Shown piece after piece: positions 1 to 64,000 of a DNA stretch of 64,000 nucleotides (position 1 is the first letter of the stretch; each line of letters opens with the position of its first letter). The notes beneath the pieces were generated by a model that saw only the letters and a list, made by a program, of their open reading frames with translations, was not told where the DNA came from and did no database searches. Both the position numbers and the translations under genes were made by a program. The stretch is from an uncultured Candidatus Saccharibacteria bacterium (GTDB lineage Bacteria; Patescibacteriota; Minisyncoccia; Phycocordibacterales; Phycocordibacteraceae), in NCBI GenBank assembly GCA_964638585.1, contig CAZXAN010000001.1, positions 108,372-172,371 of the forward strand, in the 5' to 3' direction.

Positions 1-34
1 TTTCGTGTGCGCGCTTGCATTACTTCGGATGAAG

Positions 35-619
35 TCAGTGCCCATGGACTATTCCTTCGATGATTAGTCGATATTTTTTCGTTCTCCCTTCCAGTCGTTC
101 AACCACAATACCTTTTGCCGCAAGAGATGCAAGCCGATTACTCCATGCGGCAGACGATACGGGCGGTCTTTCTGGATATTGTTCTAATAGCTGACCAGCA
201 TCCGCCTCCTTTAGCTTCTCCAGCGCGGATAGTGTCTTTTCTTGTTTGTCATCTAATTTTCCCAAGAGGACCGGGGCTACAAGCTCTCCAGATTTAGTAA
301 GGGTTGCAAACACAAGTGTGTCATTTGCGCTTTCGACAAAGAACGCCGCTTCTTCTTTGGTGGCGGCATTGGCGTTTGCTATCACCGGATACAGGGATAT
401 AGCAGAGCGTACGTGATCCCGATACGCCATAAACGCGGCGCGGAAAAATGAAGCGGTTACGAGGTCGACCTTTCTCAGATCAAAAGCGACGACAGAATCA
501 CGGGAAACACCTGCGGTCGCCTCAAGCATCTTCGGGAAAAACGCAGCTCCGTTGATCGAGCCGGCTAGTGTTGCTTCGCCGTATAGGTCACGTACCTCAA
601 CTATCAAATTAGGTTTCAT
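35..619 (-). CDS. hypothetical protein, possible STAS-like (DUF4325-type) N-terminal domain with C-terminal winged-helix-like segment
   Basis: 194-aa ORF ending 100 nt before the recombinase promoter; domain call from weak motif memory only. Confidence 0.35.
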   Translation of the reverse strand: MKPNLIVEVRDLYGEATLAGSINGAAFFPKMLEATAGVSRDSVVAFDLRKVDLVTASFFRAAFMAYRDHVRSAISLYPVIANANAATKEEAAFFVESANDTLVFATLTKSGELVAPVLLGKLDDKQEKTLSALEKLKEADAGQLLEQYPERPPVSSAAWSNRLASLAAKGIVVERLEGRTKKYRLIIEGIVHGH

Positions 620-622
620 TTA

Positions 623-652
623 TTGACATCACGTAGTTCATGTGACTATAAT
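623..652 (+). promoter_or_regulatory. near-consensus sigma70 promoter (TTGACA-N18-TATAAT) upstream of serine recombinase
   Basis: TTGACA at 623-628 and TATAAT at 647-652 with 18-nt spacer, about 70 nt upstream of ATG at 723. Confidence 0.5.
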
Positions 653-722
653 AACTTAAGTCTTCAATCTGCGCAACAGGTTTTTAGACATGGGTTAGAA
701 AGGCTTTTGTAGAAAGGCAATT

Positions 723-2780
723 ATGGTACGCGCTAGCGATTCAAAACGTGTCGGTATCTGGATTCGGGTTTCAACCGAAGACCAGGTAAGGGGCGAAAGC
801 CCGGAAACCCATGAGCGCCGAGCTCGGCTCTACGCCGAAGCCAAGGGCTGGAATGTCATCGAGGTCTACCGCCTCGATGCTGTTTCCGGCAAGACGGTCA
901 AGGAGACGCCGGAAGCAAAGAAGATGCTTGCCGACATCAAGTCGGGGCACATCACAGGACTGATTTTCTCCAAGCTCGCCCGCCTTGCTCGGAACACCAA
1001 GGAACTGCTCGAATTTGCCGAGTTGTTCCGGGAATCCGATGCCGATCTCATCTCCCTCGCGGAATCGATTGACACCTCAACCCCCGCTGGCCGTCTCTTC
1101 TACACCATGATCGCGGCGATGGCTCAGTGGGAGCGTGAGGAGATTTCTGCGCGCGTTGCAGCATCTGTCCCCATCCGCGCAAACATGGGCAAACCAACGG
1201 GCGGTCAAGCGCCATACGGCTACCAGTGGAAGGACAAGAAACTTATCCCTGATGATAAGGAAGCACCAGTTCGCAAACTCATGTATGAACTATTCCGGGA
1301 GCACAAGCGGAAGAAGGCCGTTGCGCGCATCCTCAACGAGAAGGGTTATCGGACTCGGAACGGCTCGAAATTCTCGGACACCACCGTTGACCGTCTGCTC
1401 CGCGACTCCATCACGAAAGGCGTCCGCCGCGCGAACTACACCCGATCAAGCGACAGCAGCAAGGCCTGGGAGTTGAAGCCGGAGAGCGACTGGGTACTAC
1501 AGGAGGTTGAAGCTATCGTCCCGGAAGACCTCTGGAACGAGTGTAATGCGTTTCTGGACGCGCAGCGGGAGAAAGGGAAACGCACCACTCAGCCGACCCT
1601 CCATCTCTTCGCAGGGCTCACGTATTGCGCCTGCGGGCCGAAGATGTATGTCCCGTCGAAGAGCCCCAAGTACACCTGCCAGAAGTGCCGGAACAAGATT
1701 CCAAAGGACGACCTCGAAGCCGTCTTCATCGAACAGATCAAGCATTTCTCAGTTTCGCCGGACGAGATCAGCGCGCACTTGGAACGGGCGAACACCACGA
1801 TTCACACGAAGGCCGAACTTCTTAAGGTCCTCGAATCTGACCGCCAGAAGCTCACTGGCGAGATCGACAAACTTCACGACCTCTATCAGTCCGGGATGAT
1901 CGACAAGCACGGATTCGGTGCGAAATATCACCCCTGGGCTGACCGCCTCCGCCAGCTTGACGAAGAAATTCCTGCTGCCCAAGCCCAGCTCGATGTGATG
2001 AAGATCGGCCACCTTTCCGAAGAAGAAATCGTCTTCGGAGCGAGAGACCTCTATGAGCGGTGGCCCAAGCTCCCGGCCGAAGAAAAGCGTCGGATCATCG
2101 AGGCCATTACCGAGAAAATCATCGTCGGCAAGGACGAGGTTGAGATCAACCTCTACTATGCCCCTCCGCCTTCGGCGTCGGGGCATAGTGGCGGAAGCCC
2201 AAATAGATCAGGGGGTAGCGTTCCCCCTAATACCCCCTTAGATCGCAGCAAAAGAGCAATGAATACTCAGGGTTGCGTTGCTCTTTTGCAACGCGTGCCC
2301 GTTCGGCTTAAAGCATTGAAACCAAAGGAATTTGATTTTGAGCCCCAGACGATTGGGGATCATATCCGCAAACGCCGGCTCCTGCTCAAGCTCACCAAGA
2401 AAGCCGTAGCCGGCATTCTGAAGGTCTCCCAGTTCTCCATAATCAACTGGGAACTGGGGAGATTCCAACCATCGAACGTGTCCACGCTGCACCGCATCAT
2501 CAAGTTTCTCGGCTATGACCCCTTGCCCGTAGGCTGCACCATTCTGGAGCGGCTTCGCCAAAAGCGCCGGCAGATGGGCTGGGGTCAACGGGAGCTTGCC
2601 GAGCACTTTGGAGTGGACCGCTGCACGGTTACTGGGTGGGAACTCGGCGGCACGATCCTCAAGCGCTCGCACCGGTCGATGGTGGCCCGTTTCCTCGGCC
2701 TGGCTGAGGCTGATTTAATGGGCGAAATGGCAGACCGCTGGAACAAAAACCATGGCAAGCGCACTGTGCGTAAACCGTAG
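723..2780 (+). CDS. large serine recombinase (resolvase/invertase N-terminal domain, recombinase domain, zinc ribbon, C-terminal tandem XRE-like HTH)
   Basis: N-terminus VGIWIRVSTEDQ...SPETHE with catalytic Ser context, SKLARLARNTKELLEF resolvase motif, Cys-rich ribbon CACG...CQKC, C-terminal HTH-like repeats. Confidence 0.9.
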   Translation: MVRASDSKRVGIWIRVSTEDQVRGESPETHERRARLYAEAKGWNVIEVYRLDAVSGKTVKETPEAKKMLADIKSGHITGLIFSKLARLARNTKELLEFAELFRESDADLISLAESIDTSTPAGRLFYTMIAAMAQWEREEISARVAASVPIRANMGKPTGGQAPYGYQWKDKKLIPDDKEAPVRKLMYELFREHKRKKAVARILNEKGYRTRNGSKFSDTTVDRLLRDSITKGVRRANYTRSSDSSKAWELKPESDWVLQEVEAIVPEDLWNECNAFLDAQREKGKRTTQPTLHLFAGLTYCACGPKMYVPSKSPKYTCQKCRNKIPKDDLEAVFIEQIKHFSVSPDEISAHLERANTTIHTKAELLKVLESDRQKLTGEIDKLHDLYQSGMIDKHGFGAKYHPWADRLRQLDEEIPAAQAQLDVMKIGHLSEEEIVFGARDLYERWPKLPAEEKRRIIEAITEKIIVGKDEVEINLYYAPPPSASGHSGGSPNRSGGSVPPNTPLDRSKRAMNTQGCVALLQRVPVRLKALKPKEFDFEPQTIGDHIRKRRLLLKLTKKAVAGILKVSQFSIINWELGRFQPSNVSTLHRIIKFLGYDPLPVGCTILERLRQKRRQMGWGQRELAEHFGVDRCTVTGWELGGTILKRSHRSMVARFLGLAEADLMGEMADRWNKNHGKRTVRKP

Positions 2781-3030
2781 CCATTCCACGATTGGGTAAA
2801 TGTCGGTCTGTTATTGTGAACCATCAGCACGTCCTGACTGGGCGTTTCGGGATTAGCCAGTAATCATGGTCGGAATTCGCATTTTCGACTGGAAAGCTGC
2901 GCCCACCGGGATTACCATCCGGGTTGAAGAGTGAATATCGTAACTTCATCCAACATCGCGTTTGGAGAATACCGCTAGTTGGTAGGACACAAAACACCTG
3001 TCGGACACGTCAATGGAGTGAGAGCGCCAT

Positions 3031-4239
3031 TTGGGCGCTTACGCAAGTAATCCTCGGCGTTTCTGGCGCAACGAGTTAACTGCGGATGTGACTGCTATGA
3101 CACCAGAATTCGAAAAACACGTCTCGATGGTATTCGCATGGCTGCAAGCAAGGCCAGTTACACCGAAAAGCATCGTCCTCGATGGCCCGGAAGCGATAGC
3201 GATAGCTTCGGCGACCGGTATGCGCTCCGAAAATCAAGATCGAGTTGCTTTAGTTCGCGTAAGCAATCAAGCTTCTATCGGTGCGAATGTCCAGGCTGCA
3301 GTTCTATTAGACGGCATTGGAGGCATGGCGGATGGGGCCAGTGCCGCATCTCTGGCGTTAGCGTCATTCTCGATATACCTAGCGTTCGGTGATTGCGCGC
3401 GGGGACTAAAGAGCCTCATTATGGAGGCCGCTGAATTTGCTAACGACGTTGTTTATCAGCGCTATCGCGCCCGTGGGGGCACCACGCTAACGGCGGTACT
3501 TTTTGGCAGACAAGGCGCGGTAGGGCTGAGCGTGGGCGACAGTCGTGCCTACATTTGCTCAAAAGCTGGCCTCAGACAATTATCAGAAGACGATACGTTA
3601 TCTGGCCATCTGGGCAACGCGAGTAAAAAGCTGGATCCTTGGCGTTTCCCAGACTCGATTGATAACCGACTATCTCAATTTGTAGGCATGGGAGAAGGTA
3701 TCCAACCACATCTAATCGCCCTTCCGGCCTATGACAGCGCGGAAAGCGAAGCGACACTTCTCCTCATGACTGACGGCGCATATTTTGTGGGTCAGCAGAT
3801 TCTAGAGGTCTTGCTCAGACAAAAATCCGATCCTTCCGAGCTTGCGCAGCGGATTCTTACGATGGCCGAATGGCTGGGCGGCAATGATAACGCATCAATT
3901 GCTGTCGTCCCAGCGCGACCTCAGTTTATAGAAGAACGTTCTGATAGTTCGGCGACACGGCTATCGCTCAGCGCACGCGGTGATACGTTTGCTTTAGTTG
4001 CTTCCGGTAAGATCGAATGGGGCAAGTCGAATGAACATGATCAAGAAGGTGCCCCTCCCTCGAAACAATTAGAAGTAACACCAAGGGTCCGCGAGCAAAC
4101 ACCTTACAACGCAGCGAAGGCCAAGATTAACTATCAACCCGCCACGACTCGCAAAAAAAGCCATAGGAAGTCCGGGCGCACAAAACAAAAGCAACAGAAC
4201 GAAAGCTTGCTGCTGGAATTGGTTTCCGACAAAAAGTGA
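3031..4239 (+). CDS. PP2C-family Ser/Thr protein phosphatase with basic low-complexity C-terminal tail
   Basis: PPM motifs: RSENQDR, VLLDGIGGMADG (DGxGG), GDSRAY, NGGNDNASIAVV; stop overlaps start of next gene. Confidence 0.85.
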   Translation: MGAYASNPRRFWRNELTADVTAMTPEFEKHVSMVFAWLQARPVTPKSIVLDGPEAIAIASATGMRSENQDRVALVRVSNQASIGANVQAAVLLDGIGGMADGASAASLALASFSIYLAFGDCARGLKSLIMEAAEFANDVVYQRYRARGGTTLTAVLFGRQGAVGLSVGDSRAYICSKAGLRQLSEDDTLSGHLGNASKKLDPWRFPDSIDNRLSQFVGMGEGIQPHLIALPAYDSAESEATLLLMTDGAYFVGQQILEVLLRQKSDPSELAQRILTMAEWLGGNDNASIAVVPARPQFIEERSDSSATRLSLSARGDTFALVASGKIEWGKSNEHDQEGAPPSKQLEVTPRVREQTPYNAAKAKINYQPATTRKKSHRKSGRTKQKQQNESLLLELVSDKK

Positions 4240-5291
4240 ATTTTCCGCCGAGATATGTCGTAGAAAGTGGCCCCGTTAGCGGCGGTTTCGGCACTACCCA
4301 TATATGTAATGACTTGCATCTCGCTCGAAAGGTCGTGGTTAAGGAGATTTCAGACAAAACAGAGATGAAGCGGCTAATCGACGAAATCGTAGCACTACAG
4401 CAGGTAAAGTCACGTCATGTGGTTCAAATTTACGATTTGATTATTGATAATGCCAGTGGGAGCCTAGCCCTTGTCGAAGAATTTCTGCCAAATGATGACC
4501 TGATGCATTTTTCAATGTCGGGTTATTCGGTAAAGGGCTACTATGACGCGCTCTATCAAATCTCGTCTGGTGTTCGGGATATTCACGCTTGTGGCATCGT
4601 TCATAGGGATTTGAAGCCCAACAACATGAAGCGGGATCAGGATGGCGCAATAAAGATTTTTGATTTTGGTCTCGCGAAGATTGCACCACTCCCCAAGAGC
4701 ACATCTGTCTTAGTGGGGACGCCTGGGTTTATGGCCCCAGAGTTATTCGAAATGCCTCCAAAGATCGATTTTCCGGTGGACGCTTTTGCGTTTGGTGCGA
4801 CCGCGTTTTTTCTTGCATGTGGGACCTTATACGCAAACGCACCGAAGGGATTTAGCCCACCGCCGCCGCTTCCTGCGGGGGAATCTATCGCGAATCACGT
4901 TGCGGTAACACCAACCATTGCCGACCTGATCGACGGATGCCTTGCTTCTGACCCTAGCATTCGGCCAAAGCTCGCTGATCTTGCAACGGCGCTTAAGCGC
5001 GAATTGCTCGTGGATCGACACCGTGCGCTCGTGGCAGATGGCTCCAGTTCGCTGATCTTGGACAAGGACAGTAGAAAGGTCAGAGCTAGGCGTGGCAAAT
5101 CTGATTCCGTCGAGATTGAGTATGACGGTTATTATTTTAAGATTTCCGAAATTGTCGGTGCCGTTTCAATTAATAACAAGACGGCAACTATTGGCGATGT
5201 ACTTAGTGGATCCCACGTTATTGTACTTGGTGCTGCAGGCATTCGACGGTTTGTCACATTTGACGTTAGTCATCCTGAGGTCCTTGCATGA
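4236..5291 (+). CDS. Hanks-type Ser/Thr protein kinase with about 90-aa C-terminal extension
   Basis: VVVKEI (VAIK-like), HRDLKPNNM catalytic loop, DFGLAK, APE motif; GTG start overlapping upstream stop, ATGA overlap with next gene. Confidence 0.85.
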   Translation: MNFPPRYVVESGPVSGGFGTTHICNDLHLARKVVVKEISDKTEMKRLIDEIVALQQVKSRHVVQIYDLIIDNASGSLALVEEFLPNDDLMHFSMSGYSVKGYYDALYQISSGVRDIHACGIVHRDLKPNNMKRDQDGAIKIFDFGLAKIAPLPKSTSVLVGTPGFMAPELFEMPPKIDFPVDAFAFGATAFFLACGTLYANAPKGFSPPPPLPAGESIANHVAVTPTIADLIDGCLASDPSIRPKLADLATALKRELLVDRHRALVADGSSSLILDKDSRKVRARRGKSDSVEIEYDGYYFKISEIVGAVSINNKTATIGDVLSGSHVIVLGAAGIRRFVTFDVSHPEVLA

Positions 5292-6373
5292 GTCATTTGC
5301 TGCAGGACGGTCAAAAGCTAGGGGGCAGATATGAGATTGTCTCGTTTCTAGACGCAGGTGGAATGCAAGAAGTCTACGTCGCACTCGACCATCTTCTGAA
5401 TCGCCATGTAGCTCTGAAGACACCTTTCACCAAGTCGGGGGAGAAGCGATTTAAGAGGAGTGCCGTACTCGCAGCGCGCATCAATCACCCAAATGTCGCA
5501 AAAACACTTGACTATTTTGGCGGGGATGGGCCGGAAGTGTTAATCGAGGAACTTGTAAACGGTCGCAGTGTAGAGGCGTTGCTCACGGACAAATATCTTT
5601 ACTTTGATCCGTCCCTAGTCGCCCAATTCGGCCATCATTTCAGCAAGGCACTTCAGGCTTCTCATCACGTAGGTGTAGTTCATAGAGATTTAAAGCCCAG
5701 TAATATAATTGCTGAATCTATTGAAGGGAGCTACGAATTCAAAGTTACTGATTTTGGAATCGCTCGTCTGGTGGAACACGAACTGGAAGATTCAACCGAT
5801 GCTAATGAATCATTAGGAACGGCTGGATCGTCAACGATCGTCGGGGCATTACCGTATATGGCCCCTGAGATGATCGAGACACCCAAAAAGACCGATAAGC
5901 CGGTAGATATTTGGGCTTTTGGCGCGATTCTTTATCGCATCATGACTGGCAACTACCCCTTTGGAATTGGTTTGGCAGCGGTACCCAAGATTTACGAGGC
6001 GAAGCCACCGCCGAAGCCAGCTCTAATCAATCAGTTGCTCCAATTCCGCGTTTTGGGAAATACAATTTGGGATATCGCCATTCGGTGCATGTCGAAGGAT
6101 CCGGCCCAACGACCGGATGCCGATCATCTTGTGGAGCAATTTTCAAATCTTTCTTACAGCGATAAGCCCCGGATCAATGCGACTATCTCAAGTTTCAGGC
6201 CGAAGGGATATGCTTGGGGATATCTCAGCTCTGGCTTAGATGCTTACTTCTTTCACCGAGATAGCTTTTACGGCCCCCTAGATCTTATCCAGGTTGGAGC
6301 AAAAGTATCCTGTTGCATTAATCCCGGGGGAGGCAATGACCGTGCACACCCAGTGTTACCTCTTAAGAGCTAA
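5288..6373 (+). CDS. Hanks-type Ser/Thr protein kinase with C-terminal cold-shock-like (OB-fold) domain
   Basis: VALKTP, VVHRDLKPSNII, TDFGIARL, YMAPE; C-terminus KGYAWGYLSSGLDAYFFHRDSF...GAKVSCCINPGGGNDRAHPV resembles CspA-type CSD. Confidence 0.8.
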   Translation: MSHLLQDGQKLGGRYEIVSFLDAGGMQEVYVALDHLLNRHVALKTPFTKSGEKRFKRSAVLAARINHPNVAKTLDYFGGDGPEVLIEELVNGRSVEALLTDKYLYFDPSLVAQFGHHFSKALQASHHVGVVHRDLKPSNIIAESIEGSYEFKVTDFGIARLVEHELEDSTDANESLGTAGSSTIVGALPYMAPEMIETPKKTDKPVDIWAFGAILYRIMTGNYPFGIGLAAVPKIYEAKPPPKPALINQLLQFRVLGNTIWDIAIRCMSKDPAQRPDADHLVEQFSNLSYSDKPRINATISSFRPKGYAWGYLSSGLDAYFFHRDSFYGPLDLIQVGAKVSCCINPGGGNDRAHPVLPLKS

Positions 6374-6432
6374 CAAGAACCACCGACAAGTCTAAAGAGG
6401 GTCTTTTCTGTCACACCGTCGGCGGGCCCGAC

Positions 6433-6825
6433 ATGGTGAGCAACATGGATATATTCAATGACCTAAGGATTACCGGTCTCGATGAGGCGTCCTCACATAT
6501 CGAAGAGAAGGGAAACTCGGAATTTCACCTATCGCTTTCAACGCCGCCGCTAGGCGAATGGGTCATCTGCTTTCAGAACGCGTGGTCACACATCTTTTAC
6601 AATACCAAGGTCCGTGCCGATGTATCTGGTGGCAGTATCGTAGTCGAATGTCACCATTCAACTTTGAACGAACACATTCAATATCTCAAAGAAGCCATTG
6701 AGGAAGCGAATCGCTCATGCAGAGAGCAGCATGCTGCGTATATAAACCAGCAGTCCGCGGAAAATCGAGAAGAACAAAAGCGCCAGAAGATATTGGCTGA
6801 CGTGAAGAGGAATCTGAAACTATAG
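6433..6825 (+). CDS. hypothetical protein, last gene of phosphatase-kinase operon
   Basis: 130-aa ORF 60 nt after kinase 2, same strand; no recognisable motif. Confidence 0.4.
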   Translation: MVSNMDIFNDLRITGLDEASSHIEEKGNSEFHLSLSTPPLGEWVICFQNAWSHIFYNTKVRADVSGGSIVVECHHSTLNEHIQYLKEAIEEANRSCREQHAAYINQQSAENREEQKRQKILADVKRNLKL

Positions 6826-6970
6826 CAGCGACGATAGATTACTAACATTCGCCGTCGGTGAGAATTCCGCAGGCGAACGTTGTACTAGTACCAATGGTGT
6901 GAATACATATAACCTACCATAAGAATTGCGGCTGCCACCGTTTGAGCATGAATAATTATATACAGCGTAA

Positions 6971-9751
6971 TTAATCGTTTTTCTTTTGCTTCGTAAGCGA
7001 CCGTGCAATCACTTCCGCAATCGCCTGCCTTCGTGCGCCCGCATCCTTCGGATCTACCACCTGCTGCACAGTACGCACCTTGTACCCGCGAACGGTCTGC
7101 TCTGTAGGTGGCGGGGCTGCGCCCAATGAGTCGAGGTATTCGGTTAGGCTCTCCGGCACGATGTATCGCACCTTGCCCTGCTCGCGCTCGTCCAGATTCT
7201 CTTCGACGAACTTGGCAAGGGCTTTGATGTGCCGCTCATTGCTTCCGACCAACACAACCTCGGTGTAGCCGGCGGCCAGACACTTTTCGACATTGCCGAG
7301 CTCATGGTCCTGATTTGTCGTCACCGATATCTCGCAGGCGATTCGACTCGCGCCGCGGACGAGTGACACGTCAACACGGCCGGCGCCGTCAAGGATCGTT
7401 TCCTCGATCGATGCCCGGAATCCTCGCTCTTCCGCGAGCTGCTTAAAGAGATGCTGCAGGTACTTGTGCTGCTGACCGCCGCGTCCCGATTCCGGAATGG
7501 TCTTCTGGACCTTCGTCGTCTTGGCCTTTACTTCCGTCGTCGGCTTGGGCGCAACGGAAATGGTCACTTGCTCAGGTTCGGCAATGGACGGTGCCGGCTC
7601 CGGCGCGGTCAGTATCTCAGGCTCGTTTGTCGGCGCGGCTTCCTGAACACGCTTCGCTAAACCCTGAGCTACGGGTGCAGGTCGTGTCCCTCGAGGCGGC
7701 GTCGGCGAGGGAGTGTAGGAGGGTAACACTGGCGGCGCGCTGTACCGCTCTCGATTATCTTCAAGCAACGCTTCCTGCTCCCTAGCTTCGAGCGTCGGCA
7801 GTGCCTCGACAAAGCCAAGCGGTATCGTCACCGAAAGAGCCTTGTTCGTGTAGTTCTTCACGTGGCAGGCAAATTCGGTGTGATTCCGCTGTTTCTTTTG
7901 CGACAACAAGAACGCCGCATCGCAACGGAACTCCGAATCGAGCGCGCTGGCGTCCTTGGCACTCAGTCCTCCGGCAAACTTGATAGTAGTGCTTGCGAGC
8001 ACGCTTGAGCGCAGTCCCGCGCCGAGCTGGTCGAGGTTCTGGTGCGCAAAGATTAGACCGACGCGGTACTTCCTGGCTTGGTTGAGAAGATGAGAAATGT
8101 TCTCGTCAAAGTAATCCTGGGCTTCGTCGATGTACACGAAGCTCGACTGGCGCTTGTACGCGGGTATGGCGGCCCGCTGCACCGCCGCCTGGGCGATCAA
8201 GGCAATGAAGAAGCGGCCGAAGATGGCGGACCCTTCTTGTCCCAAGAGGTCTTTGGCCGTATTGATGAGGATGATCTTGCCTTCGTTCAATAGCTCGAAG
8301 ATATCGATCTTGTTTCGAGGGTGCGAAAACATCCGCTCAAGGGATGCGTTGGACAAGACACCCCATAGGCGCGTCAAAATTTGCTTCTTGGTCTCATTGA
8401 ACTGGCGATCAAAGAATCGTGTCTCAAAAAAGCTCCGAGCCGTTCCGGTGAGCTTCGCCATGTATGGTCGGAACCGCTCGCTGTCTTCCATGAGTTCCCG
8501 GAGCGTGTGAATGGTGGCATCCGGTATTTCAATCAGCAGGCGCGCCAGATACTTGAAGATGAGTCCCTGGCGTTGGGTAAGCTCGGCGCCGAGAAGCGCC
8601 CCGAAGAAGTATTCGTAGAGTTCAATCGTCGCGTTGAGTATCTTTTCCCGATCAACCGGGGCGTATCCCGAAAGACGGTCTCGGTTGAAGTCGAACATGT
8701 TGAGACATACGGGGTGCTCGACATCGTTCGGATCGACCAGGACGAAGCGGTCGGCAAGGCTGCGAGATGCGGACGGGCTGAAGTATGAAAGGCGGGAAAT
8801 GGTCCGGATGAGGTCGCCCTGGCTATCCATCACCACGACCGAGCGGTTGTCCTCCTGTGCCCGTACCAAGTCATGATTGATGAGAAACTGCATGAGCTGC
8901 GTCTTGCCGTGCCCGGTACCGCCAACGATGTGCGTGTGCTCGAAGCGCGCCGGAAACGGGATGGCGAACGGTAAGGGAGCATGGAAAAAGCGAATGAACG
9001 GCGTTGCTTGCAGGTATGCCTCAATGAGGAATTCGGGAGACTGGTTCTTCTGCTGCGAGGGCAGCTTGGCCTTTCCCGCTGCCTCATGAAATTTTTCTGG
9101 AGGAATGCCAGAGGCGTGCAGGGCATTCAGGTCGAATCGCTCGCGCAGCGTCTGAAACAGGTTGGCATTGGCCACGTCCTGATCGAAGAACGTGATCAGC
9201 AGCCGATCTATGACTTCAGGAATGTTGTCGCATAGGTCATACGCCTTTGCTTCCGGCAGCACCACTGAATCATCGGCGGCGACGCCCTTCTCATCGATGT
9301 CGGTGAAGGCGGAGAGCGGGAGGTATCCGAGAATGCCGGAAAACAGGTACACGAGCTTGTCGCGCCAGATGGTAAGGAGGCGCTGCTGATCGGCGATGAA
9401 GCGCAGGTGGCGGTTGAGGGTCTTGCGAAGTTCGACGCCCTCTTCCATGGTGAGGTGCTCAAGGGACGATTCCTCGGGAAGCTCGACCATGAACCCTTCA
9501 AGGTACAAGAGGCCGGTAATCGCCGACCATAATGCCTCACCGAGCGGAATGGAGGGCGTGACGCCCCGCATTTCGCAGATTTCGTGAATAAGGTCGAGCA
9601 GGAAATTGGCCCTCTTTTTGTCGCTGCCAAGAGGCGATGCGTCGCGCGCCTGTTTGACCCGCGCGTAGAGCTCGGCCATCTCCCGAAGCTCGCGTTCGCG
9701 AGCCGATCCGAGGAACGTGTCCTGAAACCAGTTCCAGGCGTTAGTGGACAC
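6971..9751 (-). CDS. TraD/VirD4-like (T4CP-type) P-loop NTPase with N-terminal extension and C-terminal nuclease-like domain
   Basis: Walker A HIVGGTGHGKTQ, MDSQGD (DPxG-like), Walker B FVYIDEAQ, AHQNLDQL; C-terminal RVDVSLV...ACEISVTT...GYTEVVLV reminiscent of restriction-endonuclease-like fold; paralogue of 10175..11377. Confidence 0.7.
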   Translation of the reverse strand: MSTNAWNWFQDTFLGSARERELREMAELYARVKQARDASPLGSDKKRANFLLDLIHEICEMRGVTPSIPLGEALWSAITGLLYLEGFMVELPEESSLEHLTMEEGVELRKTLNRHLRFIADQQRLLTIWRDKLVYLFSGILGYLPLSAFTDIDEKGVAADDSVVLPEAKAYDLCDNIPEVIDRLLITFFDQDVANANLFQTLRERFDLNALHASGIPPEKFHEAAGKAKLPSQQKNQSPEFLIEAYLQATPFIRFFHAPLPFAIPFPARFEHTHIVGGTGHGKTQLMQFLINHDLVRAQEDNRSVVVMDSQGDLIRTISRLSYFSPSASRSLADRFVLVDPNDVEHPVCLNMFDFNRDRLSGYAPVDREKILNATIELYEYFFGALLGAELTQRQGLIFKYLARLLIEIPDATIHTLRELMEDSERFRPYMAKLTGTARSFFETRFFDRQFNETKKQILTRLWGVLSNASLERMFSHPRNKIDIFELLNEGKIILINTAKDLLGQEGSAIFGRFFIALIAQAAVQRAAIPAYKRQSSFVYIDEAQDYFDENISHLLNQARKYRVGLIFAHQNLDQLGAGLRSSVLASTTIKFAGGLSAKDASALDSEFRCDAAFLLSQKKQRNHTEFACHVKNYTNKALSVTIPLGFVEALPTLEAREQEALLEDNRERYSAPPVLPSYTPSPTPPRGTRPAPVAQGLAKRVQEAAPTNEPEILTAPEPAPSIAEPEQVTISVAPKPTTEVKAKTTKVQKTIPESGRGGQQHKYLQHLFKQLAEERGFRASIEETILDGAGRVDVSLVRGASRIACEISVTTNQDHELGNVEKCLAAGYTEVVLVGSNERHIKALAKFVEENLDEREQGKVRYIVPESLTEYLDSLGAAPPPTEQTVRGYKVRTVQQVVDPKDAGARRQAIAEVIARSLTKQKKND

Positions 9752-9752
9752 G

Positions 9753-10139
9753 TTACTTCAGCTCGATCACTTCCTCGCCGCCAAAGGTGGCGGCTGCCTC
9801 CAGCACGTTCTTGAAGGTCTGGGCAGCTTCCTTGATCTGATCCTCGACCGCAAGCATTTCAACGATATCTTTGCAATCGATTTTCTTGCCTCCCTGCAAG
9901 TCATTGACCGACACCGAGATATTCATCATCTTGAAGGCAAGCCGTGAGGCGAGCCCCAATAGCCCGCTACCTTTATCGATAATCTTGTCACGCTCATAGA
10001 GCATCGTGTCGCCGAGCTTATATTTGCTGATATTGTTCTTTTCCTCGGGCGTAAGTTCGGAGCGGACCGTGAGCGTGAACGTGATTTTGCCAATGCCGAT
10101 AATTCCCGATTTCTGGTCCCGCCGTAGCAATAATTTCAT
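9753..10139 (-). CDS. hypothetical protein between the two ATPase paralogues
   Basis: 128-aa ORF; 3-nt spacing to downstream gene, operon context. Confidence 0.4.
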   Translation of the reverse strand: MKLLLRRDQKSGIIGIGKITFTLTVRSELTPEEKNNISKYKLGDTMLYERDKIIDKGSGLLGLASRLAFKMMNISVSVNDLQGGKKIDCKDIVEMLAVEDQIKEAAQTFKNVLEAAATFGGEEVIELK

Positions 10140-10174
10140 TGTTGCATCCCTGTGGGTTATGGACCGCCCGGTTA

Positions 10175-11377
10175 TTATGCTCCCGACATTCCCTGAATCT
10201 CAAGACCCATCGGGTGCAGCGTTGTTGCGCTAAAGGGCTTGCTCGGCGACCCATCAATCATGAGCTTCAGATAGATGTCATGGTTGGCCAGATTCACCAG
10301 GTCTTCGGGGACGAACACCGGCTCAAATTCCTGGGCGAAGATCCGCGCATCCTCGGGGCCAAGGCGGAAGGAAATAATGGTGCCGACGTTGCCGAGCACC
10401 GCATGCCGAACCTCGGGCTCCAATTGGTATAGATGCTGGTGAGCGAGAATCAATCCCACATGGAACTTGCGCAATTCCGACACCATGTTTGCTACCGACA
10501 AGGTGGTAAAGCTTTGGAATTCGTCGATCAATACTATGAAGTCCGGCCTACCTGATTCTTCAGTATCGGCCCGGCTGAAGGCCGCCAAACCCAGTGTCGT
10601 CACCAGAAGCGCACCCAAAAGGTTGGCACTGTCCTCGCCTAAGCGCCCTTTGGCCAGGTTGACGATGAGAATCTTCCCCTCGTCCATGATTTGCCGAAAA
10701 TGAAGGTCAACCGTTGGAGTGGTAAACATCCGGTAGAGGCGCGGGTCGGCAAGAAAGGCGCCGACCTTGTTTTGAATCGGGGCGATGGATTCCTGGCGAT
10801 ACCGAGGGTTATAGTTTGGGAATTCCTTGGCCCAGAACAGCCTCACCTGTTCGTTTTTGACGCGACCGAGCACCTGGTTTCGAAATGATTTGTCGGTGAG
10901 CATTCGCAAGATGTCTGGAAGCGTAGCATCGCCGGCTTCAATGAGTGCGAAAAGCGTGTTTCTTAGGATGTGCTCCATCCTCACTCCCCAGGCTTCATCC
11001 CACAGTTTTTTGAAAGCTTCCATGAGGCCGGACGCTGCGAGCGGTATTCTGTCCGTTTGCACGCGGCGCAATGGGTTGTATCCGAACCGCTGAGAAGTGT
11101 CCGGGGCATTCAGGTAGATGAGGTCGCGCTCGCGCCACCGGGGAACCTGCGCGACAAGCCGTTCGGCGAGATCCCCGTGGGGATCGATCACCGCCACTCC
11201 GCGCCCGCGCATCATGTCTTGCAAGGCGACAGTTTCTAGAAGCGTCGTTTTTCCTGTTCCGGTCTTGCCGATGGCGTACGTATGAAAAAGCCGGTCGGCC
11301 TGCTTTATGCCGAAGGTCCGGTGCGGGTTACGCGCGTTGGTTATTGCGAAGTATGAAATAGTTGGGTTCCTGAGCAT
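10175..11377 (-). CDS. TraD/VirD4-like (T4CP-type) P-loop NTPase, ATPase core only
   Basis: Walker A AIGKTGTGKTT, VIDPHGD, Walker B FIVLIDEFQ, LILAHQHLYQL; about 35-40 percent identical across the core to the 921-aa backbone protein at 55791..58556. Confidence 0.75.
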   Translation of the reverse strand: MLRNPTISYFAITNARNPHRTFGIKQADRLFHTYAIGKTGTGKTTLLETVALQDMMRGRGVAVIDPHGDLAERLVAQVPRWRERDLIYLNAPDTSQRFGYNPLRRVQTDRIPLAASGLMEAFKKLWDEAWGVRMEHILRNTLFALIEAGDATLPDILRMLTDKSFRNQVLGRVKNEQVRLFWAKEFPNYNPRYRQESIAPIQNKVGAFLADPRLYRMFTTPTVDLHFRQIMDEGKILIVNLAKGRLGEDSANLLGALLVTTLGLAAFSRADTEESGRPDFIVLIDEFQSFTTLSVANMVSELRKFHVGLILAHQHLYQLEPEVRHAVLGNVGTIISFRLGPEDARIFAQEFEPVFVPEDLVNLANHDIYLKLMIDGSPSKPFSATTLHPMGLEIQGMSGA

Positions 11378-11513
11378 TTACCCAGCATAGGTGCCGGTCG
11401 GGAAGGAAGCACGGCAGAGAAACGTGCCTCACGCGCACATTCTCGCGTCGTGTGCTCGTGAAGTGTGTGCGAAATGATGAATGTCGGATCGTTCTTTATG
11501 AAAGGAAGCCGAC

Positions 11514-12080
11514 ATGGATTACTTAGATCATTCAGATGTGAAATTATTGGGGGTGCTTGTAGGGGAAAAGACCGCTCAGCGGCTGTATCAGGGAAGCTTG
11601 GTATCGCTCTTTGCAACGGGATCGATTGGTCAGGAGATGCATCCGAGAATTGCAGCAGCTCGGGAACTGGTAAAGCGAGTGCTAAAGGAGGAGATGAAGC
11701 GTGGTGCCATGCTGTCGAGCCCGGCTGCCGTGAGGGAGTACCTTCGGCTTCTCTTGATCGGGAAGGAGTATGAGGTGTTCGTAGTGCTTTTTCTCGACGC
11801 GCAGAACCGTATGATTGAGGCTGAAGAACTATTCCGCGGGACACTCACGCAAACGTCGGTGTATCCCCGGGAGGTAGTGAAGCGCGCGCTCTATCACAAT
11901 GCGGGGGCGGTAATCTTCGGCCATAATCATCCCTCCGGCGTAGCGGAACCGAGTCATGCGGATGAAGCCCTGACACAAGCCCTCAAACAGGCGCTTGCTC
12001 TTGTTGATGTGCGGGTGCTCGACCATTTCATCGTGGCCGGCAACGGAGTGATGAGCTTCGCCGAAAGGGGGTCGATATAA
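11514..12080 (+). CDS. radC: RadC-family JAB/MPN domain protein
   Basis: N-terminal HhH-like region, JAMM motif [15 protein letters not shown]; divergent from ATPase operon. Confidence 0.9.
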   Translation: MDYLDHSDVKLLGVLVGEKTAQRLYQGSLVSLFATGSIGQEMHPRIAAARELVKRVLKEEMKRGAMLSSPAAVREYLRLLLIGKEYEVFVVLFLDAQNRMIEAEELFRGTLTQTSVYPREVVKRALYHNAGAVIFGHNHPSGVAEPSHADEALTQALKQALALVDVRVLDHFIVAGNGVMSFAERGSI

Positions 12081-12181
12081 CCTCAGTCGAGTGATCAAAG
12101 CTCTAGACCTACCTACCGGTAGGTCTCATTTTTTTGATACCTATCGCGGCCTTTTGTTTGAAGTACGCAAAGCGGCACACT

Positions 12182-13114
12182 CTAGACCATTGCCGCTTCT
12201 ATTTCGTTGAGGATAAGAAAAATATTTCTAAGAATCCCCCAGAAAAAGCCGGCAAGCCCGACTGTAAGGACACCAACAATCCCAAGAAGTGGGAAATATA
12301 TGAATCCCTCCCCAAATATCGCGGTTTCGTAGCCAATAATATTAAACGACACCGTACCTAATATCGCAATAAGCAGTGCAAGAGCAACACCTAGCAAGGT
12401 GGACCATTTCTGGTGACAACGTTCCAGTGCAGAAGCAGTCGGGTTTGTTCCGCTACCGGTCCTTGGGAGCACTGAAATTCGATGTAAGAAATCCATCAGC
12501 GTTAATAGCATCGCAAACAATACCCCAACACTTGCATAGAATTTAACGTTCTTGTGAGGCAGCTCTATTGCAAAAAGGATTGCAGCAAATGACAGCAGCA
12601 CCAGCAGAAAAATGGAGAAAAACCGTGCCAATATCCCCCTCCTAAAAAAAGTAGAAATGAGTGCAAGGGCAAAAATAGTCAACGCGCAAATCACCGCCGT
12701 AGCGTAGAAAAATTTGCGCGGCGATAAGTCTTGTGCTGCCTTCATTTTTTCAATGTAATCCAATGCTATGAGCCGCTTCTCCTTCAAGCGATCATAGAGA
12801 ACACTCGACGAGCATCCGATTCCTTCCGTTGACTGCTCCTTGGCAACTTGCCGGCTCGGGGGTTTGGTAGGCTCCTTGCGCATCGCTCGGATGTGTTCCG
12901 CACGGCACTCCGCCCTTTCAGCTTCAACAAAAGATTCTTTAAATTCCCGGATCACTAGGTGCCCCGCTGCCTCGGCCGCCTTAAACAAATCTTTGTTCTC
13001 CTGGTCGTACCAATAGGGAGCACCCATAAGTATGCAGAAGAATAGAGTGAACCATATGCACAGCGACATGGTGTAGCCCCCAGAGGTCGACTGCCGGTCG
13101 TACCAAGCGTTCAT
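12182..13114 (-). CDS. polytopic membrane protein, function unknown
   Basis: multiple hydrophobic helices; likely start MNAWYD at 13112-13114 overlapping stop of upstream DedA-like gene. Confidence 0.5.
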   Translation of the reverse strand: MNAWYDRQSTSGGYTMSLCIWFTLFFCILMGAPYWYDQENKDLFKAAEAAGHLVIREFKESFVEAERAECRAEHIRAMRKEPTKPPSRQVAKEQSTEGIGCSSSVLYDRLKEKRLIALDYIEKMKAAQDLSPRKFFYATAVICALTIFALALISTFFRRGILARFFSIFLLVLLSFAAILFAIELPHKNVKFYASVGVLFAMLLTLMDFLHRISVLPRTGSGTNPTASALERCHQKWSTLLGVALALLIAILGTVSFNIIGYETAIFGEGFIYFPLLGIVGVLTVGLAGFFWGILRNIFLILNEIEAAMV

Positions 13115-13779
13115 AGCTCCTCCGATCCCGAAAATATGTGTTTCGCAAAATAAAACAGAACTAGCGATACAGCGCCTACGGATACTGCCACCGCGATGGT
13201 GTATTGAAAGGCGAAATCTCCAAACAGATAACCGAGGCCGGTCCAAATCATCACCCAGATACTAATCCCGCATATGGAACTCGTAGAAAACGCGATATGG
13301 CTCATTCGACTACACCCAGCAGGGTAAGAAGCTATAGAGCGGGCTACAGGAACAAGTCTGATAAGTACAACCCGTAACCAACCTTGCTCTCTGAAAGACC
13401 TAACCAGAACAGGCATCCAGGCCGTATATGTATATGCGAAAATGTACCACCAACGCTCCCGATAGTTTTGCACTCTCTTCCAGATCGGCGTCATAGATGA
13501 TTTCGCATCGCGTAACCCTACCAAATACCAAAGAGTGGTACCTAGGTGATTTGAAATAATCGCTAAAGCGACAAACGTTGATGGATTAATGTCATGCGCG
13601 ACTGCGTACATTCCAGCGGCCACACAGATATATTCACTCGGCGGTATCATGATTGAAGAGTTCAAAAACATCAACACCACGACCAGTACGGCTACAAATA
13701 AGGGACTGGGGAGAGAGAATACTGTGCGGACTGTCCCCTCGATGTCCATCAGCCTGTATAGGTCAAGAACTACCTCCAT
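13111..13779 (-). CDS. DedA/VTT-family-like membrane protein
   Basis: hydrophobic profile and LIRLVPVARSIASYPAG segment resembling DedA R-x-x-P-x-x-R region; internal start MEVVLDLY chosen. Confidence 0.5.
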   Translation of the reverse strand: MEVVLDLYRLMDIEGTVRTVFSLPSPLFVAVLVVVLMFLNSSIMIPPSEYICVAAGMYAVAHDINPSTFVALAIISNHLGTTLWYLVGLRDAKSSMTPIWKRVQNYRERWWYIFAYTYTAWMPVLVRSFREQGWLRVVLIRLVPVARSIASYPAGCSRMSHIAFSTSSICGISIWVMIWTGLGYLFGDFAFQYTIAVAVSVGAVSLVLFYFAKHIFSGSEEL

Positions 13780-14477
13780 CCCGGCCTTCCAGCGGCAGGC
13801 ATTGCGACAAAGGCTATCGAGGCAAGGACGAACAGAATCAAGCCTAAGTATGATAAGGAGGAACCGATCGACACCGTACAGGCAGGAATAAGGAGCGAAA
13901 TTGGAATGATGCCCTTCCACTGCAAAGCCGCGCAGCTCCGTTTTACTAAAGATGACACCTTCGAAGAACAGTCTTGCGCAATGTTCCCATACGGGTCCAT
14001 GCATGGGGCTGGCATCCACTTGACTAGCGAGCGTTCATCTTCACGAATGCTTTTCGAATAGAGCATACTCGTGAGATATTTCCTTTCTTCCTTGGTGATA
14101 TGTTTCGCGGTCTTGTGCAGCACGATTTCAATAGCATTAAATTGGGGTCCAAAAAAATGGGATACAAAGGCCCTGCCAATCTCCAATTCCGCAAAAATGC
14201 GGTCCCTATAAAACCTGATGTGCACTTCATTGTTCCCGTCATATGGCAGCACCAATCCAGCAAGCTGAGAGTCATATATGTATTGCCAAGGGGTCTCTCT
14301 GAAACCTATTTGTTTTAGCTTTTCGTATAGTTTCAGAGAAATGGGATCTTTTAATAAACGACCAGCAACAATACGTGGTGAGAGAATGCCAAATGAGCGT
14401 AGGCGGCGTTTCATTGCCCGGACCTGTAATTTTCCGGTCGCATGGCGACTATCACTTAGTGCTGTTTGCATTAGCAT
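13770..14477 (-). CDS. hypothetical protein, first gene of membrane-protein operon
   Basis: 235-aa ORF whose stop overlaps DedA-like start; no recognisable motif. Confidence 0.35.
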   Translation of the reverse strand: MLMQTALSDSRHATGKLQVRAMKRRLRSFGILSPRIVAGRLLKDPISLKLYEKLKQIGFRETPWQYIYDSQLAGLVLPYDGNNEVHIRFYRDRIFAELEIGRAFVSHFFGPQFNAIEIVLHKTAKHITKEERKYLTSMLYSKSIREDERSLVKWMPAPCMDPYGNIAQDCSSKVSSLVKRSCAALQWKGIIPISLLIPACTVSIGSSLSYLGLILFVLASIAFVAMPAAGRPGWR

Positions 14478-14626
14478 GTCACGGTTGTGGAAGTATCGTA
14501 TTTTTCAGTATATGATCTAAGCATAAACAATACAATGGGTGTTTTTATTTCTGAGGTATGCGATCGCGTTTGCCATCTCTGCCGGGAACAGCGAGCTGCT
14601 GGAAAACGTCGAGGCGGAAGAATTCG

Positions 14627-14812
14627 ATGATTGCGCAAGAACTTATTGATCTGCGCGAACGAATGCATTGGTCGCAAATCGAAGCTGCGCACCAACTGGG
14701 CTGCTCTCGTCGTGCTATTGCCGATTGGGAAGGAGGCAATACGCCCATACCCAATAGCATCGCGCTCGTAGTTTCCACTGCCGTTTTGAACATTTGTTGG
14801 GACCGTCGATAG
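14627..14812 (+). CDS. small XRE-family HTH protein
   Basis: MIAQELIDLRERMHWSQIEAAHQLGCSRRAIADWEGG typical Cro/C1 HTH. Confidence 0.6.
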   Translation: MIAQELIDLRERMHWSQIEAAHQLGCSRRAIADWEGGNTPIPNSIALVVSTAVLNICWDRR

Positions 14813-14883
14813 CTGAATGCGAGGGCACCTCTTCATCTCGCTACGTACTGCACCGTATATGTGGTTCGACGGCCCCTCGCTCC

Positions 14884-15591
14884 CTACAGTACATTCAAAT
14901 CGTCGAAATCCGCAATTGCTGTGGTGTCCGGTACGCGCCTTGCGATAAAGAGGCCGACGACGGGGACGTTTGGATACCTGGTGTTCAGCACCCGTTTCAT
15001 TGCCGTGAAGTGACAGCCCGTCGTAAGGACGTCATCAAACAAAAAAATGGTTTGCGGGGCGGGTTCTGCCACCGATTCCTTTATTTCATAGTTAGCAACC
15101 AGGTCGTCCGGTCTTGGTCGAATGTCGGTGTCATGCGCAGGCTCGACTGATTTCGTTTGCACCACGAGTTCGCGGATATCTGCGTTGCGACCTCGCTCGA
15201 TTTGCTGGAGCATCTGCAACATCCGATTATCATATTCGGGATGATCGGTGGCCTTCGAAGGTGGAATGGGAACAAGGGTGATCTGGGGCAGCGCATCTTC
15301 GCGGATGGCGTCCCGAAATATGGACGCGGCGCGCGCAATCGCCTGCTCTTTGTAGCGCCACTCCGGTCGACCCCGCCGCATCGGACTTTTCTTGAAATTG
15401 ATGATTAGTCCGTTCGTTTCGCTAAACGCATAGCCTTTTCGGGCAGTGTACTCTCCCCAGTAGTAGCATGTGTCCTCTGGGCTCAGGTAGTAGTGATCTG
15501 GGCGGACGAGATCATCAATCAGTTGCAGTCGCGCCAAGATGTCCCCTGATATCGTCGTAGCCTTGGACCCGAATGGCCCCTTGTGCCTCAA
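14884..15591 (-). CDS. ComF/ComFC-like phosphoribosyltransferase-domain protein, no zinc finger
   Basis: PRTase type I motif IFLFDDVLTTGCHF near C-terminus; overlaps stop of dprA-like gene. Confidence 0.75.
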   Translation of the reverse strand: MRHKGPFGSKATTISGDILARLQLIDDLVRPDHYYLSPEDTCYYWGEYTARKGYAFSETNGLIINFKKSPMRRGRPEWRYKEQAIARAASIFRDAIREDALPQITLVPIPPSKATDHPEYDNRMLQMLQQIERGRNADIRELVVQTKSVEPAHDTDIRPRPDDLVANYEIKESVAEPAPQTIFLFDDVLTTGCHFTAMKRVLNTRYPNVPVVGLFIARRVPDTTAIADFDDLNVL

Positions 15592-16420
15592 AGCGCCGGG
15601 GCCAAGTCAATGCAGAGTTTCGGAAACAACTATCAAGGATGAAAAGTTTTCGTCCTTGGGCCAGTGCGGCACGGGCCTGAGTCAGCGTGCCCGAGGTCTC
15701 ACCGGCTTCAATAATAATCGTGGCTTCCGTGAGCGCAGACATCGTGATGTTACGTTCTGGGAAGAACAGCCGATTGCCCTTATACGTCTGCTGTGCGTAG
15801 CGGCATACCGGAACCTGACTTATTAGGAGATAGTTCTCAGCGATTTGCCGTTGAAGTTCGGCGTTCTCGGTCGGGTAGATCTTGTTTAGTGGCGTGCCGA
15901 TTACCGCGATGGTGAAGCCCTTGCTTTCAATTGCGGTCGTGTGAGCGACCGTATCGATCCCTTTCGCCAACCCAGAGACTATGCCGAATTTGTCTTTGAC
16001 TAATAACTTGACCATTTTTCGAGCACGGCGAATCCCGTCCTCGGACGGAGTACGTGTCCCGACTATGGCGACAAGTCGCGGGTGGTTCACCAAGTCCCAC
16101 CAACCTTGGTAATACAACATCTCAATGGGATGCCAGGCATCCCGCAGGCGTTCGGGATACTCGCCCGCACCGTGTACGCGAACGCCAAATTTGTGAATAC
16201 CTGCTTTCGCAAGGAACCTGAGAGTCTTTTCGGCGAAACTCTCTGCTTCTGCTCGGGGGACAAAATTTGATGGAACCGCATTCGCTTTCTTGCGAAACAT
16301 ATCGGCGATTGACTTGAAAGACGCACCGTTTCTGTCCCAGAGTGCTTCATATGCCCCCAACTCCCATAGCGGGGAGATCGGTGGTGATGTGAAACCGGCG
16401 TCAATCAGCGTATCAGTCAT
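15515..16420 (-). CDS. dprA: DprA/Smf-family (SLOG superfamily) Rossmann-fold protein
   Basis: VAIVGTRTPS, GIVSGLAKGIDTVAHTTAI, IAVIGTPLNKIYP, EAGETSGTLTQARAALAQGRKLFIL match DprA core. Confidence 0.85.
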   Translation of the reverse strand: MTDTLIDAGFTSPPISPLWELGAYEALWDRNGASFKSIADMFRKKANAVPSNFVPRAEAESFAEKTLRFLAKAGIHKFGVRVHGAGEYPERLRDAWHPIEMLYYQGWWDLVNHPRLVAIVGTRTPSEDGIRRARKMVKLLVKDKFGIVSGLAKGIDTVAHTTAIESKGFTIAVIGTPLNKIYPTENAELQRQIAENYLLISQVPVCRYAQQTYKGNRLFFPERNITMSALTEATIIIEAGETSGTLTQARAALAQGRKLFILDSCFRNSALTWPRRFEAQGAIRVQGYDDIRGHLGATATD

Positions 16421-16603
16421 CGTAATATCACCAAAGAGAGAGATTGCGAGCTATGCAGTTAGTCACGCGACTACCGCGATGAGGATCAGGAGTCAAGTCA
16501 GCAATGCGCTAAGAGGTTATACGCCACAACGCTCGCCCATTCCAGAAAGCTTTGCCCGCGATAGGATTCGAATCGGGAACGATTGATAAATGTACATAAT
16601 GCA

Positions 16604-16939
16604 TCACTTACTTGCTGAACCAAGCAGCCACATCAGTGCGGCCACGACACCTGCCCCGACGAGCAAATTCTTCACGTGTTCCCGTGCTGCCTCTTGCTGC
16701 TTGTCGGCGGTGGATTGGAACTGGCGCATAAGCGCGACTTGATACGCGCTCGGCTTAAGGACACCACGTTCCCATTTACTCACGGTCATGGCATGCGTGT
16801 CGAATAGTTGTCCAAATTCAACTTGTGACAACCCGAGGGCCCGGCGGAGCGTCGCGACATCAAATGCAATCATAAGCCTGATACTAACCCAATTCGTAAG
16901 CCTACGCTTAGCTCTTTTTCTCAGCAAGAGCGCGAACAA
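16604..16939 (-). CDS. XRE-family HTH protein with C-terminal transmembrane anchor
   Basis: LRRALGLSQVEFGQLFDTHAMTVSKWERG HTH plus C-terminal hydrophobic LLVGAGVVAALMWLLG. Confidence 0.6.
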   Translation of the reverse strand: MFALLLRKRAKRRLTNWVSIRLMIAFDVATLRRALGLSQVEFGQLFDTHAMTVSKWERGVLKPSAYQVALMRQFQSTADKQQEAAREHVKNLLVGAGVVAALMWLLGSASK

Positions 16940-17227
16940 TTTCCTAACGAGGCTTCTTCGCTCCAGACCGATGGGGCGAGCTAGGATGTCCGCCCGAATT
17001 TACCAATGTCAATGACACGCTGAGCGCCGCCACATTTGCTGCCCATCAACGAGACCGTGTACCAACAAACTCTAAGAATCTTTCAAATTGGCAGATTTGT
17101 CGCCGGCGAATACACCTGGAGCCTACCTTGCATCGCTGTTGAAGCGGTGCATGCCCGAACTGTCACGTCGCTCTTGGGCACGTTTTCACCTCTTTGATGT
17201 CACTTTCAGCGCTCCTACGCTCTCGCC

Positions 17228-17437
17228 ATGGACGACAAGGAAGCACAGCGCGTCCGGGAGGCTTATAAGCAAGAGTTTGGCGAAGACCTTACGGAAAAAG
17301 AAGCAAGTGTAATGCTCACGCAGCTGGTGCAGCTTTATCTTCACATCTCGCGCCAGTTGCCACCTGACACGTCCGGCAATACCGACACTCTCAAAAAATA
17401 CAGTCGCTTCTCTAATGGATCATTGATGGCGGAATAG
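17228..17437 (+). CDS. small conserved protein, repeated family A (MDDKEAQRVRE...LVQLYLHISR)
   Basis: one of 4-5 paralogous copies (also 20353, 36957, 41044, 48430) with conserved upstream DNA. Confidence 0.5.
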   Translation: MDDKEAQRVREAYKQEFGEDLTEKEASVMLTQLVQLYLHISRQLPPDTSGNTDTLKKYSRFSNGSLMAE

Positions 17438-17830
17438 GTTGATGAACCATCTCGCAATTTTCTGCCAAAGCCCGAAGTGCGTCGGCGTGTCGAAATATTG
17501 CTCTCGGGCGCGTTGGTCGCTAAGGCGACCAGCCTCAATTTCACTCTTCGACCATTGAGGCGCCCAGACTATATTGTCGCCCCGTATCAAGTAATGAGAT
17601 CGACATGGTAGATTCCAGTTGCCGATTGATGGGTGAAGCGTGACTGCGCCTCGCTTTGTCGTAAGTTGCCATCCACCTGGTTTGAGGGGCGTTACTACCT
17701 TGCTTCCGCAGCCACAGCAGCAAAGATGGGATGCCGTTTTGTACTTGTGGGAGATATAAAGGACGCCGTTCTCTAACGTCTTCGGAATGAATTCAACAAA
17801 CTCGCCCCAGACGTGCTCAACCCTGCTCAT
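17420..17830 (-). CDS. DUF6527-like small Cys/His protein (putative non-canonical E2-like component)
   Basis: CCCGCGSKV...HPSIGNW...CRSHYLIRGDNIVW; start 14 nt inside E1 stop; internal Met chosen over 206-aa ORF. Confidence 0.6.
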   Translation of the reverse strand: MSRVEHVWGEFVEFIPKTLENGVLYISHKYKTASHLCCCGCGSKVVTPLKPGGWQLTTKRGAVTLHPSIGNWNLPCRSHYLIRGDNIVWAPQWSKSEIEAGRLSDQRAREQYFDTPTHFGLWQKIARWFINLFRHQ

Positions 17831-19007
17831 GTAAGTCTTCGTTAAGGAGCCGACCCGTGCCGATCGTGTAACTATTGAAGCGCTCATGCGTAAAATCAAA
17901 GTAGAAGCCGCGCATCTTCTTCCAGCGTATGACTGCAAGGGTCGCGTTAAGAGCATTGAGGTCAGCAATCTGAATGTTCTTGTCGTATTCATTGTTGCCG
18001 TCTCCGTCGGCAAACGACAACCGGTTTCTAGCAATGGCACGACTATCCTTGTCGCTCGTGGTCACGCGCAGTATGCCACCGATAGTTTCGTTGGTGACGT
18101 ACAGGCCCATGCCCGTATCGATAAATGGAATGCCAAATTCCTCTAGCTTTTCGACTATCAACTTCTTAGCCAACCCGGCATCGATGCACAAAAACACACA
18201 CGTCATTTCGCGCAACTGCTCCACGTTTGAGCTATCTACGTGCTCTCCGTGGGCGACGACACCGCGGTGCAACTTGGAATATATCGCCTTGAAGTAGTCC
18301 ACCTTTAACGGCTGTTGATGCAGCTCGTCTTTGGATGCGGCCCCAGGCGCACGAAATGCGTTGTGGGACGAAAATTTGTCCCCATCAAACAAGTGAACCT
18401 CTCTTGCCGGCGTCTTGGCCAGGAGATCTAAGACATACGAGCCTGTGCCACCCAATCCAACTATCGCCAACTTCTCAACTGCAAGCTTGTTCGTGATCAT
18501 GTTGATATCCGCACGAGCGGATGCGGTGTCGAGATAGTTGAACGGTGAATTGTCGTCCTCAGGCTCAACTACCCGAAACGTCCTGGCGGTCGCAGACGGA
18601 TCGATATTGGCTGCGTGACCAGAAAGAATGGCCACATAGGTCTTGATTTTCTCGTGGTAGTCCTCGTAGTGGCCACGCAGCGGCTTGCTGGAAAAATGGA
18701 ACTGCGAACTTAATGTGTCGCTGAATCGAACCACCTCTTCGATCAGGCTTAATGCTTCTATCGGGTGGCCCTCACTTGTACACGGGCATTGACCGGCGAA
18801 CCTAATTTGATGGGTGTCAGGCCGATTCGCAACATCCCCATTGAGGTTCAGGCTGCTAATGAGGATGCCATCGTACTGCACCTTCCGCTTGTCATTGACA
18901 TACGGAATGTCCCGGATAACCAGGTTCGCTCCGTGGATGTAGACATTGTATCCTTCATCTCGGAGGCGCCGCAGGTCAGCATTAAGATCGAATAGTTTTG
19001 ACGACAT
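17817..19007 (-). CDS. ThiF/MoeB-family E1-like enzyme with N-terminal E2-like domain
   Basis: Rossmann motif LAIVGLGGTGSYVLDLLAKTPAREVHLFDGDKF; N-terminal 140 aa with HQIRFAGQCPC resembling UBC H-x-N...Cys spacing. Confidence 0.75.
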   Translation of the reverse strand: MSSKLFDLNADLRRLRDEGYNVYIHGANLVIRDIPYVNDKRKVQYDGILISSLNLNGDVANRPDTHQIRFAGQCPCTSEGHPIEALSLIEEVVRFSDTLSSQFHFSSKPLRGHYEDYHEKIKTYVAILSGHAANIDPSATARTFRVVEPEDDNSPFNYLDTASARADINMITNKLAVEKLAIVGLGGTGSYVLDLLAKTPAREVHLFDGDKFSSHNAFRAPGAASKDELHQQPLKVDYFKAIYSKLHRGVVAHGEHVDSSNVEQLREMTCVFLCIDAGLAKKLIVEKLEEFGIPFIDTGMGLYVTNETIGGILRVTTSDKDSRAIARNRLSFADGDGNNEYDKNIQIADLNALNATLAVIRWKKMRGFYFDFTHERFNSYTIGTGRLLNEDLHEQG

Positions 19008-19248
19008 CAAAGATGGTCCCGTGTTTTTTAACCTCGACGGACCCGGCGGCGGCAAGCGTGCCGTGGTGCGGCTTGCTCTGTGCATGTTCGAATGTGATCG
19101 AAAAAATCACGTTCGGGTCTTCAGGATGCCCTGGATACGCGATATCGATGAGGGAATTGAACGTCATCACCTCGGTCAAGACCAAGTGCGGTGTGCCATT
19201 CACAATGATTTCGTACTCTTTTTCATGTGCCATGATGATTTTCTCCAC
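18982..19248 (-). CDS. small beta-grasp ubiquitin-like protein
   Basis: 88 aa, predicted beta-alpha-beta pattern (YEIIVNGTPHLV...VIFSITFE...SVEVKKHGTIFDVV); 22 nt upstream of E1; ends KTIRS, not Gly-Gly. Confidence 0.5.
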   Translation of the reverse strand: MEKIIMAHEKEYEIIVNGTPHLVLTEVMTFNSLIDIAYPGHPEDPNVIFSITFEHAQSKPHHGTLAAAGSVEVKKHGTIFDVVKTIRS

Positions 19249-19395
19249 CAGCTTCTAGGGTAAGTGCGACGCTGGTATCGCATTAGAAATTTTACGCCTG
19301 CTGTTAATAACATCAAGGGAATTCAAGGTCACATATTGTTATTGTGAGTAACATATGGTATCGTTGACACCGTGCGGTATTTTGCATAACCTGTT

Positions 19396-19779
19396 TTGCA
19401 CACCAAGCTTAAATCGATGACGACCGCAAGCGCTAAAATTGAAAAGAGTGATAGCGATATTGAACAGGAAATACGAGAAGCGATCGGAGCTCGGATCGCT
19501 GAGATTCGGCGCAAGCGGAAGCTTAGCGCGCGCCTGGTCGGAGAGAAGCTCAAGATAACTCGTGAAGCGGTCACACACATTGAGACAGGAAGAAATAACG
19601 TTACCGCGCTTTCTCTATGGAAGCTCGCGACGCTATTTCATTGCGACATTAAGGACTTCTTCCCGGATGTGCCTGACGGTTACGGTCTTACCAAGATCGA
19701 TACCGAGAAGATCGCCCAGGAGGGCGGCCAAAAGGCGGCCAATTGGGCGAAAGAGCTTTTCGGTGCCAAATTAAAGTAA
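19396..19779 (+). CDS. XRE-family HTH transcriptional regulator (CapH-like)
   Basis: GARIAEIRRKRKLSARLVGEKLKITREAVTHIETGRNN HTH; divergent from Ubl operon. Confidence 0.75.
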   Translation: MHTKLKSMTTASAKIEKSDSDIEQEIREAIGARIAEIRRKRKLSARLVGEKLKITREAVTHIETGRNNVTALSLWKLATLFHCDIKDFFPDVPDGYGLTKIDTEKIAQEGGQKAANWAKELFGAKLK

Positions 19780-19785
19780 ATCCGT

Positions 19786-20286
19786 ATGATGATAGAAAAA
19801 ATTGAATCGGCCGCCGAGCAACTCCTTGCGAGGTTAAATATAAGAGGAGTGCCTATTCCAATTGAAGACATCGCCCGCTCTCTCGATATACGCATCAGCC
19901 GTGCACCGAGTGCAGACTTTTCGGGACTTCTAATAAGAAAAGACGGCCACGCGCTCATTGGCGTCAATAGCAGTGAGGCTCCCGTACGTCAGCGATTCAC
20001 TATCGCGCATGAAATTGCTCACTTTATCTTGCACCCACAGAAAGATGCCTTTGTCGATTACAGAAAGGAAAGAAGTGGGGGAGAAGCCAGGCCACTGCGT
20101 GAGCGCTACGCCGATATGTTTGCAGCAGCTCTCCTTATGCCGCGTAAGATCCTGTTGAAAGATTTTCGACGGCTAGCCAAGGATGGGTATACCGATCAGA
20201 TTACCGTGGCTCTTGCTAGACAATACGCAGTAAGTGAAGATGCTATGCGCTTTAGACTATTGAATCTCAATTCAATCGGAAATTGA
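19786..20286 (+). CDS. ImmA/IrrE-family zinc metallopeptidase (CapP-like)
   Basis: HEIAHFILH HExxH motif in ImmA-like context directly after HTH gene. Confidence 0.8.
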   Translation: MMIEKIESAAEQLLARLNIRGVPIPIEDIARSLDIRISRAPSADFSGLLIRKDGHALIGVNSSEAPVRQRFTIAHEIAHFILHPQKDAFVDYRKERSGGEARPLRERYADMFAAALLMPRKILLKDFRRLAKDGYTDQITVALARQYAVSEDAMRFRLLNLNSIGN

Positions 20287-20352
20287 GTTCTCGCCATACT
20301 GGGTTTGTTTTCACCTCTTTGACGCCCTGATCGCTACGCGTATCCTCTCACC

Positions 20353-20523
20353 ATGGACTTGAAAGAAGCACAGCGCTTACGGCAACAAGCGCTCACATCA
20401 AGGACCAGACGGAGTCGCGGAAGCTTGACAAATATCGCGGCATGTCCCAGCTTGTGTGATGACCTTCGGGAACCACATCTATGCCAGGCCGATGATGACG
20501 GTCAAAATCGCAAAGCACTTTAG
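20353..20523 (+). pseudogene. degenerate copy of small-protein family A (MDLKEAQRLRQ...)
   Basis: conserved upstream DNA tttcacctctttgacgc...ctctcaccATGGAC shared with other A copies; product diverges after 10 aa. Confidence 0.35.
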
Positions 20524-21061
20524 CTTCGCCCCCGAACCGCCATGGCCGGGCTTTCGGGCAGATGTGGAGAAGATGCTGCGCCTGGTTGAGGTCAGATTCG
20601 GGCGTACGCACGGAGATCGGACACTCGTTGCAGTAATCGCCGACGGCCATCAAGACTGTCATGTAAGCGAGAAACTAGATATTGTGATCCGCGTCCAGAA
20701 CTGGAATGCAGGTGATCCGCGACAGGCTCATTTTCAAGTGTCCCATGAGACGCTTCATGCTTTGTCCCAAATTCCCGAGGTGCGGCGAACCAATCTCGAA
20801 GAAGGACTTGCAACCGTATTCCAACAGGACTACGACGTTTGCTGTTACGGGTCACCGCCACTCCAGCCTCCTCCGAATTCCGATTACGAGTTGGCACGGA
20901 ATGATGTCCGTGAATTACTAAACCTTGACCCCAATGTTATTCGGAAAATCAGGATGGTGGAGCCCACGATAAGCCGCATTACGGCTGTTCACATTCGTGA
21001 TGCTTGCGCGTCCTGCAGCGAAGAGTTGGCCGACAGATTAGCCCGACCGTTCGACTCATGA
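20456..21061 (+). CDS. hypothetical protein with HExxH...E zincin-like motif
   Basis: QVSHETLHALSQIPEVRRTNLEEGLA; likely start MMTVKIAK near 20492. Confidence 0.45.
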   Translation: MMTFGNHIYARPMMTVKIAKHFSFAPEPPWPGFRADVEKMLRLVEVRFGRTHGDRTLVAVIADGHQDCHVSEKLDIVIRVQNWNAGDPRQAHFQVSHETLHALSQIPEVRRTNLEEGLATVFQQDYDVCCYGSPPLQPPPNSDYELARNDVRELLNLDPNVIRKIRMVEPTISRITAVHIRDACASCSEELADRLARPFDS

Positions 21062-21144
21062 GTGTAAAGCATGCTGCGGCGGCCGGCTTTAAGAATGTGA
21101 TACCGGACTAAGCAACCTCTGTTTGAATTTACCACCTTCGAATA

Positions 21145-21477
21145 ATGACAGTCGACGATTTTGATGGCAATTTAGCACCTGCCGGAAACTGCTTCGAGGC
21201 GGCGGTGAAGTTCGTTCAGGATGCAACTGTGTTGGAGTGGCCGGATGACTACCGCGTCGTGCACGGGAATGTGGCCGCATTACGGCAAGATGAGGCGGTG
21301 AACCATGCTTGGGTAGAAGAGGGTGACGTCGTGCATGAGCTAAGCAACGGACGTAATCTTGCATTCTTTAGGCATGCGTATTACGAACGACACCAAGTCA
21401 CGAACATTCGCAAATACACTGTTTCGGAAGCCTTGCGCCTTTGTGTTGAGCACGGGCATTCCGGACCGTGGGACTGA
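21145..21477 (+). CDS. hypothetical protein
   Basis: 110-aa ORF, no motif recognised. Confidence 0.4.
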   Translation: MTVDDFDGNLAPAGNCFEAAVKFVQDATVLEWPDDYRVVHGNVAALRQDEAVNHAWVEEGDVVHELSNGRNLAFFRHAYYERHQVTNIRKYTVSEALRLCVEHGHSGPWD

Positions 21478-21531
21478 GGGACGCTCGCAGAAATAATGGT
21501 CGGCCGGATCAGCATGAGTAGATGGTCGTGA

Positions 21532-21777
21532 TTGTTGCGGCGGCGACAAATAACCGCGACTACTGTAAAGCGCGCGCTCTATCACAATACTGGCGCCGTA
21601 ATCTTCGGCCACAATCACCTTTCGGGCGTAGCGGAACCGAGCCATGCCGACGAGACGCTCACGCAAGCCCTCAAACAGGCGCTTGCCATCGTAGATGTAC
21701 GGGTGCTTGATCACTTTGTAGTAGCGGGGAATGGGGTGATGAGCTTCGCTGAATGTGGACGACGCTGTCCTTATTGA
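21532..21777 (+). pseudogene. RadC C-terminal fragment (partial duplicate of 11514..12080)
   Basis: about 85 percent nt identity to 3' third of radC; lacks N-terminal half; JAMM His/Ser/Asp retained (HNHLSG...SHAD). Confidence 0.7.
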
Positions 21778-22423
21778 CCTTACATATCTGCCGGCCTGGA
21801 GAGCTTATTTCCGGCTAGCGCAAACGCCGTGCATGTTTCTCGAACTCGAGGAGTGATTGCGCCATCGCCTGCGGTTGCTTCACCTGAAACACTGGCGGCG
21901 GGGCACGACAGCATTTCAGGAGCTGCGGGCGCTGGGAGCGAATGTGGATCAGGCGGCTCGGGTGGCGGGCAATACCCGTCGCTGGTGGCACCACAGCCGC
22001 TTGGAACTGAACCGGCTCATGCCCCTTTCCCACCTCGACCGTCTTGGCGTAACTCGGCTCTCATGACCTAAACTTCTTGAATTGCATGGTGTGGATCGCA
22101 TGCCGGATGGCGTGGGAGGGGACCGGTCAGGTTTCTCGATCGCCCCTGTCCCGATTACACATCACCTCAACATCCAAATTGCGAGCAGGAATAGGAATTC
22201 GCGATAATTTCAACTAACTGCTATTATTCCCATCGAGATGGTAGCGTTATGGGGCTAGACGAAACCGATGGTGTGCTTTGTTCTTGTTACCTAAGACTTT
22301 CCATTACTAGATGACTCCTCCAATAATTGGAAGTGTTGCACGACCGTCCGTATCGCAGATGGGACCGGTCTCGCAGTGCTCAGATTCCACTGTAATCTCA
22401 GGTAGGCATGGCGCTTTCAGCAG

Positions 22424-23314
22424 ATGCCTTTGGCCGATTCCGTTTCATCAGATCTCTGGGCGGCTAGTGAATGCGCCCACGGATTCCGAGCAGGCATGAG
22501 CGCCTTACGGGAAGCTGCGTTCGATGTTTTTGCGTCCCTGCATCATGACTGGGATGCCCCGCAGTTTTTCCTCCCCCCAACCTCCGTGGGTATCTCGCCG
22601 GATATATTGGAAGCCAGAGCTATGGCGGACCAGTCGGGAGTTGCGCAACACGAGTTCTTCCGCATAGCGCAAAGTTCCCCGGACCTGCTCAGGCTTTGGA
22701 CGAGCCAAGAAGCGGTTGTCACCGGGCCGTTTTCGCAGATGCTTCTATTGCTCGCAAGCCGAATAAAGAACGTTCACAGCCGCGCGAAGTTTCTTGAAGT
22801 CATTGAAGGAGAGCACGGTAACGTGCGAGATGGTGTGGCCTATCATTCTCATCCTTGGTTGCTTTATCGCCTCTGTGTGTCCGTTGATCTAGACCTTGCG
22901 GCGGTACGTCCGCTTCAGCCGACTCTCAAATTCCTCGCCGCGCTTGCTGATTCCTTCGAACATATGGAGGTTGCACTTGGCGTATTGGGAATTGGGAATG
23001 AGCGAATGCTGTTGTCCGAGTATGCCACAGTGGAGCGTTGTTTCGACGCGTGTATGCCGAACGCGGAGTATCGAGCGTTTTTGAGGGCTAACGTCGACGA
23101 AGATGAAATGCATTCTGCAATCATTGAGGCAGTGGTCTCTACCTTCTCGTCTCCCGACGCCGTTCAGCAATACGTCGAGGGCGCGCGGCGCGGTGTCAAA
23201 GCAAGGCTCGTCTATTATGACGAGCTTCTCAAACATTGGATTGACAGAGGGTTGGAACCGGAGTGGCTACGACCTATGTATCCGGCAACCGCGACTCCGG
23301 GTGTGGTGAGTTGA
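22424..23314 (+). CDS. putative heme-oxygenase-like fold (TenA/PqqC/CADD-like) iron-containing redox protein
   Basis: all-helical; EGEHG...H.HP motif arrangement; low-confidence family call. Confidence 0.35.
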   Translation: MPLADSVSSDLWAASECAHGFRAGMSALREAAFDVFASLHHDWDAPQFFLPPTSVGISPDILEARAMADQSGVAQHEFFRIAQSSPDLLRLWTSQEAVVTGPFSQMLLLLASRIKNVHSRAKFLEVIEGEHGNVRDGVAYHSHPWLLYRLCVSVDLDLAAVRPLQPTLKFLAALADSFEHMEVALGVLGIGNERMLLSEYATVERCFDACMPNAEYRAFLRANVDEDEMHSAIIEAVVSTFSSPDAVQQYVEGARRGVKARLVYYDELLKHWIDRGLEPEWLRPMYPATATPGVVS

Positions 23315-23429
23315 GCAGTCGAAGAAGGCGGCAAAACGCAAAGATGCGAAGAGCGACCCAACGACAAGACAAGACCTGTACAGCTATGCGTACTTAGGTT
23401 CTTGGGAGAGAAATGGTAAACTAAACAAC

Positions 23430-24422
23430 ATGACAAACTTGGAGTCTAGCCCAATGGATGTAAAGGTTCTGGTTACTGGATCAAGCGTTGACGGTCGGTT
23501 TCTCGCGCACCTCAGCGATGCCGGCCTACGAGTTCACAATCCGACGCACCTTCTAACGGACGAAGAACTCAGGGTCGAGCTCTCTGATACTGTTGCCTAT
23601 CTCCTCGGGGGTGATGAGTACGCAAGTGGTGCCGCCATGGAGAGTGCGGAAGGCCTCAAGATTATTGCGTTTCTCGGAGTTGGTTACGAGTCATTCATCG
23701 ATGTGCAAGCTGCAAGTCGCCGAGGAATACTGGTGTCCAACACACCAGGAACTCTCACGAATTCTGTTGCTGAGTTTACGGTTGGCCAACTTCTCAACGC
23801 GAGGCGACGTCTCACCCAGTTCACAAATGCGTTCGTGCAAGGGCGGCCGGGGACTGAAACTAAACAGCGTGACTTAATTGGCACACGAGTAGGGATAGTC
23901 GGTCTTGGTACCAACGGGACTCGAATCGCGGAGATTCTTCGATTGGGTTTTGGGTGTCACGTGAATTACTTCAGTCGGACGCGTAAGTTTGACATCGAGG
24001 ATCGACTTGGTATTGCATACCAATCGCTGGACGAACTAATGGAATGGGCAGAAGCGTATGTCATCATGACGCCCGGAAACGACTCAACACGTGACCTCAT
24101 TGGCAAGCAGGAGTTTGCCCGGATACCGGCGAATAGTCAGCGCCTCCTCGTCAACACGGCCCGATCTAGCATTGTAAATCCTAAAGCGCTACTTGAAGCT
24201 CTTCGAAGCGAGCGTTTGTCCATCGCCGTATTCGATGGCTTTTACGACGATGATTGTGTCGAAAGGTCTACTCTCCTTGCGCTTGGCCAGGAGCGAATTC
24301 TCGTCACAGGACATATCGCGTCGCTAACTTCGGATGCGCGAGATGCGATGTCGGCTATGGCTGTAACTTCGATTCTCAATGTGTTGCGGACCGGCCGCGA
24401 TGATCACGTCGTGATCAAGTAA
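23430..24422 (+). CDS. D-isomer-specific 2-hydroxyacid dehydrogenase family, NAD-binding
   Basis: GIVGLGTNGTRIAEIL Rossmann motif and family-typical layout. Confidence 0.8.
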   Translation: MTNLESSPMDVKVLVTGSSVDGRFLAHLSDAGLRVHNPTHLLTDEELRVELSDTVAYLLGGDEYASGAAMESAEGLKIIAFLGVGYESFIDVQAASRRGILVSNTPGTLTNSVAEFTVGQLLNARRRLTQFTNAFVQGRPGTETKQRDLIGTRVGIVGLGTNGTRIAEILRLGFGCHVNYFSRTRKFDIEDRLGIAYQSLDELMEWAEAYVIMTPGNDSTRDLIGKQEFARIPANSQRLLVNTARSSIVNPKALLEALRSERLSIAVFDGFYDDDCVERSTLLALGQERILVTGHIASLTSDARDAMSAMAVTSILNVLRTGRDDHVVIK

Positions 24423-24436
24423 GTAGAGTCTGTCCT

Positions 24437-25033
24437 ATGGGCACCAAACCGAGCGATCGTGACTGGGCTCCACTCGTATGTGGACTTCTTGCCGCCCTCC
24501 TTGTTATTGTGTTGTCGCTTCAATGGTGGGACTTGCGAATATTTGGAACAGCAGTCGACTACCAGCACGCCGGGACTTGGTCTCAAATGCTATCTGGCGT
24601 TGGTACTACATGCGCGGTCGCTCTGACCCTCGCTGTCTTATGGCTTGAGCGAAGGCAGCGGCGCAAAGAGTTGGCCGAAACCCGAGATCGCGACCTTACA
24701 CGTGTGCATGCGTGGCTCACCCCCCATCAGTCTAAGAATGAGAACGAGCCCGAGTGGTTTCTTAACTTCCAAAACCACACCGCAGTTCCCATCTATAGAT
24801 GGCGAGTGCTGCTAGGCGGCAAGGACCTTCATCTTTGCAACGCGCTGTTTGGCCCTATCCGCCCCGACAGAAGCGAACTTCATCTCGCATCGCTTCGAGG
24901 CATGAACCATGCGGACTATCCGTCAACAACGTTCTACTTTACAACGGGCGATGGACGAGCGTGGGTTCTCGGTGCCGACGGAGGTGCGGTCGAAGTACTT
25001 GAGCAATGCGTGCAATGTGACAAAGAGCATTAG
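24437..25033 (+). CDS. membrane-anchored hypothetical protein upstream of NACHT gene
   Basis: two N-terminal hydrophobic helices; 24 nt before NACHT start. Confidence 0.4.
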   Translation: MGTKPSDRDWAPLVCGLLAALLVIVLSLQWWDLRIFGTAVDYQHAGTWSQMLSGVGTTCAVALTLAVLWLERRQRRKELAETRDRDLTRVHAWLTPHQSKNENEPEWFLNFQNHTAVPIYRWRVLLGGKDLHLCNALFGPIRPDRSELHLASLRGMNHADYPSTTFYFTTGDGRAWVLGADGGAVEVLEQCVQCDKEH

Positions 25034-25056
25034 GGATCGGCTCGTAGGTTCAAGAC

Positions 25057-27789
25057 GTGAAGGATAAGCGGGAGGCCAACAAGTGGGTGGATCCAAAGAG
25101 CCCGATAGCGGATACGGATACGCCCACGACGAGGAATCCAGAGGCATCGCCTCCAGATGACGAGGCTGCACTTCGCGTGTACTTGGACCTTCTTAACTCT
25201 AGGTTGAACTGCCTTGAGTTTGGAGATCCAAGTGAGCTTCTCCAGAGTTCGTATGGGCTGCGAGGCTCCATGAGCCGACTAGAGGATATTTGGGTCCCTC
25301 CGCTGCTGCGGGAAGTTCCCTTCGGCTATACTAATCCGCCAGACCAGCAGCAGGCTGCGCTTGAGGTCTCGCTAGATAGGGCGCTAGCGAAGCCAAGTAG
25401 AGTATACGTCTTCCTGGCTCAGCCAGGTGGAGGGAAGTCCACAGTATGCCGTTTCTTGGCATGTAAGATGTCGTCAGTGCTTCCTCGCTCAGAAGCTGAT
25501 CCTGTCCCAATATATCTCCCAGCGCGCTTCTTGCGTCTTGGGGAATCCGGAATCGATGACGCTGTGGTAAGCGCCGCGCTTGAGCAGCTTGGCAGCAGTG
25601 CCAATTCTGAGCCCGTGCGTTCCGCAGTTCGGCGTTCGCTTCCGCGAGCATTCGTGATCATTGACGGATTGGATGAAGTGCCCATAGGCCCCGATGGCCA
25701 GGTTGGTATCGAAACTACACGAGCTCGAGTGGTCCAAGTCGTTCGTTATCTATTTGCAACATACAAAGCGCTGCGTTGCCTCATTACCTGCCGTGAGGCG
25801 GATTACGTTCTCGATCGACAATCAATTCTCAGCGAGGCCAACCATTTCAGTATAGGTGGGTTATCCCCGGTTCAAGTGCAGACTGCCATCACGCGTTGGC
25901 ATACTGCTGCGGAAATTGCTGCAAGGCACGTGGCGTCCGCACCGGCGATCGACTGGCAGCAGCGAGCAATGGAGGTCCGAGAACTCATTCGGGCGGATGC
26001 GGAGATTGGGGCTATCGCTTCCGTTCCGTTGTTTCTCAATATGCTACAAGTCGTCTATTCCCCGGCGAAGGAGGCACCGCGCTCGATCAGTCAGCTGTGT
26101 GACAGGGCAATTCGCTTCCTCCTCTATGAGAAGCCGCGTCTTCGTAGTGACAGGGCAAAAGCGCCGGCCGGAGGTGGCGCTCGAATTGAGTTTCTCTGGC
26201 ATCCTCAATCAAGTGAATGGCTCTCTAGGATTCTCCAAGAGCTTGCCTACCAAATTCAGAAACGTTCCTTAGAGGGCGGTAGCCGCGGTGTTACATTACA
26301 GGAAATCCATGCTGTAGCCCTTACAGTAGTTGACGTAAAGGCGAGGGACATTAGTGAGTCGGGTCACCTTGCTTTGTCTGCTGTCGAGCATGTTGTTCAG
26401 GGTAATGGAGTACTCGCTGAAGAATCAGGGAGGTGGGATTTCACTCATAACATCTTTCGAGAAGTGTTGGCTGGGCAAGCGCTCCAGAGATACGACATTA
26501 CGCAAAGAGTAACCCTTGCTAAGACGCACGGCTGGCTTCTGCCTCTGCGCTATTGGGCTGGATATGTCGCTCTCTCGGAGGCTGGCATCGGCGAAATCTT
26601 TGTAATGGCGGCGGAGTTACGTCAGCGCGCACTTAGGAGCAAGAGGGATCGCGTAAATTACATATTGGCCGCTGCCGAGATTATGTGTGAAGTGAACTCC
26701 GTCAGCGAAACAGTCGAAGTTTTGTCGAAACTCAAGGAAAAGGTCCGACGTGACCTAATTAGACTGCTCGAAAACCGCAAACTGCCGTTGGCGCTTCGTG
26801 TACGCGCTGGCGATCTTCTCGGTTCTCTCGGCGACCCCCGCCTAGGGAAGTCATTTGTTGAAGCAGAGTTTGTTCGCATCCCGTCTCGCACATATACGGT
26901 AGGGCGCAACACGCCTCACACCGTATTAAATAAGAAATATGATGAGTGTCCCGCATCGCCCTGCGTTGTCGGCGACATGAGAGATTTCCGTATTGCATTA
27001 TTTCCCGTCACCAACCGTGACTACGCCGCGTTCATAGCAGATGGGGGTTACGAGGATTCCAGATACTATTGTTCGAAGGACTCGGCCCATTGGTTTCGCG
27101 GAGATGCCGGCTTTATGCAAGAATTGGCATCTCGTGTAGATCAGACTGCCCTAAAGCACTTCATGACTGAGTTGACTGCGGGTCGAGTGTCCGATCTAGA
27201 GTTGGTCGAGCTGCGGGACCGGATTCTCAAGCGAAATGCACCGCTCTATTGGTACGACCCGCGTTTTAATAGACCAAATCAACCTGTCGTCGGAATAAAC
27301 TGGTGGGAAGCGATGGCATTCTGTAGGTGGGCTGAAACAAAACTGCGAGCCGTGGGCGTCCTTCAAACAGGCGAGTCTGTGACGTTACCAACGGAGGTGC
27401 AGTGGGAGTGTGCCGCGAAGGGGCCTGATGATTCGGCTCCGCATCCGTGGGGAACTGCCGGCCCTGAGGATAATGCGCACGTTCGGACATCCAAGAGCAT
27501 CGCGCGGACCTGTGGAGTCGGATTGTTCCCGTGGGCGAGGTGCGCGGGTGGACCTCTAGATATTGTGGGGAACGTCTGGGAGTGGACCCGCTCGGTACCG
27601 GGGGTTCTCAAGGGCGCTTCATTTAGGAACGTTCCATCCACTGACGGTAATAGTGATCGTGTCGTGAGAGGCTCGTCTTGGCTGTCCACCGAGCCGGAGT
27701 CTGCGAGCATTACTTTCCGGTCCTTTGATCCACCCTGTAACGCCTACGAGGATCTCGGCTTCAGGATCGCAATCGTCGCACAGGAGTAG
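25057..27789 (+). CDS. STAND NTPase (NACHT-like) with HEAT/PBS-lyase-like repeat and C-terminal FGE-sulfatase (formylglycine-generating-enzyme-like) domain
   Basis: Walker A LAQPGGGKST, Walker B AFVIIDGLDEV; LGSLGDPR repeat; C-terminal RIALFPVTNRDYAAF...INWWEAMAFCRW...GNVWEWT...RVVRGSSW. Confidence 0.8.
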   Translation: MKDKREANKWVDPKSPIADTDTPTTRNPEASPPDDEAALRVYLDLLNSRLNCLEFGDPSELLQSSYGLRGSMSRLEDIWVPPLLREVPFGYTNPPDQQQAALEVSLDRALAKPSRVYVFLAQPGGGKSTVCRFLACKMSSVLPRSEADPVPIYLPARFLRLGESGIDDAVVSAALEQLGSSANSEPVRSAVRRSLPRAFVIIDGLDEVPIGPDGQVGIETTRARVVQVVRYLFATYKALRCLITCREADYVLDRQSILSEANHFSIGGLSPVQVQTAITRWHTAAEIAARHVASAPAIDWQQRAMEVRELIRADAEIGAIASVPLFLNMLQVVYSPAKEAPRSISQLCDRAIRFLLYEKPRLRSDRAKAPAGGGARIEFLWHPQSSEWLSRILQELAYQIQKRSLEGGSRGVTLQEIHAVALTVVDVKARDISESGHLALSAVEHVVQGNGVLAEESGRWDFTHNIFREVLAGQALQRYDITQRVTLAKTHGWLLPLRYWAGYVALSEAGIGEIFVMAAELRQRALRSKRDRVNYILAAAEIMCEVNSVSETVEVLSKLKEKVRRDLIRLLENRKLPLALRVRAGDLLGSLGDPRLGKSFVEAEFVRIPSRTYTVGRNTPHTVLNKKYDECPASPCVVGDMRDFRIALFPVTNRDYAAFIADGGYEDSRYYCSKDSAHWFRGDAGFMQELASRVDQTALKHFMTELTAGRVSDLELVELRDRILKRNAPLYWYDPRFNRPNQPVVGINWWEAMAFCRWAETKLRAVGVLQTGESVTLPTEVQWECAAKGPDDSAPHPWGTAGPEDNAHVRTSKSIARTCGVGLFPWARCAGGPLDIVGNVWEWTRSVPGVLKGASFRNVPSTDGNSDRVVRGSSWLSTEPESASITFRSFDPPCNAYEDLGFRIAIVAQE

Positions 27790-27793
27790 TACT

Positions 27794-28543
27794 GTGTCGC
27801 AGGAGAATGGCACACTTTCCCTAGAAGATGCCCGGCTGGAGATTGGTAATGCTTGGCGCGTGCTTGGCCATTACGGTGTCGTTGACACTATTTTTAACCA
27901 CATCTCCCTGGCTTGCATGTCACCAGGCGGTCAATCTAACTGCTTCGCGATTAATCCACTAGGGGTGTTGCCGACCATACTCAAGGCTCATGAGGTACTG
28001 GTGCTCGACGTTTCAACTCCAGACGCGAAAGACTCAATGCGAGTTAATCCTGATGGACTCGCGCTTCACTCAGCGATTCATAGACGACGTGAGGGCAAGG
28101 CTACCGCCATTGTGCATCTTCATTCGCCTTATGCGGTTGCTGTAGGCTCATCAATGAATGGATTGCTACCACTTTCGCAGACGGCTCTGGAGTTCGTGGA
28201 TGAAGTTAAGTACTTCCCTTATCGCGGACTCTTCGGTATGCCTGGAGGTATCGACGAAGATTTGATCGAACATGCCGCCGTTGGATGCGTTGCGCTCCTT
28301 AGGAACCACGGGACCCTTGTAGTAGCGGACTCAGTGGCAGAGGCGGTATATGTCGCATACTATCTTGAAGAAGCTTGCCGACTCCAGGTGCTCGCGCTCA
28401 CTGCCGTCGCCGGCAAGGGCGCAATGCTCGTCGCACAGGACGTTATTGGTCAAACGGGCCAGCGTCTCCGCGAAACGCGTACGATGGTAGCTAAGGAATT
28501 CTTCCGTGCTTCTGTAGCGATGCTTGAGGAATTGGGTCGATGA
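27794..28543 (+). CDS. class II aldolase/adducin-family protein
   Basis: AIVHLHSPYAVAV metal-binding region; GTG start immediately after NACHT stop. Confidence 0.7.
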   Translation: MSQENGTLSLEDARLEIGNAWRVLGHYGVVDTIFNHISLACMSPGGQSNCFAINPLGVLPTILKAHEVLVLDVSTPDAKDSMRVNPDGLALHSAIHRRREGKATAIVHLHSPYAVAVGSSMNGLLPLSQTALEFVDEVKYFPYRGLFGMPGGIDEDLIEHAAVGCVALLRNHGTLVVADSVAEAVYVAYYLEEACRLQVLALTAVAGKGAMLVAQDVIGQTGQRLRETRTMVAKEFFRASVAMLEELGR

Positions 28544-29508
28544 AGAGCGTGGCGGTAGTCGGATCAGGTGTCATTGGTCTTACGACTGCGATTGAGCTTG
28601 CGCGAAGCTTTCAGGTGGTAGTGTTTTCCCACCAGCCTCTTCTTTCGACGACATCGGCGATAGCAACGGCAATGTGGCACGTATATTTGGTCGATCCAAA
28701 TGCGCCTGTTGTACTGAAATGGGCGCAGGCGTCCCTCAACAAGTTTTTGGCATTGGCCAAAACTACACCTGAGTCCGGTTTGACCGTGATTCGCGGAATT
28801 GAGTTATTCCGGAAGTCACCGTGCAAGGTACCGCCTTGGAGAGACATTCCACCCCAATTTCGAATGCTGAATAGCGATGATCTCCAGGCGTTCCCCGGCA
28901 TTACGTGGGGCTATGAGATTTCTGCGCCTCTCGCCGAGATGCGGCGATATCTTCCTTGGCTGAAAGGAACCGCGGAGAAAGCTGGCGTGAGTTTTGTGGC
29001 TCGCAAGCTAGCATCGTTGGAGGATGTTGGGAGGACATTCGATGTTGTGGTGAACTGTGCTGGGCTTGGCGCTCGGGAGCTCATTGAAGATATGACGCTC
29101 CGTCCAGTTCGTGGTCAGTATGTGATTCTCGAAAGAGGCGTGGATTGCCCTGATACCTACGTTGGCGATGACGAGAATCCTGGGGGTATGAGCTACGCGA
29201 TTCCCCGCGAGTTTGACGTTTGCGTCGGTGGCACGGAAGAATACGATGTCGAACAGCTCGTTTTCGACGTAGACGAGAACGCGATGCTGCGCCGCGCGTC
29301 GAAGTTTTTCCCGTGGATCTTTGGGGCAAAGCCGAGAATTCTTGAACGCGTTGTCGGCCTGAGACCGTTTCGGCAAGGAGGGGTTTGCCTTGAAATCGGC
29401 ACGCTCGCGGACGGGCGTCCTCTTATACATAACTACGGCCACGGTGGGTCCGGCTTCAGTCTTTCGTGGGGGTGCGCCTACGATGTCGTGCGGTTGGCTG
29501 TCGGCTGA
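28540..29508 (+). CDS. FAD-dependent oxidoreductase, D-amino-acid-oxidase-like
   Basis: N-terminal VAVVGSGVIGLTTAIELA dinucleotide-binding motif; C-terminal HNYGHGGSGFSLSWG. Confidence 0.75.
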   Translation: MKSVAVVGSGVIGLTTAIELARSFQVVVFSHQPLLSTTSAIATAMWHVYLVDPNAPVVLKWAQASLNKFLALAKTTPESGLTVIRGIELFRKSPCKVPPWRDIPPQFRMLNSDDLQAFPGITWGYEISAPLAEMRRYLPWLKGTAEKAGVSFVARKLASLEDVGRTFDVVVNCAGLGARELIEDMTLRPVRGQYVILERGVDCPDTYVGDDENPGGMSYAIPREFDVCVGGTEEYDVEQLVFDVDENAMLRRASKFFPWIFGAKPRILERVVGLRPFRQGGVCLEIGTLADGRPLIHNYGHGGSGFSLSWGCAYDVVRLAVG

Positions 29509-29812
29509 AGACTGGCTCGTAAGCTACAGGTAACTTAATCTTGTGCTACTGGCACATTATCCGGTCTTCGTACATTTGCATTCGGTCGCTAGATTTCGTG
29601 GATGCAGATTTCCAACGACGATCTCAATGAATTTATGGTGCTGTACCGGGCTGCGTTCCGGAAAGACATTTCTCAGCTGGAGGCTTGAGATGGCAACGCG
29701 CCTGATCCACCTCTACCTACTTGTCTACCGCCCTATACCCGGCGAGCACAGTGACCGCCCTACGCTGCCTTCGGAAGATCTTCGTGACCCTGATGCTTCT
29801 TTTCCAAATGCC

Positions 29813-29820
29813 GAATAATT
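29813..29820. repeat. 8-bp target-site duplication GAATAATT, left copy, IS66 element
   Basis: identical 8-mer at 32753-32760 immediately outside the IS66 inverted repeats. Confidence 0.7.
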
Positions 29821-29900
29821 GTAAGTGTCCCCAAATCCCCGCACTACCGCAGTTAATCTGAATATGTCAGCGTTCGTCCTTTTGACTGGGGAGGCGGACG

Positions 29901-30221
29901 ATGGGCGAAGGGGAACAATCTGGGCGGGTCGCGGCTGCGACGAAGCGTGCGTACTGGGGGCAACGCATCACCGAGTGGGAGCGGTCTGGGCAATCGCAAA
30001 AGGCATTCTGCGCCAAACACGGCCTGGTACTCTCGACGTTTCAGTGGTGGTGTGCGCAGCGCAAGCGGCGGGCGGCGGCAAGGCCGGTGACGCCATTTTT
30101 GCCGATCGCGATGCATTCGGTGAGCGTGGTGGAAGTGGAGTTGCGCTCGCGCACACGCATACGTTTTGAGGGTGAAGCGGCGCTGCAGGCGGTAGCGCAG
30201 TTGACGGCGCGGGTAAAGTGA
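29901..30221 (+). CDS. IS66 family accessory protein TnpA (orf1)
   Basis: small HTH-like ORF preceding TnpB; WERSGQSQKAFCAKHGL typical. Confidence 0.8.
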   Translation: MGEGEQSGRVAAATKRAYWGQRITEWERSGQSQKAFCAKHGLVLSTFQWWCAQRKRRAAARPVTPFLPIAMHSVSVVEVELRSRTRIRFEGEAALQAVAQLTARVK

Positions 30222-30565
30222 TCCTCGGTGGCGGAGTCAAGGCGTATGTGTGCACGGAGCCCGTTGATATGCGTAAATCGATCGATGGCCTATCGCAACT
30301 GGTGGCGCCGCTGCTCTCAGGCGATGCATTCTCTGGCAGCGTGTTCGTGTTCATGTCGCGTCGGCGCGAGAAGGTAAAGCTCTTGTGGTGGGATCGACAC
30401 GGATTCTGGCTCGCGTATAAGCGTCTTGAGCGAGGGCGCTTTCCGCGGCCTGAGGAACTGGCGCGCCGGGGGCTTTCGTTGGCCGAACTCACAGCGTTTC
30501 TTGAGGGGATCGATCTCACGCGCACGCGACGTCTTGCGAGCGTGTCGGCGATGCGAATTTCATAG
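30218..30565 (+). CDS. IS66 family TnpB (orf2)
   Basis: KAYVCTEPVDMRKSIDGLSQLV...LWWDRHGFWLAYKRLE hallmark. Confidence 0.85.
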   Translation: MILGGGVKAYVCTEPVDMRKSIDGLSQLVAPLLSGDAFSGSVFVFMSRRREKVKLLWWDRHGFWLAYKRLERGRFPRPEELARRGLSLAELTAFLEGIDLTRTRRLASVSAMRIS

Positions 30566-30607
30566 ACGATTTTGTCAACGGTAAAGGGCGTGAATCGTTA
30601 GCTATGC

Positions 30608-32143
30608 ATGCCCGCGCTTACCCTAAACGACATTGATTTAATCAGCGACATCGATGTGCTGAAAGGGCTCATCACCGAGCGCGATTCAGTGATCGCGAAT
30701 TTGAGCGCACAGATTGAATCGCTCAAACAACAATTCCTCAATTTGCGGCGCATGCACTTCGGTGCGACGAGCGAGAAGTTCTCCGGACAGACCGAGCTGT
30801 TCACCGAGAAGGTGGACCTGCCCATTCCACCGGAACCAGACAAGCTGACCGTTCCAGAGCATCAGCGCCGCAAGGGCCGTCCGGCCTTGCCCGATGATCT
30901 TCCGCGTGAACGGCGCGAGTACGATCTGTCTGAGGCCGAGAAGGCCGAATTCGATTCGATCAAACGCATCGGCGAGGAAGTCTCCAGCAGCATCGAGTAC
31001 ACACCCGCCCGCGTGATCGTGCTCGAACATGCGCGCGCCAAGTACGCCTGCATCAAGGATGGCGAGTCGACCATCCGCACCGCCCATGCCGAGCCTTCCC
31101 CGCTGCCGAAGTCCAATGCCGGCGCGAGCCTACTGGCCCAGATCCTGACGGCGACCTTTGCCGACCATTTGCCGCTGAACCGGCAGGAAGGGATCTTCAA
31201 GCGCCACGGCGTCAATCTGCACCGCTCGACCCTGTGCGAGTACAAGCTGGGCGCGGGCGAACTGCTGGCGGTCCTGCGCGCCCCGCTGATCGCCCACGTC
31301 CTGGCAGCGCCCCGCGTTCACAGCGACGACACCACCCTGCCGCTGCTGGAGAAGGGGCGGGGTAGCACCAAGACCGCTCGGCTGTGGGGCTATCTCGGTG
31401 CCGGGTGCAGGCAGACGCCCGAGGGCGCCTGGGTCGAGCATGCGCCGGCGGCGGTGTTCGAGTTCACCGAGTCGCGCGAAGCAATCCATCCGTCGCGTTT
31501 CCTCAATAATTACAGCGGTTATCTCCAAGTCGACGCCTATTCCGGATACGAAGCGATCTTCAAGACCGGTCGCGTGATCGAAGTCGGATGTCTCGCCCAT
31601 TCGAGGCGACGTTTCTTCGAGATCGCCAAGACCCAGAAGCCCCCTGGCCTGGCGGCCGACGCGATTGCTTGGTTCGCGAAGCTCTACGAGATCGAATCCC
31701 GGATCAAGGAGGAACTGCCGGACAAGAAATTGCAGGTCCGACAGGAAGAGTCGGTGCCGCTCTTGTCGGAGTTCAAGCGCTGGCTCGACGGCCACTATGG
31801 CACTCTCCTGCCGCAGAGCCCGCTGGGCCAGGCGTTCGGTTATGCGATCCGCCAGTGGCAGGCGTTGACGCGCTATGCCGAGAACGGCATCCTGATGCCG
31901 GACAACAACCTGCTGGAGCGGCAGATGAGACCGATCGCCATGGGTAGAAAAGCGTACTTGTTCGCCGCCTCGGAGCGCGGCGGCGAGGTGGCGGCCACGA
32001 TGTACTCGCTGGTGGCGACCTGCAAGCTGAACCGGATCGAACCCTTTGCCTATCTGAAGGATGTCTTGGGGCGCATCCGCAGCCACCGGGTCGATCGGCT
32101 GGCCGAGTTGCTGCCCTTCAACTGGTCGCCAGCGAACGCATGA
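30608..32143 (+). CDS. IS66 family transposase TnpC
   Basis: 511 aa, leucine-zipper N-terminus, CxxH zinc motif and DDE region typical of IS66 transposases. Confidence 0.9.
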   Translation: MPALTLNDIDLISDIDVLKGLITERDSVIANLSAQIESLKQQFLNLRRMHFGATSEKFSGQTELFTEKVDLPIPPEPDKLTVPEHQRRKGRPALPDDLPRERREYDLSEAEKAEFDSIKRIGEEVSSSIEYTPARVIVLEHARAKYACIKDGESTIRTAHAEPSPLPKSNAGASLLAQILTATFADHLPLNRQEGIFKRHGVNLHRSTLCEYKLGAGELLAVLRAPLIAHVLAAPRVHSDDTTLPLLEKGRGSTKTARLWGYLGAGCRQTPEGAWVEHAPAAVFEFTESREAIHPSRFLNNYSGYLQVDAYSGYEAIFKTGRVIEVGCLAHSRRRFFEIAKTQKPPGLAADAIAWFAKLYEIESRIKEELPDKKLQVRQEESVPLLSEFKRWLDGHYGTLLPQSPLGQAFGYAIRQWQALTRYAENGILMPDNNLLERQMRPIAMGRKAYLFAASERGGEVAATMYSLVATCKLNRIEPFAYLKDVLGRIRSHRVDRLAELLPFNWSPANA

Positions 32144-32667
32144 CCCCGGAAGAACTGGCAGCCCTGGTCAGGAATCTTCCGCAGGCGGAGTCCCTGGACC
32201 TGTATCGTCTGGAGTACGTCATCCGGGCGCTGTACTCCGAACCTAAGCGCATTCTTGCCATTCGCGTTCACCTGCGCCTTGGCATGATGGTCCGGTTCTT
32301 CGGCCGCAATACCGGCGCCTTCCATTCCGGGCGCATCGTGGCGATGAACGATCACGGGGTGACAATCGACGAGCCGACGCTCAACCTGCGCCACAAAAAT
32401 CTGCCCTACGCCGCGATCGATCTGAAGACGCCGGCGCAGCCCGAGGTCGAGTTCGTCGCCGCCGCGTCGCCACGGCCCGCCGCCAAAGCAGCCTCCCGCC
32501 CCGACTTCAAGGTCGGCGACCGCGTTACCTTCCAGGATCGCAACAACATTCTAGTAACGGGAACGGTCAGGCGCATCAATCAGAAGACAGTGACGGTGGC
32601 CCCGGACAATAAGGACGGTCACTGGCGCGTCTCGGCCGCGTTACTGAACCACCTCGTCGATATCTGA
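32140..32667 (+). CDS. IS66-associated fourth ORF, function unknown
   Basis: overlaps tnpC stop, lies inside the IS66 inverted repeats. Confidence 0.4.
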   Translation: MTPEELAALVRNLPQAESLDLYRLEYVIRALYSEPKRILAIRVHLRLGMMVRFFGRNTGAFHSGRIVAMNDHGVTIDEPTLNLRHKNLPYAAIDLKTPAQPEVEFVAAASPRPAAKAASRPDFKVGDRVTFQDRNNILVTGTVRRINQKTVTVAPDNKDGHWRVSAALLNHLVDI

Positions 32668-32752
32668 CATCGGCGGCGTTCCGCCGCGACCGGCGCAATT
32701 CCGTCGCTATCGAAATCCCAAACGTCAAGGACGGGGATTTGGCGACGGATAC

Positions 32753-32760
32753 GAATAATT
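32753..32760. repeat. 8-bp target-site duplication GAATAATT, right copy, IS66 element
   Basis: matches 29813-29820. Confidence 0.7.
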
Positions 32761-32925
32761 GATAATGTCTCCAGTAGCTCTGGGTCGCGGGCGTTGTATA
32801 AAGTTCTAATTCTGTCCAAGGCTCCGCGCCTTTCTCGATCCCTCTTGCACTCAAAGGTCCGCACGTCGGTCGCCAGTCAGGAGGTCATGCCACGATCGAC
32901 AAAAGGTTATAGAGACGTTCGATCG

Positions 32926-33629
32926 TCATTCGTGCGCGGCTTGTATTGCTTTATCTGATAGGCTATGTCGGAAGAAGTTTTTCTTTTTCTTAATATCGCG
33001 GCCAAAAAACCGCTGGTAGTTCCTGTAGGCATATTCAGTATCTTGCTTTGATCCTCCCGTGATCACCACAAATTCCGGTCGCTTTGATCGTGAGAGCTCC
33101 ACACGCTTCAAAAGGTGCTTAAATTCGTAATCAGCGGCAGGCAGTGAATATCCGATAAAGACCCATTTGCGGGCCTGCCGCAAGAGGCCTTCCGCCAAGA
33201 ACCAGGATTTCTCGAACATCGGAAAGTCAAGCGCTTTTAGGAAACTGAAGGTGGCAATGCGCGTCGTCAGGGGAACACTAGTGCAACTTAGGCAGTGCCA
33301 TTTCTCACAATCATCTACCTGTGTCACCCTTAGATCTCTTCCCTCGCGGTGGGTGAGAAGCTGCATGGCAACCGAGACCGCGTCATCCGCGGGGAACCAG
33401 TAAAGTTGGCGACAGTTGTCGCAGTAGAGCCAATTCACGGACCCGTGGATTTTAACCAGTGGTAACCTATTCGAGTCATCAGGCAGGTCTCGCGTCGCAA
33501 CGCTGGTGCGACCCGGTGGGAACTTGGCAGGGATGGCTCCGCAACCGTACTCAAACTGTTGCACATTCCGCAATGCAGTGAGCCTCCGTTCAATAACCGT
33601 GTCCCAGTTGTGGACGGCGTCAAGCAGGA
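32926..33629 (-). pseudogene. SIR2-like (SIR2_2 family) protein, C-terminal fragment, separated from N-terminus by IS21 insertion
   Basis: LVKIHGSVNW, CDNCRQ...CLSC zinc ribbon, KWVFIGYSLPAADYEF; apparent start MIVVRP is encoded by the IS21 terminal repeat. Confidence 0.7.
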
Positions 33630-33845
33630 TGGCCGGTCGAACGACAATCATCTTGGCCGGTCGGCCGGGGATGATTGTCGTCGGTTAGCCGTTTGTTGAG
33701 ATTCGACTCATTTGGGTTGCGTGGCAATATTTCGACCTCATAAGACGCGCTATAAGCGATTCTCTTGTGGCCGGTGGGGGTAGGACATGGCCGGAATTGC
33801 ATGTTTTAAGAGCATCGGTTCGTTTTTTGACAGACGGTTGAGAAT

Positions 33846-34688
33846 TCATGGACGTCGCTCCGGTGGTAGGTTGTCGCTGTTTTCGGATGTTTGACGCCGG
33901 CGCTGCGCTTTCGCGACGTCGTGCCGGGTCTGTTTGTCGCTCGTGGCCGTCTTGCGGCGGTAGCTTTCAACGTTGAGTTCGAAGATCGTCGAGTGGTGCA
34001 CCAGGCGGTCGATGGCGGCGACGGTCATGCCGGGGTCGGGGAACACGTTATCCCACCCGGAGAAGGCCTGATTGGCAGTAATGAGGATGCTACGTCTCTC
34101 GTAGCGCTCGGCGATCAGCTCGAACAGCACGCTGGTTTCGGCCTGATCCTTTCTGACATACGAGATGTCGTCCAGAATGAGCAAATCGAAGCGGTCGAGC
34201 TTGGCGAGCATCGACGGTAACTGCAAGCTTTGGCGAGCGGCCTGAAGCCGCTGCACCATTTCGCTGGTGCGCATGAATAGCACACGATAGCCGGTCTCAA
34301 TCAGTGCGTGCCCGATACCGGAGCCGAGATGACTCTTGCCGACACCCGGTGGACCGAAGATCAGGATCGTGGCGCCTTTTTCTAGCCAGGAATCCCCAGT
34401 TGCCAGTGCCGTGACATGGGCTTTGGAGAGCATCGGCACAGAACCGAAGTCGAAGGTATCGAGTGTCTTGGTGGGGTCCAGATGCGACTCGTCACGATGA
34501 CGCCCGATACGTCGCTTGGCGCGCTCGGCAAGCTCGTGTTCCAGCAGTGCGCCCAGGAAACGTGTGGCCTGCCAGCCTTCCTTGTCGGAGCGCTGGGCGA
34601 ACTCGGGCCACAATCGCGAGATCGTTGGTAGCCGCAGTTCGTTGAGCATCAAGGCGAGCCGGCCGGGCTCATAGGTGGGCGCGTTCAT
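33846..34688 (-). CDS. istB: IS21 helper ATPase IstB
   Basis: Walker A GPPGVGKSHLG, Walker B LLILDDISY. Confidence 0.9.
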   Translation of the reverse strand: MNAPTYEPGRLALMLNELRLPTISRLWPEFAQRSDKEGWQATRFLGALLEHELAERAKRRIGRHRDESHLDPTKTLDTFDFGSVPMLSKAHVTALATGDSWLEKGATILIFGPPGVGKSHLGSGIGHALIETGYRVLFMRTSEMVQRLQAARQSLQLPSMLAKLDRFDLLILDDISYVRKDQAETSVLFELIAERYERRSILITANQAFSGWDNVFPDPGMTVAAIDRLVHHSTIFELNVESYRRKTATSDKQTRHDVAKAQRRRQTSENSDNLPPERRP

Positions 34689-36190
34689 GCCGGCACCGCT
34701 TCACCGAGCAGCAGCGCATCGTAGCTGCTGGCCGCCGGGATCTTGACCGCGACCTGCGGCAACTCGGTCTGGCGTGGCGCGAACTCTTCGCGCAGTCCCC
34801 TGAGGTTGGGCAACTCGCCGGCGACAGTCAGTGCTTCAAGCCGCTGGGCGAGCACGGCTTCAATGCCGTCCATCGCAGCAAGTTCGAGCAACCCGACCAT
34901 GCTCTGGCAGGCTTGGCGTTGCGTGAGCTTCTCAGCGAGCTGCTCCCAGGTCCGGCGATACGCCTCGCGTGGGAACAGCGCGTCGCGGAATGCCAGGCCT
35001 TTGAACGCCTGGGGTTTGCGTTTTAAGGCATCAATGAAGTGACGGTAGTCGATCATCCGACCGCGGCCGCCAATCGGTGAACGCACCCCGCGCGCAAGCG
35101 TGAGTACGAGTGCGCCGGACAGATAGCAATCGAGCCGGTCACTATAGAGCCGCACCTTTAGACGGTGGCCAATCAACCGTGACGGCGCGCTATACAGGAT
35201 GGCGCGCACGGTGAAGGTGCCGCAGCGGGTGACGCGTGCTTCTTCCTCGACGAAGTCCGTGGTGCGTCGTACGGGCAGCTCCTGCAGTTGCTCGCGCTCG
35301 ATGCGAAACGCCGCCGCGTTGCGGCGATTCCTGCGCATCACGGCTTCACGCACAAACGTTTCGTAGGCGGTGCGGTTCTCGAAATCGCGATGACCGCGCA
35401 GCAGCAATGCCTGATCCACCGCCTGCTTCAGATACCGGTGCGAGGATTCCACGCTGCCGTTCTCGTGGCTCTGGCCACGGTTGTTGCGCGTGCCCGCCAT
35501 GCCGTAGTGATCGAGCAGTGCGGTGTAGCGGACCGTGAAGTCCTCTTCGTCCTTCAGGTTCTTGAAGGCCGCCGACAGGCTGTCGGTGCGGTGCTCGCGC
35601 GGGGCACCGCCGGCCTGCCACAGCGCGTTCTGCAGCCCCTTGGAAAGCGCCTCGAAGCTCTCACCACCATCGATCACCTCGGCATACTCCCAGCGCGAGA
35701 AGGCAAACACGAAGTGATAGAGCCGATGCGCAAACGCCACCCCGGCGATGACGACGTTCAGTTCACCCATGTCGGTAAAGTCCGACAGCCCACGCTCGCC
35801 TGGGGCATGCTCCTGTGGGAAGAACACTTCCTTGGACGGGCCTTCCAGCGCACGCCAATGACGGATGCGCCGCTGCAGCGTACGGATCACCCCGTCAGGG
35901 AAACCTTCGAGGTGATCTTCCTGCAACTTCCTCAGAATCGTGATCGCCATCAACTGCGGCGCATTCTTCAACAGCGGCACGACCTCAGTCTCCCAGACCC
36001 CGGCAAACGGATCGCGGCGCGAGCGCCAATAGCGGCGCAGCCGCTGTGACGGTAGCGTTACATCCTCTTCAACACGGCGTGCACTGCGTACGCTCATTCC
36101 TGCTTTGGCAGCAGCGAGTTCTTGCGTTTGGTGCTTGCGGTAGCTCATATATAGACGAACCTGTTGGTCAGTAATTCGGGTTCCTGGCAC
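34685..36190 (-). CDS. istA: IS21 family transposase IstA
   Basis: N-terminal HTH, DDE integrase core, overlaps istB start. Confidence 0.9.
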   Translation of the reverse strand: MPGTRITDQQVRLYMSYRKHQTQELAAAKAGMSVRSARRVEEDVTLPSQRLRRYWRSRRDPFAGVWETEVVPLLKNAPQLMAITILRKLQEDHLEGFPDGVIRTLQRRIRHWRALEGPSKEVFFPQEHAPGERGLSDFTDMGELNVVIAGVAFAHRLYHFVFAFSRWEYAEVIDGGESFEALSKGLQNALWQAGGAPREHRTDSLSAAFKNLKDEEDFTVRYTALLDHYGMAGTRNNRGQSHENGSVESSHRYLKQAVDQALLLRGHRDFENRTAYETFVREAVMRRNRRNAAAFRIEREQLQELPVRRTTDFVEEEARVTRCGTFTVRAILYSAPSRLIGHRLKVRLYSDRLDCYLSGALVLTLARGVRSPIGGRGRMIDYRHFIDALKRKPQAFKGLAFRDALFPREAYRRTWEQLAEKLTQRQACQSMVGLLELAAMDGIEAVLAQRLEALTVAGELPNLRGLREEFAPRQTELPQVAVKIPAASSYDALLLGEAVPA

Positions 36191-36352
36191 GGGGCCGGCC
36201 TCTTCTTCAGACTTGGGCCGACCATCCTAAACCCCGACCAACTTGGTGCCGCCGGTGGTTCGTCGTCTGCGGCGGCTACGCCGCCTTCGACTCCTCACCA
36301 CCGGCCAGGATGATTGTCGCTAGACCGGACAAGATGATTGTCGCCGACTACA

Positions 36353-36787
36353 GTTGATAGATATGAATGAGCTGTGCCCAATATCCAATTGGTTGAAGAA
36401 GTTGTCCAGCCTAATCCAATCGTCTCCTTTGGCCGCATCCGCCTTGGTAAACCGCTCATCCAACATGCACATCATTCTGGTCAGAAGTACACGACGTGCC
36501 GTCCTTAGCTTGGATGGTGCATGAGTCGGGCCGAGATAATGTCCAGTGTTCGCCGCGAGGTCGATGTTGGTGAATACATCTTCCAAGTTCGGCCAAAACT
36601 TTGCGTTCGCCAATTTGTGGTGATCAAAAACATCATGAACGAAGGTGCCCAGATGTTCGATCAAAGGTTGGAAATTAGTAGATGGTTCAAGGAGCGCCGC
36701 GGTAAAATCGGCTTGAAGCGGAAGGCCAGCGTGATGCGAAAACCCCGCTCCGACAATGTAAACATGCGTGCGACCCAAAGTACTCAT
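36353..36787 (-). pseudogene. SIR2-like protein, N-terminal fragment
   Basis: MSTLGRTHVYIVGAGFSHHAGLPLQADF nucleotide-binding motif of SIR2_2 family; reading frame runs into IS21 end. Confidence 0.7.
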
Positions 36788-36956
36788 CTCTCATCCAGCC
36801 TGACCAATGACGACCCGTCCATACCCGGCGATGTTACTCGCCTAGTGGATAACGCGCATCAAATCTTACCGGCATCACCAAGACGGATCAAAGCCGTGCC
36901 CCGTAGACACGTTTCCACCCCTTTGACGCTTTGCTCGTTACACCTAAGCTCTCGCA

Positions 36957-37142
36957 ATGGATGACAAAGAAGCACGGCGCGTCCAGGAGTTTCAGGAGGC
37001 ATATGAGCAAGAGTTCGGCGAAGAGCTTACGACAGGAGAAGCGGGCGTGATGCTTACGCAGCTGGTGCAATTATATTTGCACATCTCCCGCCCGTCACCA
37101 CGGGACACGCCTGGGGTTAGCGATGACGTGACACAGAACTAA
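36957..37142 (+). CDS. small conserved protein, family A
   Basis: MDDKEARRVQEF...MLTQLVQLYLHISR; stop overlaps stop of convergent family-B ORF (CTAA). Confidence 0.5.
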   Translation: MDDKEARRVQEFQEAYEQEFGEELTTGEAGVMLTQLVQLYLHISRPSPRDTPGVSDDVTQN

Positions 37143-37269
37143 GCTGCCTTCTTGAATTCGTCACCTTCGAAGCGCTTCTTAAGCGCGCGGATATTTTCTA
37201 TGGTACGTTTAACTTCATCGTCGTCGCGGCTTAAAAAGGTGCGAACGTCGTTGACGAACGCCAGCTGAA
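37139..37269 (-). CDS. small conserved ORF, family B (…LAFVNDVRTFLSRDDDEVK...IRALKKRFEGDEFKKAA), no ATG start in this copy
   Basis: four copies differ mostly at synonymous positions, implying a coding constraint; first in-frame codon CTG after TGA. Confidence 0.4.
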
Positions 37270-37277
37270 GTCACACT

Positions 37278-37296
37278 TAGTCATACGCAGTAGTAC
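37278..37296. promoter_or_regulatory. imperfect palindrome AGTCATACGCAGTAGTACT upstream of RHH gene, candidate operator
   Basis: perfect version AGTCATACGCAGTATGACT recurs at 47188-47206 in the same context. Confidence 0.3.
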
Positions 37297-37399
37297 TGGT
37301 ACTAACACCCTCAAAAGTACCTAACTGAGCCATTTGTTGCCATCTAGGCACGTTGTCTCCTCTTTAGCAGCTCACCACGGCTGGAGACAATATCCACGT

Positions 37400-37558
37400 A
37401 TGGCGCGCACCACCATTACCTTTACGATCTCACTTCCTCCAGAAATGGCAGAGGAGCTTGAAGAAATAATGAAGAAAGAGCATCGCACGCGCTCCGAACT
37501 CATTCGGGAAGCACTGCGTCGATATGTCGCCGCTGTCGCTGAAGGTCGCCGTGAGTGA
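37400..37558 (+). CDS. ribbon-helix-helix (CopG/Arc-like) DNA-binding protein
   Basis: MARTTITFTISLPPEMAEELEEIMKKEHRTRSELIREALRRY. Confidence 0.7.
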   Translation: MARTTITFTISLPPEMAEELEEIMKKEHRTRSELIREALRRYVAAVAEGRRE

Positions 37559-37766
37559 GGAAGGAGCACTGCAACTGCACTTGACAAGTTTCCGAAAACG
37601 CTTAAGGTATCCAGGTGCGTTATTGTCCCACATTCGGTGCTCACAATTAGCCATACGTCAAGGGCCATTGGGTATCTCTAGATTAGAGGGTGAGGAATAG
37701 TTCTCCGATTGGTCATAGCAAGAACTTTATTTGCTAAACAAACTAAGTTCTACCCTGTGACCAATC

Positions 37767-38069
37767 ATGGAGAAGAAAATGTCCTTTCCGCAAGAACTTG
37801 ACCCTTACAAGAAATCCGTGGCAAACATCGTTCTCGCCATTGAGTCGAGCTGGAGTGATTGCCACATGCTTGACCCTCAAACAAGATTGCCTTTAGCCAG
37901 TCCAAATTACTACGAATATCTTTCTGAGCAACTGGTTAGGGCTGCCATCTCTAATCCGACGCTGTTCTTACGCGCCTTACCAAAGTTACTCTGCTTCGTC
38001 GAACAATCTCCGAGCTTCCGAATTGCGTCGTGCAGCAATGAGACATTAGCGAGGGATAAAACATTGTGA
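37767..38069 (+). CDS. hypothetical protein
   Basis: 100-aa ORF, no motif. Confidence 0.35.
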   Translation: MEKKMSFPQELDPYKKSVANIVLAIESSWSDCHMLDPQTRLPLASPNYYEYLSEQLVRAAISNPTLFLRALPKLLCFVEQSPSFRIASCSNETLARDKTL

Positions 38070-38224
38070 CGTGGATGCATTCAGCCGCCCTAGGGCGGCT
38101 TTGTTTTGACCACCATACGCGTCTCGCAGTGGCTTCCTGTGGCCAGGACAAGGTTACTTGTACGTCACGTCTCTCTGTCGACTGGCCAGCCGAGAACCTC
38201 GTGCTAAAGCGATCGACGAATGGC

Positions 38225-40999
38225 TTATCTCATTTCCTGATGGACCATGGCTTCGCAATTAGCGAGGGTGTGCTCAGGCCAAAAGAATTTTGATTTCAGT
38301 GCCTCGACACGGATCACTGCTTCCTTGGCCAGCTTTAACGCTTCACTAAGAGCTTCCGGCTTTTTCTTTCCCTGCAACACGTCATCTATAATCAGTAGTG
38401 CGATATTGTTGAGGATCAGAGGATGCCGACTAAGTCGCTTATTGGTATGATCGTCAGCTTTTCGCAGCGCAATTCTATAGTATTTGTCCGCGTCGATACT
38501 GTCCTTACGCATCTCCTTGCGAAAAGTGCCGTACCAACAATAAGAAAAAGGATTCTGCGGATCGAGGTTCATACTTTCTTTAAACAATGTTTCAATCTCT
38601 TCAGGATTATGGTGGGTTCCATTGTGATACCAATCCAAGTATTTCGAACGAGCAATATTGCTCGCCACTAATGCCCTAATTCGCTTATCCGATTTGTAAT
38701 CAACACCGGCGATTAGCTCATGGACATTCCGTTCGTCCTCGCTTACATCTTCCTGCATGTAAAAAAGGTCACCCCACAATTTCATCTTTACACTCTTGTG
38801 GTTCGGCCCGAGCATTCCTTTAAGAGATGCTAAGCTAGGACGAAGGTCCTTGATTACATAGTCTGGTAATAGATGATCGTTCTTCAGATCTCTTAGGGCC
38901 GGGACGACATGCTGGACTATGGCATCATATTTCTCTTTAGCCTCGGCAGCTTTTTCATCGTGAGGTGCAAGAGCCTGCGCGCGTTCATAATAGTGGCCGG
39001 CGCGTTTAAAGTTTTCGAACGTATTCAGCTCCAAGATGCGAGCGCATTGTAGTTGCGTCTGTGGATCGTCCGGATCACACTTAGCGGCCTCTTCGGCTAG
39101 GCGTCCCGCGTCCGCAAGATTTCCCTGAGAGTGTTCCAGCCAGGCCAGTTGACGAAGCGCAAAAATATACCGAGGGTCACAGGCTAGCGAGTTTCGGAAG
39201 GCCTCGCGCGCCCTGGAGATATCGCCAAGGACTCGGAGAGCCATTCCGTGTGCGGAGTAGACGAACTTGCTTAGATATCGTATCAGTCTCGGACGGCCGG
39301 CGATAATTCCGCCGTAGAGATCGTCGATTAGGGTTTTGCTGTAATCGCAATCGTTAAGGATTCGCCGATATCTTCCCGGGGCCGACATTAGGTCAACAAA
39401 AACGCCTTGTTCCTCTTGCTCGTTCAGATCGAGAGTCATGAGCATTGACTTCAACGCGCGATGCCTTGCCTCGGCAGACGTGTAAGCGTAGTTCACAATC
39501 TCCCAGGCAATCCTTTGGTGGCGTGCGACGAAACCATCAGCCTTACGAATGATCAGCTCTGCCGTTTCCCTTTGGAAGCGGCTTATCTCAATTGAGGCAG
39601 ACAAACCAAGCATTTTCCACAAAACTCTCTGCGGCAGTAGAACGTTGAGCGATTGAAAATAGCAAGTTAGTGCATATGCTTCTTGGATACTGGAATCGTG
39701 TCCTAGGCGGTCAAACTCTTTGTGAATGATCTCCCTAAAGCCTTCGCCGTGTCTAATCTGTAACATGGCGACCAATAGTTGTCGCTCCGCACGAGTAACA
39801 CATAAACGTAGGCGTACCTCGCGGTCAAGGCTCGCTCCGCCCTTTGGCGTGAGTTGTCCAGTAGTCTCGAGGGAAATTATTTTGTCAACGAGGCCCTTGC
39901 ACTCGGCATCGTTCAAGTGAGAAACGCAGATGCATGAAATGGCACAATTGGGATGTTTCCCAAACGATGTGCGCTCAATCCGACTCCAGTGATGTGGCTC
40001 CTCCGCTACCAATAGTACGACTGGAGCGCCACAGGATGATACGATCGTGTCAATGCCGTCAAATGTTAGCGGGGATAGCGAAAAGAATGCGGCCGCATCG
40101 TCTATTAGCACGAGTGTTGGAGCTGGATTGTGTTGAATAAAGAATTGAATCTGCGAATATGGCGAGTTTCCGGATTGTTTCCAATTGTCTTTTAGGCGAA
40201 GAACTTGAATTCCTTCTGACCGCATGTCAAATGCGGCACGTCGCAAAAGTGTCGTCTTCCCGGATCCGGAAACACCAACGACTGAGACGATGCTTAAAGT
40301 TCTGTCGCCCTTCAGGCGGCTTCTGATCGTCTCTTGAATTCCGTTCGGCGCAGAATAGATAAAACGCGGCAAATCAAATTGCGCCGTTAAGTCCGCCCAG
40401 TCAGGTGCAAATCCGTTAAAGAACCAGTCTGCTGAAGTAGCCGCTATACAAGTCGATAGGTCGACGACTTCGAAGGATGAAATGTTGGATGTGTAAGCTG
40501 TTGGAGCAAGGGATGTGGCGAGATCTCGAAATCGGTGCAAAAGCAAATGGGAACTCTTTCGAACCAGTGTCTCTGCGAGACCGCGCCCCGTCCAAGGTGC
40601 GAAAGGGTATAAAATAGTCGAATTGCCCTCAAGCTCCTTTACACGATCTTGCGCTGGACCGGTGAGACCGAGTGTAGAGACTAAAACGGCTTGCTGTGCT
40701 CGCCTTCTGACAGCGGCACTAGCGAGTCCATCAATCTCTGCTGCACCTATTCTTTGGCTCCAGCGCTTACAGGAGAAAACGGTTCGCTCAGTTGCACCGG
40801 TTGGAGACATGTGCGCTACTTCGATATCAACACCACCGTCGGATCCTTTTATGGGTCCGGGGTCCACAGAAATAAACTCCCTGCTGCGAAATTTAAGATG
40901 TTCGATCAGAAGGTCTTGGAACTCCTCCCCCGTGAGGGATTGTAGGCGCGTGATTACTAGATCTAGTAGATGATTTGGTAAAGGAGGGCAAGTGTCCAT
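38225..40999 (-). CDS. Avs-like antiviral STAND protein: N-terminal Mrr-type restriction-endonuclease domain, central P-loop NTPase, C-terminal TPR repeats
   Basis: Mrr_cat-like GSDGGVDIEV...VFSCKRW; Walker A VVGVSGSGKTTLL, Walker B LVLIDDAA; C-terminal TPR-like repeats (ALRQLAWLEHSQGNLADAGRLAEEAAKCDP...). Confidence 0.8.
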   Translation of the reverse strand: MDTCPPLPNHLLDLVITRLQSLTGEEFQDLLIEHLKFRSREFISVDPGPIKGSDGGVDIEVAHMSPTGATERTVFSCKRWSQRIGAAEIDGLASAAVRRRAQQAVLVSTLGLTGPAQDRVKELEGNSTILYPFAPWTGRGLAETLVRKSSHLLLHRFRDLATSLAPTAYTSNISSFEVVDLSTCIAATSADWFFNGFAPDWADLTAQFDLPRFIYSAPNGIQETIRSRLKGDRTLSIVSVVGVSGSGKTTLLRRAAFDMRSEGIQVLRLKDNWKQSGNSPYSQIQFFIQHNPAPTLVLIDDAAAFFSLSPLTFDGIDTIVSSCGAPVVLLVAEEPHHWSRIERTSFGKHPNCAISCICVSHLNDAECKGLVDKIISLETTGQLTPKGGASLDREVRLRLCVTRAERQLLVAMLQIRHGEGFREIIHKEFDRLGHDSSIQEAYALTCYFQSLNVLLPQRVLWKMLGLSASIEISRFQRETAELIIRKADGFVARHQRIAWEIVNYAYTSAEARHRALKSMLMTLDLNEQEEQGVFVDLMSAPGRYRRILNDCDYSKTLIDDLYGGIIAGRPRLIRYLSKFVYSAHGMALRVLGDISRAREAFRNSLACDPRYIFALRQLAWLEHSQGNLADAGRLAEEAAKCDPDDPQTQLQCARILELNTFENFKRAGHYYERAQALAPHDEKAAEAKEKYDAIVQHVVPALRDLKNDHLLPDYVIKDLRPSLASLKGMLGPNHKSVKMKLWGDLFYMQEDVSEDERNVHELIAGVDYKSDKRIRALVASNIARSKYLDWYHNGTHHNPEEIETLFKESMNLDPQNPFSYCWYGTFRKEMRKDSIDADKYYRIALRKADDHTNKRLSRHPLILNNIALLIIDDVLQGKKKPEALSEALKLAKEAVIRVEALKSKFFWPEHTLANCEAMVHQEMR

Positions 41000-41043
41000 T
41001 TATTTCTCCAAGTCGCTGAGTAACCTATCGCAATATTCCTCCC

Positions 41044-41289
41044 TTGTCTACTTCAATCGTTATAGCGCACAACCTTTATGAATTCATGCTGGCGGCTTAC
41101 CGCATGTACCTCCGGCTCGAGTTCGAATGGAAACTGGGGAGCCTGGGGAAGGAACAGGAGGCTAGTCTCACGCGAGAGACTGGAGACGCAAGGTTAATGC
41201 TCCTACAGTTGGTTCAGTTGTACTTGCTCATCTCTCGTCGGCTACCGCCTGAACCGCCTGACACAAGCGACGCTCGACAAAAAGGCTAG
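41044..41289 (+). CDS. small protein, family A, N-terminally diverged copy
   Basis: C-terminal half ...LMLLQLVQLYLLISRRLPP matches family; N-terminus unrelated. Confidence 0.4.
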   Translation: MSTSIVIAHNLYEFMLAAYRMYLRLEFEWKLGSLGKEQEASLTRETGDARLMLLQLVQLYLLISRRLPPEPPDTSDARQKG

Positions 41290-41299
41290 GCAGCCTGTT

Positions 41300-41413
41300 T
41301 CAGATCGCAACTTCGAAGCGCTTTTTCAAAGCGCGTATGTTTGCTACAGTATCTTTAACTTCATCATCGTCCCTACTCAAAAAGGTGCGAACATCGTTGA
41401 TGAACGCCAGCAT
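41300..41413 (-). CDS. small ORF, family B, only copy with ATG start (MLAFINDVRTFLSRDDDEVKDTVANIRALKKRFEVAI)
   Basis: ATG CTG GCG TTC; other copies have CAG/TAG in place of ATG. Confidence 0.45.
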   Translation of the reverse strand: MLAFINDVRTFLSRDDDEVKDTVANIRALKKRFEVAI

Positions 41414-41498
41414 GGCTAGAAAATGTGCCATCCAGGCACGCAATCAATTCGTGACAAACCTTAGTTGCAACCTGGTCTATGGGGCATAGAATAGGGCT

Positions 41499-44417
41499 GT
41501 GAGCCATTTTGAAGATAGCTATGATGCGTTTCGATATCCTTTAAATTCTGAAGGAACCCCCGGATTTCGCCTCGCTCAACTAGGGGCGCTACATGCCGCC
41601 GCCTCTCACTTTGCCAATCGAAGCGAGCCGGGCATTGTGACAATGCCGACTGGATCAGGTAAGACCGCGGTATTGATTGCAGCGGCGTACGTACTTCGTT
41701 CGAAACGGGCTCTCGTCATTACACCGAGCAGACTTGTCCGTGAGCAAATTGCCGAGGAGATCGCAAACCTTAGAACCTTAAAAGAAGCCGGAGCTTTGCC
41801 ACAAGATCACCCGACGCCCAGAGTAATGAGTACTCGTAATAAGGTCCGGAGCACGGCGGAATGGGAGGACATGCGCAATTACGATGTAGTTGTTGCCACT
41901 GTACAAAGCATCAGCCCGGAATTTGAGGGCATACCTGAACCACCCCCAGATTTGTTTGATCTTGTTTTGGTAGATGAAGCACATCACAGTCCCGCACGCA
42001 CTTGGCAAGCAGTCTTGGATCATTTTGACTCAGCAAAGCGACTTTTGTTCACAGCAACCCCCTTTCGACAAGATCAAAAGGAAATTAAGGGACGCTTCAT
42101 TTTTACATATGATCTTCGGGCTGCTTACAACGATGGTGTTTTCGGCGAAATTTCATATCACCCCGTTACGCCGCAGGCTAATGAGAGTCACGATGAAGCT
42201 ATTGCTGAGGCGGCCGAAGCACAATTCAGGGCGGATGAACAAGCCGGATATCGACATCGGGTTATGGTTAGAACTGATGGACTCAAAAGAGCGCAAGACC
42301 TACTTGCGGTATATGAACGAACAACGGATTTACGGCTCAAGCTAGTTACTGGCAATAACTCTCTACGATATGTAAAGCAGGTAATCAGGCAGCTTGGCGA
42401 CGGTGAGCTTGACGGTATAGTGTGCGTCAATATGCTCGGGGAAGGATTCAACTTTCCCGCCTTAAAAATCGCAGCGATTCACGCACCACATAAGTCGCTT
42501 AGCGTCACACTGCAGTTTGTGGGACGGTTTGCACGTACGGTAGGGGAAAACTTAGGTCCAGCCACGTTTCTAGCAGTTCCATCGGACGTCGAAATAGAAG
42601 CCGAGCGCTTGTACGATACAAGAGCTGTGTGGCAAGAGATTATACAAAATCTCGCGGCTCTTCGTGTCGGCCAGGAAGCAGATGTTCGTGAAGTTCTCCA
42701 GTCTTTTGCCGCCATAGACTCTGCACCCGATCTCTCAGACCTGTCTCTTTATGTTCTTGAGCCCTACTATCATGTAAAGGTGTATCAACTCGAAGAAGAT
42801 ATTGATATTGAGGACCAGATCGGATTTCCATCTAGATTTCAAATCGTATTTCACGCAGTTAGCGTTCCTCACAACGCCGCAATTTATATCACACGAGAGA
42901 TAAGTCAGCCTAGATGGACGGCCGATGACAGGCTTTCAAATGTTGAATCAGACTTATTCATTTTTTATTACGATACCGCCACAAAACTGTTATTCGTTTG
43001 TGCATCTAAAAGGACGGCGGGCCTTTACGACGAAATAATCGAGGCGTTTGCAGATGCCGATCCGCGACCTCTGCCACTTGTACGCTTGAACAAAGCACTA
43101 AACGACCTTACGGCACCCGAGTTCTTCAATGTGGGCATGAGAAATCGTGTTTCTTCAAATACAACTGAGTCGTATCGCATCATTACCGGATCAAATGCCG
43201 ACAAGTCTGTTTTGAAAAGTGATGGACGTCTCTACCATCGAGGACACGTATTTGGGCGTGCCACAGAGGAAGGCAACGCCGTCACAATTGGTCTTAGTAG
43301 TGCTTCAAAAATATGGAGTAATAGGAGTTCTAAGCTCCCGGAGCTAATAGCATGGTGTTCAAAACTCGCCCAAAAGATAAGCAGCGATCGGATTCCCATT
43401 ACGAACTCGGGCCTGGATTATTTGGATGCAGGTCAGCAACTAGAAGTGTTGCCTGAGGATATTATCGCTGTCGATTGGCCGACCAATGTTTATCGCAGCT
43501 CCATTTCGGCTCGCTTTATTAATTCTGCTGGAACCGAAGTACGCGCTCCTCTCGTTGATTTCAGCCTCTTGATCGATAAACCCGCATCTACTGCGGAAGC
43601 AATCATGATTGAGTTGAAGTATGACGACACCGCGTATCGTTTTACATTCTCTTTTAATACAGATCGGTTTTTTGAGCTAGCGGACCCGGGACAACCGGAG
43701 ATAAGTGTCGAACACAATCGAACTCTCGTTCCTTTAATAGACTTCGTAAACGAAGAAATGTTGCTCTTCTATACAGCCGATCTTTCCTTGGTTGATGGAT
43801 ACAACATATTCCGAGCTCCAGTGGAACCACCACCACCGCTCAATGACGCTGCAATCGAAGTAATCGACTGGGCCGCCGGAAACGTCAACATTCAACGGGA
43901 ATTCGGTGATGCTGGAGCGGGAAGGCATTCAATCCACGAGCACATGGAGTCGGTAGTCAATTCTGGGGAATCGACTGTTGCATATTATGACCATGGAACT
44001 GGAGAAATTGCGGACTTTGTTACCTTCAAGGAAGATGATGGACGAATTCTCGTACAGTTCTATCACTGCAAAGGAGCTACGGGCGCAGCTCCAGGACATC
44101 GATTAGCCGATATTGCTGAGGTCACAAGTCAGGTTGTTAAGTCTGTAACCTGGGCTCGGAAGCAAAGAATCATGAGTAGTATTCGGCGCAGATTTACCAA
44201 AAATATAGGGAGTCACCGGTTCTTGCGAGGCGATCTCGGCACCTTGGAGCAACTATTGGCCCCCGCGGCTCCTGCGTCAGTGGATTTTGAGTTTATTGCT
44301 GTGCAGCCAGGACTTCGAAAAGAAGGTCTTACAAATGAGATATCGAACATGCTGGCAGCAGCCAGCGACTACCTCGTAAGAGCGGGGTTTAAACCACTTC
44401 GGATTTTTTCGTCATAA
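41499..44417 (+). CDS. SF2 DEAD/DEAH-box helicase (type III restriction Res-like core) with about 590-aa uncharacterised C-terminal domain
   Basis: motif I MPTGSGKT, II LVLVDEAHH, III TATP, VI QFVGRFAR; C-terminal region has no recognised motifs except a possible D...QFYHCK nuclease-like segment. Confidence 0.85.
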   Translation: MSHFEDSYDAFRYPLNSEGTPGFRLAQLGALHAAASHFANRSEPGIVTMPTGSGKTAVLIAAAYVLRSKRALVITPSRLVREQIAEEIANLRTLKEAGALPQDHPTPRVMSTRNKVRSTAEWEDMRNYDVVVATVQSISPEFEGIPEPPPDLFDLVLVDEAHHSPARTWQAVLDHFDSAKRLLFTATPFRQDQKEIKGRFIFTYDLRAAYNDGVFGEISYHPVTPQANESHDEAIAEAAEAQFRADEQAGYRHRVMVRTDGLKRAQDLLAVYERTTDLRLKLVTGNNSLRYVKQVIRQLGDGELDGIVCVNMLGEGFNFPALKIAAIHAPHKSLSVTLQFVGRFARTVGENLGPATFLAVPSDVEIEAERLYDTRAVWQEIIQNLAALRVGQEADVREVLQSFAAIDSAPDLSDLSLYVLEPYYHVKVYQLEEDIDIEDQIGFPSRFQIVFHAVSVPHNAAIYITREISQPRWTADDRLSNVESDLFIFYYDTATKLLFVCASKRTAGLYDEIIEAFADADPRPLPLVRLNKALNDLTAPEFFNVGMRNRVSSNTTESYRIITGSNADKSVLKSDGRLYHRGHVFGRATEEGNAVTIGLSSASKIWSNRSSKLPELIAWCSKLAQKISSDRIPITNSGLDYLDAGQQLEVLPEDIIAVDWPTNVYRSSISARFINSAGTEVRAPLVDFSLLIDKPASTAEAIMIELKYDDTAYRFTFSFNTDRFFELADPGQPEISVEHNRTLVPLIDFVNEEMLLFYTADLSLVDGYNIFRAPVEPPPPLNDAAIEVIDWAAGNVNIQREFGDAGAGRHSIHEHMESVVNSGESTVAYYDHGTGEIADFVTFKEDDGRILVQFYHCKGATGAAPGHRLADIAEVTSQVVKSVTWARKQRIMSSIRRRFTKNIGSHRFLRGDLGTLEQLLAPAAPASVDFEFIAVQPGLRKEGLTNEISNMLAAASDYLVRAGFKPLRIFSS

Positions 44418-44477
44418 AACCTAGGCTTGGCTGGCGGCTTCACTGCGCTCCCAGATTGTAGATATTTTGAGAGAAGC

Positions 44478-46380
44478 CCAGAATCGGGTAGGAGGCGGGG
44501 TCACCCCCGCCGTCCTCCCACACCACCGGACGTGCGGTTCCGCATCCGGCGGTTCATTGAACACACTGGAGTCGTCGCATCGTATCGAGCAGCGACACCA
44601 GACCGGAACGATCGAAGAAGGACTTCGGGAATGCCTGGTTCATGTGGCTTGCGCCACTGTTCCACCACGGCCCACGTTGGTTGAAGGCCGAGCGAAACGC
44701 CCGTTCTTCCGTCAGTCCCGCCTTCATCAGGTTCATGGCGCGAGTATAAGGGCGTTTCCACTGTCGCCACAGAATGCAGCGCAATTTGTGCCGGATCCAG
44801 CCATCCAACTCTTCCAGCGCCCGCTTGGTCTCGGTCAGCCGAAAGTAGGCCATCCAGCCGCGAAGGATCGGGTTGAGTTCGGTGATGACCTTGGTCAGGC
44901 TGCGACCTCTCGCGCCCTTGAGTACTTCCCGAATTTTGTCTTCCAGCCGCTGCAGGCTGGTCGGCGCAATCCGCAGTTTCGGGGTCTTATGCCACGTCAG
45001 GCTGTAACCCAGAAACTTCCTCGTCCACGGACGCGCCACCGCGCTCTTGGCCGCATTGACCGTGAGCTTGAGCGTGTCCGCCAGAAACTGAGTGATGCTC
45101 GCCATCACCCGCTCTCCCGCCTGTTGGCTTCTGACGTAGATGTTGCAGTCGTCCGCATACCGGCAGAAGGCATGGCCCCGGCGTTCCAGTTCCCGATCCA
45201 GTTCCGTCAGCAGAATGTTCGATAGCAGCGGACTGAGCGGCCCGCCTTGCGGCGTGCCTTCCGTCCTCGGGGAGACGATCCCCTCTGCCATCATGCCCGC
45301 TTCGAGATACCGGCGAATGAGGCGCAGCACTCGTGCGTCACCGATCTTCTTCGAGAGCTTCTCCATCAGTAAATCGTGATTGACGCGGTCGAAGAATTTC
45401 TCCAAGTCCACGTCCACCACAATCCTGCGACCTTCGGCGACATACTGCTTGGCCGCCTTGAGCGCTTGATGCGCGTTCCTCCCCGGTCGAAAGCCGTAAC
45501 TCGATTCGGAGAAGTCAGCCTCGAAGATCGGCGAGAGCGCCTGATGCAACGCTTGCTGGATCATCCGATCCGTCAGCGTCGGAATGCCGAGTGTCCTGAC
45601 TCCACCTTGCGGTTTCTGTATATCCACCCGGCGTACCGCTGAGGGCCTGTATTCCCCCGTCAGCAGTTTGGCTTTGATCCTCGGCCAGTGTTGCTTGAGG
45701 TGGTCTTTGAACTCGGCAACGCCAATGTCGTCGACTCCGGCTGCGCCTTTGTTCTCGACCACCCTCTGATAGGCGAGCTTCAGGTTGCCGCGCTCACACA
45801 CGACCTCCATCAGCCCGCTTTCCCGCTTCAACTCCGCTTTCGTCCGCAGACGGTTCGTCACGTCAGCCTCAGCGCCCAGCGCGGCTGCCTCGGCGTTGCG
45901 CGCCAACGCTTCCGTTCGGGTATCCACTTGCCGTGGGTCTTCTGCCTTCATCGACTGTCCATGTGTTCCCGCCGCCTACTTGCGGCATTCCCTGTTCGGC
46001 CCTTCGGTTCATGCAGACACCTAATATGGCCTCTGCTGACTTCTGCATGAGCCTCCCCGCACCTTTCGACGCCGGTAGCACAGAGGTTGCCCTCGGCACC
46101 CATGCAGATCTCCCCGGGTATGACGCACCCACCTTCACGCTTATACCTGTCGGATATACGTCACGGCGTTCCGTGCAAGTTCCGGGCTTCGACGATAATT
46201 GCCGTCTTACCCCACCGTGCCGCCTCGTATCCGCTTCCTATTCGTCAGGCCAGCGCTTTGCCTTCGGCTTCCTCCAGATCCGTGGTCGCCCACGACACCC
46301 TTGCCGTTCAGCTAACTCTTCCCCTTGCCGGGCGAGTAAAGGACTTCCACCTCCAAGTGAGTGCGCCCTGCCGGGCGCAC
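44478..46380 (-). mobile_element. group II intron (likely class C) with intron-encoded reverse transcriptase
   Basis: 5' GTGCGCCC at 46380 (minus strand) directly after a GGCGCC-N6-GGCGCC hairpin plus TTTGTCATT; RT ORF; domain V-like hairpin 44521-44554 and domain VI-like hairpin 44485-44518; 3' boundary approximate. Confidence 0.75.
44554..45951 (-). CDS. group II intron reverse transcriptase/maturase
   Basis: RT motifs including [11 protein letters not shown] (YADD), maturase X region. Confidence 0.9.
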
Positions 46381-46389
46381 AATGACAAA

Positions 46390-46407
46390 GGCGCCATTTC
46401 TGGCGCC
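46390..46407 (-). terminator. rho-independent terminator hairpin downstream of mazF-like gene; intron insertion point
   Basis: minus-strand GGCGCCAGAAATGGCGCC followed by TTTGTCATT, then intron 5' end. Confidence 0.5.
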
Positions 46408-46500
46408 TTATTCTGAAGCGGTAGCGGGCTTGTCATCACCCATTTGCCACCGCTTGCTTCCTTTCGGAAGTCTTACCGGCCCCTTTCGGGAACAAGTACA

Positions 46501-46905
46501 TTATCTCTCCACAGGGGTGTCTTTGTCAATATGCAGGGCAATCCCCACACAATGGCGGATTGCCGCAAGCTCATCGGCTGGAATGCTCGGAACAACGTAC
46601 TCCCGCTTTGCCACTTTATACCGATCCAGCCGGGCAAGCGACACCGTCACCACCATGTCGCACTTTGCCCATGTCACCAGGTCTTTCGGCTTATCCGGAA
46701 GCGGGTTTTCCTTCAGCATATGGTGATACGGAGCAACCGGCTTTGGCTGCTTCGTTGAGAGCGGTACAACCGTTACCAACTGTGCATTGCTTTTGTGCTT
46801 CGCAATGATCACGACCGGCCGCTTCTTCACCATCTCGGGGACGACGAAGCCGTGGAAATCGCAGATGACGACGCTACCGGCTTTGGGTTGGAATTTGAGT
46901 GGCAT
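46501..46905 (-). CDS. PemK/MazF-family toxin-like protein
   Basis: KAGSVVICDF, KRPVVIIA, LVTVVPLST spacing typical of MazF/Kid fold; good RBS GAGGAAAAATCATG. Confidence 0.65.
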   Translation of the reverse strand: MPLKFQPKAGSVVICDFHGFVVPEMVKKRPVVIIAKHKSNAQLVTVVPLSTKQPKPVAPYHHMLKENPLPDKPKDLVTWAKCDMVVTVSLARLDRYKVAKREYVVPSIPADELAAIRHCVGIALHIDKDTPVER

Positions 46906-47034
46906 GATTTTTCCTCATTGTTACGGGTAACGATACATCAGTCAATGTGCATTACTTCTCCCTTCACCGTATGCGCCACGAGGTCGCGCAAAAAGACGTG
47001 AGAATTTTCTTGTGCGGCACGTTCTCACGCCTTC

Positions 47035-47173
47035 GTGATTAGATCCGACGCGTTTATTTTGTCCTGATGCGCACGGTCGTCATTTTCGAAGCGTTTTTTA
47101 AGCTCGCGGATGTTTGCTATAGTATCCTTAGCTTCATCGTCGTCTCGACTTAAAAAGGTGCGAACGTCGTTGA
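47035..47173 (-). CDS. small ORF, family B, longer C-terminal variant, upstream of mazF-like gene, no ATG
   Basis: …LAFINDVRTFLSRDDDEAKDTIANIRELKKRFENDDRAHQDKINASDLITKA; 130 nt upstream of and co-directional with the toxin-like gene. Confidence 0.4.
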
Positions 47174-47187
47174 TGAACGCCAGCTAA

Positions 47188-47206
47188 AGTAATACCTAGT
47201 CATACG
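47188..47206. promoter_or_regulatory. perfect 19-bp palindrome AGTCATACGCAGTATGACT upstream of RHH gene
   Basis: 7-bp arms AGTCATA/TATGACT around CGCAG; conserved with 37278-37296. Confidence 0.35.
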
Positions 47207-47306
47207 CAGTATGACTCAGCTAAAACGGCTGAATTACGTACTTTGTTGCCGCCTTGGCACATTCACACGTCTTGTTCGCGCCTGCCTATCGGAAGAGACT
47301 GGTCGC

Positions 47307-47444
47307 ATGCCACGTATAACCGTTACGTTCTCGATCTCCCTCCCTCCAGAAATGGCTGTTGAGCTGGAAGAGACAATGAAAAGGGAGCATCGCACGCGCT
47401 CCGAACTCATTCGTGAAGCGCTGCGTCGGTATTTTTCGCAATAA
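47307..47444 (+). CDS. ribbon-helix-helix (CopG/Arc-like) protein, second copy
   Basis: MPRITVTFSISLPPEMAVELEETMKREHRTRSELIREALRRYFSQ. Confidence 0.7.
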   Translation: MPRITVTFSISLPPEMAVELEETMKREHRTRSELIREALRRYFSQ

Positions 47445-47452
47445 AACAAGAA

Positions 47453-47475
47453 CCCGCGTCTTCTTAGACGCGGGG
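47453..47475. terminator. bidirectional terminator hairpin between convergent genes
   Basis: CCCGCGTC-TTCTTAG-ACGCGGG; T-rich run on the minus-strand side. Confidence 0.45.
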
Positions 47476-47491
47476 TTCAGGACAAACGAAT

Positions 47492-48253
47492 CTACACCTT
47501 GCGAAGGTGGAACACGATCCGAGAGCTGGAATCCAGTGCATCCTTGATGTCGGTGTTGTGTGCGCTCAGCTCGCCCAGCATGCTGCCTTTGTTCTCCAGC
47601 ACGAACACTCGTGGATCGCCCTCGGAATCGATTATCCGTTTCATTGCAATCCAGAGAACTTCACCTTTCGGCTGATCCTTGTATTGCTCGCGGATATGCG
47701 GACCAGCTTCAGCAGGAAGTAATTCGATGCTGTAGCCATCTGGAAGACGATGTGCATTGCGCATGTTCCATTGAGCGAGACATCCTGGATGAAGCAATTC
47801 CCTTATGCTCGGAATGCGTTTGTAACCAAGACCAGCTGGTGAAAGCATGATTGTTTCAATCCTCTTTTCTGGACGATGGGTGGTAAACGGCCTTTGCGCC
47901 ATCAAGTTTCTGGCCCAGTATTCGATGGAGAATCCGACGTCGATTCTCGCAAGAAGAGTATTCTTATTCACTCCGCCGATGAGAAAACTACGCCACCTGA
48001 TGAACTTCTTTAGAGCGGCGCGAACGGCATCCCGGTCAATATTCCACAAATCGACATCCAGTATGTCTGAAAGGATCCCAGACTCGTAGAGCGCTGCAAG
48101 TTGCTCGCTAGTCGGATCCTTAGCCTTGATGAGATTAAGCGCGTGAAGTGCTTGGCCAAAACTTGGTTTGCTCATAGGTTTCTCCCTATTAAGCGCTACT
48201 CCTAATTTGGGTAGCGATGCTAATCGGCACTTCGGAGGATTCCGGTTTGCCAT
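47492..48253 (-). CDS. hypothetical protein
   Basis: 253-aa ORF (possibly starting MSKPSFGQ), no motif recognised. Confidence 0.45.
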   Translation of the reverse strand: MANRNPPKCRLASLPKLGVALNREKPMSKPSFGQALHALNLIKAKDPTSEQLAALYESGILSDILDVDLWNIDRDAVRAALKKFIRWRSFLIGGVNKNTLLARIDVGFSIEYWARNLMAQRPFTTHRPEKRIETIMLSPAGLGYKRIPSIRELLHPGCLAQWNMRNAHRLPDGYSIELLPAEAGPHIREQYKDQPKGEVLWIAMKRIIDSEGDPRVFVLENKGSMLGELSAHNTDIKDALDSSSRIVFHLRKV

Positions 48254-48429
48254 AGCGGAGAATGGCTTAACGAGTAAGCCGCTTTCTGCTATGGCAAATG
48301 CAAATTGAACCTATCAAAGAACTCGAATAACAGTAGCAAAGAAATTCAATCAGTCAAGGTGGGTTGAGAGAACAATGTGGCACGTTCTCCATCCTTGTAC
48401 GTACGAGAGCGGTACGCGATGCTGTATGT

Positions 48430-48585
48430 ATGGACAACAAAGAATCACAACGTGTTCGAGAATTCCAGGAGGCAGTCAGGGAAGAGTTCGTGGAGGATCT
48501 TCCAGAGAAGGATGCAAGGATAATGCTCCAGCAACTGGTTCAGTTGTACTTGCTCATCTCGCGTCCTTTACCGGAGAAAAGCTAA
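48430..48585 (+). CDS. small conserved protein, family A (MDNKESQRVREF...LVQLYLLISR)
   Basis: fourth full copy; stop overlaps convergent B ORF. Confidence 0.5.
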   Translation: MDNKESQRVREFQEAVREEFVEDLPEKDARIMLQQLVQLYLLISRPLPEKS

Positions 48586-48710
48586 GCCGCCTTCTTGAAT
48601 TCACCACCTTCAAACCGCTTCTTGAGTGCGCGAATGTTTGCTACAGTATCTTTGACTTCATCGTCGTCGCGGCTCAAAAAGGTGCGAACGTCGTTGATGA
48701 ACGCCAGCTG
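48582..48710 (-). CDS. small ORF, family B, copy at the accessory-region/backbone junction, no ATG
   Basis: …LAFINDVRTFLSRDDDEVKDTVANIRALKKRFEGGEFKKAA; ends 15-20 nt from rdgB start. Confidence 0.35.
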   Translation of the reverse strand, partial: QLAFINDVRTFLSRDDDEVKDTVANIRALKKRFEGGEFKKAA

Positions 48711-48731
48711 TGAGCATGAAATTTAAAAATC

Positions 48732-49277
48732 ATGCAAAAACTCACCTTCATCACCGGCAATGCCGCCAAAGCAAAATATTTGAGCGATTATTTTCATGCG
48801 CCCGTTGAGCACATGAAGCTCGACCTGCACGAGATTCAATCACTCGATTTAAAAGAAGTGGTTGAAGATAAGGCGCGCCGCGCATACGCGGTGGCTAAAA
48901 GCCCTGTGCTTGTAGAGGATACGTCTCTCATTTTTAACAGTCTGAAAAAACTTCCAGGTCCACTTATCAAGTGGTTTTTAGAAACACTCGGAAATGATGG
49001 CTTGTGCCGACTGCTCGATGGCGTTGATGACAGAAGTGCATTCGCAGAAATTGAATTCGCTATTTGTGACGAGCAAGGAGTTCATACGTTTCGAGGCTCC
49101 GCTGAGGGCACAATTGCAGAGACTCCTCGCGGTGAGACAGGCTTCGGTTGGGACCCTATTTTTATTCCGAAGGGGTACACAAAGACGTGGGCGGAGATGA
49201 CGGGCGACGAGAAGCACGCGACCTCAATGCGTAAAATCGCGTTGGAGAAGATGTCAACTTTTTTAAATCAAAAATGA
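48732..49277 (+). CDS. rdgB: non-canonical purine NTP pyrophosphatase (Ham1/RdgB family)
   Basis: ITGNAAK N-terminus, FGWDPIF motif, family-typical length. Confidence 0.85.
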   Translation: MQKLTFITGNAAKAKYLSDYFHAPVEHMKLDLHEIQSLDLKEVVEDKARRAYAVAKSPVLVEDTSLIFNSLKKLPGPLIKWFLETLGNDGLCRLLDGVDDRSAFAEIEFAICDEQGVHTFRGSAEGTIAETPRGETGFGWDPIFIPKGYTKTWAEMTGDEKHATSMRKIALEKMSTFLNQK

Positions 49278-49612
49278 TTACATACGACGATTTTACAAAG
49301 GTAGATATACGGGCGGGGAAGATTGTAGAGATACAGGATTTCCCCGAGGCGCGAAAGCCTGCTTATAAATTGAAAATAGATTTTGGCCCTGAAATTGGAA
49401 TCAAACAGTCCAGTGTGCAGGCGGTTGGTGCGCACACCAAAGAAGAATTACTAAACTCGCTTGTGTGTTGTGTCGTCAACTTCCCGCCTAAGCAGGTCGG
49501 CCCATTCGCTTCAGAAGTGCTCACACTCGGCTTCCGTAACGCCTCTGGCGAAGGTTGGGTGCTCATAGAGCCGAAAAAGGATTCAGTAGATCTTGGGAGC
49601 AGATTGAGTTAG
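49274..49612 (+). CDS. tRNA-binding (CsaA/EMAP-like OB-fold) protein
   Basis: FTKVDIRAGKIVE...ARKPAYKLKIDFG typical tRNA-binding domain. Confidence 0.8.
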   Translation: MITYDDFTKVDIRAGKIVEIQDFPEARKPAYKLKIDFGPEIGIKQSSVQAVGAHTKEELLNSLVCCVVNFPPKQVGPFASEVLTLGFRNASGEGWVLIEPKKDSVDLGSRLS

Positions 49613-49662
49613 TAAAGATAAAAGGGACAAACGGTTAACCGAGTGGTCACTGTTTGTCCCTT

Positions 49663-50040
49663 TCAGAATGGAATGTCGTCGGACTCTTCTCCGTAATCTT
49701 GTGACGACACCGGCTTCAGCACCCACTCTGGTTCAAAGCGAGTCTCTGTCTTTCCGTCAATCAAGACCCGCATCACCGACTTCAGCTCCATGACGAGTGC
49801 CAGCGAGACGGTTTGTTCGACAGGCATTTCTTGTGGCACTCCCATGAACCTCTCTTCGGGACAGTCTGGGTCTAAATGCCTGTTCATAACATAAAACCGG
49901 CCACGCTGAGGGACCCATACATGGCGTTCGTACAGTTCGCCAGGTTGAATCCACTCACAGCACCATTCGCAGAAGTGTTCTTTGCGTGCTTTCTGGGTTG
50001 ATTCCCAAAAAATCTCTCGACTCATAACCGACCCTTTCAA
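49663..50040 (-). CDS. hypothetical Cys-containing protein
   Basis: 125-aa ORF; CEWCCEW and CPEE segments; no family recognised. Confidence 0.4.
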   Translation of the reverse strand: MKGSVMSREIFWESTQKARKEHFCEWCCEWIQPGELYERHVWVPQRGRFYVMNRHLDPDCPEERFMGVPQEMPVEQTVSLALVMELKSVMRVLIDGKTETRFEPEWVLKPVSSQDYGEESDDIPF

Positions 50041-50104
50041 AAGTTGTTTCTGAGGCCATTATAAAGCAATATAATAGAATTGGAAGTCGGACTTCCAAAC
50101 CTAA

Positions 50105-50347
50105 ATGACACACTACGTTTACATACTTGAATGCGCGGATGGGACGTTGTATGTGGGATGCACGAATAATTTAGAGAAGAGATTGCGAGAGCACAATCAT
50201 GCGAAAAGTGGCGCGCACTATACGAAGATACGCAGGCCGGTTTTTTTGAAGTATTCTGAAACATTTAAAAATATAGCAGAGGCGCGCGCCCGTGAGGGCG
50301 CGCTTAAACGCCTAACCCGTGAGCAGAAGCTAGCTCTGATTGTTTGA
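50105..50347 (+). CDS. GIY-YIG nuclease-family protein (UPF0213-like)
   Basis: HYVYILECADGTLYVGCTNNLEKRLREHN. Confidence 0.8.
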   Translation: MTHYVYILECADGTLYVGCTNNLEKRLREHNHAKSGAHYTKIRRPVFLKYSETFKNIAEARAREGALKRLTREQKLALIV

Positions 50348-50533
50348 TATAATATCTATATGAAAAACTTAAAATTCGGGACGAATTTTGCAGTGTTCGT
50401 AATATTATTTGGAGTGGCCCTCTTAGACGCGATTCAGGTACAAAGCTGGGCACGAATTGCAGTGTTTGTGGCACTTGCTGTCCTGTTTCTCTGGGCAGAT
50501 ACAAAAGGGAACTAACTTTGGTATTGTGTAGAC

Positions 50534-51601
50534 ATGTTTTATAAAAAAGTACTGCGACCGTTATTCTTTAAGTGTAACCCGGAGTGGGCACATGACTTTA
50601 TGGTCTTCTGGGGCGAGGTGTTTGGTGCTATTCCTCCTATGCGCTGGCTCATCTCTGCGGTATGGGGCTACAGAGGGAGAGATATTTCAAAAGTTGTTGA
50701 TGGAGTGCGCTACGAACGACCAGTGCTTCTCTCTGCCGGCTTTGACACCGACGGTCGCCTTTCGCGTATTCTCCCGTGCATCTCGCTTGGTGGTGAAGAA
50801 GTTGGTTCAGTAACGGCGCGTCCCTGTGAAGGGAACGCGCCGCCAAGGCTCACTCGCCTGATTCGCAACAAAAGTTTAATAGTGTGGAAGGGCCTGCGGA
50901 ATCACGGAGCAAAAGTAATTGCAGAAAGACTGAAAAACAAAATGGATTCGACAAGCTCACCACAAGAAACCCGGGGCAGATTTGTTGTCGGCATTTCTGT
51001 TGCACAAACAAATGATGAGAATGTTCGCAATGCAGAGACTGGTATTGAAGATTACTACGAGACGTTCAGGATTATGAACGAGATGGGAGTCGGCGACTAC
51101 TACACTATTAACATCTCCTGTCCGAATACGTTTGGTGGCGAGACTTTCGCAACGCCAGAGTTGCTCACGCGACTGCTCACGAAGCTCTCGACAGTTCAGT
51201 GCAATAAACCACGTTATATTAAAATGCCGATAAATCTAGAGTGGGAAGCGTTTAATGAATTGTTAAAAATTATTGATACCTTTGGCTATAGTGGCGTAGT
51301 TATCGGAAACCTGAATAAGAAATATGCAGATCTAGATTTCCCAGAGGACGCACCTAAAGAGTGGCGCGGTGGCCTCTCTGGCAAGCCTTGTTTTGAATTA
51401 TCTAACGAGTTGATACGCAAGACACGCGAGACGTATGGCACGCGCTTCACAATCATCGGCGTCGGCGGAATCATGTCGGCAGAAGATGCTATGACCAAGT
51501 TTCGCGCCGGCGCCGATCTCGTACAGCTCATCACAGGCATAATTTTTGAAGGTCCAGGTTTGGTAGGAAGGATTTGCGAAGCATATGCAAAAGAATTTTA
51601 A
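50534..51601 (+). CDS. pyrD: dihydroorotate dehydrogenase (quinone), class 2
   Basis: N-terminal membrane-association helix, NLSCPNT and GIGG(I)...GA.LVQ motifs of DHODH. Confidence 0.85.
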   Translation: MFYKKVLRPLFFKCNPEWAHDFMVFWGEVFGAIPPMRWLISAVWGYRGRDISKVVDGVRYERPVLLSAGFDTDGRLSRILPCISLGGEEVGSVTARPCEGNAPPRLTRLIRNKSLIVWKGLRNHGAKVIAERLKNKMDSTSSPQETRGRFVVGISVAQTNDENVRNAETGIEDYYETFRIMNEMGVGDYYTINISCPNTFGGETFATPELLTRLLTKLSTVQCNKPRYIKMPINLEWEAFNELLKIIDTFGYSGVVIGNLNKKYADLDFPEDAPKEWRGGLSGKPCFELSNELIRKTRETYGTRFTIIGVGGIMSAEDAMTKFRAGADLVQLITGIIFEGPGLVGRICEAYAKEF

Positions 51602-51620
51602 TACATTAGAATAATTCGCA

Positions 51621-52709
51621 ATGTCACTACTTATTATTAGAGGAGCGACTGTATGTGTCGCTGTGCTCGCGCTTGTGTACACATTTGGATTCTCTCCGCT
51701 CGCGTCTAGCGAGTATCGCTCTGACCTCGTAGAGAAGTTTATCCCTCTACCAGAGATAGACAAGGCTGACTACAATGCACGACTGATTGCTCTTGCGCAC
51801 ATTGGCTCAACCACCCCAGTTAGATTCACAGCTTCTACCTCTATAGAGATAGCTACAACGGCTTCGACAAGCTCACCGCAAGCAACCAAGCTTATGTGGC
51901 CAGTTAAAACTGCATATCCAAAGGCAGGCGCGATTCTGCCATTCAAACGCATTGTTGCCTACTACGGCAACTTCTATTCTAAACAGATGGGGGTGCTTGG
52001 TGAGTATTCTGAAGAAACCGTGTTAGCGATGTTGGCCAGCACAACCAAAATGTGGACAGAGGCTGATCCTACGACTCCTGCCGTGCCAGCGATACAGTAC
52101 ATTGCAGTCGTTGCACAGGCAGGTGCCGGCAAAGATGGGAAGTATATATTGCGTATGCCAGACAACCAGATAGATCACGCGATTGAGATGGCAGAAAAGA
52201 TTAATGGAATAGTATTTCTCGATGTGCAAGTCGGCTTAAGCACTGTAGAGAGCGAGATCCCGAGACTTGAGAAGTATCTAATGATGCCAAAGGTACATCT
52301 CGCGATTGACCCAGAGTTCTCAATGAAGTCCGGCAACAGACCCGGCACTGTTATCGGCACATTTGACGCTGCAGACATCAACTACTCTGCACAGTATCTT
52401 GCGGGTTTAGTTAATAAATATGGTTTGCCACCAAAGGTTCTCGTTGTGCATCGCTTTACGCAGAAGATGATAACCAATTATAAAAATATACAGCCACTGC
52501 CAGAGGTGCAGATAGTTATAGACATGGATGGCTTCGGCTCAAAAGATTTGAAGAGAGGTACGTACACAAGAGTCATATATCCAGAGCCAGTGCAATTTAC
52601 TGGTGTCAAACTGTTTTATAAAAATGATGCCAGATCTTCTTCTGGGATGTTCACACCTGCCGAAGTACTCAAACTCACCCCTTCTCCTATCTATATTCAG
52701 TATCAATAG
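51621..52709 (+). CDS. hypothetical protein with N-terminal membrane anchor
   Basis: 362 aa, signal-anchor then soluble domain; no motif recognised. Confidence 0.4.
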   Translation: MSLLIIRGATVCVAVLALVYTFGFSPLASSEYRSDLVEKFIPLPEIDKADYNARLIALAHIGSTTPVRFTASTSIEIATTASTSSPQATKLMWPVKTAYPKAGAILPFKRIVAYYGNFYSKQMGVLGEYSEETVLAMLASTTKMWTEADPTTPAVPAIQYIAVVAQAGAGKDGKYILRMPDNQIDHAIEMAEKINGIVFLDVQVGLSTVESEIPRLEKYLMMPKVHLAIDPEFSMKSGNRPGTVIGTFDAADINYSAQYLAGLVNKYGLPPKVLVVHRFTQKMITNYKNIQPLPEVQIVIDMDGFGSKDLKRGTYTRVIYPEPVQFTGVKLFYKNDARSSSGMFTPAEVLKLTPSPIYIQYQ

Positions 52710-52752
52710 TTATTTGTTGCGCAGAGAATGGATGTGGTAGTATTATCCGCAT

Positions 52753-53478
52753 ATGAACAATGAAACAAACAAATACTTTTTACCAGCAGCAGTGATAGTC
52801 GCGGGGCTCTTTATAGCCGGAGCAGTGATGTGGAATGGCTCTCAGCCTTCTGGCACACAGCCAGTTGGGCAAGGAGATGCGCCAAAGGCAGACATTAAGG
52901 ATGTTAAGACAGACGGAGTGCCATTTATCGGCCAAGCTAATGCGCCAGTCACTATCGCATTCTGGAGCGACTTCCAGTGTCCGTACTGCAAGGCGTTTGA
53001 AGTTGGCCACCAACAGATCCCTACACCGGCGGCTCTACCAGAAATCATTAAAGATTATGTTGACAGCGGAAAAGTGAAGGTCGTATTTAAAGATGTGGTA
53101 TTCCTCAGTCCGCGAATGGGAATGGATTCTCTGACAGCAGTACTCTACAGTCAGTCGGTGTGGAAGTTGTATCCAGATCAGTACTTTGCGTGGCGCACAG
53201 CAATGTTTGAAAAGCAGGACGAGGAAGGTGCAGGATTCGGCGATGCGGCTAGCATTGATAAAATGAATGCCACCATTGCCGGCATTGATGCCGCAAAAGT
53301 CTCAGCCGATGTTAAAGCCAATACAGATGCATACACGCAGGTTGCGAGTGCCACAACTGCAGAAGCGCAGAAGCTTGGGGTTAACTCAACACCGTCATCT
53401 ATAATTGGCACACAGCTTATTGTCGGCGCGCTCCCATACGCCAGCTTCAAAACAGCCATTGATTCACTGTTGAAGTAA
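52753..53478 (+). CDS. DsbA-like thiol:disulfide oxidoreductase (thioredoxin fold)
   Basis: N-terminal anchor, CPYC active-site motif, DsbA-like length. Confidence 0.75.
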   Translation: MNNETNKYFLPAAVIVAGLFIAGAVMWNGSQPSGTQPVGQGDAPKADIKDVKTDGVPFIGQANAPVTIAFWSDFQCPYCKAFEVGHQQIPTPAALPEIIKDYVDSGKVKVVFKDVVFLSPRMGMDSLTAVLYSQSVWKLYPDQYFAWRTAMFEKQDEEGAGFGDAASIDKMNATIAGIDAAKVSADVKANTDAYTQVASATTAEAQKLGVNSTPSSIIGTQLIVGALPYASFKTAIDSLLK

Positions 53479-53520
53479 TCAAGTTCGTTAAGACGCGCGG
53501 AGGACTCCGTCCTCCGCGCG

Positions 53521-54252
53521 TTGGTGTATTATGGCGATATGAACGTCATACTTATCGCTCTTGCTGCATCTGTCGCCACTTTTATTGGCGGATGGTTCGC
53601 ACTTCGCTTCAGAGATAAGTTACATCTCATACTCGGCTTTTCGGCTGGGGCAGTGGCGGGTGTCGCCCTGTTTGACTTATTGCCCGAGGCTATTGAGCTA
53701 GGCACTAAGTATCACTCGGCTTCAACTATTGCGCTTTTTGTCGCACTCGGACTGTTCGGCTATTTAGTTCTGGACAGACTTGTTCTTCTGCATACGCACG
53801 ACGATGACGAAGAGACAAATGCGCCTCGCGGAGCATTTGGCGCGCTGACGCTCTCGGCGCACAGCTTCTTTGACGGCATGGCTATCGGAGTCGGCTTCCA
53901 AGTTTCTCCTGTAGTTGGAGTTGTTGTTGCAGTAGCAGTGCTTACACATGATTTTTCAGACGGCATAAACACAGTAAATCTTATTTTAAAAAATGGCGGG
54001 ACATGGAAACAGGCATTTAAGTGGCTTCTCGCAGATGCTGTCGCTCCATTACTCGGTGCAGTAACAACTCTATTCTTCACAATCCAAGAATCAGCGATAG
54101 GATTAGTTTTGGCAATCTTTGTCGGCACTTTTCTCTATCTCTCAGCGAGTGACTTGATACCTGAGAGTCATCACAGACACCCGCGCGCGCTCACTACTAT
54201 TATGACCCTTCTTGGAGCACTAGTGCTCTATACAGTTGTTAATTTGGTATAA
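53521..54252 (+). CDS. ZIP-family metal cation transporter (ZupT-like)
   Basis: HSFFDGMAIG and HDFSDGIN signature motifs in TM helices. Confidence 0.8.
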   Translation: MVYYGDMNVILIALAASVATFIGGWFALRFRDKLHLILGFSAGAVAGVALFDLLPEAIELGTKYHSASTIALFVALGLFGYLVLDRLVLLHTHDDDEETNAPRGAFGALTLSAHSFFDGMAIGVGFQVSPVVGVVVAVAVLTHDFSDGINTVNLILKNGGTWKQAFKWLLADAVAPLLGAVTTLFFTIQESAIGLVLAIFVGTFLYLSASDLIPESHHRHPRALTTIMTLLGALVLYTVVNLV

Positions 54253-54260
54253 TACTCTCT

Positions 54261-54596
54261 ATGAAAATACTTTTACATTGGCTCATCGCCGCAGTAGCTA
54301 TAGGTATCGCGGCTTATATAGTACCTGGCGTTACTATCACACCAATCGCCGCACTTATTGCTGCTGTTGTCTTAGGCGCTCTAAACCTATTTATCCGCCC
54401 GATCATTGTTATCCTCACTCTACCTATAAACGTAATAACGCTTGGGCTCTTCTCACTAGTTATCAACGCATTTCTGGTTCTTCTCGTGACCTACGTCGTG
54501 AAGGGATTTACGATCCCGGATTTTTGGTCGGCACTACTCTTTGCTCTTGTACTAGCGATTGTTAACTGGGTCTTCCACTTCTGGAGTAGAGACTAG
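54261..54596 (+). CDS. phage-holin-like DUF360-family small membrane protein
   Basis: 111 aa, three TM helices, IPGVTI motif. Confidence 0.55.
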   Translation: MKILLHWLIAAVAIGIAAYIVPGVTITPIAALIAAVVLGALNLFIRPIIVILTLPINVITLGLFSLVINAFLVLLVTYVVKGFTIPDFWSALLFALVLAIVNWVFHFWSRD

Positions 54597-55210
54597 ACTG
54601 CACGCTTGCCTCGGATGACGTTGATAAGTATAGGCAAGAAAGAGAACATGATAATAACGAGCGAGATGGGCAATATGTAATGCTCACTGTTTGGTATAAT
54701 AGAGCCGAGAGAGTAGCCGAGCGTAGTCATTCCGATGCCCCATGCGCATCCGCCGATAATATTGTAACGAAGAAACGTAGAGTATTTCATTGACCCAACA
54801 CCTGCAAGAATAGGCGCTAACGTGCGCACTATCGGCACAAAGCGTGCGAGTATCACCGCGCGCCCGCCGTATTTTTGATAGAAGAGTTCTGTGCGTTTAA
54901 GATACTCCTGTTTAAAGAAGAGGGAGTCTTTACGTTTGAAGAGAGGCGTACCGACATTTTTCCCGAACCAATACCCGACAGAGTCGCCCAGTATTGCAGC
55001 GATAGTTATAGAGAAGACAAGAGGCCAGAAGTGTAAGAAGCCTGCGGCAGAGAGTAGACCAGCGGCGAATAGTAGAGAATCGCCGGGGAGGAATATACCA
55101 ACAAGTAATCCGCTCTCAGAGAATACGATTATTGCTAATCCTAGATAACTACCAGTCTTTACCATCTCAATGGGATCTAGATTTATGCACGCTGAAAGAA
55201 AATCAAGCAT
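54593..55210 (-). CDS. DedA/VTT-family membrane protein
   Basis: GLLVGIFLPGDSLLFAAG and ARFVPIVRTLAPILAG signature. Confidence 0.8.
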   Translation of the reverse strand: MLDFLSACINLDPIEMVKTGSYLGLAIIVFSESGLLVGIFLPGDSLLFAAGLLSAAGFLHFWPLVFSITIAAILGDSVGYWFGKNVGTPLFKRKDSLFFKQEYLKRTELFYQKYGGRAVILARFVPIVRTLAPILAGVGSMKYSTFLRYNIIGGCAWGIGMTTLGYSLGSIIPNSEHYILPISLVIIMFSFLPILINVIRGKRAV

Positions 55211-55288
55211 TCATTTTATTCTATCAGAAAACAAAAACGAGCATTGGCTTATCACCAATGCCCGTTTCAACCTCATCCGCGCAGAGCA

Positions 55289-55672
55289 CTAGTCGCCCGG
55301 GTAGTTCATAATTGTGCCGCAAGTACAGTTTCGGCCATGTTCGCGAAAATTGTAATGGCTGTGGTCGCAGAGCCGATTTTCTGCGTTATGTCCAGCACCC
55401 ACGAATTTCTGGTCATAATCTGCCGCGCTTAGCGGGCGTGGCGGCAAGAATGAATCCAGCAATGTATCGAGCTCGTCTCTTTTTGCCGTGACTTGCCTAA
55501 GAGCCTTGTACAAAGACTCTTTGTGCGTAGAGTTTTGGGTGACCGCATGCGCCGTGCTGGTCATTGTTGCGAGTACTCGTGTTAATTGTACATGGGCGTT
55601 AAAGAACTTCTGCGCTGCATCGAGACGTGCTTCTTCAAAAATGTTTTTCTCGGGTACGGTATTCGCCTTCAC
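55289..55672 (-). CDS. hypothetical protein with C-terminal Cys/His cluster
   Basis: HNAENRLCDHSHYNFREHGRNCTCG; no family recognised. Confidence 0.35.
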   Translation of the reverse strand: MKANTVPEKNIFEEARLDAAQKFFNAHVQLTRVLATMTSTAHAVTQNSTHKESLYKALRQVTAKRDELDTLLDSFLPPRPLSAADYDQKFVGAGHNAENRLCDHSHYNFREHGRNCTCGTIMNYPGD

Positions 55673-55790
55673 GTTTATCTCCTTTTATTAACTGGGAACC
55701 CCATTGCAGATTATAGGAACAGTAGAACAAACGCAACTTGATGCACAACTTCTAACTTTTTGATGGCGGGTATGCCTTATACTGTATGAA

Positions 55791-58556
55791 ATGGAATCTA
55801 CACCGAAGTTGTCCACGCCTGAAGAAGAACTCGCGTATTTGCGCGAGCAGGTCGCTATCAAAGAGGCAGAGCTCTCCGAGAACGCGAGTCCTGACGAGCG
55901 CGTGCGAATTGTTTCTGAAACGATTCACGAACATCACGCAGCTCCCTCCGAGGTTCTTGCAAAAGAATATAAAATGAGCGAAGCGACTATGAACGACGAG
56001 GCTGGCGGTATATTGGCCGAGCTCAACTTGGGTAAGAACGCAGACGCGATAAAGAACCTGCAACAAACAATGGAGACAAAAGGTATCAAGAACGCGCTCT
56101 CGGTGGTGGAGAAGCTTAACAATCCGCATATTGCAGACGACTTCCATAGATTTCTTGTGCGTTATGTGGCATCTGGCTTGCCAGCGCTTGGCATTGATGA
56201 AAAGGTTCCACGATTTCAGGCACTACATATGACGCTGTATGAAATCGCGTTGCCGGAACCAAAGAACGACGAGCCAAACTCTCGTCAGAAAACGCTCAAA
56301 GAGCTCATATCGGGGATGGAACAATTCTATTCTGGGTTAATGTCGGTTGGAGAAGCGACTGTGGGCGAACCGAACTATTACGCGCTTGAGCTTGCGGTTC
56401 CAGCCAACAGTCCAGAACTGCAGTTCTATTCAGCCGTCCCGAACAGTAAAAAGGATCTATTTGAAAAACAGATCTTGGCTGTATTCCCAAACGCGCATCT
56501 GACAGAACAGCCATATGACTACAATATTTTCGCTGAATCCACTGGCGCGTCGCTCGCCTCGGTTGCAAAGTTTGCCGAAAATCCTGCACTCCCATTAAAA
56601 GACTATACCGACTTTGACTACGATCCTCTTAACGCGATAACGAACGCATTTGCAAAAATAGAAAAGATTGGAGAGGGCGCTGCGCTTCAGATAATTATTG
56701 AACCGCGCGCCGAGCGACACGTAAAGCATTACAAAAAGATTTTGCAGGCTCTGCGCAAGGGAGAAAAACACTCATCAGCTTTTAGTATTCCAGAAACAAT
56801 GCTTGGGACAATCGCGCGCGACATTAGCAAAACTCTCTTCTCAAATAAGCCAAAGGACGAGCAGAAGGCCAAAGAGGCAGAGACTCGCCAAATAGAAGCG
56901 AACAAGGCGTACATTGAACAGATTGAGAAAAAAATATCAACTCCTATTGCCGGTGTCACTATTCGTCTCGCAACATCTTCAGGTGACGAAGGCAGAGCGG
57001 GGCAGATACTCGGTGAGCTTGAGTCGGCATTCAATCAGTTTGCGAATACACAAGGAAACAGACTTAAATTTGAGCGACCAACAGGACGCGAGCTAGTGCG
57101 TACGTTTGACGAATTTTCTTTCCGCATGCCGAGCTCTTCTGCGTTACCTCTCTCTCTACGTGAGCTCACGACTATGTACCACTTCCCGCCATCTGGGATT
57201 GAGAGCTCTCCACACTTAAAGCAGTCTCGCATTACTCATGCGCCATCACCAATAGATTTGCCTAGTGCGGGAGTTCTAATTGGAGTCAACAATTATCGCG
57301 GGCACCAGACAGAGATTCGTCTAGCGCCAGAAGACAGACTTAGACATCTCTATGTTATCGGCCAAACTGGCACTGGTAAGACAGGATTGATGAAGTCAAT
57401 GATTATTCAAGACATAATAAACGGAGAAGGTTGTTGCTTTATAGACCCACACGGCTCTGACATCTTGGATATTCTCGCCGCGATACCGCCAGAACGTTAT
57501 AAAGACGTGATTTATTTTGACCCTGCAGATCTATCGCGTCCGTTCTCGCTTAACTTCTTAGAATATGATGCTTCGCGTCCAGAGCAAAAGACTTTTATTG
57601 TAAATGAGTTGTTAATGATTTTTAAAAGGCTCTACGGAGACGTTCCAGAAAGTATGGGTCCGGCGTTTGAACAATACTTCCGCAATGCAACACAGCTAGT
57701 TATGGAGGACCCGAGTAGCGGATCAACCATTCTAGATATCGCGCGCGTGCTCGCCAACAGCGAGTTCCGCAGAGAGAAGCTTGCAAAGAGTATGAATCCA
57801 ATCGTCAATCAGTTCTGGAATGAGATCGCGACAAAGGCGGGCGGAGAAGCGTCCCTGGAGAATATAGTGCCCTATATCACGAACAAGTTTGACGACTTCA
57901 CAGCGAACGACTTTATTCGTCCGATTATCGGCCAACAGGAGTCGTCATTTAAGTTTAGAGAAGTGATGGATACGAAGAAAATTCTGCTCATAAATCTTTC
58001 AAAGGGTCGTTTGGGCGAGAAGAATGCGAACCTGCTCGGCCTAATAATAGTCGGCAAACTCTTTATGGCGGCACTCTCGCGCGCGGATTCGCCAAAGGCT
58101 ATTCATCCTTCGTTCTACCTCTACATAGACGAGTTCCAGAATGTTACGACTGACTCTATTCCCGGGATTCTCTCGGAGGCGCGCAAGTACAAGCTCTCGC
58201 TCTCTGTGGCACACCAATTCCTCTCGCAGATAGAAGAGAAGACTAGGGATGCTGTCTTTGGCAATGTGGGCAATATGGCAGTATTCCGCGTTGGAGAAGA
58301 AGATGCAGAATTCTTTGCGAAGCAATTCACGCCGGTTTTTCAAGCGTTAGACTTTGTGAATATTGAAAACAGGAATGCGTATATGAAGATTCTTGCGAAT
58401 GGTATCCCGCAAAAACCATTTGATATGAGGACGCCTGACCTGCCGAAGATAAATCAGGCGCAAGTAGACGATCTAATACACCTTTCGTCACTAACTTATG
58501 GTCGCGACCGTGCTACAGTTGAAAACACCATCCGCGAGCGCTATCTAAATAAATAA
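55791..58556 (+). CDS. TraD/VirD4-like (T4CP-type) P-loop NTPase with about 470-aa N-terminal extension
   Basis: Walker A VIGQTGTGKTG, FIDPHGSD, Walker B YLYIDEFQ, VAHQFLSQIE; homologous to 10175..11377 and 6971..9751. Confidence 0.7.
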   Translation: MESTPKLSTPEEELAYLREQVAIKEAELSENASPDERVRIVSETIHEHHAAPSEVLAKEYKMSEATMNDEAGGILAELNLGKNADAIKNLQQTMETKGIKNALSVVEKLNNPHIADDFHRFLVRYVASGLPALGIDEKVPRFQALHMTLYEIALPEPKNDEPNSRQKTLKELISGMEQFYSGLMSVGEATVGEPNYYALELAVPANSPELQFYSAVPNSKKDLFEKQILAVFPNAHLTEQPYDYNIFAESTGASLASVAKFAENPALPLKDYTDFDYDPLNAITNAFAKIEKIGEGAALQIIIEPRAERHVKHYKKILQALRKGEKHSSAFSIPETMLGTIARDISKTLFSNKPKDEQKAKEAETRQIEANKAYIEQIEKKISTPIAGVTIRLATSSGDEGRAGQILGELESAFNQFANTQGNRLKFERPTGRELVRTFDEFSFRMPSSSALPLSLRELTTMYHFPPSGIESSPHLKQSRITHAPSPIDLPSAGVLIGVNNYRGHQTEIRLAPEDRLRHLYVIGQTGTGKTGLMKSMIIQDIINGEGCCFIDPHGSDILDILAAIPPERYKDVIYFDPADLSRPFSLNFLEYDASRPEQKTFIVNELLMIFKRLYGDVPESMGPAFEQYFRNATQLVMEDPSSGSTILDIARVLANSEFRREKLAKSMNPIVNQFWNEIATKAGGEASLENIVPYITNKFDDFTANDFIRPIIGQQESSFKFREVMDTKKILLINLSKGRLGEKNANLLGLIIVGKLFMAALSRADSPKAIHPSFYLYIDEFQNVTTDSIPGILSEARKYKLSLSVAHQFLSQIEEKTRDAVFGNVGNMAVFRVGEEDAEFFAKQFTPVFQALDFVNIENRNAYMKILANGIPQKPFDMRTPDLPKINQAQVDDLIHLSSLTYGRDRATVENTIRERYLNK

Positions 58557-58731
58557 TATGTCTGAAAGAATGCCAAAAGAAAGTAATATAAAACCACAGG
58601 AGACCGATCAGGGAGATACCCACTTGCAATTGGTTGAAAAATTGCGGAAAATTCTCTCTGAGTTTCCAGACCGCTTGCCAGAATAATTCGTGTTATGCTA
58701 CTACCTGTACACTGATTATAATTTATAAATT

Positions 58732-59250
58732 ATGAAGCCAACACAAACAGCCATAGCGGTAGCACTCGCAGTCGGAGTTGTAGCATTCTTTTTCATGTTT
58801 AACGGGCTTTCGTTCTTTGAGGGTCAACAACAGCAACCATCCTCGGTTGATCAGGCACAAATATTACAAACAGAAACAACCCAAACAACTATGCCAGCAA
58901 ATGATGTTACGCAGTTACAAGTTACTGACGAAGTTGTCGGCACAGGTGCTACTGCAGTTGCTGGAAACAGCGTAACTGTAAATTATGTGGGATCGTTTAC
59001 TAATGGAACAGTCTTTGACGCGTCAGCGAGCCATCCAGAGACTGCAAACGGCTTTACGTTTGTTCTTGGGGCAGGGCAGGTTATAAAGGGCTGGGACGAC
59101 GGTGTTGCTGGTATGAAGGTGGGAGGCAAGCGCAAGCTAGTTGTACCCGCGTCTCTTGGTTACGGACCAAATGACTACGGACCGATCCCAGGCAATTCAA
59201 CGCTCGTTTTTGAAGTTGAGCTATTGAAGGTGCAAAAGGCAGGACAGTAA
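58732..59250 (+). CDS. FKBP-type peptidyl-prolyl cis-trans isomerase with N-terminal anchor
   Basis: VTVNYVGSFTNGTVFD...VIKGWDDGVAGMKVGGKRKLVVPASLGYG. Confidence 0.85.
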   Translation: MKPTQTAIAVALAVGVVAFFFMFNGLSFFEGQQQQPSSVDQAQILQTETTQTTMPANDVTQLQVTDEVVGTGATAVAGNSVTVNYVGSFTNGTVFDASASHPETANGFTFVLGAGQVIKGWDDGVAGMKVGGKRKLVVPASLGYGPNDYGPIPGNSTLVFEVELLKVQKAGQ

Positions 59251-59264
59251 TGTAGAAATAGGGG

Positions 59265-60536
59265 ATGGGAGCATTCTCATTCAAGATAGAAAGCACGGCC
59301 GCTAAAAGCGGTCGTGCTGGCTTATTGGTTACGCCGCACGGCGATATCCGTACGCCTGCGTTCTCACCAGTCGGCACGAAGGCTTCTGTGAAGGGGATTC
59401 TGCCCGAGCAGTTGAAGGCACTCGGCGCTGAAGTTGTGCTAGCGAATACATATCACCTGTATCTCCAGCCAGGCGAGGATATAGTGCGCGAGGCCGGAGG
59501 ACTCGCGAAGTTTATGGGCTGGAAAGGCTTGCCCCGCGAAGGTTTACCGGAGTGGGGGCCCACGATTACTGATTCGGGCGGCTTCCAGGTCTTCTCGCTT
59601 GGCGCAGGTTTCGGCAAAAAAGTCTCAAAATTTGATGTCGGGACGTACGACGTCCCGACATCTGACGGGCTTGCGGTATTTGATGAAGAATTTGCGACTT
59701 CTCATGGTAAGTTAGCAATAATAGACGACGAAGGCGTCTCATTTACTTCTCACTTGGACGGCTCGCTTCACCGCTTCACTCCAGAACGCTCTGTAGAGAT
59801 TCAGCATGCGCTCGGCGCGGACATCTTCTTCGCTTTTGACGAGTGCACTGCTCCGACGGAGACGTATGAATACCAGAAGGAAGCGATGGAGCGCACGCAC
59901 CGCTGGGCCGAGAGAAGTCTGAAAGCTCATCGACAGAAACTGCCTACTGCTAACTGCCTACCGCAAGCTATCTTCGGTATTGCACAAGGAGGTCAATTTG
60001 ACGACTTGCGCAAGCTGAGCGCGAAAGCCATTTCTGAAATGGGCTTTGACGGCTTCGGCCTCGGCGGTTCTTTTTCAAAAAAATATGGCGACGACTCTCT
60101 AGAATCTGCCCTCGAGATGCTAAAAGAGTTGCCGCCCGAGATGCCCGTACACGGCCTCGGCATCGGCGAGCCCGGCGACATTCTCGCGGCCATCGCCGCG
60201 GGCGTTGACATCTTTGACTGCGTCGCGCCCACTCGCCTCGGACGTCATGGCTCTATTTACACCCCCCACGGCCTCTTGCATCTCAAAAACGAGAAATACC
60301 ACTCCGACTTCACGCTACTTTCTAATGTAGGACGTACTACGTCCTACATGGGCGGAGAATTCACATTGGCGTATGTGTCGCATCTCTTGCGTTCAGGCGA
60401 AATGCTTGGCGCCATCATCGCCTCCATGCACAATCTAAAATTTATCTTGGACCTCGTCTCCGGCGCCCGCGCCGCAATCTTGGATGGACGTTTTGAACAA
60501 TATCGTGCAGACTTTGTAGGCGAATACTATGGCTAA
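59265..60536 (+). CDS. tgt: queuine tRNA-ribosyltransferase (tRNA-guanine transglycosylase)
   Basis: TPAFSPVGT, LANTYHL, FAFDECT (catalytic Asp region), C-terminal zinc-site region. Confidence 0.9.
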   Translation: MGAFSFKIESTAAKSGRAGLLVTPHGDIRTPAFSPVGTKASVKGILPEQLKALGAEVVLANTYHLYLQPGEDIVREAGGLAKFMGWKGLPREGLPEWGPTITDSGGFQVFSLGAGFGKKVSKFDVGTYDVPTSDGLAVFDEEFATSHGKLAIIDDEGVSFTSHLDGSLHRFTPERSVEIQHALGADIFFAFDECTAPTETYEYQKEAMERTHRWAERSLKAHRQKLPTANCLPQAIFGIAQGGQFDDLRKLSAKAISEMGFDGFGLGGSFSKKYGDDSLESALEMLKELPPEMPVHGLGIGEPGDILAAIAAGVDIFDCVAPTRLGRHGSIYTPHGLLHLKNEKYHSDFTLLSNVGRTTSYMGGEFTLAYVSHLLRSGEMLGAIIASMHNLKFILDLVSGARAAILDGRFEQYRADFVGEYYG

Positions 60537-62631
60537 TTTCAAACTACATTTACCGTTCCAGCCCGCAGGCGACCAGCCGGTGGCTATTAAGAAGCTGGAA
60601 GAGGGATTGGAAAAGGGAATGCGTCATCAGACGCTTTTTGGCGTGACTGGCTCTGGCAAGACGTTTACCGTGGCGAATGTCATAGCGAAAAACGATAAAC
60701 CGACACTAGTGCTTGCGCACAACAAAACACTCGCCGCCCAGCTCGCACAAGAGTACAGAGAATTCTTCCCCGAGAATGCCGTGCACTATTTCGTCTCGTA
60801 CTACGACTACTACCAGCCCGAAGCGTATATCGCACACTCTGACACTTATATAGAGAAAGAGGCGATGATAAATGCCGAGATAGATAGACTTCGTCATGCG
60901 GCGACGCAGGCTTTGCTCACACGCAAAGACGTAATAATAGTCGCATCGGTGTCTGCTATCTACGGCCTCGGTTCGCCAGAAGAATATCAGAAAGTGCATG
61001 TCAAGATTGAGGTGGGTGCAAAAGAAGATAGAGCTGCACTTATCAGAAAGCTCGTTAATATCTATTTCGAGCGGACAATCGCAGACTTGAATCCGGGTCA
61101 ACTTCGCGCTATCGGCAACTCGCTAGAGTTTATGCCGGTAAACGAACGGGTTATATATCGCGTCGTTTTTTCTGGCGACGTTGTTTCTGCAATAGAAAAA
61201 TTAGATCCAGTGTCGCGAGCCAGACAAGCAGAACCAAAAAACGTTTTCGTATTCCCGGCGAAGCACTTTATTACAAGCGAAGAAGAGAGAGACAGAGCTA
61301 TAGCAGATATTAAACTAGAGCTAGAAGAACAGCTCGCGAAGTTTAAGAGAGAAGAGAAGCCATTGGAAGCAGAGAGGTTAAAGAGACGCACGATGCACGA
61401 CATGGCGCTTATTAAAGAACTTGGCTACACAAGTGGTATCGAGAATTATTCGAGACACTTCGACGGGCGTGCCCCGGGACAGCCGCCTCATACGCTCCTC
61501 TCTTATTTCCCCCATAAACGCGACGGCTCTGCTGATTTTCTTACCGTGATAGACGAATCGCACGTCACCGTGCCGCAGATCGGTGGCATGTATGCAGGAG
61601 ATAAATCGAGAAAAGACGTGCTCGTCGAATACGGCTTCCGTCTACCTTCTGCACGAGACAACCGACCCCTAAGGTTTGAAGAATTTGAGGAACGAGTTGG
61701 GCAGGTGCTCTACACGAGCGCGACACCAGGGCCGTATGAGAAGTCGCATTCAGAGCAGATTGTAGAGCAAGTTATTCGTCCGACCGGTCTCATAGACCCC
61801 GAGCTTGTTGTCCGTCCTGTATCTGATGAGAGTTCGTTAAGTCCAACGGTCGTGAGAGATAACGAACATGCAGGTTACAAAGGCCAGATCGCAGATTTTA
61901 TAGCTGAGGCAGAGAAGACTATTAAGGGCGGCGGTAGAGTGCTCGCGACGACACTCACTAAACAGATGTCTGAAGATTTGTCATCGTTTCTGAAAGAGAA
62001 AGGAATTAAGGCAGAATATTTACATTCTGATGTTAAGACGATAGATCGCATTGATATCCTCACCAACTTTAGAAAGGGTGAGTTTGATATTCTTGTAGGC
62101 GTGAACCTGCTTCGAGAGGGTCTAGATCTGCCGGAAGTTGAGTTGATAGGCATACTAGATGCTGATAAAGAAGGCTTTTTACGCAGCGAGACTTCGCTTA
62201 TACAAACTATTGGCCGTGCGGCGAGAAACGTGCTGGGCAGAGTGATTCTCTACGCAGATGTTATGACCGGCTCTCTAGAACGCGCGATATCAGAAACAAA
62301 TAGACGCAGGTCTCTCCAAGTCGCATATAACACGAAGCATGGCATTACGCCGATGACGATTAAAAAAGAAATTCACGACATCGCGGCAAGCATGCGGACG
62401 GAGCATCAAAGGACTATAGACGAGCTACTCGTCCTGGATACTATTGCATATAAAGACGATCCTGCAGTATTTATAAAGAGAAAGAGGGAAGAGATGGCAG
62501 AGGCGGTTGAGCAACTGGACTTTGAAACCGCAGCCCTCATCCGCGACGAGATCTATAAACTAGAAGGTCCGCCAGCTGGCGGACGGCCCTATAGAAAACC
62601 CCGCACTCGCAAACCGCTTTCAGGTTCGTAA
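60529..62631 (+). CDS. uvrB: excinuclease ABC subunit B
   Basis: FGVTGSGKTFT Walker A, YYDYYQPEAY beta-hairpin, helicase motifs, C-terminal UVR domain. Confidence 0.95.
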   Translation: MANFKLHLPFQPAGDQPVAIKKLEEGLEKGMRHQTLFGVTGSGKTFTVANVIAKNDKPTLVLAHNKTLAAQLAQEYREFFPENAVHYFVSYYDYYQPEAYIAHSDTYIEKEAMINAEIDRLRHAATQALLTRKDVIIVASVSAIYGLGSPEEYQKVHVKIEVGAKEDRAALIRKLVNIYFERTIADLNPGQLRAIGNSLEFMPVNERVIYRVVFSGDVVSAIEKLDPVSRARQAEPKNVFVFPAKHFITSEEERDRAIADIKLELEEQLAKFKREEKPLEAERLKRRTMHDMALIKELGYTSGIENYSRHFDGRAPGQPPHTLLSYFPHKRDGSADFLTVIDESHVTVPQIGGMYAGDKSRKDVLVEYGFRLPSARDNRPLRFEEFEERVGQVLYTSATPGPYEKSHSEQIVEQVIRPTGLIDPELVVRPVSDESSLSPTVVRDNEHAGYKGQIADFIAEAEKTIKGGGRVLATTLTKQMSEDLSSFLKEKGIKAEYLHSDVKTIDRIDILTNFRKGEFDILVGVNLLREGLDLPEVELIGILDADKEGFLRSETSLIQTIGRAARNVLGRVILYADVMTGSLERAISETNRRRSLQVAYNTKHGITPMTIKKEIHDIAASMRTEHQRTIDELLVLDTIAYKDDPAVFIKRKREEMAEAVEQLDFETAALIRDEIYKLEGPPAGGRPYRKPRTRKPLSGS

Positions 62632-62723
62632 TTAGAGTGATATAATCACACCGTACCTGCCCCGCCACGGGCAGGAGGTCGCGTTTCAATCGACGTCAAC
62701 GCGACACGATTTCGCAAAATCGC

Positions 62724-64000
62724 ATGCAAAAGAAAACACAAACAGCGAAAGAGCATCACCATAAACACGGGAGTGACTGGCTCACCGTGAAGGGTGCGCG
62801 CACCCATAATTTAAAAAATATAGATGTCGCGATGCCGCGCGGAGCGATGACGGTGATTACTGGATTGTCAGGAAGCGGGAAGTCGTCCTTAGCTTTTGAC
62901 ACTATCTTCGCCGAGGGTCAGAGGCGTTATGTTGAGTCTCTATCTGCGTATGCAAGACAATTTCTGAATCAAATGGCGAAGCCGGACGTCGACGAGATAA
63001 GCGGCCTCTCGCCGGCCATTTCAATTGATCAAAAGAGCCGCTCTAATAATCCGCGCTCTACAGTCGCAACTGTTACTGAAATTTACGATTATTTGCGTGT
63101 GCTCTACGCGCGCGCGGGACAGCCGTATTGTATTCACCATGATGTGCCGATAGTGCGGCTGTCTAAAGAGGAGATGATCAAGATGGTGTTTGAACGTGTT
63201 GAAGCGCGCCGTGCCGGGCGAGGAGTCACCTCGCAACGAGGAGACACCTCACAAGTCATGGGGGTCGCTGTTGATAAGACAGCGGTAACTATTTATGCGC
63301 CGGTCGTGGTGGGCAGAAAGGGCGAATATTATCAGATGCTCTATGACCTGTTGGGTAAGGGGTACGATAGGGTCGTTGTAGACGGCAAGACGCAGTCGCT
63401 CCGTGAGAAGATAGTGCTGGATAGAAATAAGAGACACGATATTGATGCAGTTGTTGATACTATTTTTGTATCAGAATTTATACGGACCACACAGGGAGCG
63501 CGCGAGCGCTTATCAGAGGCTCTGGAGCTTGCTCTTAAAGAGTCAGGAGGGCTTGTGAAGATCAAACATGCTGATGGCACGACAGAAACGCTGTCGTCAA
63601 AGTTTATTTGCCCCGACGACGGCTCGTCCTTCCCCGAAGTAGAGCCGCGTCTTTTCTCGTTTAACTCTCCCTACGGTGCATGTCCAAATTGTCACGGTCT
63701 AGGCACAGAGTCGCTCTTCTCTGAAGAAATTTGTCCCGTCTGCGAAGGAAAAAGATTAAGGCCAGAAGCGTTGCGCGTGTTTTTAAAGTCAAAGAAAGAT
63801 AAAACATTAGGTAAAAGCATAGTGGACTTCACCAACATGTCTATCAGAGAAGCAAAAGATTTTGTGGATTCTATAGAGCTGTCAGAAATGAAATACGATA
63901 TCGCGATGCCTATTCTTAAGGAAATAGATGCTCGGCTTACTTTTATGCTGAACGTCGGTTTGGATTACTTAACTCTTAACCGCTCGGCCGCAACTCTTTC
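62724..64000 (+). CDS. uvrA: excinuclease ABC subunit A, 5' partial (runs off window end)
   Basis: [49 protein letters not shown]; no stop before position 64000. Confidence 0.9.

Follow-up and report, generated by a model that had tools for sequence, protein, structure and literature searches.

Bacterial proteins that join a NACHT NTPase to a C-terminal domain of the FGE-sulfatase fold are a recognised class of NLR-like sensors. They are usually treated as stand-alone genes whose products read proteins, and we know of no NACHT-FGE protein with a known ligand. FGE ('FGS') domains in bacterial NACHT proteins are regarded as sensors of a protein or antigen-receptor type (PMC7159879; 10.1101/2022.07.19.500537; PMC13581612). 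The protein described here has several features in common with the bNACHT proteins that end in an FGS/FGE domain (Kaur et al. 2020, PMC7159879; Kibby et al., bioRxiv 10.1101/2022.07.19.500537; STAND survey, PMC13581612): the order of NACHT, helical domains and a single FGE domain, intact Walker A and B motifs, a fold resembling NLRP3, NOD2 and NLRC4, a location in a defence island or mobile element, and clade relatives with TIR or caspase heads. In contrast to them, it has no fused effector or adaptor, its FGE domain is the best conserved part and not a diversified one, and the window contains no DGR reverse transcriptase. The architecture is already known; it is the conserved metabolic operon around it that appears undescribed.

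Avs (AVAST) systems likewise combine a STAND NTPase, a C-terminal sensor and a place in defence islands, but our protein lacks their N-terminal nuclease or protease effector, its sensor has the FGE fold and is not of the TPR-like kind with which Avs proteins recognise terminase or portal, its gene is embedded in an operon with enzymes, and no PADLOC or Avs model matches it. There may be a common logic with CBASS, Thoeris, Pycsar and type III CRISPR, in which a small molecule made by dedicated enzymes is read by a separate sensor/effector and the effector frequently sits in the membrane. The signals of these systems derive from nucleotides and come from cyclases or TIR proteins, whereas the present locus has enzymes like amino-acid oxidases or transaminases and 2-oxoacid reductases, and its putative reader is an NLR. 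SARP/AfsR and MalT are also STAND NTPases with a genetic link to pathways for small molecules, and the NACHT-FGE clade has BTAD-headed members; our protein, however, has no DNA-binding domain and has a NACHT core, not one of NB-ARC or MalT type. Finally, the C-terminal domain has the FGE-sulfatase fold in common with FGE and EgtB/OvoA, and a HEAT-like helix precedes that fold in EgtB and ToxD as it does here, yet the domain lacks both the Cu-binding Cys pair of FGE and the DinB iron domain of EgtB/OvoA.

The window (the whole stretch of 64,000 nucleotides that was analysed) contains six tightly packed genes at 22496-29508, all on the + strand and in the same direction, and all the reading frames of the first-pass annotation lie where it had put them. 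The order of the genes differs from the one given there: a heme-oxygenase-like gene comes first, followed by a dehydrogenase, a membrane protein and then the NACHT gene. The heme-oxygenase-like gene encodes a putative diiron oxidase/oxygenase of 272 aa (22496..23314); its longest ORF starts at 22424, and the start at 22496 is that of the gene callers on identical contigs. The second gene (ORF 23430-24422, with the gene callers' start giving 23454..24422) encodes a D-isomer-specific 2-hydroxyacid dehydrogenase of 322 aa, similar to glyoxylate/hydroxypyruvate reductases. It is followed by the small membrane partner (24437..25033, 198 aa, two TM helices in the AF2 model), the NACHT-FGE STAND NTPase (25057..27789, 910 aa), a class II aldolase/adducin-fold protein of 249 aa with a GTG start (27794..28543) and a flavoenzyme of D-amino-acid or D-aspartate oxidase type (28540..29508, 322 aa). 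The last five genes are separated by 14, 23, 4 and -4 nt, and with such close spacing we regard the six genes as one operon. The aldolase GTG lies 4 nt past the NACHT stop and an AGGAG lies within the final NACHT codons; a Shine-Dalgarno sequence inside the 3' end of the NACHT gene, together with the 4-nt overlaps, indicates co-translation.

In the NTPase half, Pfam places a NACHT domain at aa 119-284 (25411..25908), scoring 33.9 bits where 26.7 is the cutoff. GGGKST at aa 124-129 forms the Walker A motif and DGLDE at aa 203-207 forms Walker B; G124, G126, K127, S128 and T129 as well as D203, G204, D206 and E207 are invariant in seven orthologues. The top Foldseek matches of the AF2 model are NLRP3, NOD2 and NLRC4, with E about 1e-10, in keeping with an NBD-HD1-WHD-HD2 fold. 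The protein is a NACHT-clade STAND NTPase related to NLRs. Its N-terminus has about 35 unstructured residues and then a conserved LEFGDP ('L-x-FGDP') linker common to its relatives; Pfam finds no domain of any kind in aa 1-115, and no DNA-binding or other output domain was found anywhere in the protein. Close relatives of the same clade carry DUF4062/TIR, TIR or caspase heads at this end, and three others (P0061, P0069, P0083) carry BTAD (SARP-type)/winged-helix heads, which point to transcriptional control of secondary metabolism and not to immunity. The HEAT domain attributed to this protein is only weakly borne out: there is no PBS-lyase HEAT match in Pfam at E<=0.01, and what exists is a single HEAT-like helix, RVRAGDLLGSLGDPR (aa 581-595, 26797..26841), which is invariant or near-invariant across the orthologues and aligns with the equivalent element preceding the FGE folds of EgtB (4x8b) and ToxD (7spq).

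The presumed sensor is the FGE-sulfatase-fold, C-type-lectin-like domain at aa 605-905 (26869..27771; PF03781, 129 bits), which bears a helical insert of about 50 aa. In the formylglycine-generating enzyme a catalytic Cys pair (human C336/C341) binds Cu(I). Whether that pair is retained here was a question attached to the first-pass annotation, and the answer is negative: the pair is missing, and the alignment of seven orthologues has no invariant cysteine anywhere in the protein. The segment SWLSTEPES has Ser at what we take to be the places of the human cysteines. Given the absence of any conserved cysteine, the domain is not a true FGE and would not perform FGE catalysis. It is nevertheless the most conserved region of the protein (mean pairwise identity 50%, against 37% for the NBD), with a nearly invariant C-terminal motif, TFRSFDPPCNAYEDLGFR, and a domain that is best conserved and not diversifying argues for a constant ligand. 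The same observations speak against a DGR-diversified FGS receptor, which would have a hypervariable C-terminus, and so does the lack of a DGR reverse transcriptase in the window, where the sole RT belongs to a group II intron. We should add that the AF2 model of the FGE part is of low confidence, with pLDDT <50 for aa 792-901.

Sulfoxide or selenoxide synthases of the EgtB, OvoA or SenA kind were considered and rejected, since the NCBIfam cutoffs are not reached (EgtB 82 vs 360, SenA 74 vs 420, OvoA 53 vs 400), the matches to these models are confined to the FGE-like C-terminal part, and the protein has no DinB-type 3-His iron-binding domain. Could the FGE domain still be a catalytic member of the pathway, an oxidase or C-S bond-forming enzyme of the SUMF1/EgtB/PvdO type, with NACHT as an NTP-driven chaperone or assembly factor? 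NCBI names one orthologue 'SUMF1/EgtB/PvdO family nonheme iron enzyme', EgtB and ToxD, which give the best sequence matches among proteins of known structure, are both biosynthetic enzymes, and the domain is highly conserved. However, the missing cysteine and DinB-type domain and scores far under the NCBIfam cutoffs speak against it, and NACHT fusions with TIR or caspase heads in relatives fit a sensor role. We find this idea very improbable.

The membrane partner is always encoded directly upstream of the NTPase-FGE gene. Its AF2 model (pLDDT 76) has TM1 at about aa 7-30, TM2 with a stalk helix at aa 48-87 and a cytosolic beta-sandwich at aa 90-186. The protein has no Pfam, NCBIfam or PADLOC match, and the model has no significant fold match in the PDB and no recognisable pore or toxin fold.

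The cassette enzymes look active, judging from cofactor and catalytic motifs that are invariant. The heme-oxygenase-like protein matches Haem_oxygenas_2 (PF14518) with 42 bits against a cutoff of 28.9, and its GEH, ER..EY and ED..H motifs are invariant in six orthologues; heme-oxygenase-like diiron oxidases (HDO) have a six-ligand Glu/His diiron site on an HO-like helical core, and there is no sequence match to a solved HDO. Its 17 homologues in the database, down to 40% identity, appear cassette-specific, and the one looked up (P0032) sits in the same cassette. The dehydrogenase has the Pfam domains 2-Hacid_dh and 2-Hacid_dh_C, and GxGxxG, NTxR and TGH(I/V)xSLT are invariant in eight orthologues. 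Its catalytic Arg and His are in place, the acidic partner of the His is not confidently placed, and even the best NCBIfam equivalog score, 151 bits, falls short of its cutoff of 455. The aldolase-fold protein (Aldolase_II, 115 bits) reaches no NCBIfam equivalog either; its metal-ligand motifs HLHS and LRxHG are invariant across orthologues, and its closest solved relatives are 3ocr, adducin, the NovR decarboxylase and TqaM. The oxidase, a Pfam DAO protein, matches human DDO (6rkf) with E=5.6e-43 and pig and human DAAO with E about 1e-39. Alignment to pig DAAO and human DDO shows that the FAD-binding GxGxxG, the Tyr and Arg that hold the substrate carboxylate and HNYGHGG are kept, and LRPxR and HN(Y/F)GHG are invariant in 8/8 orthologues. 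The Tyr matching pig DAAO Y228 is kept in the window protein and is Phe in three orthologues.

Is the neighbourhood of these genes accidental? The first-pass annotation was to be given up if the metabolic neighbours were not co-conserved with the NACHT gene in other genomes, and they are in fact co-conserved. We inspected eight loci of what we call type 1 (the window, L005, L006, L008, L009, L098, L099 and L102), in which the NACHT-FGE proteins are 36-51% identical and the flanks are unrelated. The membrane protein, 2-Hacid_dh and DAO genes adjoin NACHT-FGE in all eight, the heme-oxygenase-like gene is present in six and the aldolase gene in five; L102 has mere fragments of a decayed aldolase gene. 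The six families have diverged in parallel with one another. L009 has a strand rearrangement and a TetR gene, and the enzymes are retained. Another 80 loci, whose FGE or NACHT-FGE genes are more distantly related, all lack the gene set, and so does the outgroup L100 (24% identity), which also lacks the helical insert of the FGE domain.

Through the membrane protein, a second type of cassette was located, which consists of Ldh_2, a homologue of the TM protein, a P-loop-FGE protein, an aminotransferase and an EamA-like protein, with a complete core in four loci and part of it on each of three short contigs. Between types 1 and 2, the NTPase halves are unalignable but the FGE domains match with an hhalign probability of 99.9, and the dehydrogenase and oxidase are swapped for the non-homologous analogues Ldh_2 and aminotransferase. 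A third type, on an Alisedimentitalea plasmid (NZ_CP123587.1), carries an aminotransferase, an FAD oxidase and RidA; gene by gene, it comprises a WelO5-like 2OG oxygenase, a methyltransferase, a GntC-like PLP enzyme, a DAO-family oxidase, RidA, a hypothetical protein and NACHT-FGE. The FGE insert is common to all three types. Judging by enzyme families, the predicted chemistry common to types 1-3 is the conversion of an amino acid to a 2-oxo acid, which types 1 and 2 would then reduce to a 2-hydroxy acid. It is difficult to see how non-homologous enzymes of the same chemistry could replace one another unless function were under selection. The earlier proposal of a module that produces or senses a small molecule is plausible, and these swaps strengthen it. 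In our opinion, the recurrence of an NLR relative with amino-acid enzymes in distant bacteria suggests that a switch of immune type is coupled to a small molecule which the operon itself supplies.

The genomic context points to conflict, as had been suggested at first reading. The cassette is immediately preceded by DISARM in L102 and immediately followed by Dnd in L008; upstream of it are a type III REase and Ppl in L091 and an R-M system in L101. As for the window, it is ICE-like cargo and has an E1/multi-ubiquitin module, IS66, IS21 and an Avs-like Mrr-STAND-TPR gene at 38225-40999, and cassettes are also found on conjugative elements (ICEs and plasmids). TIR- and caspase-fused relatives fit the same picture. 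Mobile elements, it should be said, carry purely metabolic cargo too. A defence gene is present within 5 kb in 4/11 loci (binomial P=1.7e-5, for 11 loci only and with neighbours that we classed ourselves), taking the background defence-neighbour rate of 0.0153 used in PMC13581612. A search of PADLOC-DB v2 (E<=0.01) gave no match for the six cassette proteins except a chance-level 15-bit match of the DAO protein; together with the lack of a fused effector, this upholds the earlier statement that the locus is not an Avs-type nuclease system.

Our best explanation, in which we have somewhat less than even confidence, is a horizontally mobile conflict cassette whose role is most probably anti-phage or anti-MGE. 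It would tie an effector-less NLR, together with the membrane partner, to a dedicated pathway for an amino-acid-derived metabolite. The NLR switch would consist of the NACHT NTPase and the non-catalytic FGE-fold sensor, translationally coupled to the membrane partner. An amino acid would be deaminated to a 2-oxo acid, by the D-amino-acid oxidase in the window and elsewhere by an aminotransferase, a Ser/Thr-dehydratase-type PLP enzyme or an FAD oxidase with RidA. Reduction to a 2-hydroxy acid would follow, by 2-Hacid_dh in the window and Ldh_2 elsewhere, and the product could be tailored further by an oxygenase: the heme-oxygenase-like putative diiron enzyme, the aldolase-fold protein that resembles NovR, or a 2OG oxygenase. 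The pathway would set the level of the small molecule occupying a presumed conserved FGE pocket, and a change of ligand in infection or stress would release NACHT autoinhibition. The NTPase would then oligomerise and, having no fused effector, act through the membrane partner, either by clustering TM helices and damaging the membrane or by gating metabolite traffic. What we infer here is which metabolite is involved, that the FGE domain binds it, which way control runs and what happens at the membrane. Speaking against this explanation are the BTAD-headed relatives and the enzymes that resemble those of biosynthetic clusters (WelO5-like oxygenase, methyltransferase, GT1, BBE, EamA-like), as well as the absence of a PADLOC model for the six proteins, the lack of a pore or toxin fold in the membrane protein and the purely metabolic cargo that mobile elements also carry. 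In a more far-reaching version, which we consider unlikely, a metabolite-gated NLR would be a new kind of defence: the co-encoded enzymes would make or remove a non-nucleotide molecule (a 2-oxo acid, a 2-hydroxy acid or some tailored form of these), this molecule would be the direct FGE ligand, and the NLR would signal in trans via the membrane protein; if true, it would be an immune-metabolic circuit loosely parallel to the amino-acid-derived immune signals of plants.

The same genes may be read as a mini biosynthetic or catabolic cluster for a modified amino or hydroxy acid, with NACHT-FGE as a non-immune ligand-sensing regulator or scaffold (compare AfsR and MalT) and the membrane protein serving for export, for import or for self-resistance. 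In that case the product could still act as a weapon ('chemical defence'), but the NLR would not be a sensor of invaders. We find this somewhat doubtful. The BTAD/winged-helix heads of the three clade relatives, accessory genes typical of natural-product clusters (the heme-oxygenase-like oxidase, the WelO5-like oxygenase, a methyltransferase, a GntC/MppP-like PLP enzyme, GT1, BBE, an EamA-like protein and the TetR gene of L009) and a conserved FGE domain that fits a small-molecule ligand all speak for such a cluster. However, the window protein has no DNA-binding or other output domain, the NLR gene is in the middle of the operon and not in the position of a divergent regulator, other close relatives bear TIR and caspase heads, and adjacency to DISARM, Dnd, R-M and ICEs or plasmids is far above the background rate. 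Alternatively, two independent units may travel together: the membrane protein and NACHT-FGE as an abortive-infection pair, whose FGE domain senses a phage or host protein, and the enzymes as an unlinked metabolic or addiction module that hitch-hikes. Indeed, the TM protein and NTPase-FGE are the constant, translationally coupled core of types 1 and 2, the prevailing view of FGS as a protein or antigen-receptor-type sensor is in agreement, and some loci do without the aldolase gene or the heme-oxygenase-like gene. Yet the enzymes lie on both sides of the pair within one operon, they persist down to about 36% NLR identity and through the strand rearrangement in L009, and non-homologous enzymes of the same chemistry replace them in types 2 and 3, which makes the two-unit view improbable in our opinion.

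If the link between NLR and pathway is mechanistic, as in the conflict cassette that we prefer, the locus is a tractable 7-kb system for finding the ligand of an FGE-fold sensor and for studying NLR signalling without a fused effector, and it would reveal whether small molecules derived from amino acids serve bacterial immunity as signals or as weapons. Should the locus be a biosynthetic or catabolic cluster instead, it still defines a mobile pathway that appears undescribed and that combines a D-amino-acid oxidase with a putative heme-oxygenase-like oxidase.

Six open reading frames lie on the plus strand, and the coordinates given in the first-pass annotation are confirmed. It had also named the right genes, but their actual order is heme-oxygenase-like protein, dehydrogenase, membrane protein and only then NACHT. 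The operon starts with a Haem_oxygenas_2 protein (22424/22496-23314; Pfam/NCBIfam, 42 bits) and a D-2-hydroxyacid dehydrogenase (23430/23454-24422; Pfam/NCBIfam, both domains), followed by a 198-aa membrane protein that has no family in Pfam/NCBIfam (24437-25033) and the 910-aa NACHT-FGE protein (25057-27789), with NACHT at aa 119-284 and FGE-sulfatase at aa 605-905. A protein of class II aldolase fold with a GTG start (27794-28543; Pfam/NCBIfam) and a DAO-family flavoenzyme (28540-29508; DAO 143.5 bits) complete it. The last five genes are spaced by 14, 23, 4 and -4 nt, and an AGGAG lies within the final NACHT codons, 8 nt ahead of the aldolase GTG. Because of these short distances and the position of the AGGAG, we regard all six genes as one operon. 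No riboswitch or leader RNA was found at the gathering threshold in the whole window, or at E<=1 in 21000-23600. Promoter and terminator scans gave counts at shuffle level and are hence uninformative. PADLOC matched none of the six proteins.

The suggestion that the metabolic neighbours belong with the NACHT gene has held up well. An indexed protein search returned only six full-length NACHT-FGE relatives, at 38-51% identity; their contigs, together with one locus reached via the heme-oxygenase-like protein, gave eight independent loci with window-like (type-1) cassettes. Membrane protein, 2-Hacid_dh and DAO accompany the NACHT-FGE gene in all eight, the membrane protein always directly upstream. 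The heme-oxygenase-like gene is present in six and the aldolase-fold gene in five, whereas a Ser/Thr-dehydratase-type PLP enzyme occurs in two and a 2OG oxygenase in one. The flanks differ in all eight loci, and in Streptosporangium the enzymes lie on the opposite strand, yet still adjacent to the NACHT-FGE gene. Orthologue identities vary in parallel across all six families, and cofactor and catalytic motifs are invariant in all four enzymes. When, as a control, HMMs of the six families were run on 80 loci whose FGE or NACHT-FGE genes are more distant, the set was not found; it is likewise absent from a NACHT-FGE outgroup of 24% identity. Since the genes stay together in differing flanks and the controls lack the set, the association is, judged by comparison of sequences, specific and selected.

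The DAO protein is of the eukaryotic D-aspartate/D-amino-acid oxidase kind (6rkf, E=5.6e-43), an assignment of class made by sequence. Its carboxylate-binding Arg is invariant in the orthologues, and a Tyr aligned to Y228 of pig DAAO is present in the window protein. Nearest to the aldolase-fold protein are 3ocr, adducin, the decarboxylase NovR and TqaM, and among the members of this group are enzymes that oxidatively decarboxylate 2-oxo and 2-hydroxy acids. In a cassette adjacent to DISARM genes (locus L102, 13111-13586) all that remains of the aldolase-fold gene is two fragments, of 75 and 78 aa, the other genes being intact; this decay points to a dispensable enzyme. For the heme-oxygenase-like protein no solved relative was found by sequence, and its 17 database homologues appear restricted to this cassette. 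The AF2 model of the membrane partner (pLDDT 76) has two TM helices, the second extending as a basic stalk, and then a beta-sandwich of about 95 aa, which by the positive-inside rule would be cytosolic. A fold search with this model gave no significant match.

A search with a membrane-protein profile brought up relatives of about 150 aa, and each one with readable context sits in a sister cassette, type 2. This consists of an Ldh_2 dehydrogenase, the TM protein, a P-loop-FGE protein of 765-812 aa, a class I/II aminotransferase and a small EamA-like membrane protein; in some loci there is, in addition, a PLP dehydratase, a BBE oxidase, GT1 or another Ldh_2. The FGE domains of types 1 and 2 align with an hhalign probability of 99.9, including a helical insert of about 50 aa, whereas their NTPase halves have nothing in common but the P-loop. 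As regards STAND membership, the type-2 NTPase gives just weak AAA_16/NACHT P-loop matches. In four such genes (L091, L092, L093, L017) the GIGKT P-loop is kept, but where Walker B is expected the sequence is 'VVLMGRPG', which lacks acidic residues; the protein may bind NTP without hydrolysing it. A third type lies on a mobilizable Alisedimentitalea scapharcae plasmid (NZ_CP123587.1, 55673-64030) and comprises a WelO5-like 2OG oxygenase, a methyltransferase, a GntC/MppP-like PLP enzyme, a DAO-family oxidase, RidA, a 292-aa hypothetical protein and a NACHT-FGE protein with 27% identity across 97% of the window protein. This enzyme set recalls the biosynthesis of non-proteinogenic, arginine-derived amino acids.

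All three types have a homologous FGE-bearing NTPase, and types 1 and 2 also a homologous membrane protein. Their enzymes are non-homologous replacements with the same chemistry: an oxidase, aminotransferase, dehydratase or RidA for turning an amino acid into an imino or 2-oxo acid, and 2-Hacid_dh or Ldh_2 for the step from 2-oxo to 2-hydroxy acid. In our weighing, this replacement of enzymes with retention of chemistry is the strongest evidence for a functional metabolic link. A route from lysine to pipecolate (aminotransferase plus a DpkA-like Ldh_2) is disfavoured by the best scores of the Ldh_2 proteins, which go to sulfolactate, malate and ureidoglycolate dehydrogenases. No 2-Hacid_dh enzyme is known to act as an imine reductase. 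For both reasons a 2-hydroxy-acid product is more parsimonious. Two further ideas were rejected: H2O2 as a common toxic output, because type 2 has an aminotransferase in place of the oxidase, and the helical insert as a marker of metabolic cassettes, because effector-fused relatives carry it too.

Walker A (GGGKST) and Walker B (DGLDE) of the NACHT-FGE protein are invariant across seven orthologues. Its AF2 model (pLDDT 69) is good for aa 33-600 and low in confidence over much of the FGE domain (below 50), and has NLRP3, NOD2 and NLRC4 as top PDB matches. Of the HEAT repeats in the first-pass annotation, one invariant 'AGDLLGSLGDPR' helix stands and nothing beyond it; EgtB and ToxD have the same helix ahead of their FGE fold. 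NACHT proteins with FGS/FGE domains are established antigen-receptor-type bacterial NLRs (PMC7159879; bioRxiv 10.1101/2022.07.19.500537). Here conservation is highest in the FGE domain, with a mean pairwise identity of 50% against 37% for the nucleotide-binding domain; judged by these identities, the pattern is the opposite of that expected for a diversifying antigen-type receptor. The window contains no DGR, its sole RT being that of a group II intron. A homotypic adaptor linking the NLR N-terminus to other cassette proteins was rejected, as there were no cross-family BLAST matches.

In our opinion, the best supported reading, which we put forward tentatively, is a mobile conflict module that would couple an effector-less NLR, together with its membrane partner, to a dedicated amino-acid-derived metabolite. 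The FGE sensor would bind this metabolite as its conserved ligand, or the metabolite may be what the system puts out; we infer the metabolite itself as well as its binding, the way in which control runs and the membrane output. A defence gene lies within 5 kb in 4 of the 11 loci with usable flanks (P=1.7e-5; the background rate for defence neighbours is 0.0153, as used in PMC13581612). In L102 the cassette directly follows DrmA, DrmB and DrmC, and in L008 DndB and DndD lie directly downstream of it; a type III REase and Ppl precede the type-2 cassette of L091 (all by PADLOC), and an annotated R-M system adjoins the type-3 cassette. Relaxase and T4SS genes are present in L006 and L008.

The main competitor, a small biosynthetic or catabolic cluster in which the NACHT-FGE protein is a non-immune regulator, seems to us only somewhat less likely; it draws on the natural-product-like accessory enzymes and on relatives with a BTAD head. 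Three of these, P0061, P0069 and P0083, belong to the same NACHT-FGE clade and have a winged helix and a BTAD (SARP-like) domain at the N-terminus; from their domain content, they would activate transcription in response to a ligand sensed by the FGE fold. This architecture is not known to have been discussed before. That two independent units travel together is improbable, given the specific association and the kept chemistry. We find it still harder to believe that the FGE domain is catalytic: the catalytic Cys pair, which the first-pass annotation had marked for checking, is absent, because none of the protein's cysteines, at any position, is invariant among the seven orthologues. Models of EgtB, SenA and OvoA hit the FGE-like part only, with scores far under the cutoffs.

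An exhaustive profile search shows a larger clade than the indexed search had implied, with about 20 representatives above 600 bits and dozens more full-length. Several members carry DUF4062/TIR, TIR, caspase or BTAD ahead of a common 'LxFGDP' linker; the window protein has no such N-terminal domain. Scanning GTDB genomes with the complete NLR alignment brought up generic FGE proteins only (identity <=25%), because the most conserved NLR motifs are generic, and these were reused as a negative control. A metagenome scan with the clade-specific NACHT segment found nothing, and a second with type-2 N-termini found 4 loci; the TM protein alignment is too variable for scanning. Viral contigs held no relatives. 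The plasmid collection gave zero DNA matches to the cassette and zero protein matches to the heme-oxygenase-like protein or the type-2 NTPase, its only match being the Alisedimentitalea locus. Literature searches that paired NACHT and D-amino-acid oxidase, or that combined defence islands, aminotransferase and STAND, found nothing. Given this, and since the NACHT-FGE architecture is already known, we rate the conserved metabolic cassette as a variant of it that has not been described.

The window is ICE- or plasmid-like cargo. It carries a serine recombinase, three T4CP/HerA-like ATPases, IS66, IS21, a group II intron and a ResIII helicase.

Directly upstream of the cassette is a RadC/JAB-like fragment (21532-21777, plus strand) and, farther upstream, a DprA/SLOG-like gene (15515-16420, minus), both typical of conjugative-element leading or cargo regions. 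Between them, at 17817-20286, a ThiF/E1 plus DUF6791 protein (minus) with an 83-aa Multi_ubiq gene adjoins a divergent pair of HTH and M78 (IrrE-like) peptidase; this unit looks like a ubiquitin-like conjugation conflict module, with weak PADLOC E1-E2 matches. Downstream, the cassette is bounded by IS66 (within 29825-36190; tnpB 30218-30565, tnpC 30608-32143), after which come a weak SIR2-like ORF (32926-33651, minus) and IS21 (minus; istB 33846-34688, istA 34685-36190), about 76% identical to Burkholderiaceae plasmid copies. A second STAND gene of the island, unrelated to NACHT-FGE, encodes a 924-aa Mrr_cat, nSTAND5 NTPase and TPR protein (38225-40999, minus), an Avs-like nuclease-STAND sensor with a weak PADLOC match (PDC-S02). 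The group II intron (44483-46295, minus) is complete, with Rfam D1-D4 and 3' end and an RT/maturase ORF at 44554-45951 (RVT_1 and GIIM), and is inserted directly after the ResIII/SNF2 helicase gene (41499-44417).

Follow-up and report, generated by a model that had tools for sequence, protein, structure and literature searches.

A stand-alone SF2 helicase with a putative C-terminal nuclease domain as a candidate single-gene immune protein

Results

The gene and its surroundings

The window analysed here is a 64,000-nt stretch of contig CAZXAN010000001.1 from an uncultured Candidatus Saccharibacteria bacterium (positions 108,372 to 172,371, forward strand). The gene under study (Table 1) is flanked by an Avs-like STAND protein gene on the opposite strand and by a group II intron, the mapped 3' part of which starts 65 nt past the helicase stop codon. 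A preliminary description of this DNA had placed a 972-aa open reading frame between a cassette repeat and an intron. The frame exists exactly so, the repeat is a module of ~350 nt, and the intron lies on the minus strand. When a small ORF of the repeat module was used as a homologue query, only one 61-aa hypothetical protein was returned. The 67-aa ORF just 5' of the helicase was considered as a partner, one being present at a Saprospiraceae locus too, and was rejected as the two sequences are unrelated.

The N-terminus of the protein lines up with the family consensus MSYFxxxYxxFRYP, and the GTG start codon is therefore regarded as correct. An identical protein is on record (P0001), and full-length homologues of ~970 aa number in the hundreds with E-values as low as 0, so that the gene is not a chance ORF. 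The promoter-like site TTGCAA-16-TAGAAT directly upstream is weak, since the count of such sites in the region does not exceed the shuffled expectation.

Table 1. Positions of the helicase gene, its modules and its flanking features in the window.
Feature	Residues	Position	Strand	Remarks
Upstream copy of the repeated cassette-boundary module (~350 nt)		41090..41443	.	two convergent small ORFs
Promoter-like site		41465..41492	+	consensus match only
Complete helicase gene	972 aa + stop	41499..44417	+	GTG start; ORF list
SF2 ATPase/translocase core, two RecA-like lobes	1-377	41499..42629	+	ResIII aa 24-190; Helicase_C aa 252-346
Motif I (Walker A) MPTGSGKT	49-56	41643..41666	+	P50, G52, G54, K55 invariant in alignment A3
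Motif II DEAH	159-162	41973..41984	+	D159, E160 invariant in A3; A161, H162 nearly
Motif VI QFVGRFAR	339-346	42513..42536	+	Q339, G342, R343, R346 invariant
Long linker helix	378-402	42630..42704	+	AF2 helix at aa 378-401
Module A, beta-sheet then two helices	403-536	42705..43106	+	AF2 secondary structure
Module B, basic, pI 10.0	537-632	43107..43394	+	conservation and pI, 188 members
Module C, beta-rich, acidic, pI 4.1	633-799	43395..43895	+	most variable part
Module D, PD-(D/E)xK-like (FokI/Mrr-like) putative nuclease domain	800-972	43896..44414	+	
Candidate active-site segment D831-H-G-T-G-E836-I-A-D839 ... H856-C-K858		43989..44072	+	
Group II intron, RNA domains and RT/maturase ORF (44554-45951)		44483..46295	-	Rfam RF00029, RF01998, RF02001; RVT_1, GIIM

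The SF2 motor

Residues 1-377 form an intact SF2 motor of the XPB/RadD/type-I-R-like kind. The canonical DEAH helicase motifs, assigned previously to the first 380 residues, are all intact and fall within the first ~350. All seven SF2 motifs (Q, I, Ia, II DEAH, III, V and VI) are present in the two RecA-like lobes; besides those given in Table 1 they include Q27 of the Q motif, TATP of motif III (residues 185-188) and LGEGF of motif V (residues 313-317). Conservation was read from alignment A3, which holds 114 family sequences down to about 33% identity. Pfam recognizes ResIII (PF04851, 3.4e-27), DEAD (2.2e-13) and Helicase_C (8.8e-6), of which ResIII and Helicase_C exceed their cut-offs. Among PDB sequences the motor matches the type I R subunit 3h1t, SauUSI 7clg (9.7e-12), XPB and RadD; the helicase core also matches LlaBIII by sequence or fold comparison. 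The full-length AF2 model retrieves XPB, RadD, UvrB and SauUSI from the PDB by Foldseek at E 1e-15 to 1e-11 (~1e-15 to 1e-13 for XPB, RadD and UvrB). PADLOC and NCBIfam models matching the motor are mREase_IV (SauUSI-like, 4.5e-13), PbeA (6.6e-16) and dnd_restrict_1 (2.9e-13), and the NCBIfam repair-family models score far under every cut-off (RadD, 53 bits vs 720). None of the known defence HMMs extends past the helicase core.

The middle modules

The full-length model (pLDDT 89.8, pTM 0.75) shows four modules, A-D, C-terminal to the motor, and these are colinear and of fixed length throughout the family. In the C-terminal ~590 aa the preliminary description had recognized no motif apart from a possible nuclease segment, and residues 381-972 had no match in Pfam, PHROGs, NCBIfam and PADLOC scans or among PDB sequences (phmmer). 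A profile of residues 400-660 (A6) found nothing in PDB sequences or Pfam; the same holds for a profile of residues 800-972 (A4), apart from a spurious DltD match (E 0.25) in the PDB-sequence search with the two profiles, and Pfam scans of both regions member by member gave no recurrent family. With the full-length model, Foldseek against the PDB returned helicase-core matches only (TMq <= 0.28), the whole architecture being found in no solved structure.

Module A gives weak but recurrent fold matches to TBP-like structures. Since no internal sequence repeat was found by hhalign between modules A, B, C and D, the idea of a TBP-like pseudo-dimer has these weak Foldseek matches as its sole basis. 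Module B is conserved as strongly as the motor across 188 members. It carries the motifs FFNVGMRNR, ESYR, LYHRGH and TIGLSSASKIWSN, partly missing from the distant enterobacterial branch, and its residues G546, Y559, G564, G582, H583, G598 and W606 are invariant in A3.

The C-terminal module

Module D was modelled with block-mean pLDDT of about 90-97 as a helix (812-822), three strands (827-832, 840-846 and 849-857), a second helix (869-885) and a further strand (905-910), a predicted order that fits a PD-(D/E)xK nuclease. The segment DFVTF...VQFYHCK, singled out in the preliminary description as a possible motif of this kind, is indeed present and contains the family-invariant D839, H856 and K858. 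Together with D831 and E836 these residues are invariant in A3, as is Q878. The same five residues persist in homologues from E. coli, Klebsiella and Pseudomonas that share 29% identity or a similar value, the motif being retained down to about 25-29%. Over 188 members, 14 columns of the module reach a conservation of 95% or more. D839 lies where strand 2 begins and H856-C-K858 where strand 3 ends; D839 and H856 are 17 residues apart, a spacing equal to that of the catalytic residues D450 and D467 of FokI.

FokI (2fok_A) is also the only notable PDB fold match of the module (Foldseek probability 0.90, E 0.017, 171 columns); with no PDB match at E <= 0.001, this similarity is not statistically significant. 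Comparisons of the last domain by hhalign were negative both with the FokI cleavage domain (an approximate query) and with the Mrr_cat domain of the neighbouring protein. The second catalytic position is occupied by an invariant His (H856) where Asp, Glu or Gln is usual, and for this reason the chemistry may be of another kind, or the domain may serve in binding and not in cleavage. The proposal of a PD-(D/E)xK-like C-terminus thus stands as far as the element order, the acidic/His/Lys cluster and the FokI match are concerned, and is weakened by the E-value and by the His. The structure prediction that had been recommended gave a confident model, for the last module of which FokI is the one notable fold match, and a weak one. 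From the modelled fold and the conserved cluster, module D is a putative nuclease, and the protein probably cuts DNA.

A further relation was found with PDC-S71 (PDLC05077), a single-gene defence candidate of PADLOC which no paper found in the literature mentions. Its model matches the last domain in 18 of 38 family members (best E 1e-9), and in one of them, P0266, the match pairs residues 736-906 with positions 323-493 of the 589-position profile. The matched part (~170 aa) is roughly colinear with the C-terminal module, and none of the 589 positions covers a helicase. The window protein is not matched at E <= 0.1, nor does the model reach the E. coli, Klebsiella and Pseudomonas homologues. 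As judged from the profile matches, ~170 aa within the C-terminal region of the helicase family are truly, though distantly, homologous to PDC-S71.

Distribution and neighbourhoods of the family

The family comprises 385 word-sharing homologues and 1,226 representative clusters at 50% identity. Its members are nearly all ~970 aa long, with the C-terminal module at residues ~380-970, and are annotated everywhere merely as "DEAD/DEAH box helicase"; no paper was found that names the family or its E. coli, Klebsiella and Pseudomonas accessions. They range over many bacterial phyla and occur on haloarchaeal plasmids and on plasmids of Klebsiella, Pseudomonas and Acinetobacter. The gene is present in 8 of 5,426 E. 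coli genomes (0.15%; native homologue WP_001549206.1) and on 73 plasmids, conjugative ones included. In phages it is nearly missing, the exceptions being 2 records and a single contig of IMG/VR. Copies that are disrupted by IS elements or frameshifted are frequent. Plasmid matches annotated as "hypothetical protein" were considered as new domain combinations and proved to be IS-truncated or fragmented copies.

No gene was found conserved beside the helicase in a set of about 32 independent loci. The window itself contains an Avs-like Mrr-STAND-TPR gene, NACHT+FGE-sulfatase, ThiF+multi-ubiquitin and PemK/RHH pairs, along with IS66, IS21 and the group II intron. Other loci carry AbiE, DruA, Fic, GajB-like helicases, CapP-like proteins, serine recombinases and integrases, and the E. 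coli copy is located in an integrase-bearing island beside the retron Ec78 RT-PtuA-PtuB. By association over these ~32 loci, the surroundings of the family appear to be defence and mobile islands. A homologue search with the Mrr domain of the neighbouring protein returned no matches, and Pfam NA-iREase1 matched that STAND gene only weakly.

The absence of a partner gene, claimed earlier for HamA/DUF1837 in particular, was borne out: HamA/DUF1837 is absent from the window and is neither among the flanking-ORF families shown nor in about 32 other loci. No methyltransferase is adjacent in the window or among the families matched by at least two flanking ORFs. The objection anticipated in the preliminary description, that the C-terminal region might belong to a known non-defence family such as type III Res with a Mod gene just outside the window, gained no support, since no methyltransferase or Mod partner was seen.

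Comparison with known systems

Hna of Sinorhizobium meliloti is a single-gene protein of 845 aa in which an SF2 helicase is joined to a PD-(D/E)xK nuclease; its motor is DinG/XPD-like with a reduced Arch domain, it keeps ATP hydrolysis kinetically partitioned from nuclease activity, with a phage SSB as the activator, and it defends by abortive infection (PMC13381803). The 972-aa protein resembles it in that a single chain starts with an SF2 ATPase and ends with a restriction-endonuclease-like domain, in having no partner and in its broad distribution, and Hna is likely its functional analogue. The two differ in the motor (DinG/XPD-like vs XPB/RadD/ResIII-like), in about 420 additional residues between motor and nuclease-like domain (modules A-C), and in the D...HxK motif, which is the 972-aa protein's own. 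None of the database searches brought up sequence similarity to Hna past generic helicase motifs. No DinG/XPD entry appears among the PDB sequence matches or the best 50 fold matches, the only related signal being a weak match of the PADLOC typeIV_DinG model around motif I.

The helicase core of SauUSI (PDB 7CLG; PADLOC mREase_IV) is among the closest by both sequence and fold. SauUSI too unites its motor with a nuclease and another DNA-binding region in a single polypeptide, as is proposed for the 972-aa protein, and has no methyltransferase. Its PLD nuclease is N-terminal and its DUF3427/SRA-like reader C-terminal, and Pfam detects neither PLD nor DUF3427/SRA in the 972-aa protein; the order is permuted, the nuclease class is another one, and mREase_IV models align with the helicase only (model positions about 309-545). 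Type III Res subunits such as EcoP15I and type I HsdR share the ResIII-type motor, and Res has the same layout of motor first, C-terminal PD-(D/E)xK nuclease and about 970 aa. However, no Mod or HsdM/S lies beside the gene and none is conserved elsewhere, the C-terminal 592 aa have no match to Res or HsdR in PDB or PADLOC, and REase_III models reach only the helicase part of two distant family members.

Hachiman likewise pairs a nuclease with an SF2 helicase in defence islands, but does so with two genes (HamA, the DUF1837 nuclease, and the helicase HamB). The comparison with defence models that had been suggested earlier gave helicase-core matches without assignment to HamB, ZorD or DrmA. The matches of HamB models are confined to about 45 aa near motif I (E 0.006-0.014) and DISARM DrmA matches Helicase_C only (E 0.0059), with no partner genes in the window; no ZorD model is among the PADLOC matches, and no Zorya partner genes lie in the window. 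HmaA, ZorD and DdmD likewise serve in defence and join an SF2 motor to a PD-(D/E)xK-type nuclease at the C-terminus. No DdmD structure is among the best 50 PDB fold matches of the full-length model, and NOV_C has no Pfam match in the 972-aa protein. HmaA consists of an Snf2 helicase and a NOV_C (PF13020) nuclease in roughly 1,190 aa and belongs to the three-gene Hma locus (PMC11232893). The families described in the Hna and HmaA papers (PMC13381803, PMC11232893) are thus not that of the 972-aa protein; the END-nuclease and domain-centric discovery literature was found not relevant to the helicase family.

Discussion

The family is unstudied and appears to be located in mobile anti-virus islands, which makes the protein a credible candidate for a new immune protein. 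With a probability of roughly 0.5, it is a self-contained, single-gene, ATP-driven DNA translocase-nuclease that serves anti-phage or anti-plasmid immunity; we infer that it acts against phages. In such a mechanism the motor would use ATP to bind DNA and track along it, while the basic module B and the beta-rich module A, possibly a TBP-like saddle, would grip the DNA. The fast-evolving acidic module C might be a specificity or auto-inhibitory element that responds to a mark of the invader, be it free ends, intermediates of replication, a protein of the phage or a modified base. After this licensing step the Mrr/FokI-like domain at the C-terminus would cleave DNA; D839, E836, D831 and H856 would coordinate a divalent metal, K858 would be the catalytic lysine, and cleavage would halt replication of the phage or plasmid. 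The earlier proposal of a single-gene defence protein of an undescribed type is partly supported, in that the gene is stand-alone, its helicase intact and its context one of defence and mobile elements, but "undescribed" has to be qualified by the homology to PDC-S71. It is conceivable, at somewhat less than even odds, that the protein is the unstudied founding member of a widespread single-gene immune family, in which ~420 aa of new sensor are combined with a D...H-x-K effector of the restriction-endonuclease fold; the middle region with its basic and fast-evolving acidic modules would then be a sensor of DNA or of a phage factor set on an XPB-like motor.

Other readings of the same architecture have to be weighed. 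The nearest helicase relatives by sequence and HMM (mREase_IV, PbeA, dnd_restrict_1 and SauUSI 7clg) are methylase-free or modification-linked restriction enzymes, and the lack of a methyltransferase among recurrent flanking families agrees with a type IV-like, modification-dependent and ATP-driven restriction enzyme following the logic of SauUSI in the order motor-reader-nuclease. In such an enzyme, modified bases would be recognized by the middle modules, and cleavage by the Mrr-like C-terminal domain would follow translocation. Like many target-recognition domains, module C is variable, and by eye the segment D-x-G-x-G-E-x-x-D ... H-C-K is similar to the Mrr-type pattern D-G-x-x-D ... (Q/S)-C-K of the neighbouring Avs-like protein, but the hhalign comparison with that Mrr_cat sequence was negative. 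Moreover, Pfam detects no SRA, EVE, YTH, PUA, DUF3427 or other known reader, and module B, the best-conserved part outside the motor, is nearly constant across phyla, which would be odd for a modification reader in an arms race. Such an enzyme is unlikely. The His in place of the canonical acidic residue of (D/E)xK raises another alternative, namely that module D is a degenerate, non-catalytic restriction-endonuclease-like fold binding DNA or protein, and that the protein is a remodelling or evicting translocase or a sensor signalling to unlinked effectors. Inactive endonuclease folds do occur in STAND proteins (e.g. Pfam NA-iREase1), and no nuclease match was significant by sequence or fold. 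Nevertheless, the invariance of D831, E836, D839, H856, K858 and Q878 in at least 114 sequences, to about 33% identity, is typical of an active site, and the neighbourhoods examined contain no conserved effector partner. A degenerate fold is quite improbable.

A role outside immunity is also doubtful, more so than modification-dependent restriction. The best motor relatives include the repair helicases XPB, RadD and UvrB (a match to Hef is weak), and many copies are located on plasmids, integrative elements and prophage-like regions beside recombinases and replication proteins. The protein could accordingly be imagined as a helicase-nuclease of repair, replication restart or mobile-element maintenance, like archaeal Hef, RadD or XPB-Bax1, which plasmids and islands would carry to serve their own replication or recombination. 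Against this stand the patchy, low-frequency distribution (0.15% of E. coli genomes), the lack of conserved synteny with replication or repair genes, the frequent inactivation of copies by IS elements, the position of the gene between bona fide defence genes and the NCBIfam scores far below the repair-family cut-offs.

Nuclease-helicase proteins recur in bacterial immunity, as in Hna, Hachiman, Nhi, Gabija, DdmD, Zorya ZorD and SauUSI. If it is immune in function, the helicase family would be a further and distinct case, very common and, with one gene of ~2.9 kb, compact; its motor is of another lineage, and its sensor-like modules amount to about 420 aa. The native E. coli homologue makes phage assays straightforward. 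If the function is not defence, the result still matters, as a family so large would need a function. As the gene is present on clinical Klebsiella, Pseudomonas and Acinetobacter plasmids, phage therapy and the movement of plasmids could be influenced by it.

Gene and helicase motor

The ORF of the window helicase (listed in the table) coincides exactly with that given in the preliminary description. Its GTG start codon is right, because the N-terminus of the protein aligns with the family consensus MSYFxxxYxxFRYP. In the family alignment all ATPase/helicase motifs are intact and invariant, and the last of them ends at residue 346, within the first 380 residues to which they had been assigned. 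Residues 381–972 gave no match in Pfam, PHROGs, NCBIfam, PADLOC or PDB sequences, permissive thresholds included, in agreement with the earlier remark that the C-terminal ~590 residues carry no recognised motif apart from a possible PD-(D/E)xK-like segment.

Features of the window helicase and of its surroundings (window coordinates in nucleotides unless marked aa or assigned to another locus)
Feature	Position	Strand	Remarks
DprA-like gene	15515-16420	-	mapped from DNA locus L049
ThiF/E1-like gene	17817-19085	-	Multi_ubiq gene adjoining; mapped from L049
HTH + M78 peptidase pair	within ~15515-27789		mapped from L049
NACHT + FGE-sulfatase protein	25057-27789	+	910 aa
Repeat module, ~350 nt	36957-37297; 41090-41443; 47077-47216 (partial); 48380-48740; L056:2249-3315		L056, another DNA locus
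RHH_1 (CopG-like) genes	37334-37558; 47211-47444	+	
Avs-like gene	38225-40999	-	924 aa; Mrr_cat 5.2e-11; nSTAND_NTPase5 2.8e-14; TPR repeats
Window helicase	41499-44417	+	972 aa; start GTG
ResIII	aa 24-190		Pfam 3.4e-27
DEAD			Pfam 2.2e-13
SWI2_SNF2			Pfam 1.9e-13
Helicase_C	aa 252-346		Pfam 8.8e-6
Helicase motifs	Q27; MPTGSGKT 49-56; DEAH 159-162; TATP 185-188; LGEGF 313-317; QxxGRxxR 339-346		
Linker helix	aa 378-401		long; joins motor to modules (model)
Module A	aa 403-536		acidic; beta-sheet + helices
Module B	aa 537-632 (43107-43394)		pI 10.0; conserved as the motor; motifs FFNVGMRNR, ESYR, LYHRGH, TIGLSSASKIWSN
Module C	aa 633-799		pI 4.1; beta-rich; most variable part
Module D	aa 800-972		putative nuclease domain
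Group II intron	44483-46295	-	Rfam D1-D4 and D5/6; RVT_1 + GIIM maturase, RT ORF 44554-45951
PemK-family toxin gene	46501-46905	-	
DUF8128 protein	55791-58556	+	921 aa; weak TraG-D_C match; among ordinary genes downstream of the island

Family and its distribution

The search with the C-terminal 592 residues alone retrieved 385 proteins, almost all of 971–977 aa and sharing these helicase domains. When 1.84 billion representatives were searched exhaustively, 1,226 clusters reached E ≤ 0.001 and 360 reached E ≤ 1e-30, the matched region being residues ~380–970 of a ~970-aa protein in nearly all of them. As judged from these searches, the window helicase belongs to a large family of fixed architecture. 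Its members are annotated in every source as “DEAD/DEAH box helicase” and nothing more. The window helicase and the E. coli homologue WP_001549206.1 (996 aa) align colinearly over the full length (29% identity, E = 1e-114).

The family is found in Alpha- and Gammaproteobacteria, Bacillota, Acidobacteriota, Planctomycetota, Chloroflexota, Gemmatimonadota, Binatia and a CPR lineage, as well as on 73 plasmids, with Klebsiella, Pseudomonas, Acinetobacter, Streptomyces, Bacillus and haloarchaeal replicons among them. It is present in 8 of 5,426 complete E. coli genomes and almost absent from phage genomes, the exceptions being 2 Acinetobacter records and a single contig among the 2.9 million of IMG/VR.

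Frameshifts, splits and truncation by IS elements are common among copies of the gene. Decay takes the form of truncation behind ISAba22 or IS66 and of fragmentation into several ORFs, as on plasmids of Acinetobacter pittii (L051) and Agrobacterium (L052), in Streptococcus dysgalactiae (L050), in Rhizobium etli pB (L053) and at loci L014, L019, L024 and L041; several genomic copies are likewise split or interrupted. One copy is reduced to a 127-aa remnant, and the same match occurs on ~20 Rhizobium plasmids.

Gene neighbourhood

Flanking ORFs of the helicase gene were clustered in ~32 independent loci. With artefactual ORFs overlapping the helicase gene set aside, no cluster is common to more than 3 loci, and the few recurrent ones are AbiE components, IS21 or a group of 504–723-aa ORFs. 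Neither HamA, nor Mod, nor a conserved small ORF lies beside the gene in these loci, which bears out the earlier statement that a HamA/DUF1837-type partner is missing. An upstream 67-aa ORF was considered as a conserved partner and rejected: two loci have one each, and their sequences are unrelated. The gene organization thus described is that of a stand-alone gene with no conserved partner.

In a set of 118 flanking ORFs, the families that recur are serine recombinases (4), UvrD/GajB-like helicases (3), AbiEi and AbiEii (2 each), integrases (2), Fic/SoFic (2), M78/CapP-like proteins (2–3) and HNH (2). The homologue adjoins AbiE, Fic and DruA at one locus, and an S24 LexA-like repressor, a PemK toxin and a serine recombinase at another; on Klebsiella and Pseudomonas plasmids IS elements flank it on both sides. 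The E. coli homologue adjoins the retron Ec78 RT-PtuA-PtuB and integrases. At positions 21192-24807 of the chromosomal loci L045/L046 the same E. coli island holds a 784-aa hypothetical protein beside two site-specific integrases; for this protein PADLOC gave no match.

By its gene content the window region is a defence and mobile island, which besides the genes of the table (PemK/RHH pairs included) contains IS66 and IS21; ordinary genes start again at ~48.7 kb. Conflict-system-like genes are located upstream of IS66/IS21 (~15515-27789). The two RHH_1 genes share 81% identity across 129 nt (repeat D2) and a PemK gene is present, hence toxin-antitoxin pieces are duplicated inside the island. 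The 924-aa neighbour has, according to its domains, an Avs/STAND-type defence architecture; it matched no PADLOC system model at 1e-8.

The cassette repeat upstream of the helicase and the intron downstream of it, both mentioned in the preliminary description, were recovered. The mapped 3' part of the intron begins 65 nt past the helicase stop codon and leaves the ORF intact. The repeat module stands between the cargo genes of the island, including the Avs-like gene (opposite strand) and the window helicase, and contains two convergent small ORFs, “..EFQEA..MLxQLVQLYLxISRP” on the plus strand and “LAFINDVRTFLSRDDDEVKDTxANIRALKKRFE” on the minus strand. Its 33-nt core occurs in 4 copies in the window versus 0 expected by chance, and beyond the window in 3 metagenome contigs only. 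The cargo between copies consists of RHH and the Avs-like gene; helicase, intron and PemK; and RHH with a 253-aa ORF, the last copy adjoining ordinary genes. At L056 a PemK-like ORF is bracketed by two copies. The arrangement gives the impression that cassettes have accumulated in tandem at a single hotspot.

Predicted structure of the modules

Modelled alone, the C-terminal 592 residues gave a moderate model (pLDDT 78.6, pTM 0.43); confidence was high (pLDDT 89.8, pTM 0.75) when the full-length protein was modelled with the 114-sequence alignment. For residues 381–972 no PDB match at E 0.001 or better was obtained by Foldseek. The full-length model matched helicase cores only (XPB, RadD, UvrB, SauUSI, LGP2/MDA5 and LlaBIII; E 1e-15 to 1e-11) with query-normalised TM-scores ≤ 0.28, and no solved counterpart of the whole architecture was found among PDB structures released up to April 2026. 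Four modules were delimited by the secondary structure of the model together with conservation over 188 members.

The middle modules have no match by sequence search or by a profile of residues 400–660. In viral predicted structures Foldseek found one significant match, an unnamed 322-aa protein (E 2.4e-4), along with many low-probability ones: TATA-box-binding proteins (TBP), an ASFV B263R-like protein and beta-clamps. A TBP match is also in the PDB list for residues 381–972. It is possible that A and B form a TBP-like pseudo-dimeric beta-saddle; this assignment is held tentative because hhalign detects no sequence repeat among the modules. The pLDDT of module B is 36–48 in the model built with no motor and 73–94 in the full-length one, a comparison confounded by the deeper alignment of the latter; module B may pack on the motor. 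Its motifs ESYR and HRGH are missing in the enterobacterial branch, which makes them improbable as a second active site throughout the family.

Module D comprises helix 812–822, strands 827–832, 840–846 and 849–857, helix 869–885 and strand 905–910. D839 is located at the start of strand 2 and H856-C-K858 at the end of strand 3. No variation is seen across the 114-sequence alignment at D831, E836, D839, H856, K858, Q878 and Q936-P937, and the first six persist in the distant homologues from E. coli, Klebsiella and Pseudomonas. The D839–H856 spacing of 17 residues equals that in FokI (D450/D467-x-K469). In the PDB search with residues 381–972, FokI alone was matched with high probability (2fok_A 0.90, 1fok_A 0.63), at a weak E of 0.017. 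The profile of module D found nothing in PDB sequences or Pfam, and hhalign against FokI and an Mrr domain was negative. By eye, D-x-G-x-G-E-x-A-D ... Y-H-C-K of module D resembles the Mrr-type D-G-G-x-D ... (Q/S)-C-K, a pattern present also in the neighbouring Avs-like gene; this likeness is no more than a lead.

The PD-(D/E)xK-like segment suggested near the C-terminus is thus favoured by the nuclease-like fold of the model, the invariant residues and, weakly, the FokI match, but not by the profile searches, which were empty. From the predicted structure, the weak fold match and conservation we class module D as PD-(D/E)xK-like and probably catalytic, His taking the place of the second acidic residue (probability about 0.65).

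Comparison with known systems and possible mechanism

The only known-defence model matching the C-terminal region of the family is PDC-S71, a PADLOC single-gene defence candidate. Of 38 diverse members, 18 match this model with their last domain (best 1e-9), e.g. the member P0266 with residues 736–906 at profile positions 323–493 of 589; the window helicase and the enterobacterial and Pseudomonas homologues fall below the match level. No mention of PDC-S71 was found in the open-access literature. By these profile matches the relation is real yet distant, and PDC-S71 itself is a candidate only.

The defence-model search (HamB, DrmA, ZorD) revealed no ZorD model among the PADLOC matches and only a marginal Helicase_C match of DrmA; DdmD structures are absent from the top PDB fold matches. 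The window helicase is not Hachiman, because HamA is absent. Nor is it type III Res, as the ~32 loci show no Mod and the C-terminal region no Res match; the explanation of that region as a Res domain with a nearby Mod gene is not supported. SauUSI has an N-terminal PLD nuclease and a C-terminal DUF3427/SRA-like reader; it is excluded because the window helicase has no PLD and no DUF3427. HmaA is excluded because NOV_C is lacking here and its motor is Snf2 (PMC11232893). Hna differs by its DinG/XPD-type motor and length of 845 aa; its ATPase and nuclease are kinetically partitioned, and phage SSB frees the nuclease (PMC13381803). We infer that Hna is the closest functional analogue.

The window helicase combines an intact motor with a colinear multi-module C-terminus, has no partner gene and resides in an island; module D presents a conserved active-site-like cluster in a predicted nuclease-like fold. 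A mechanism may be proposed in which the XPB/RadD/type-I-R-like motor translocates along DNA by ATP, basic module B together with A grips DNA, and the variable acidic module C serves invader sensing or auto-inhibition. Module D would then cleave the DNA, with metal bound by D839, E836, D831 and H856 and with K858 as the catalytic lysine. That module D is instead non-catalytic seems very improbable to us. The motor is akin to those of SauUSI, PbeA and the Dnd-associated restriction helicase, as a type IV-like modification-dependent enzyme would have it, but no reader domain was found, and we regard this reading as unlikely. A helicase-nuclease of repair or mobile-element maintenance is a rather doubtful explanation: judging by its associations, the gene differs in profile from a housekeeping repair enzyme and appears accessory, horizontally moving and often lost, as defence genes are.

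The suggestion of a single-gene helicase-nuclease defence protein of an undescribed type is thus upheld as to the stand-alone gene, the island context and the separate lineage, and is weakened by the distant PDC-S71 homology and a nuclease assignment that is model-based. On the favoured reading, about as likely as not, the window helicase would work like known nuclease-helicase immune proteins, representing a separate lineage with new modules.
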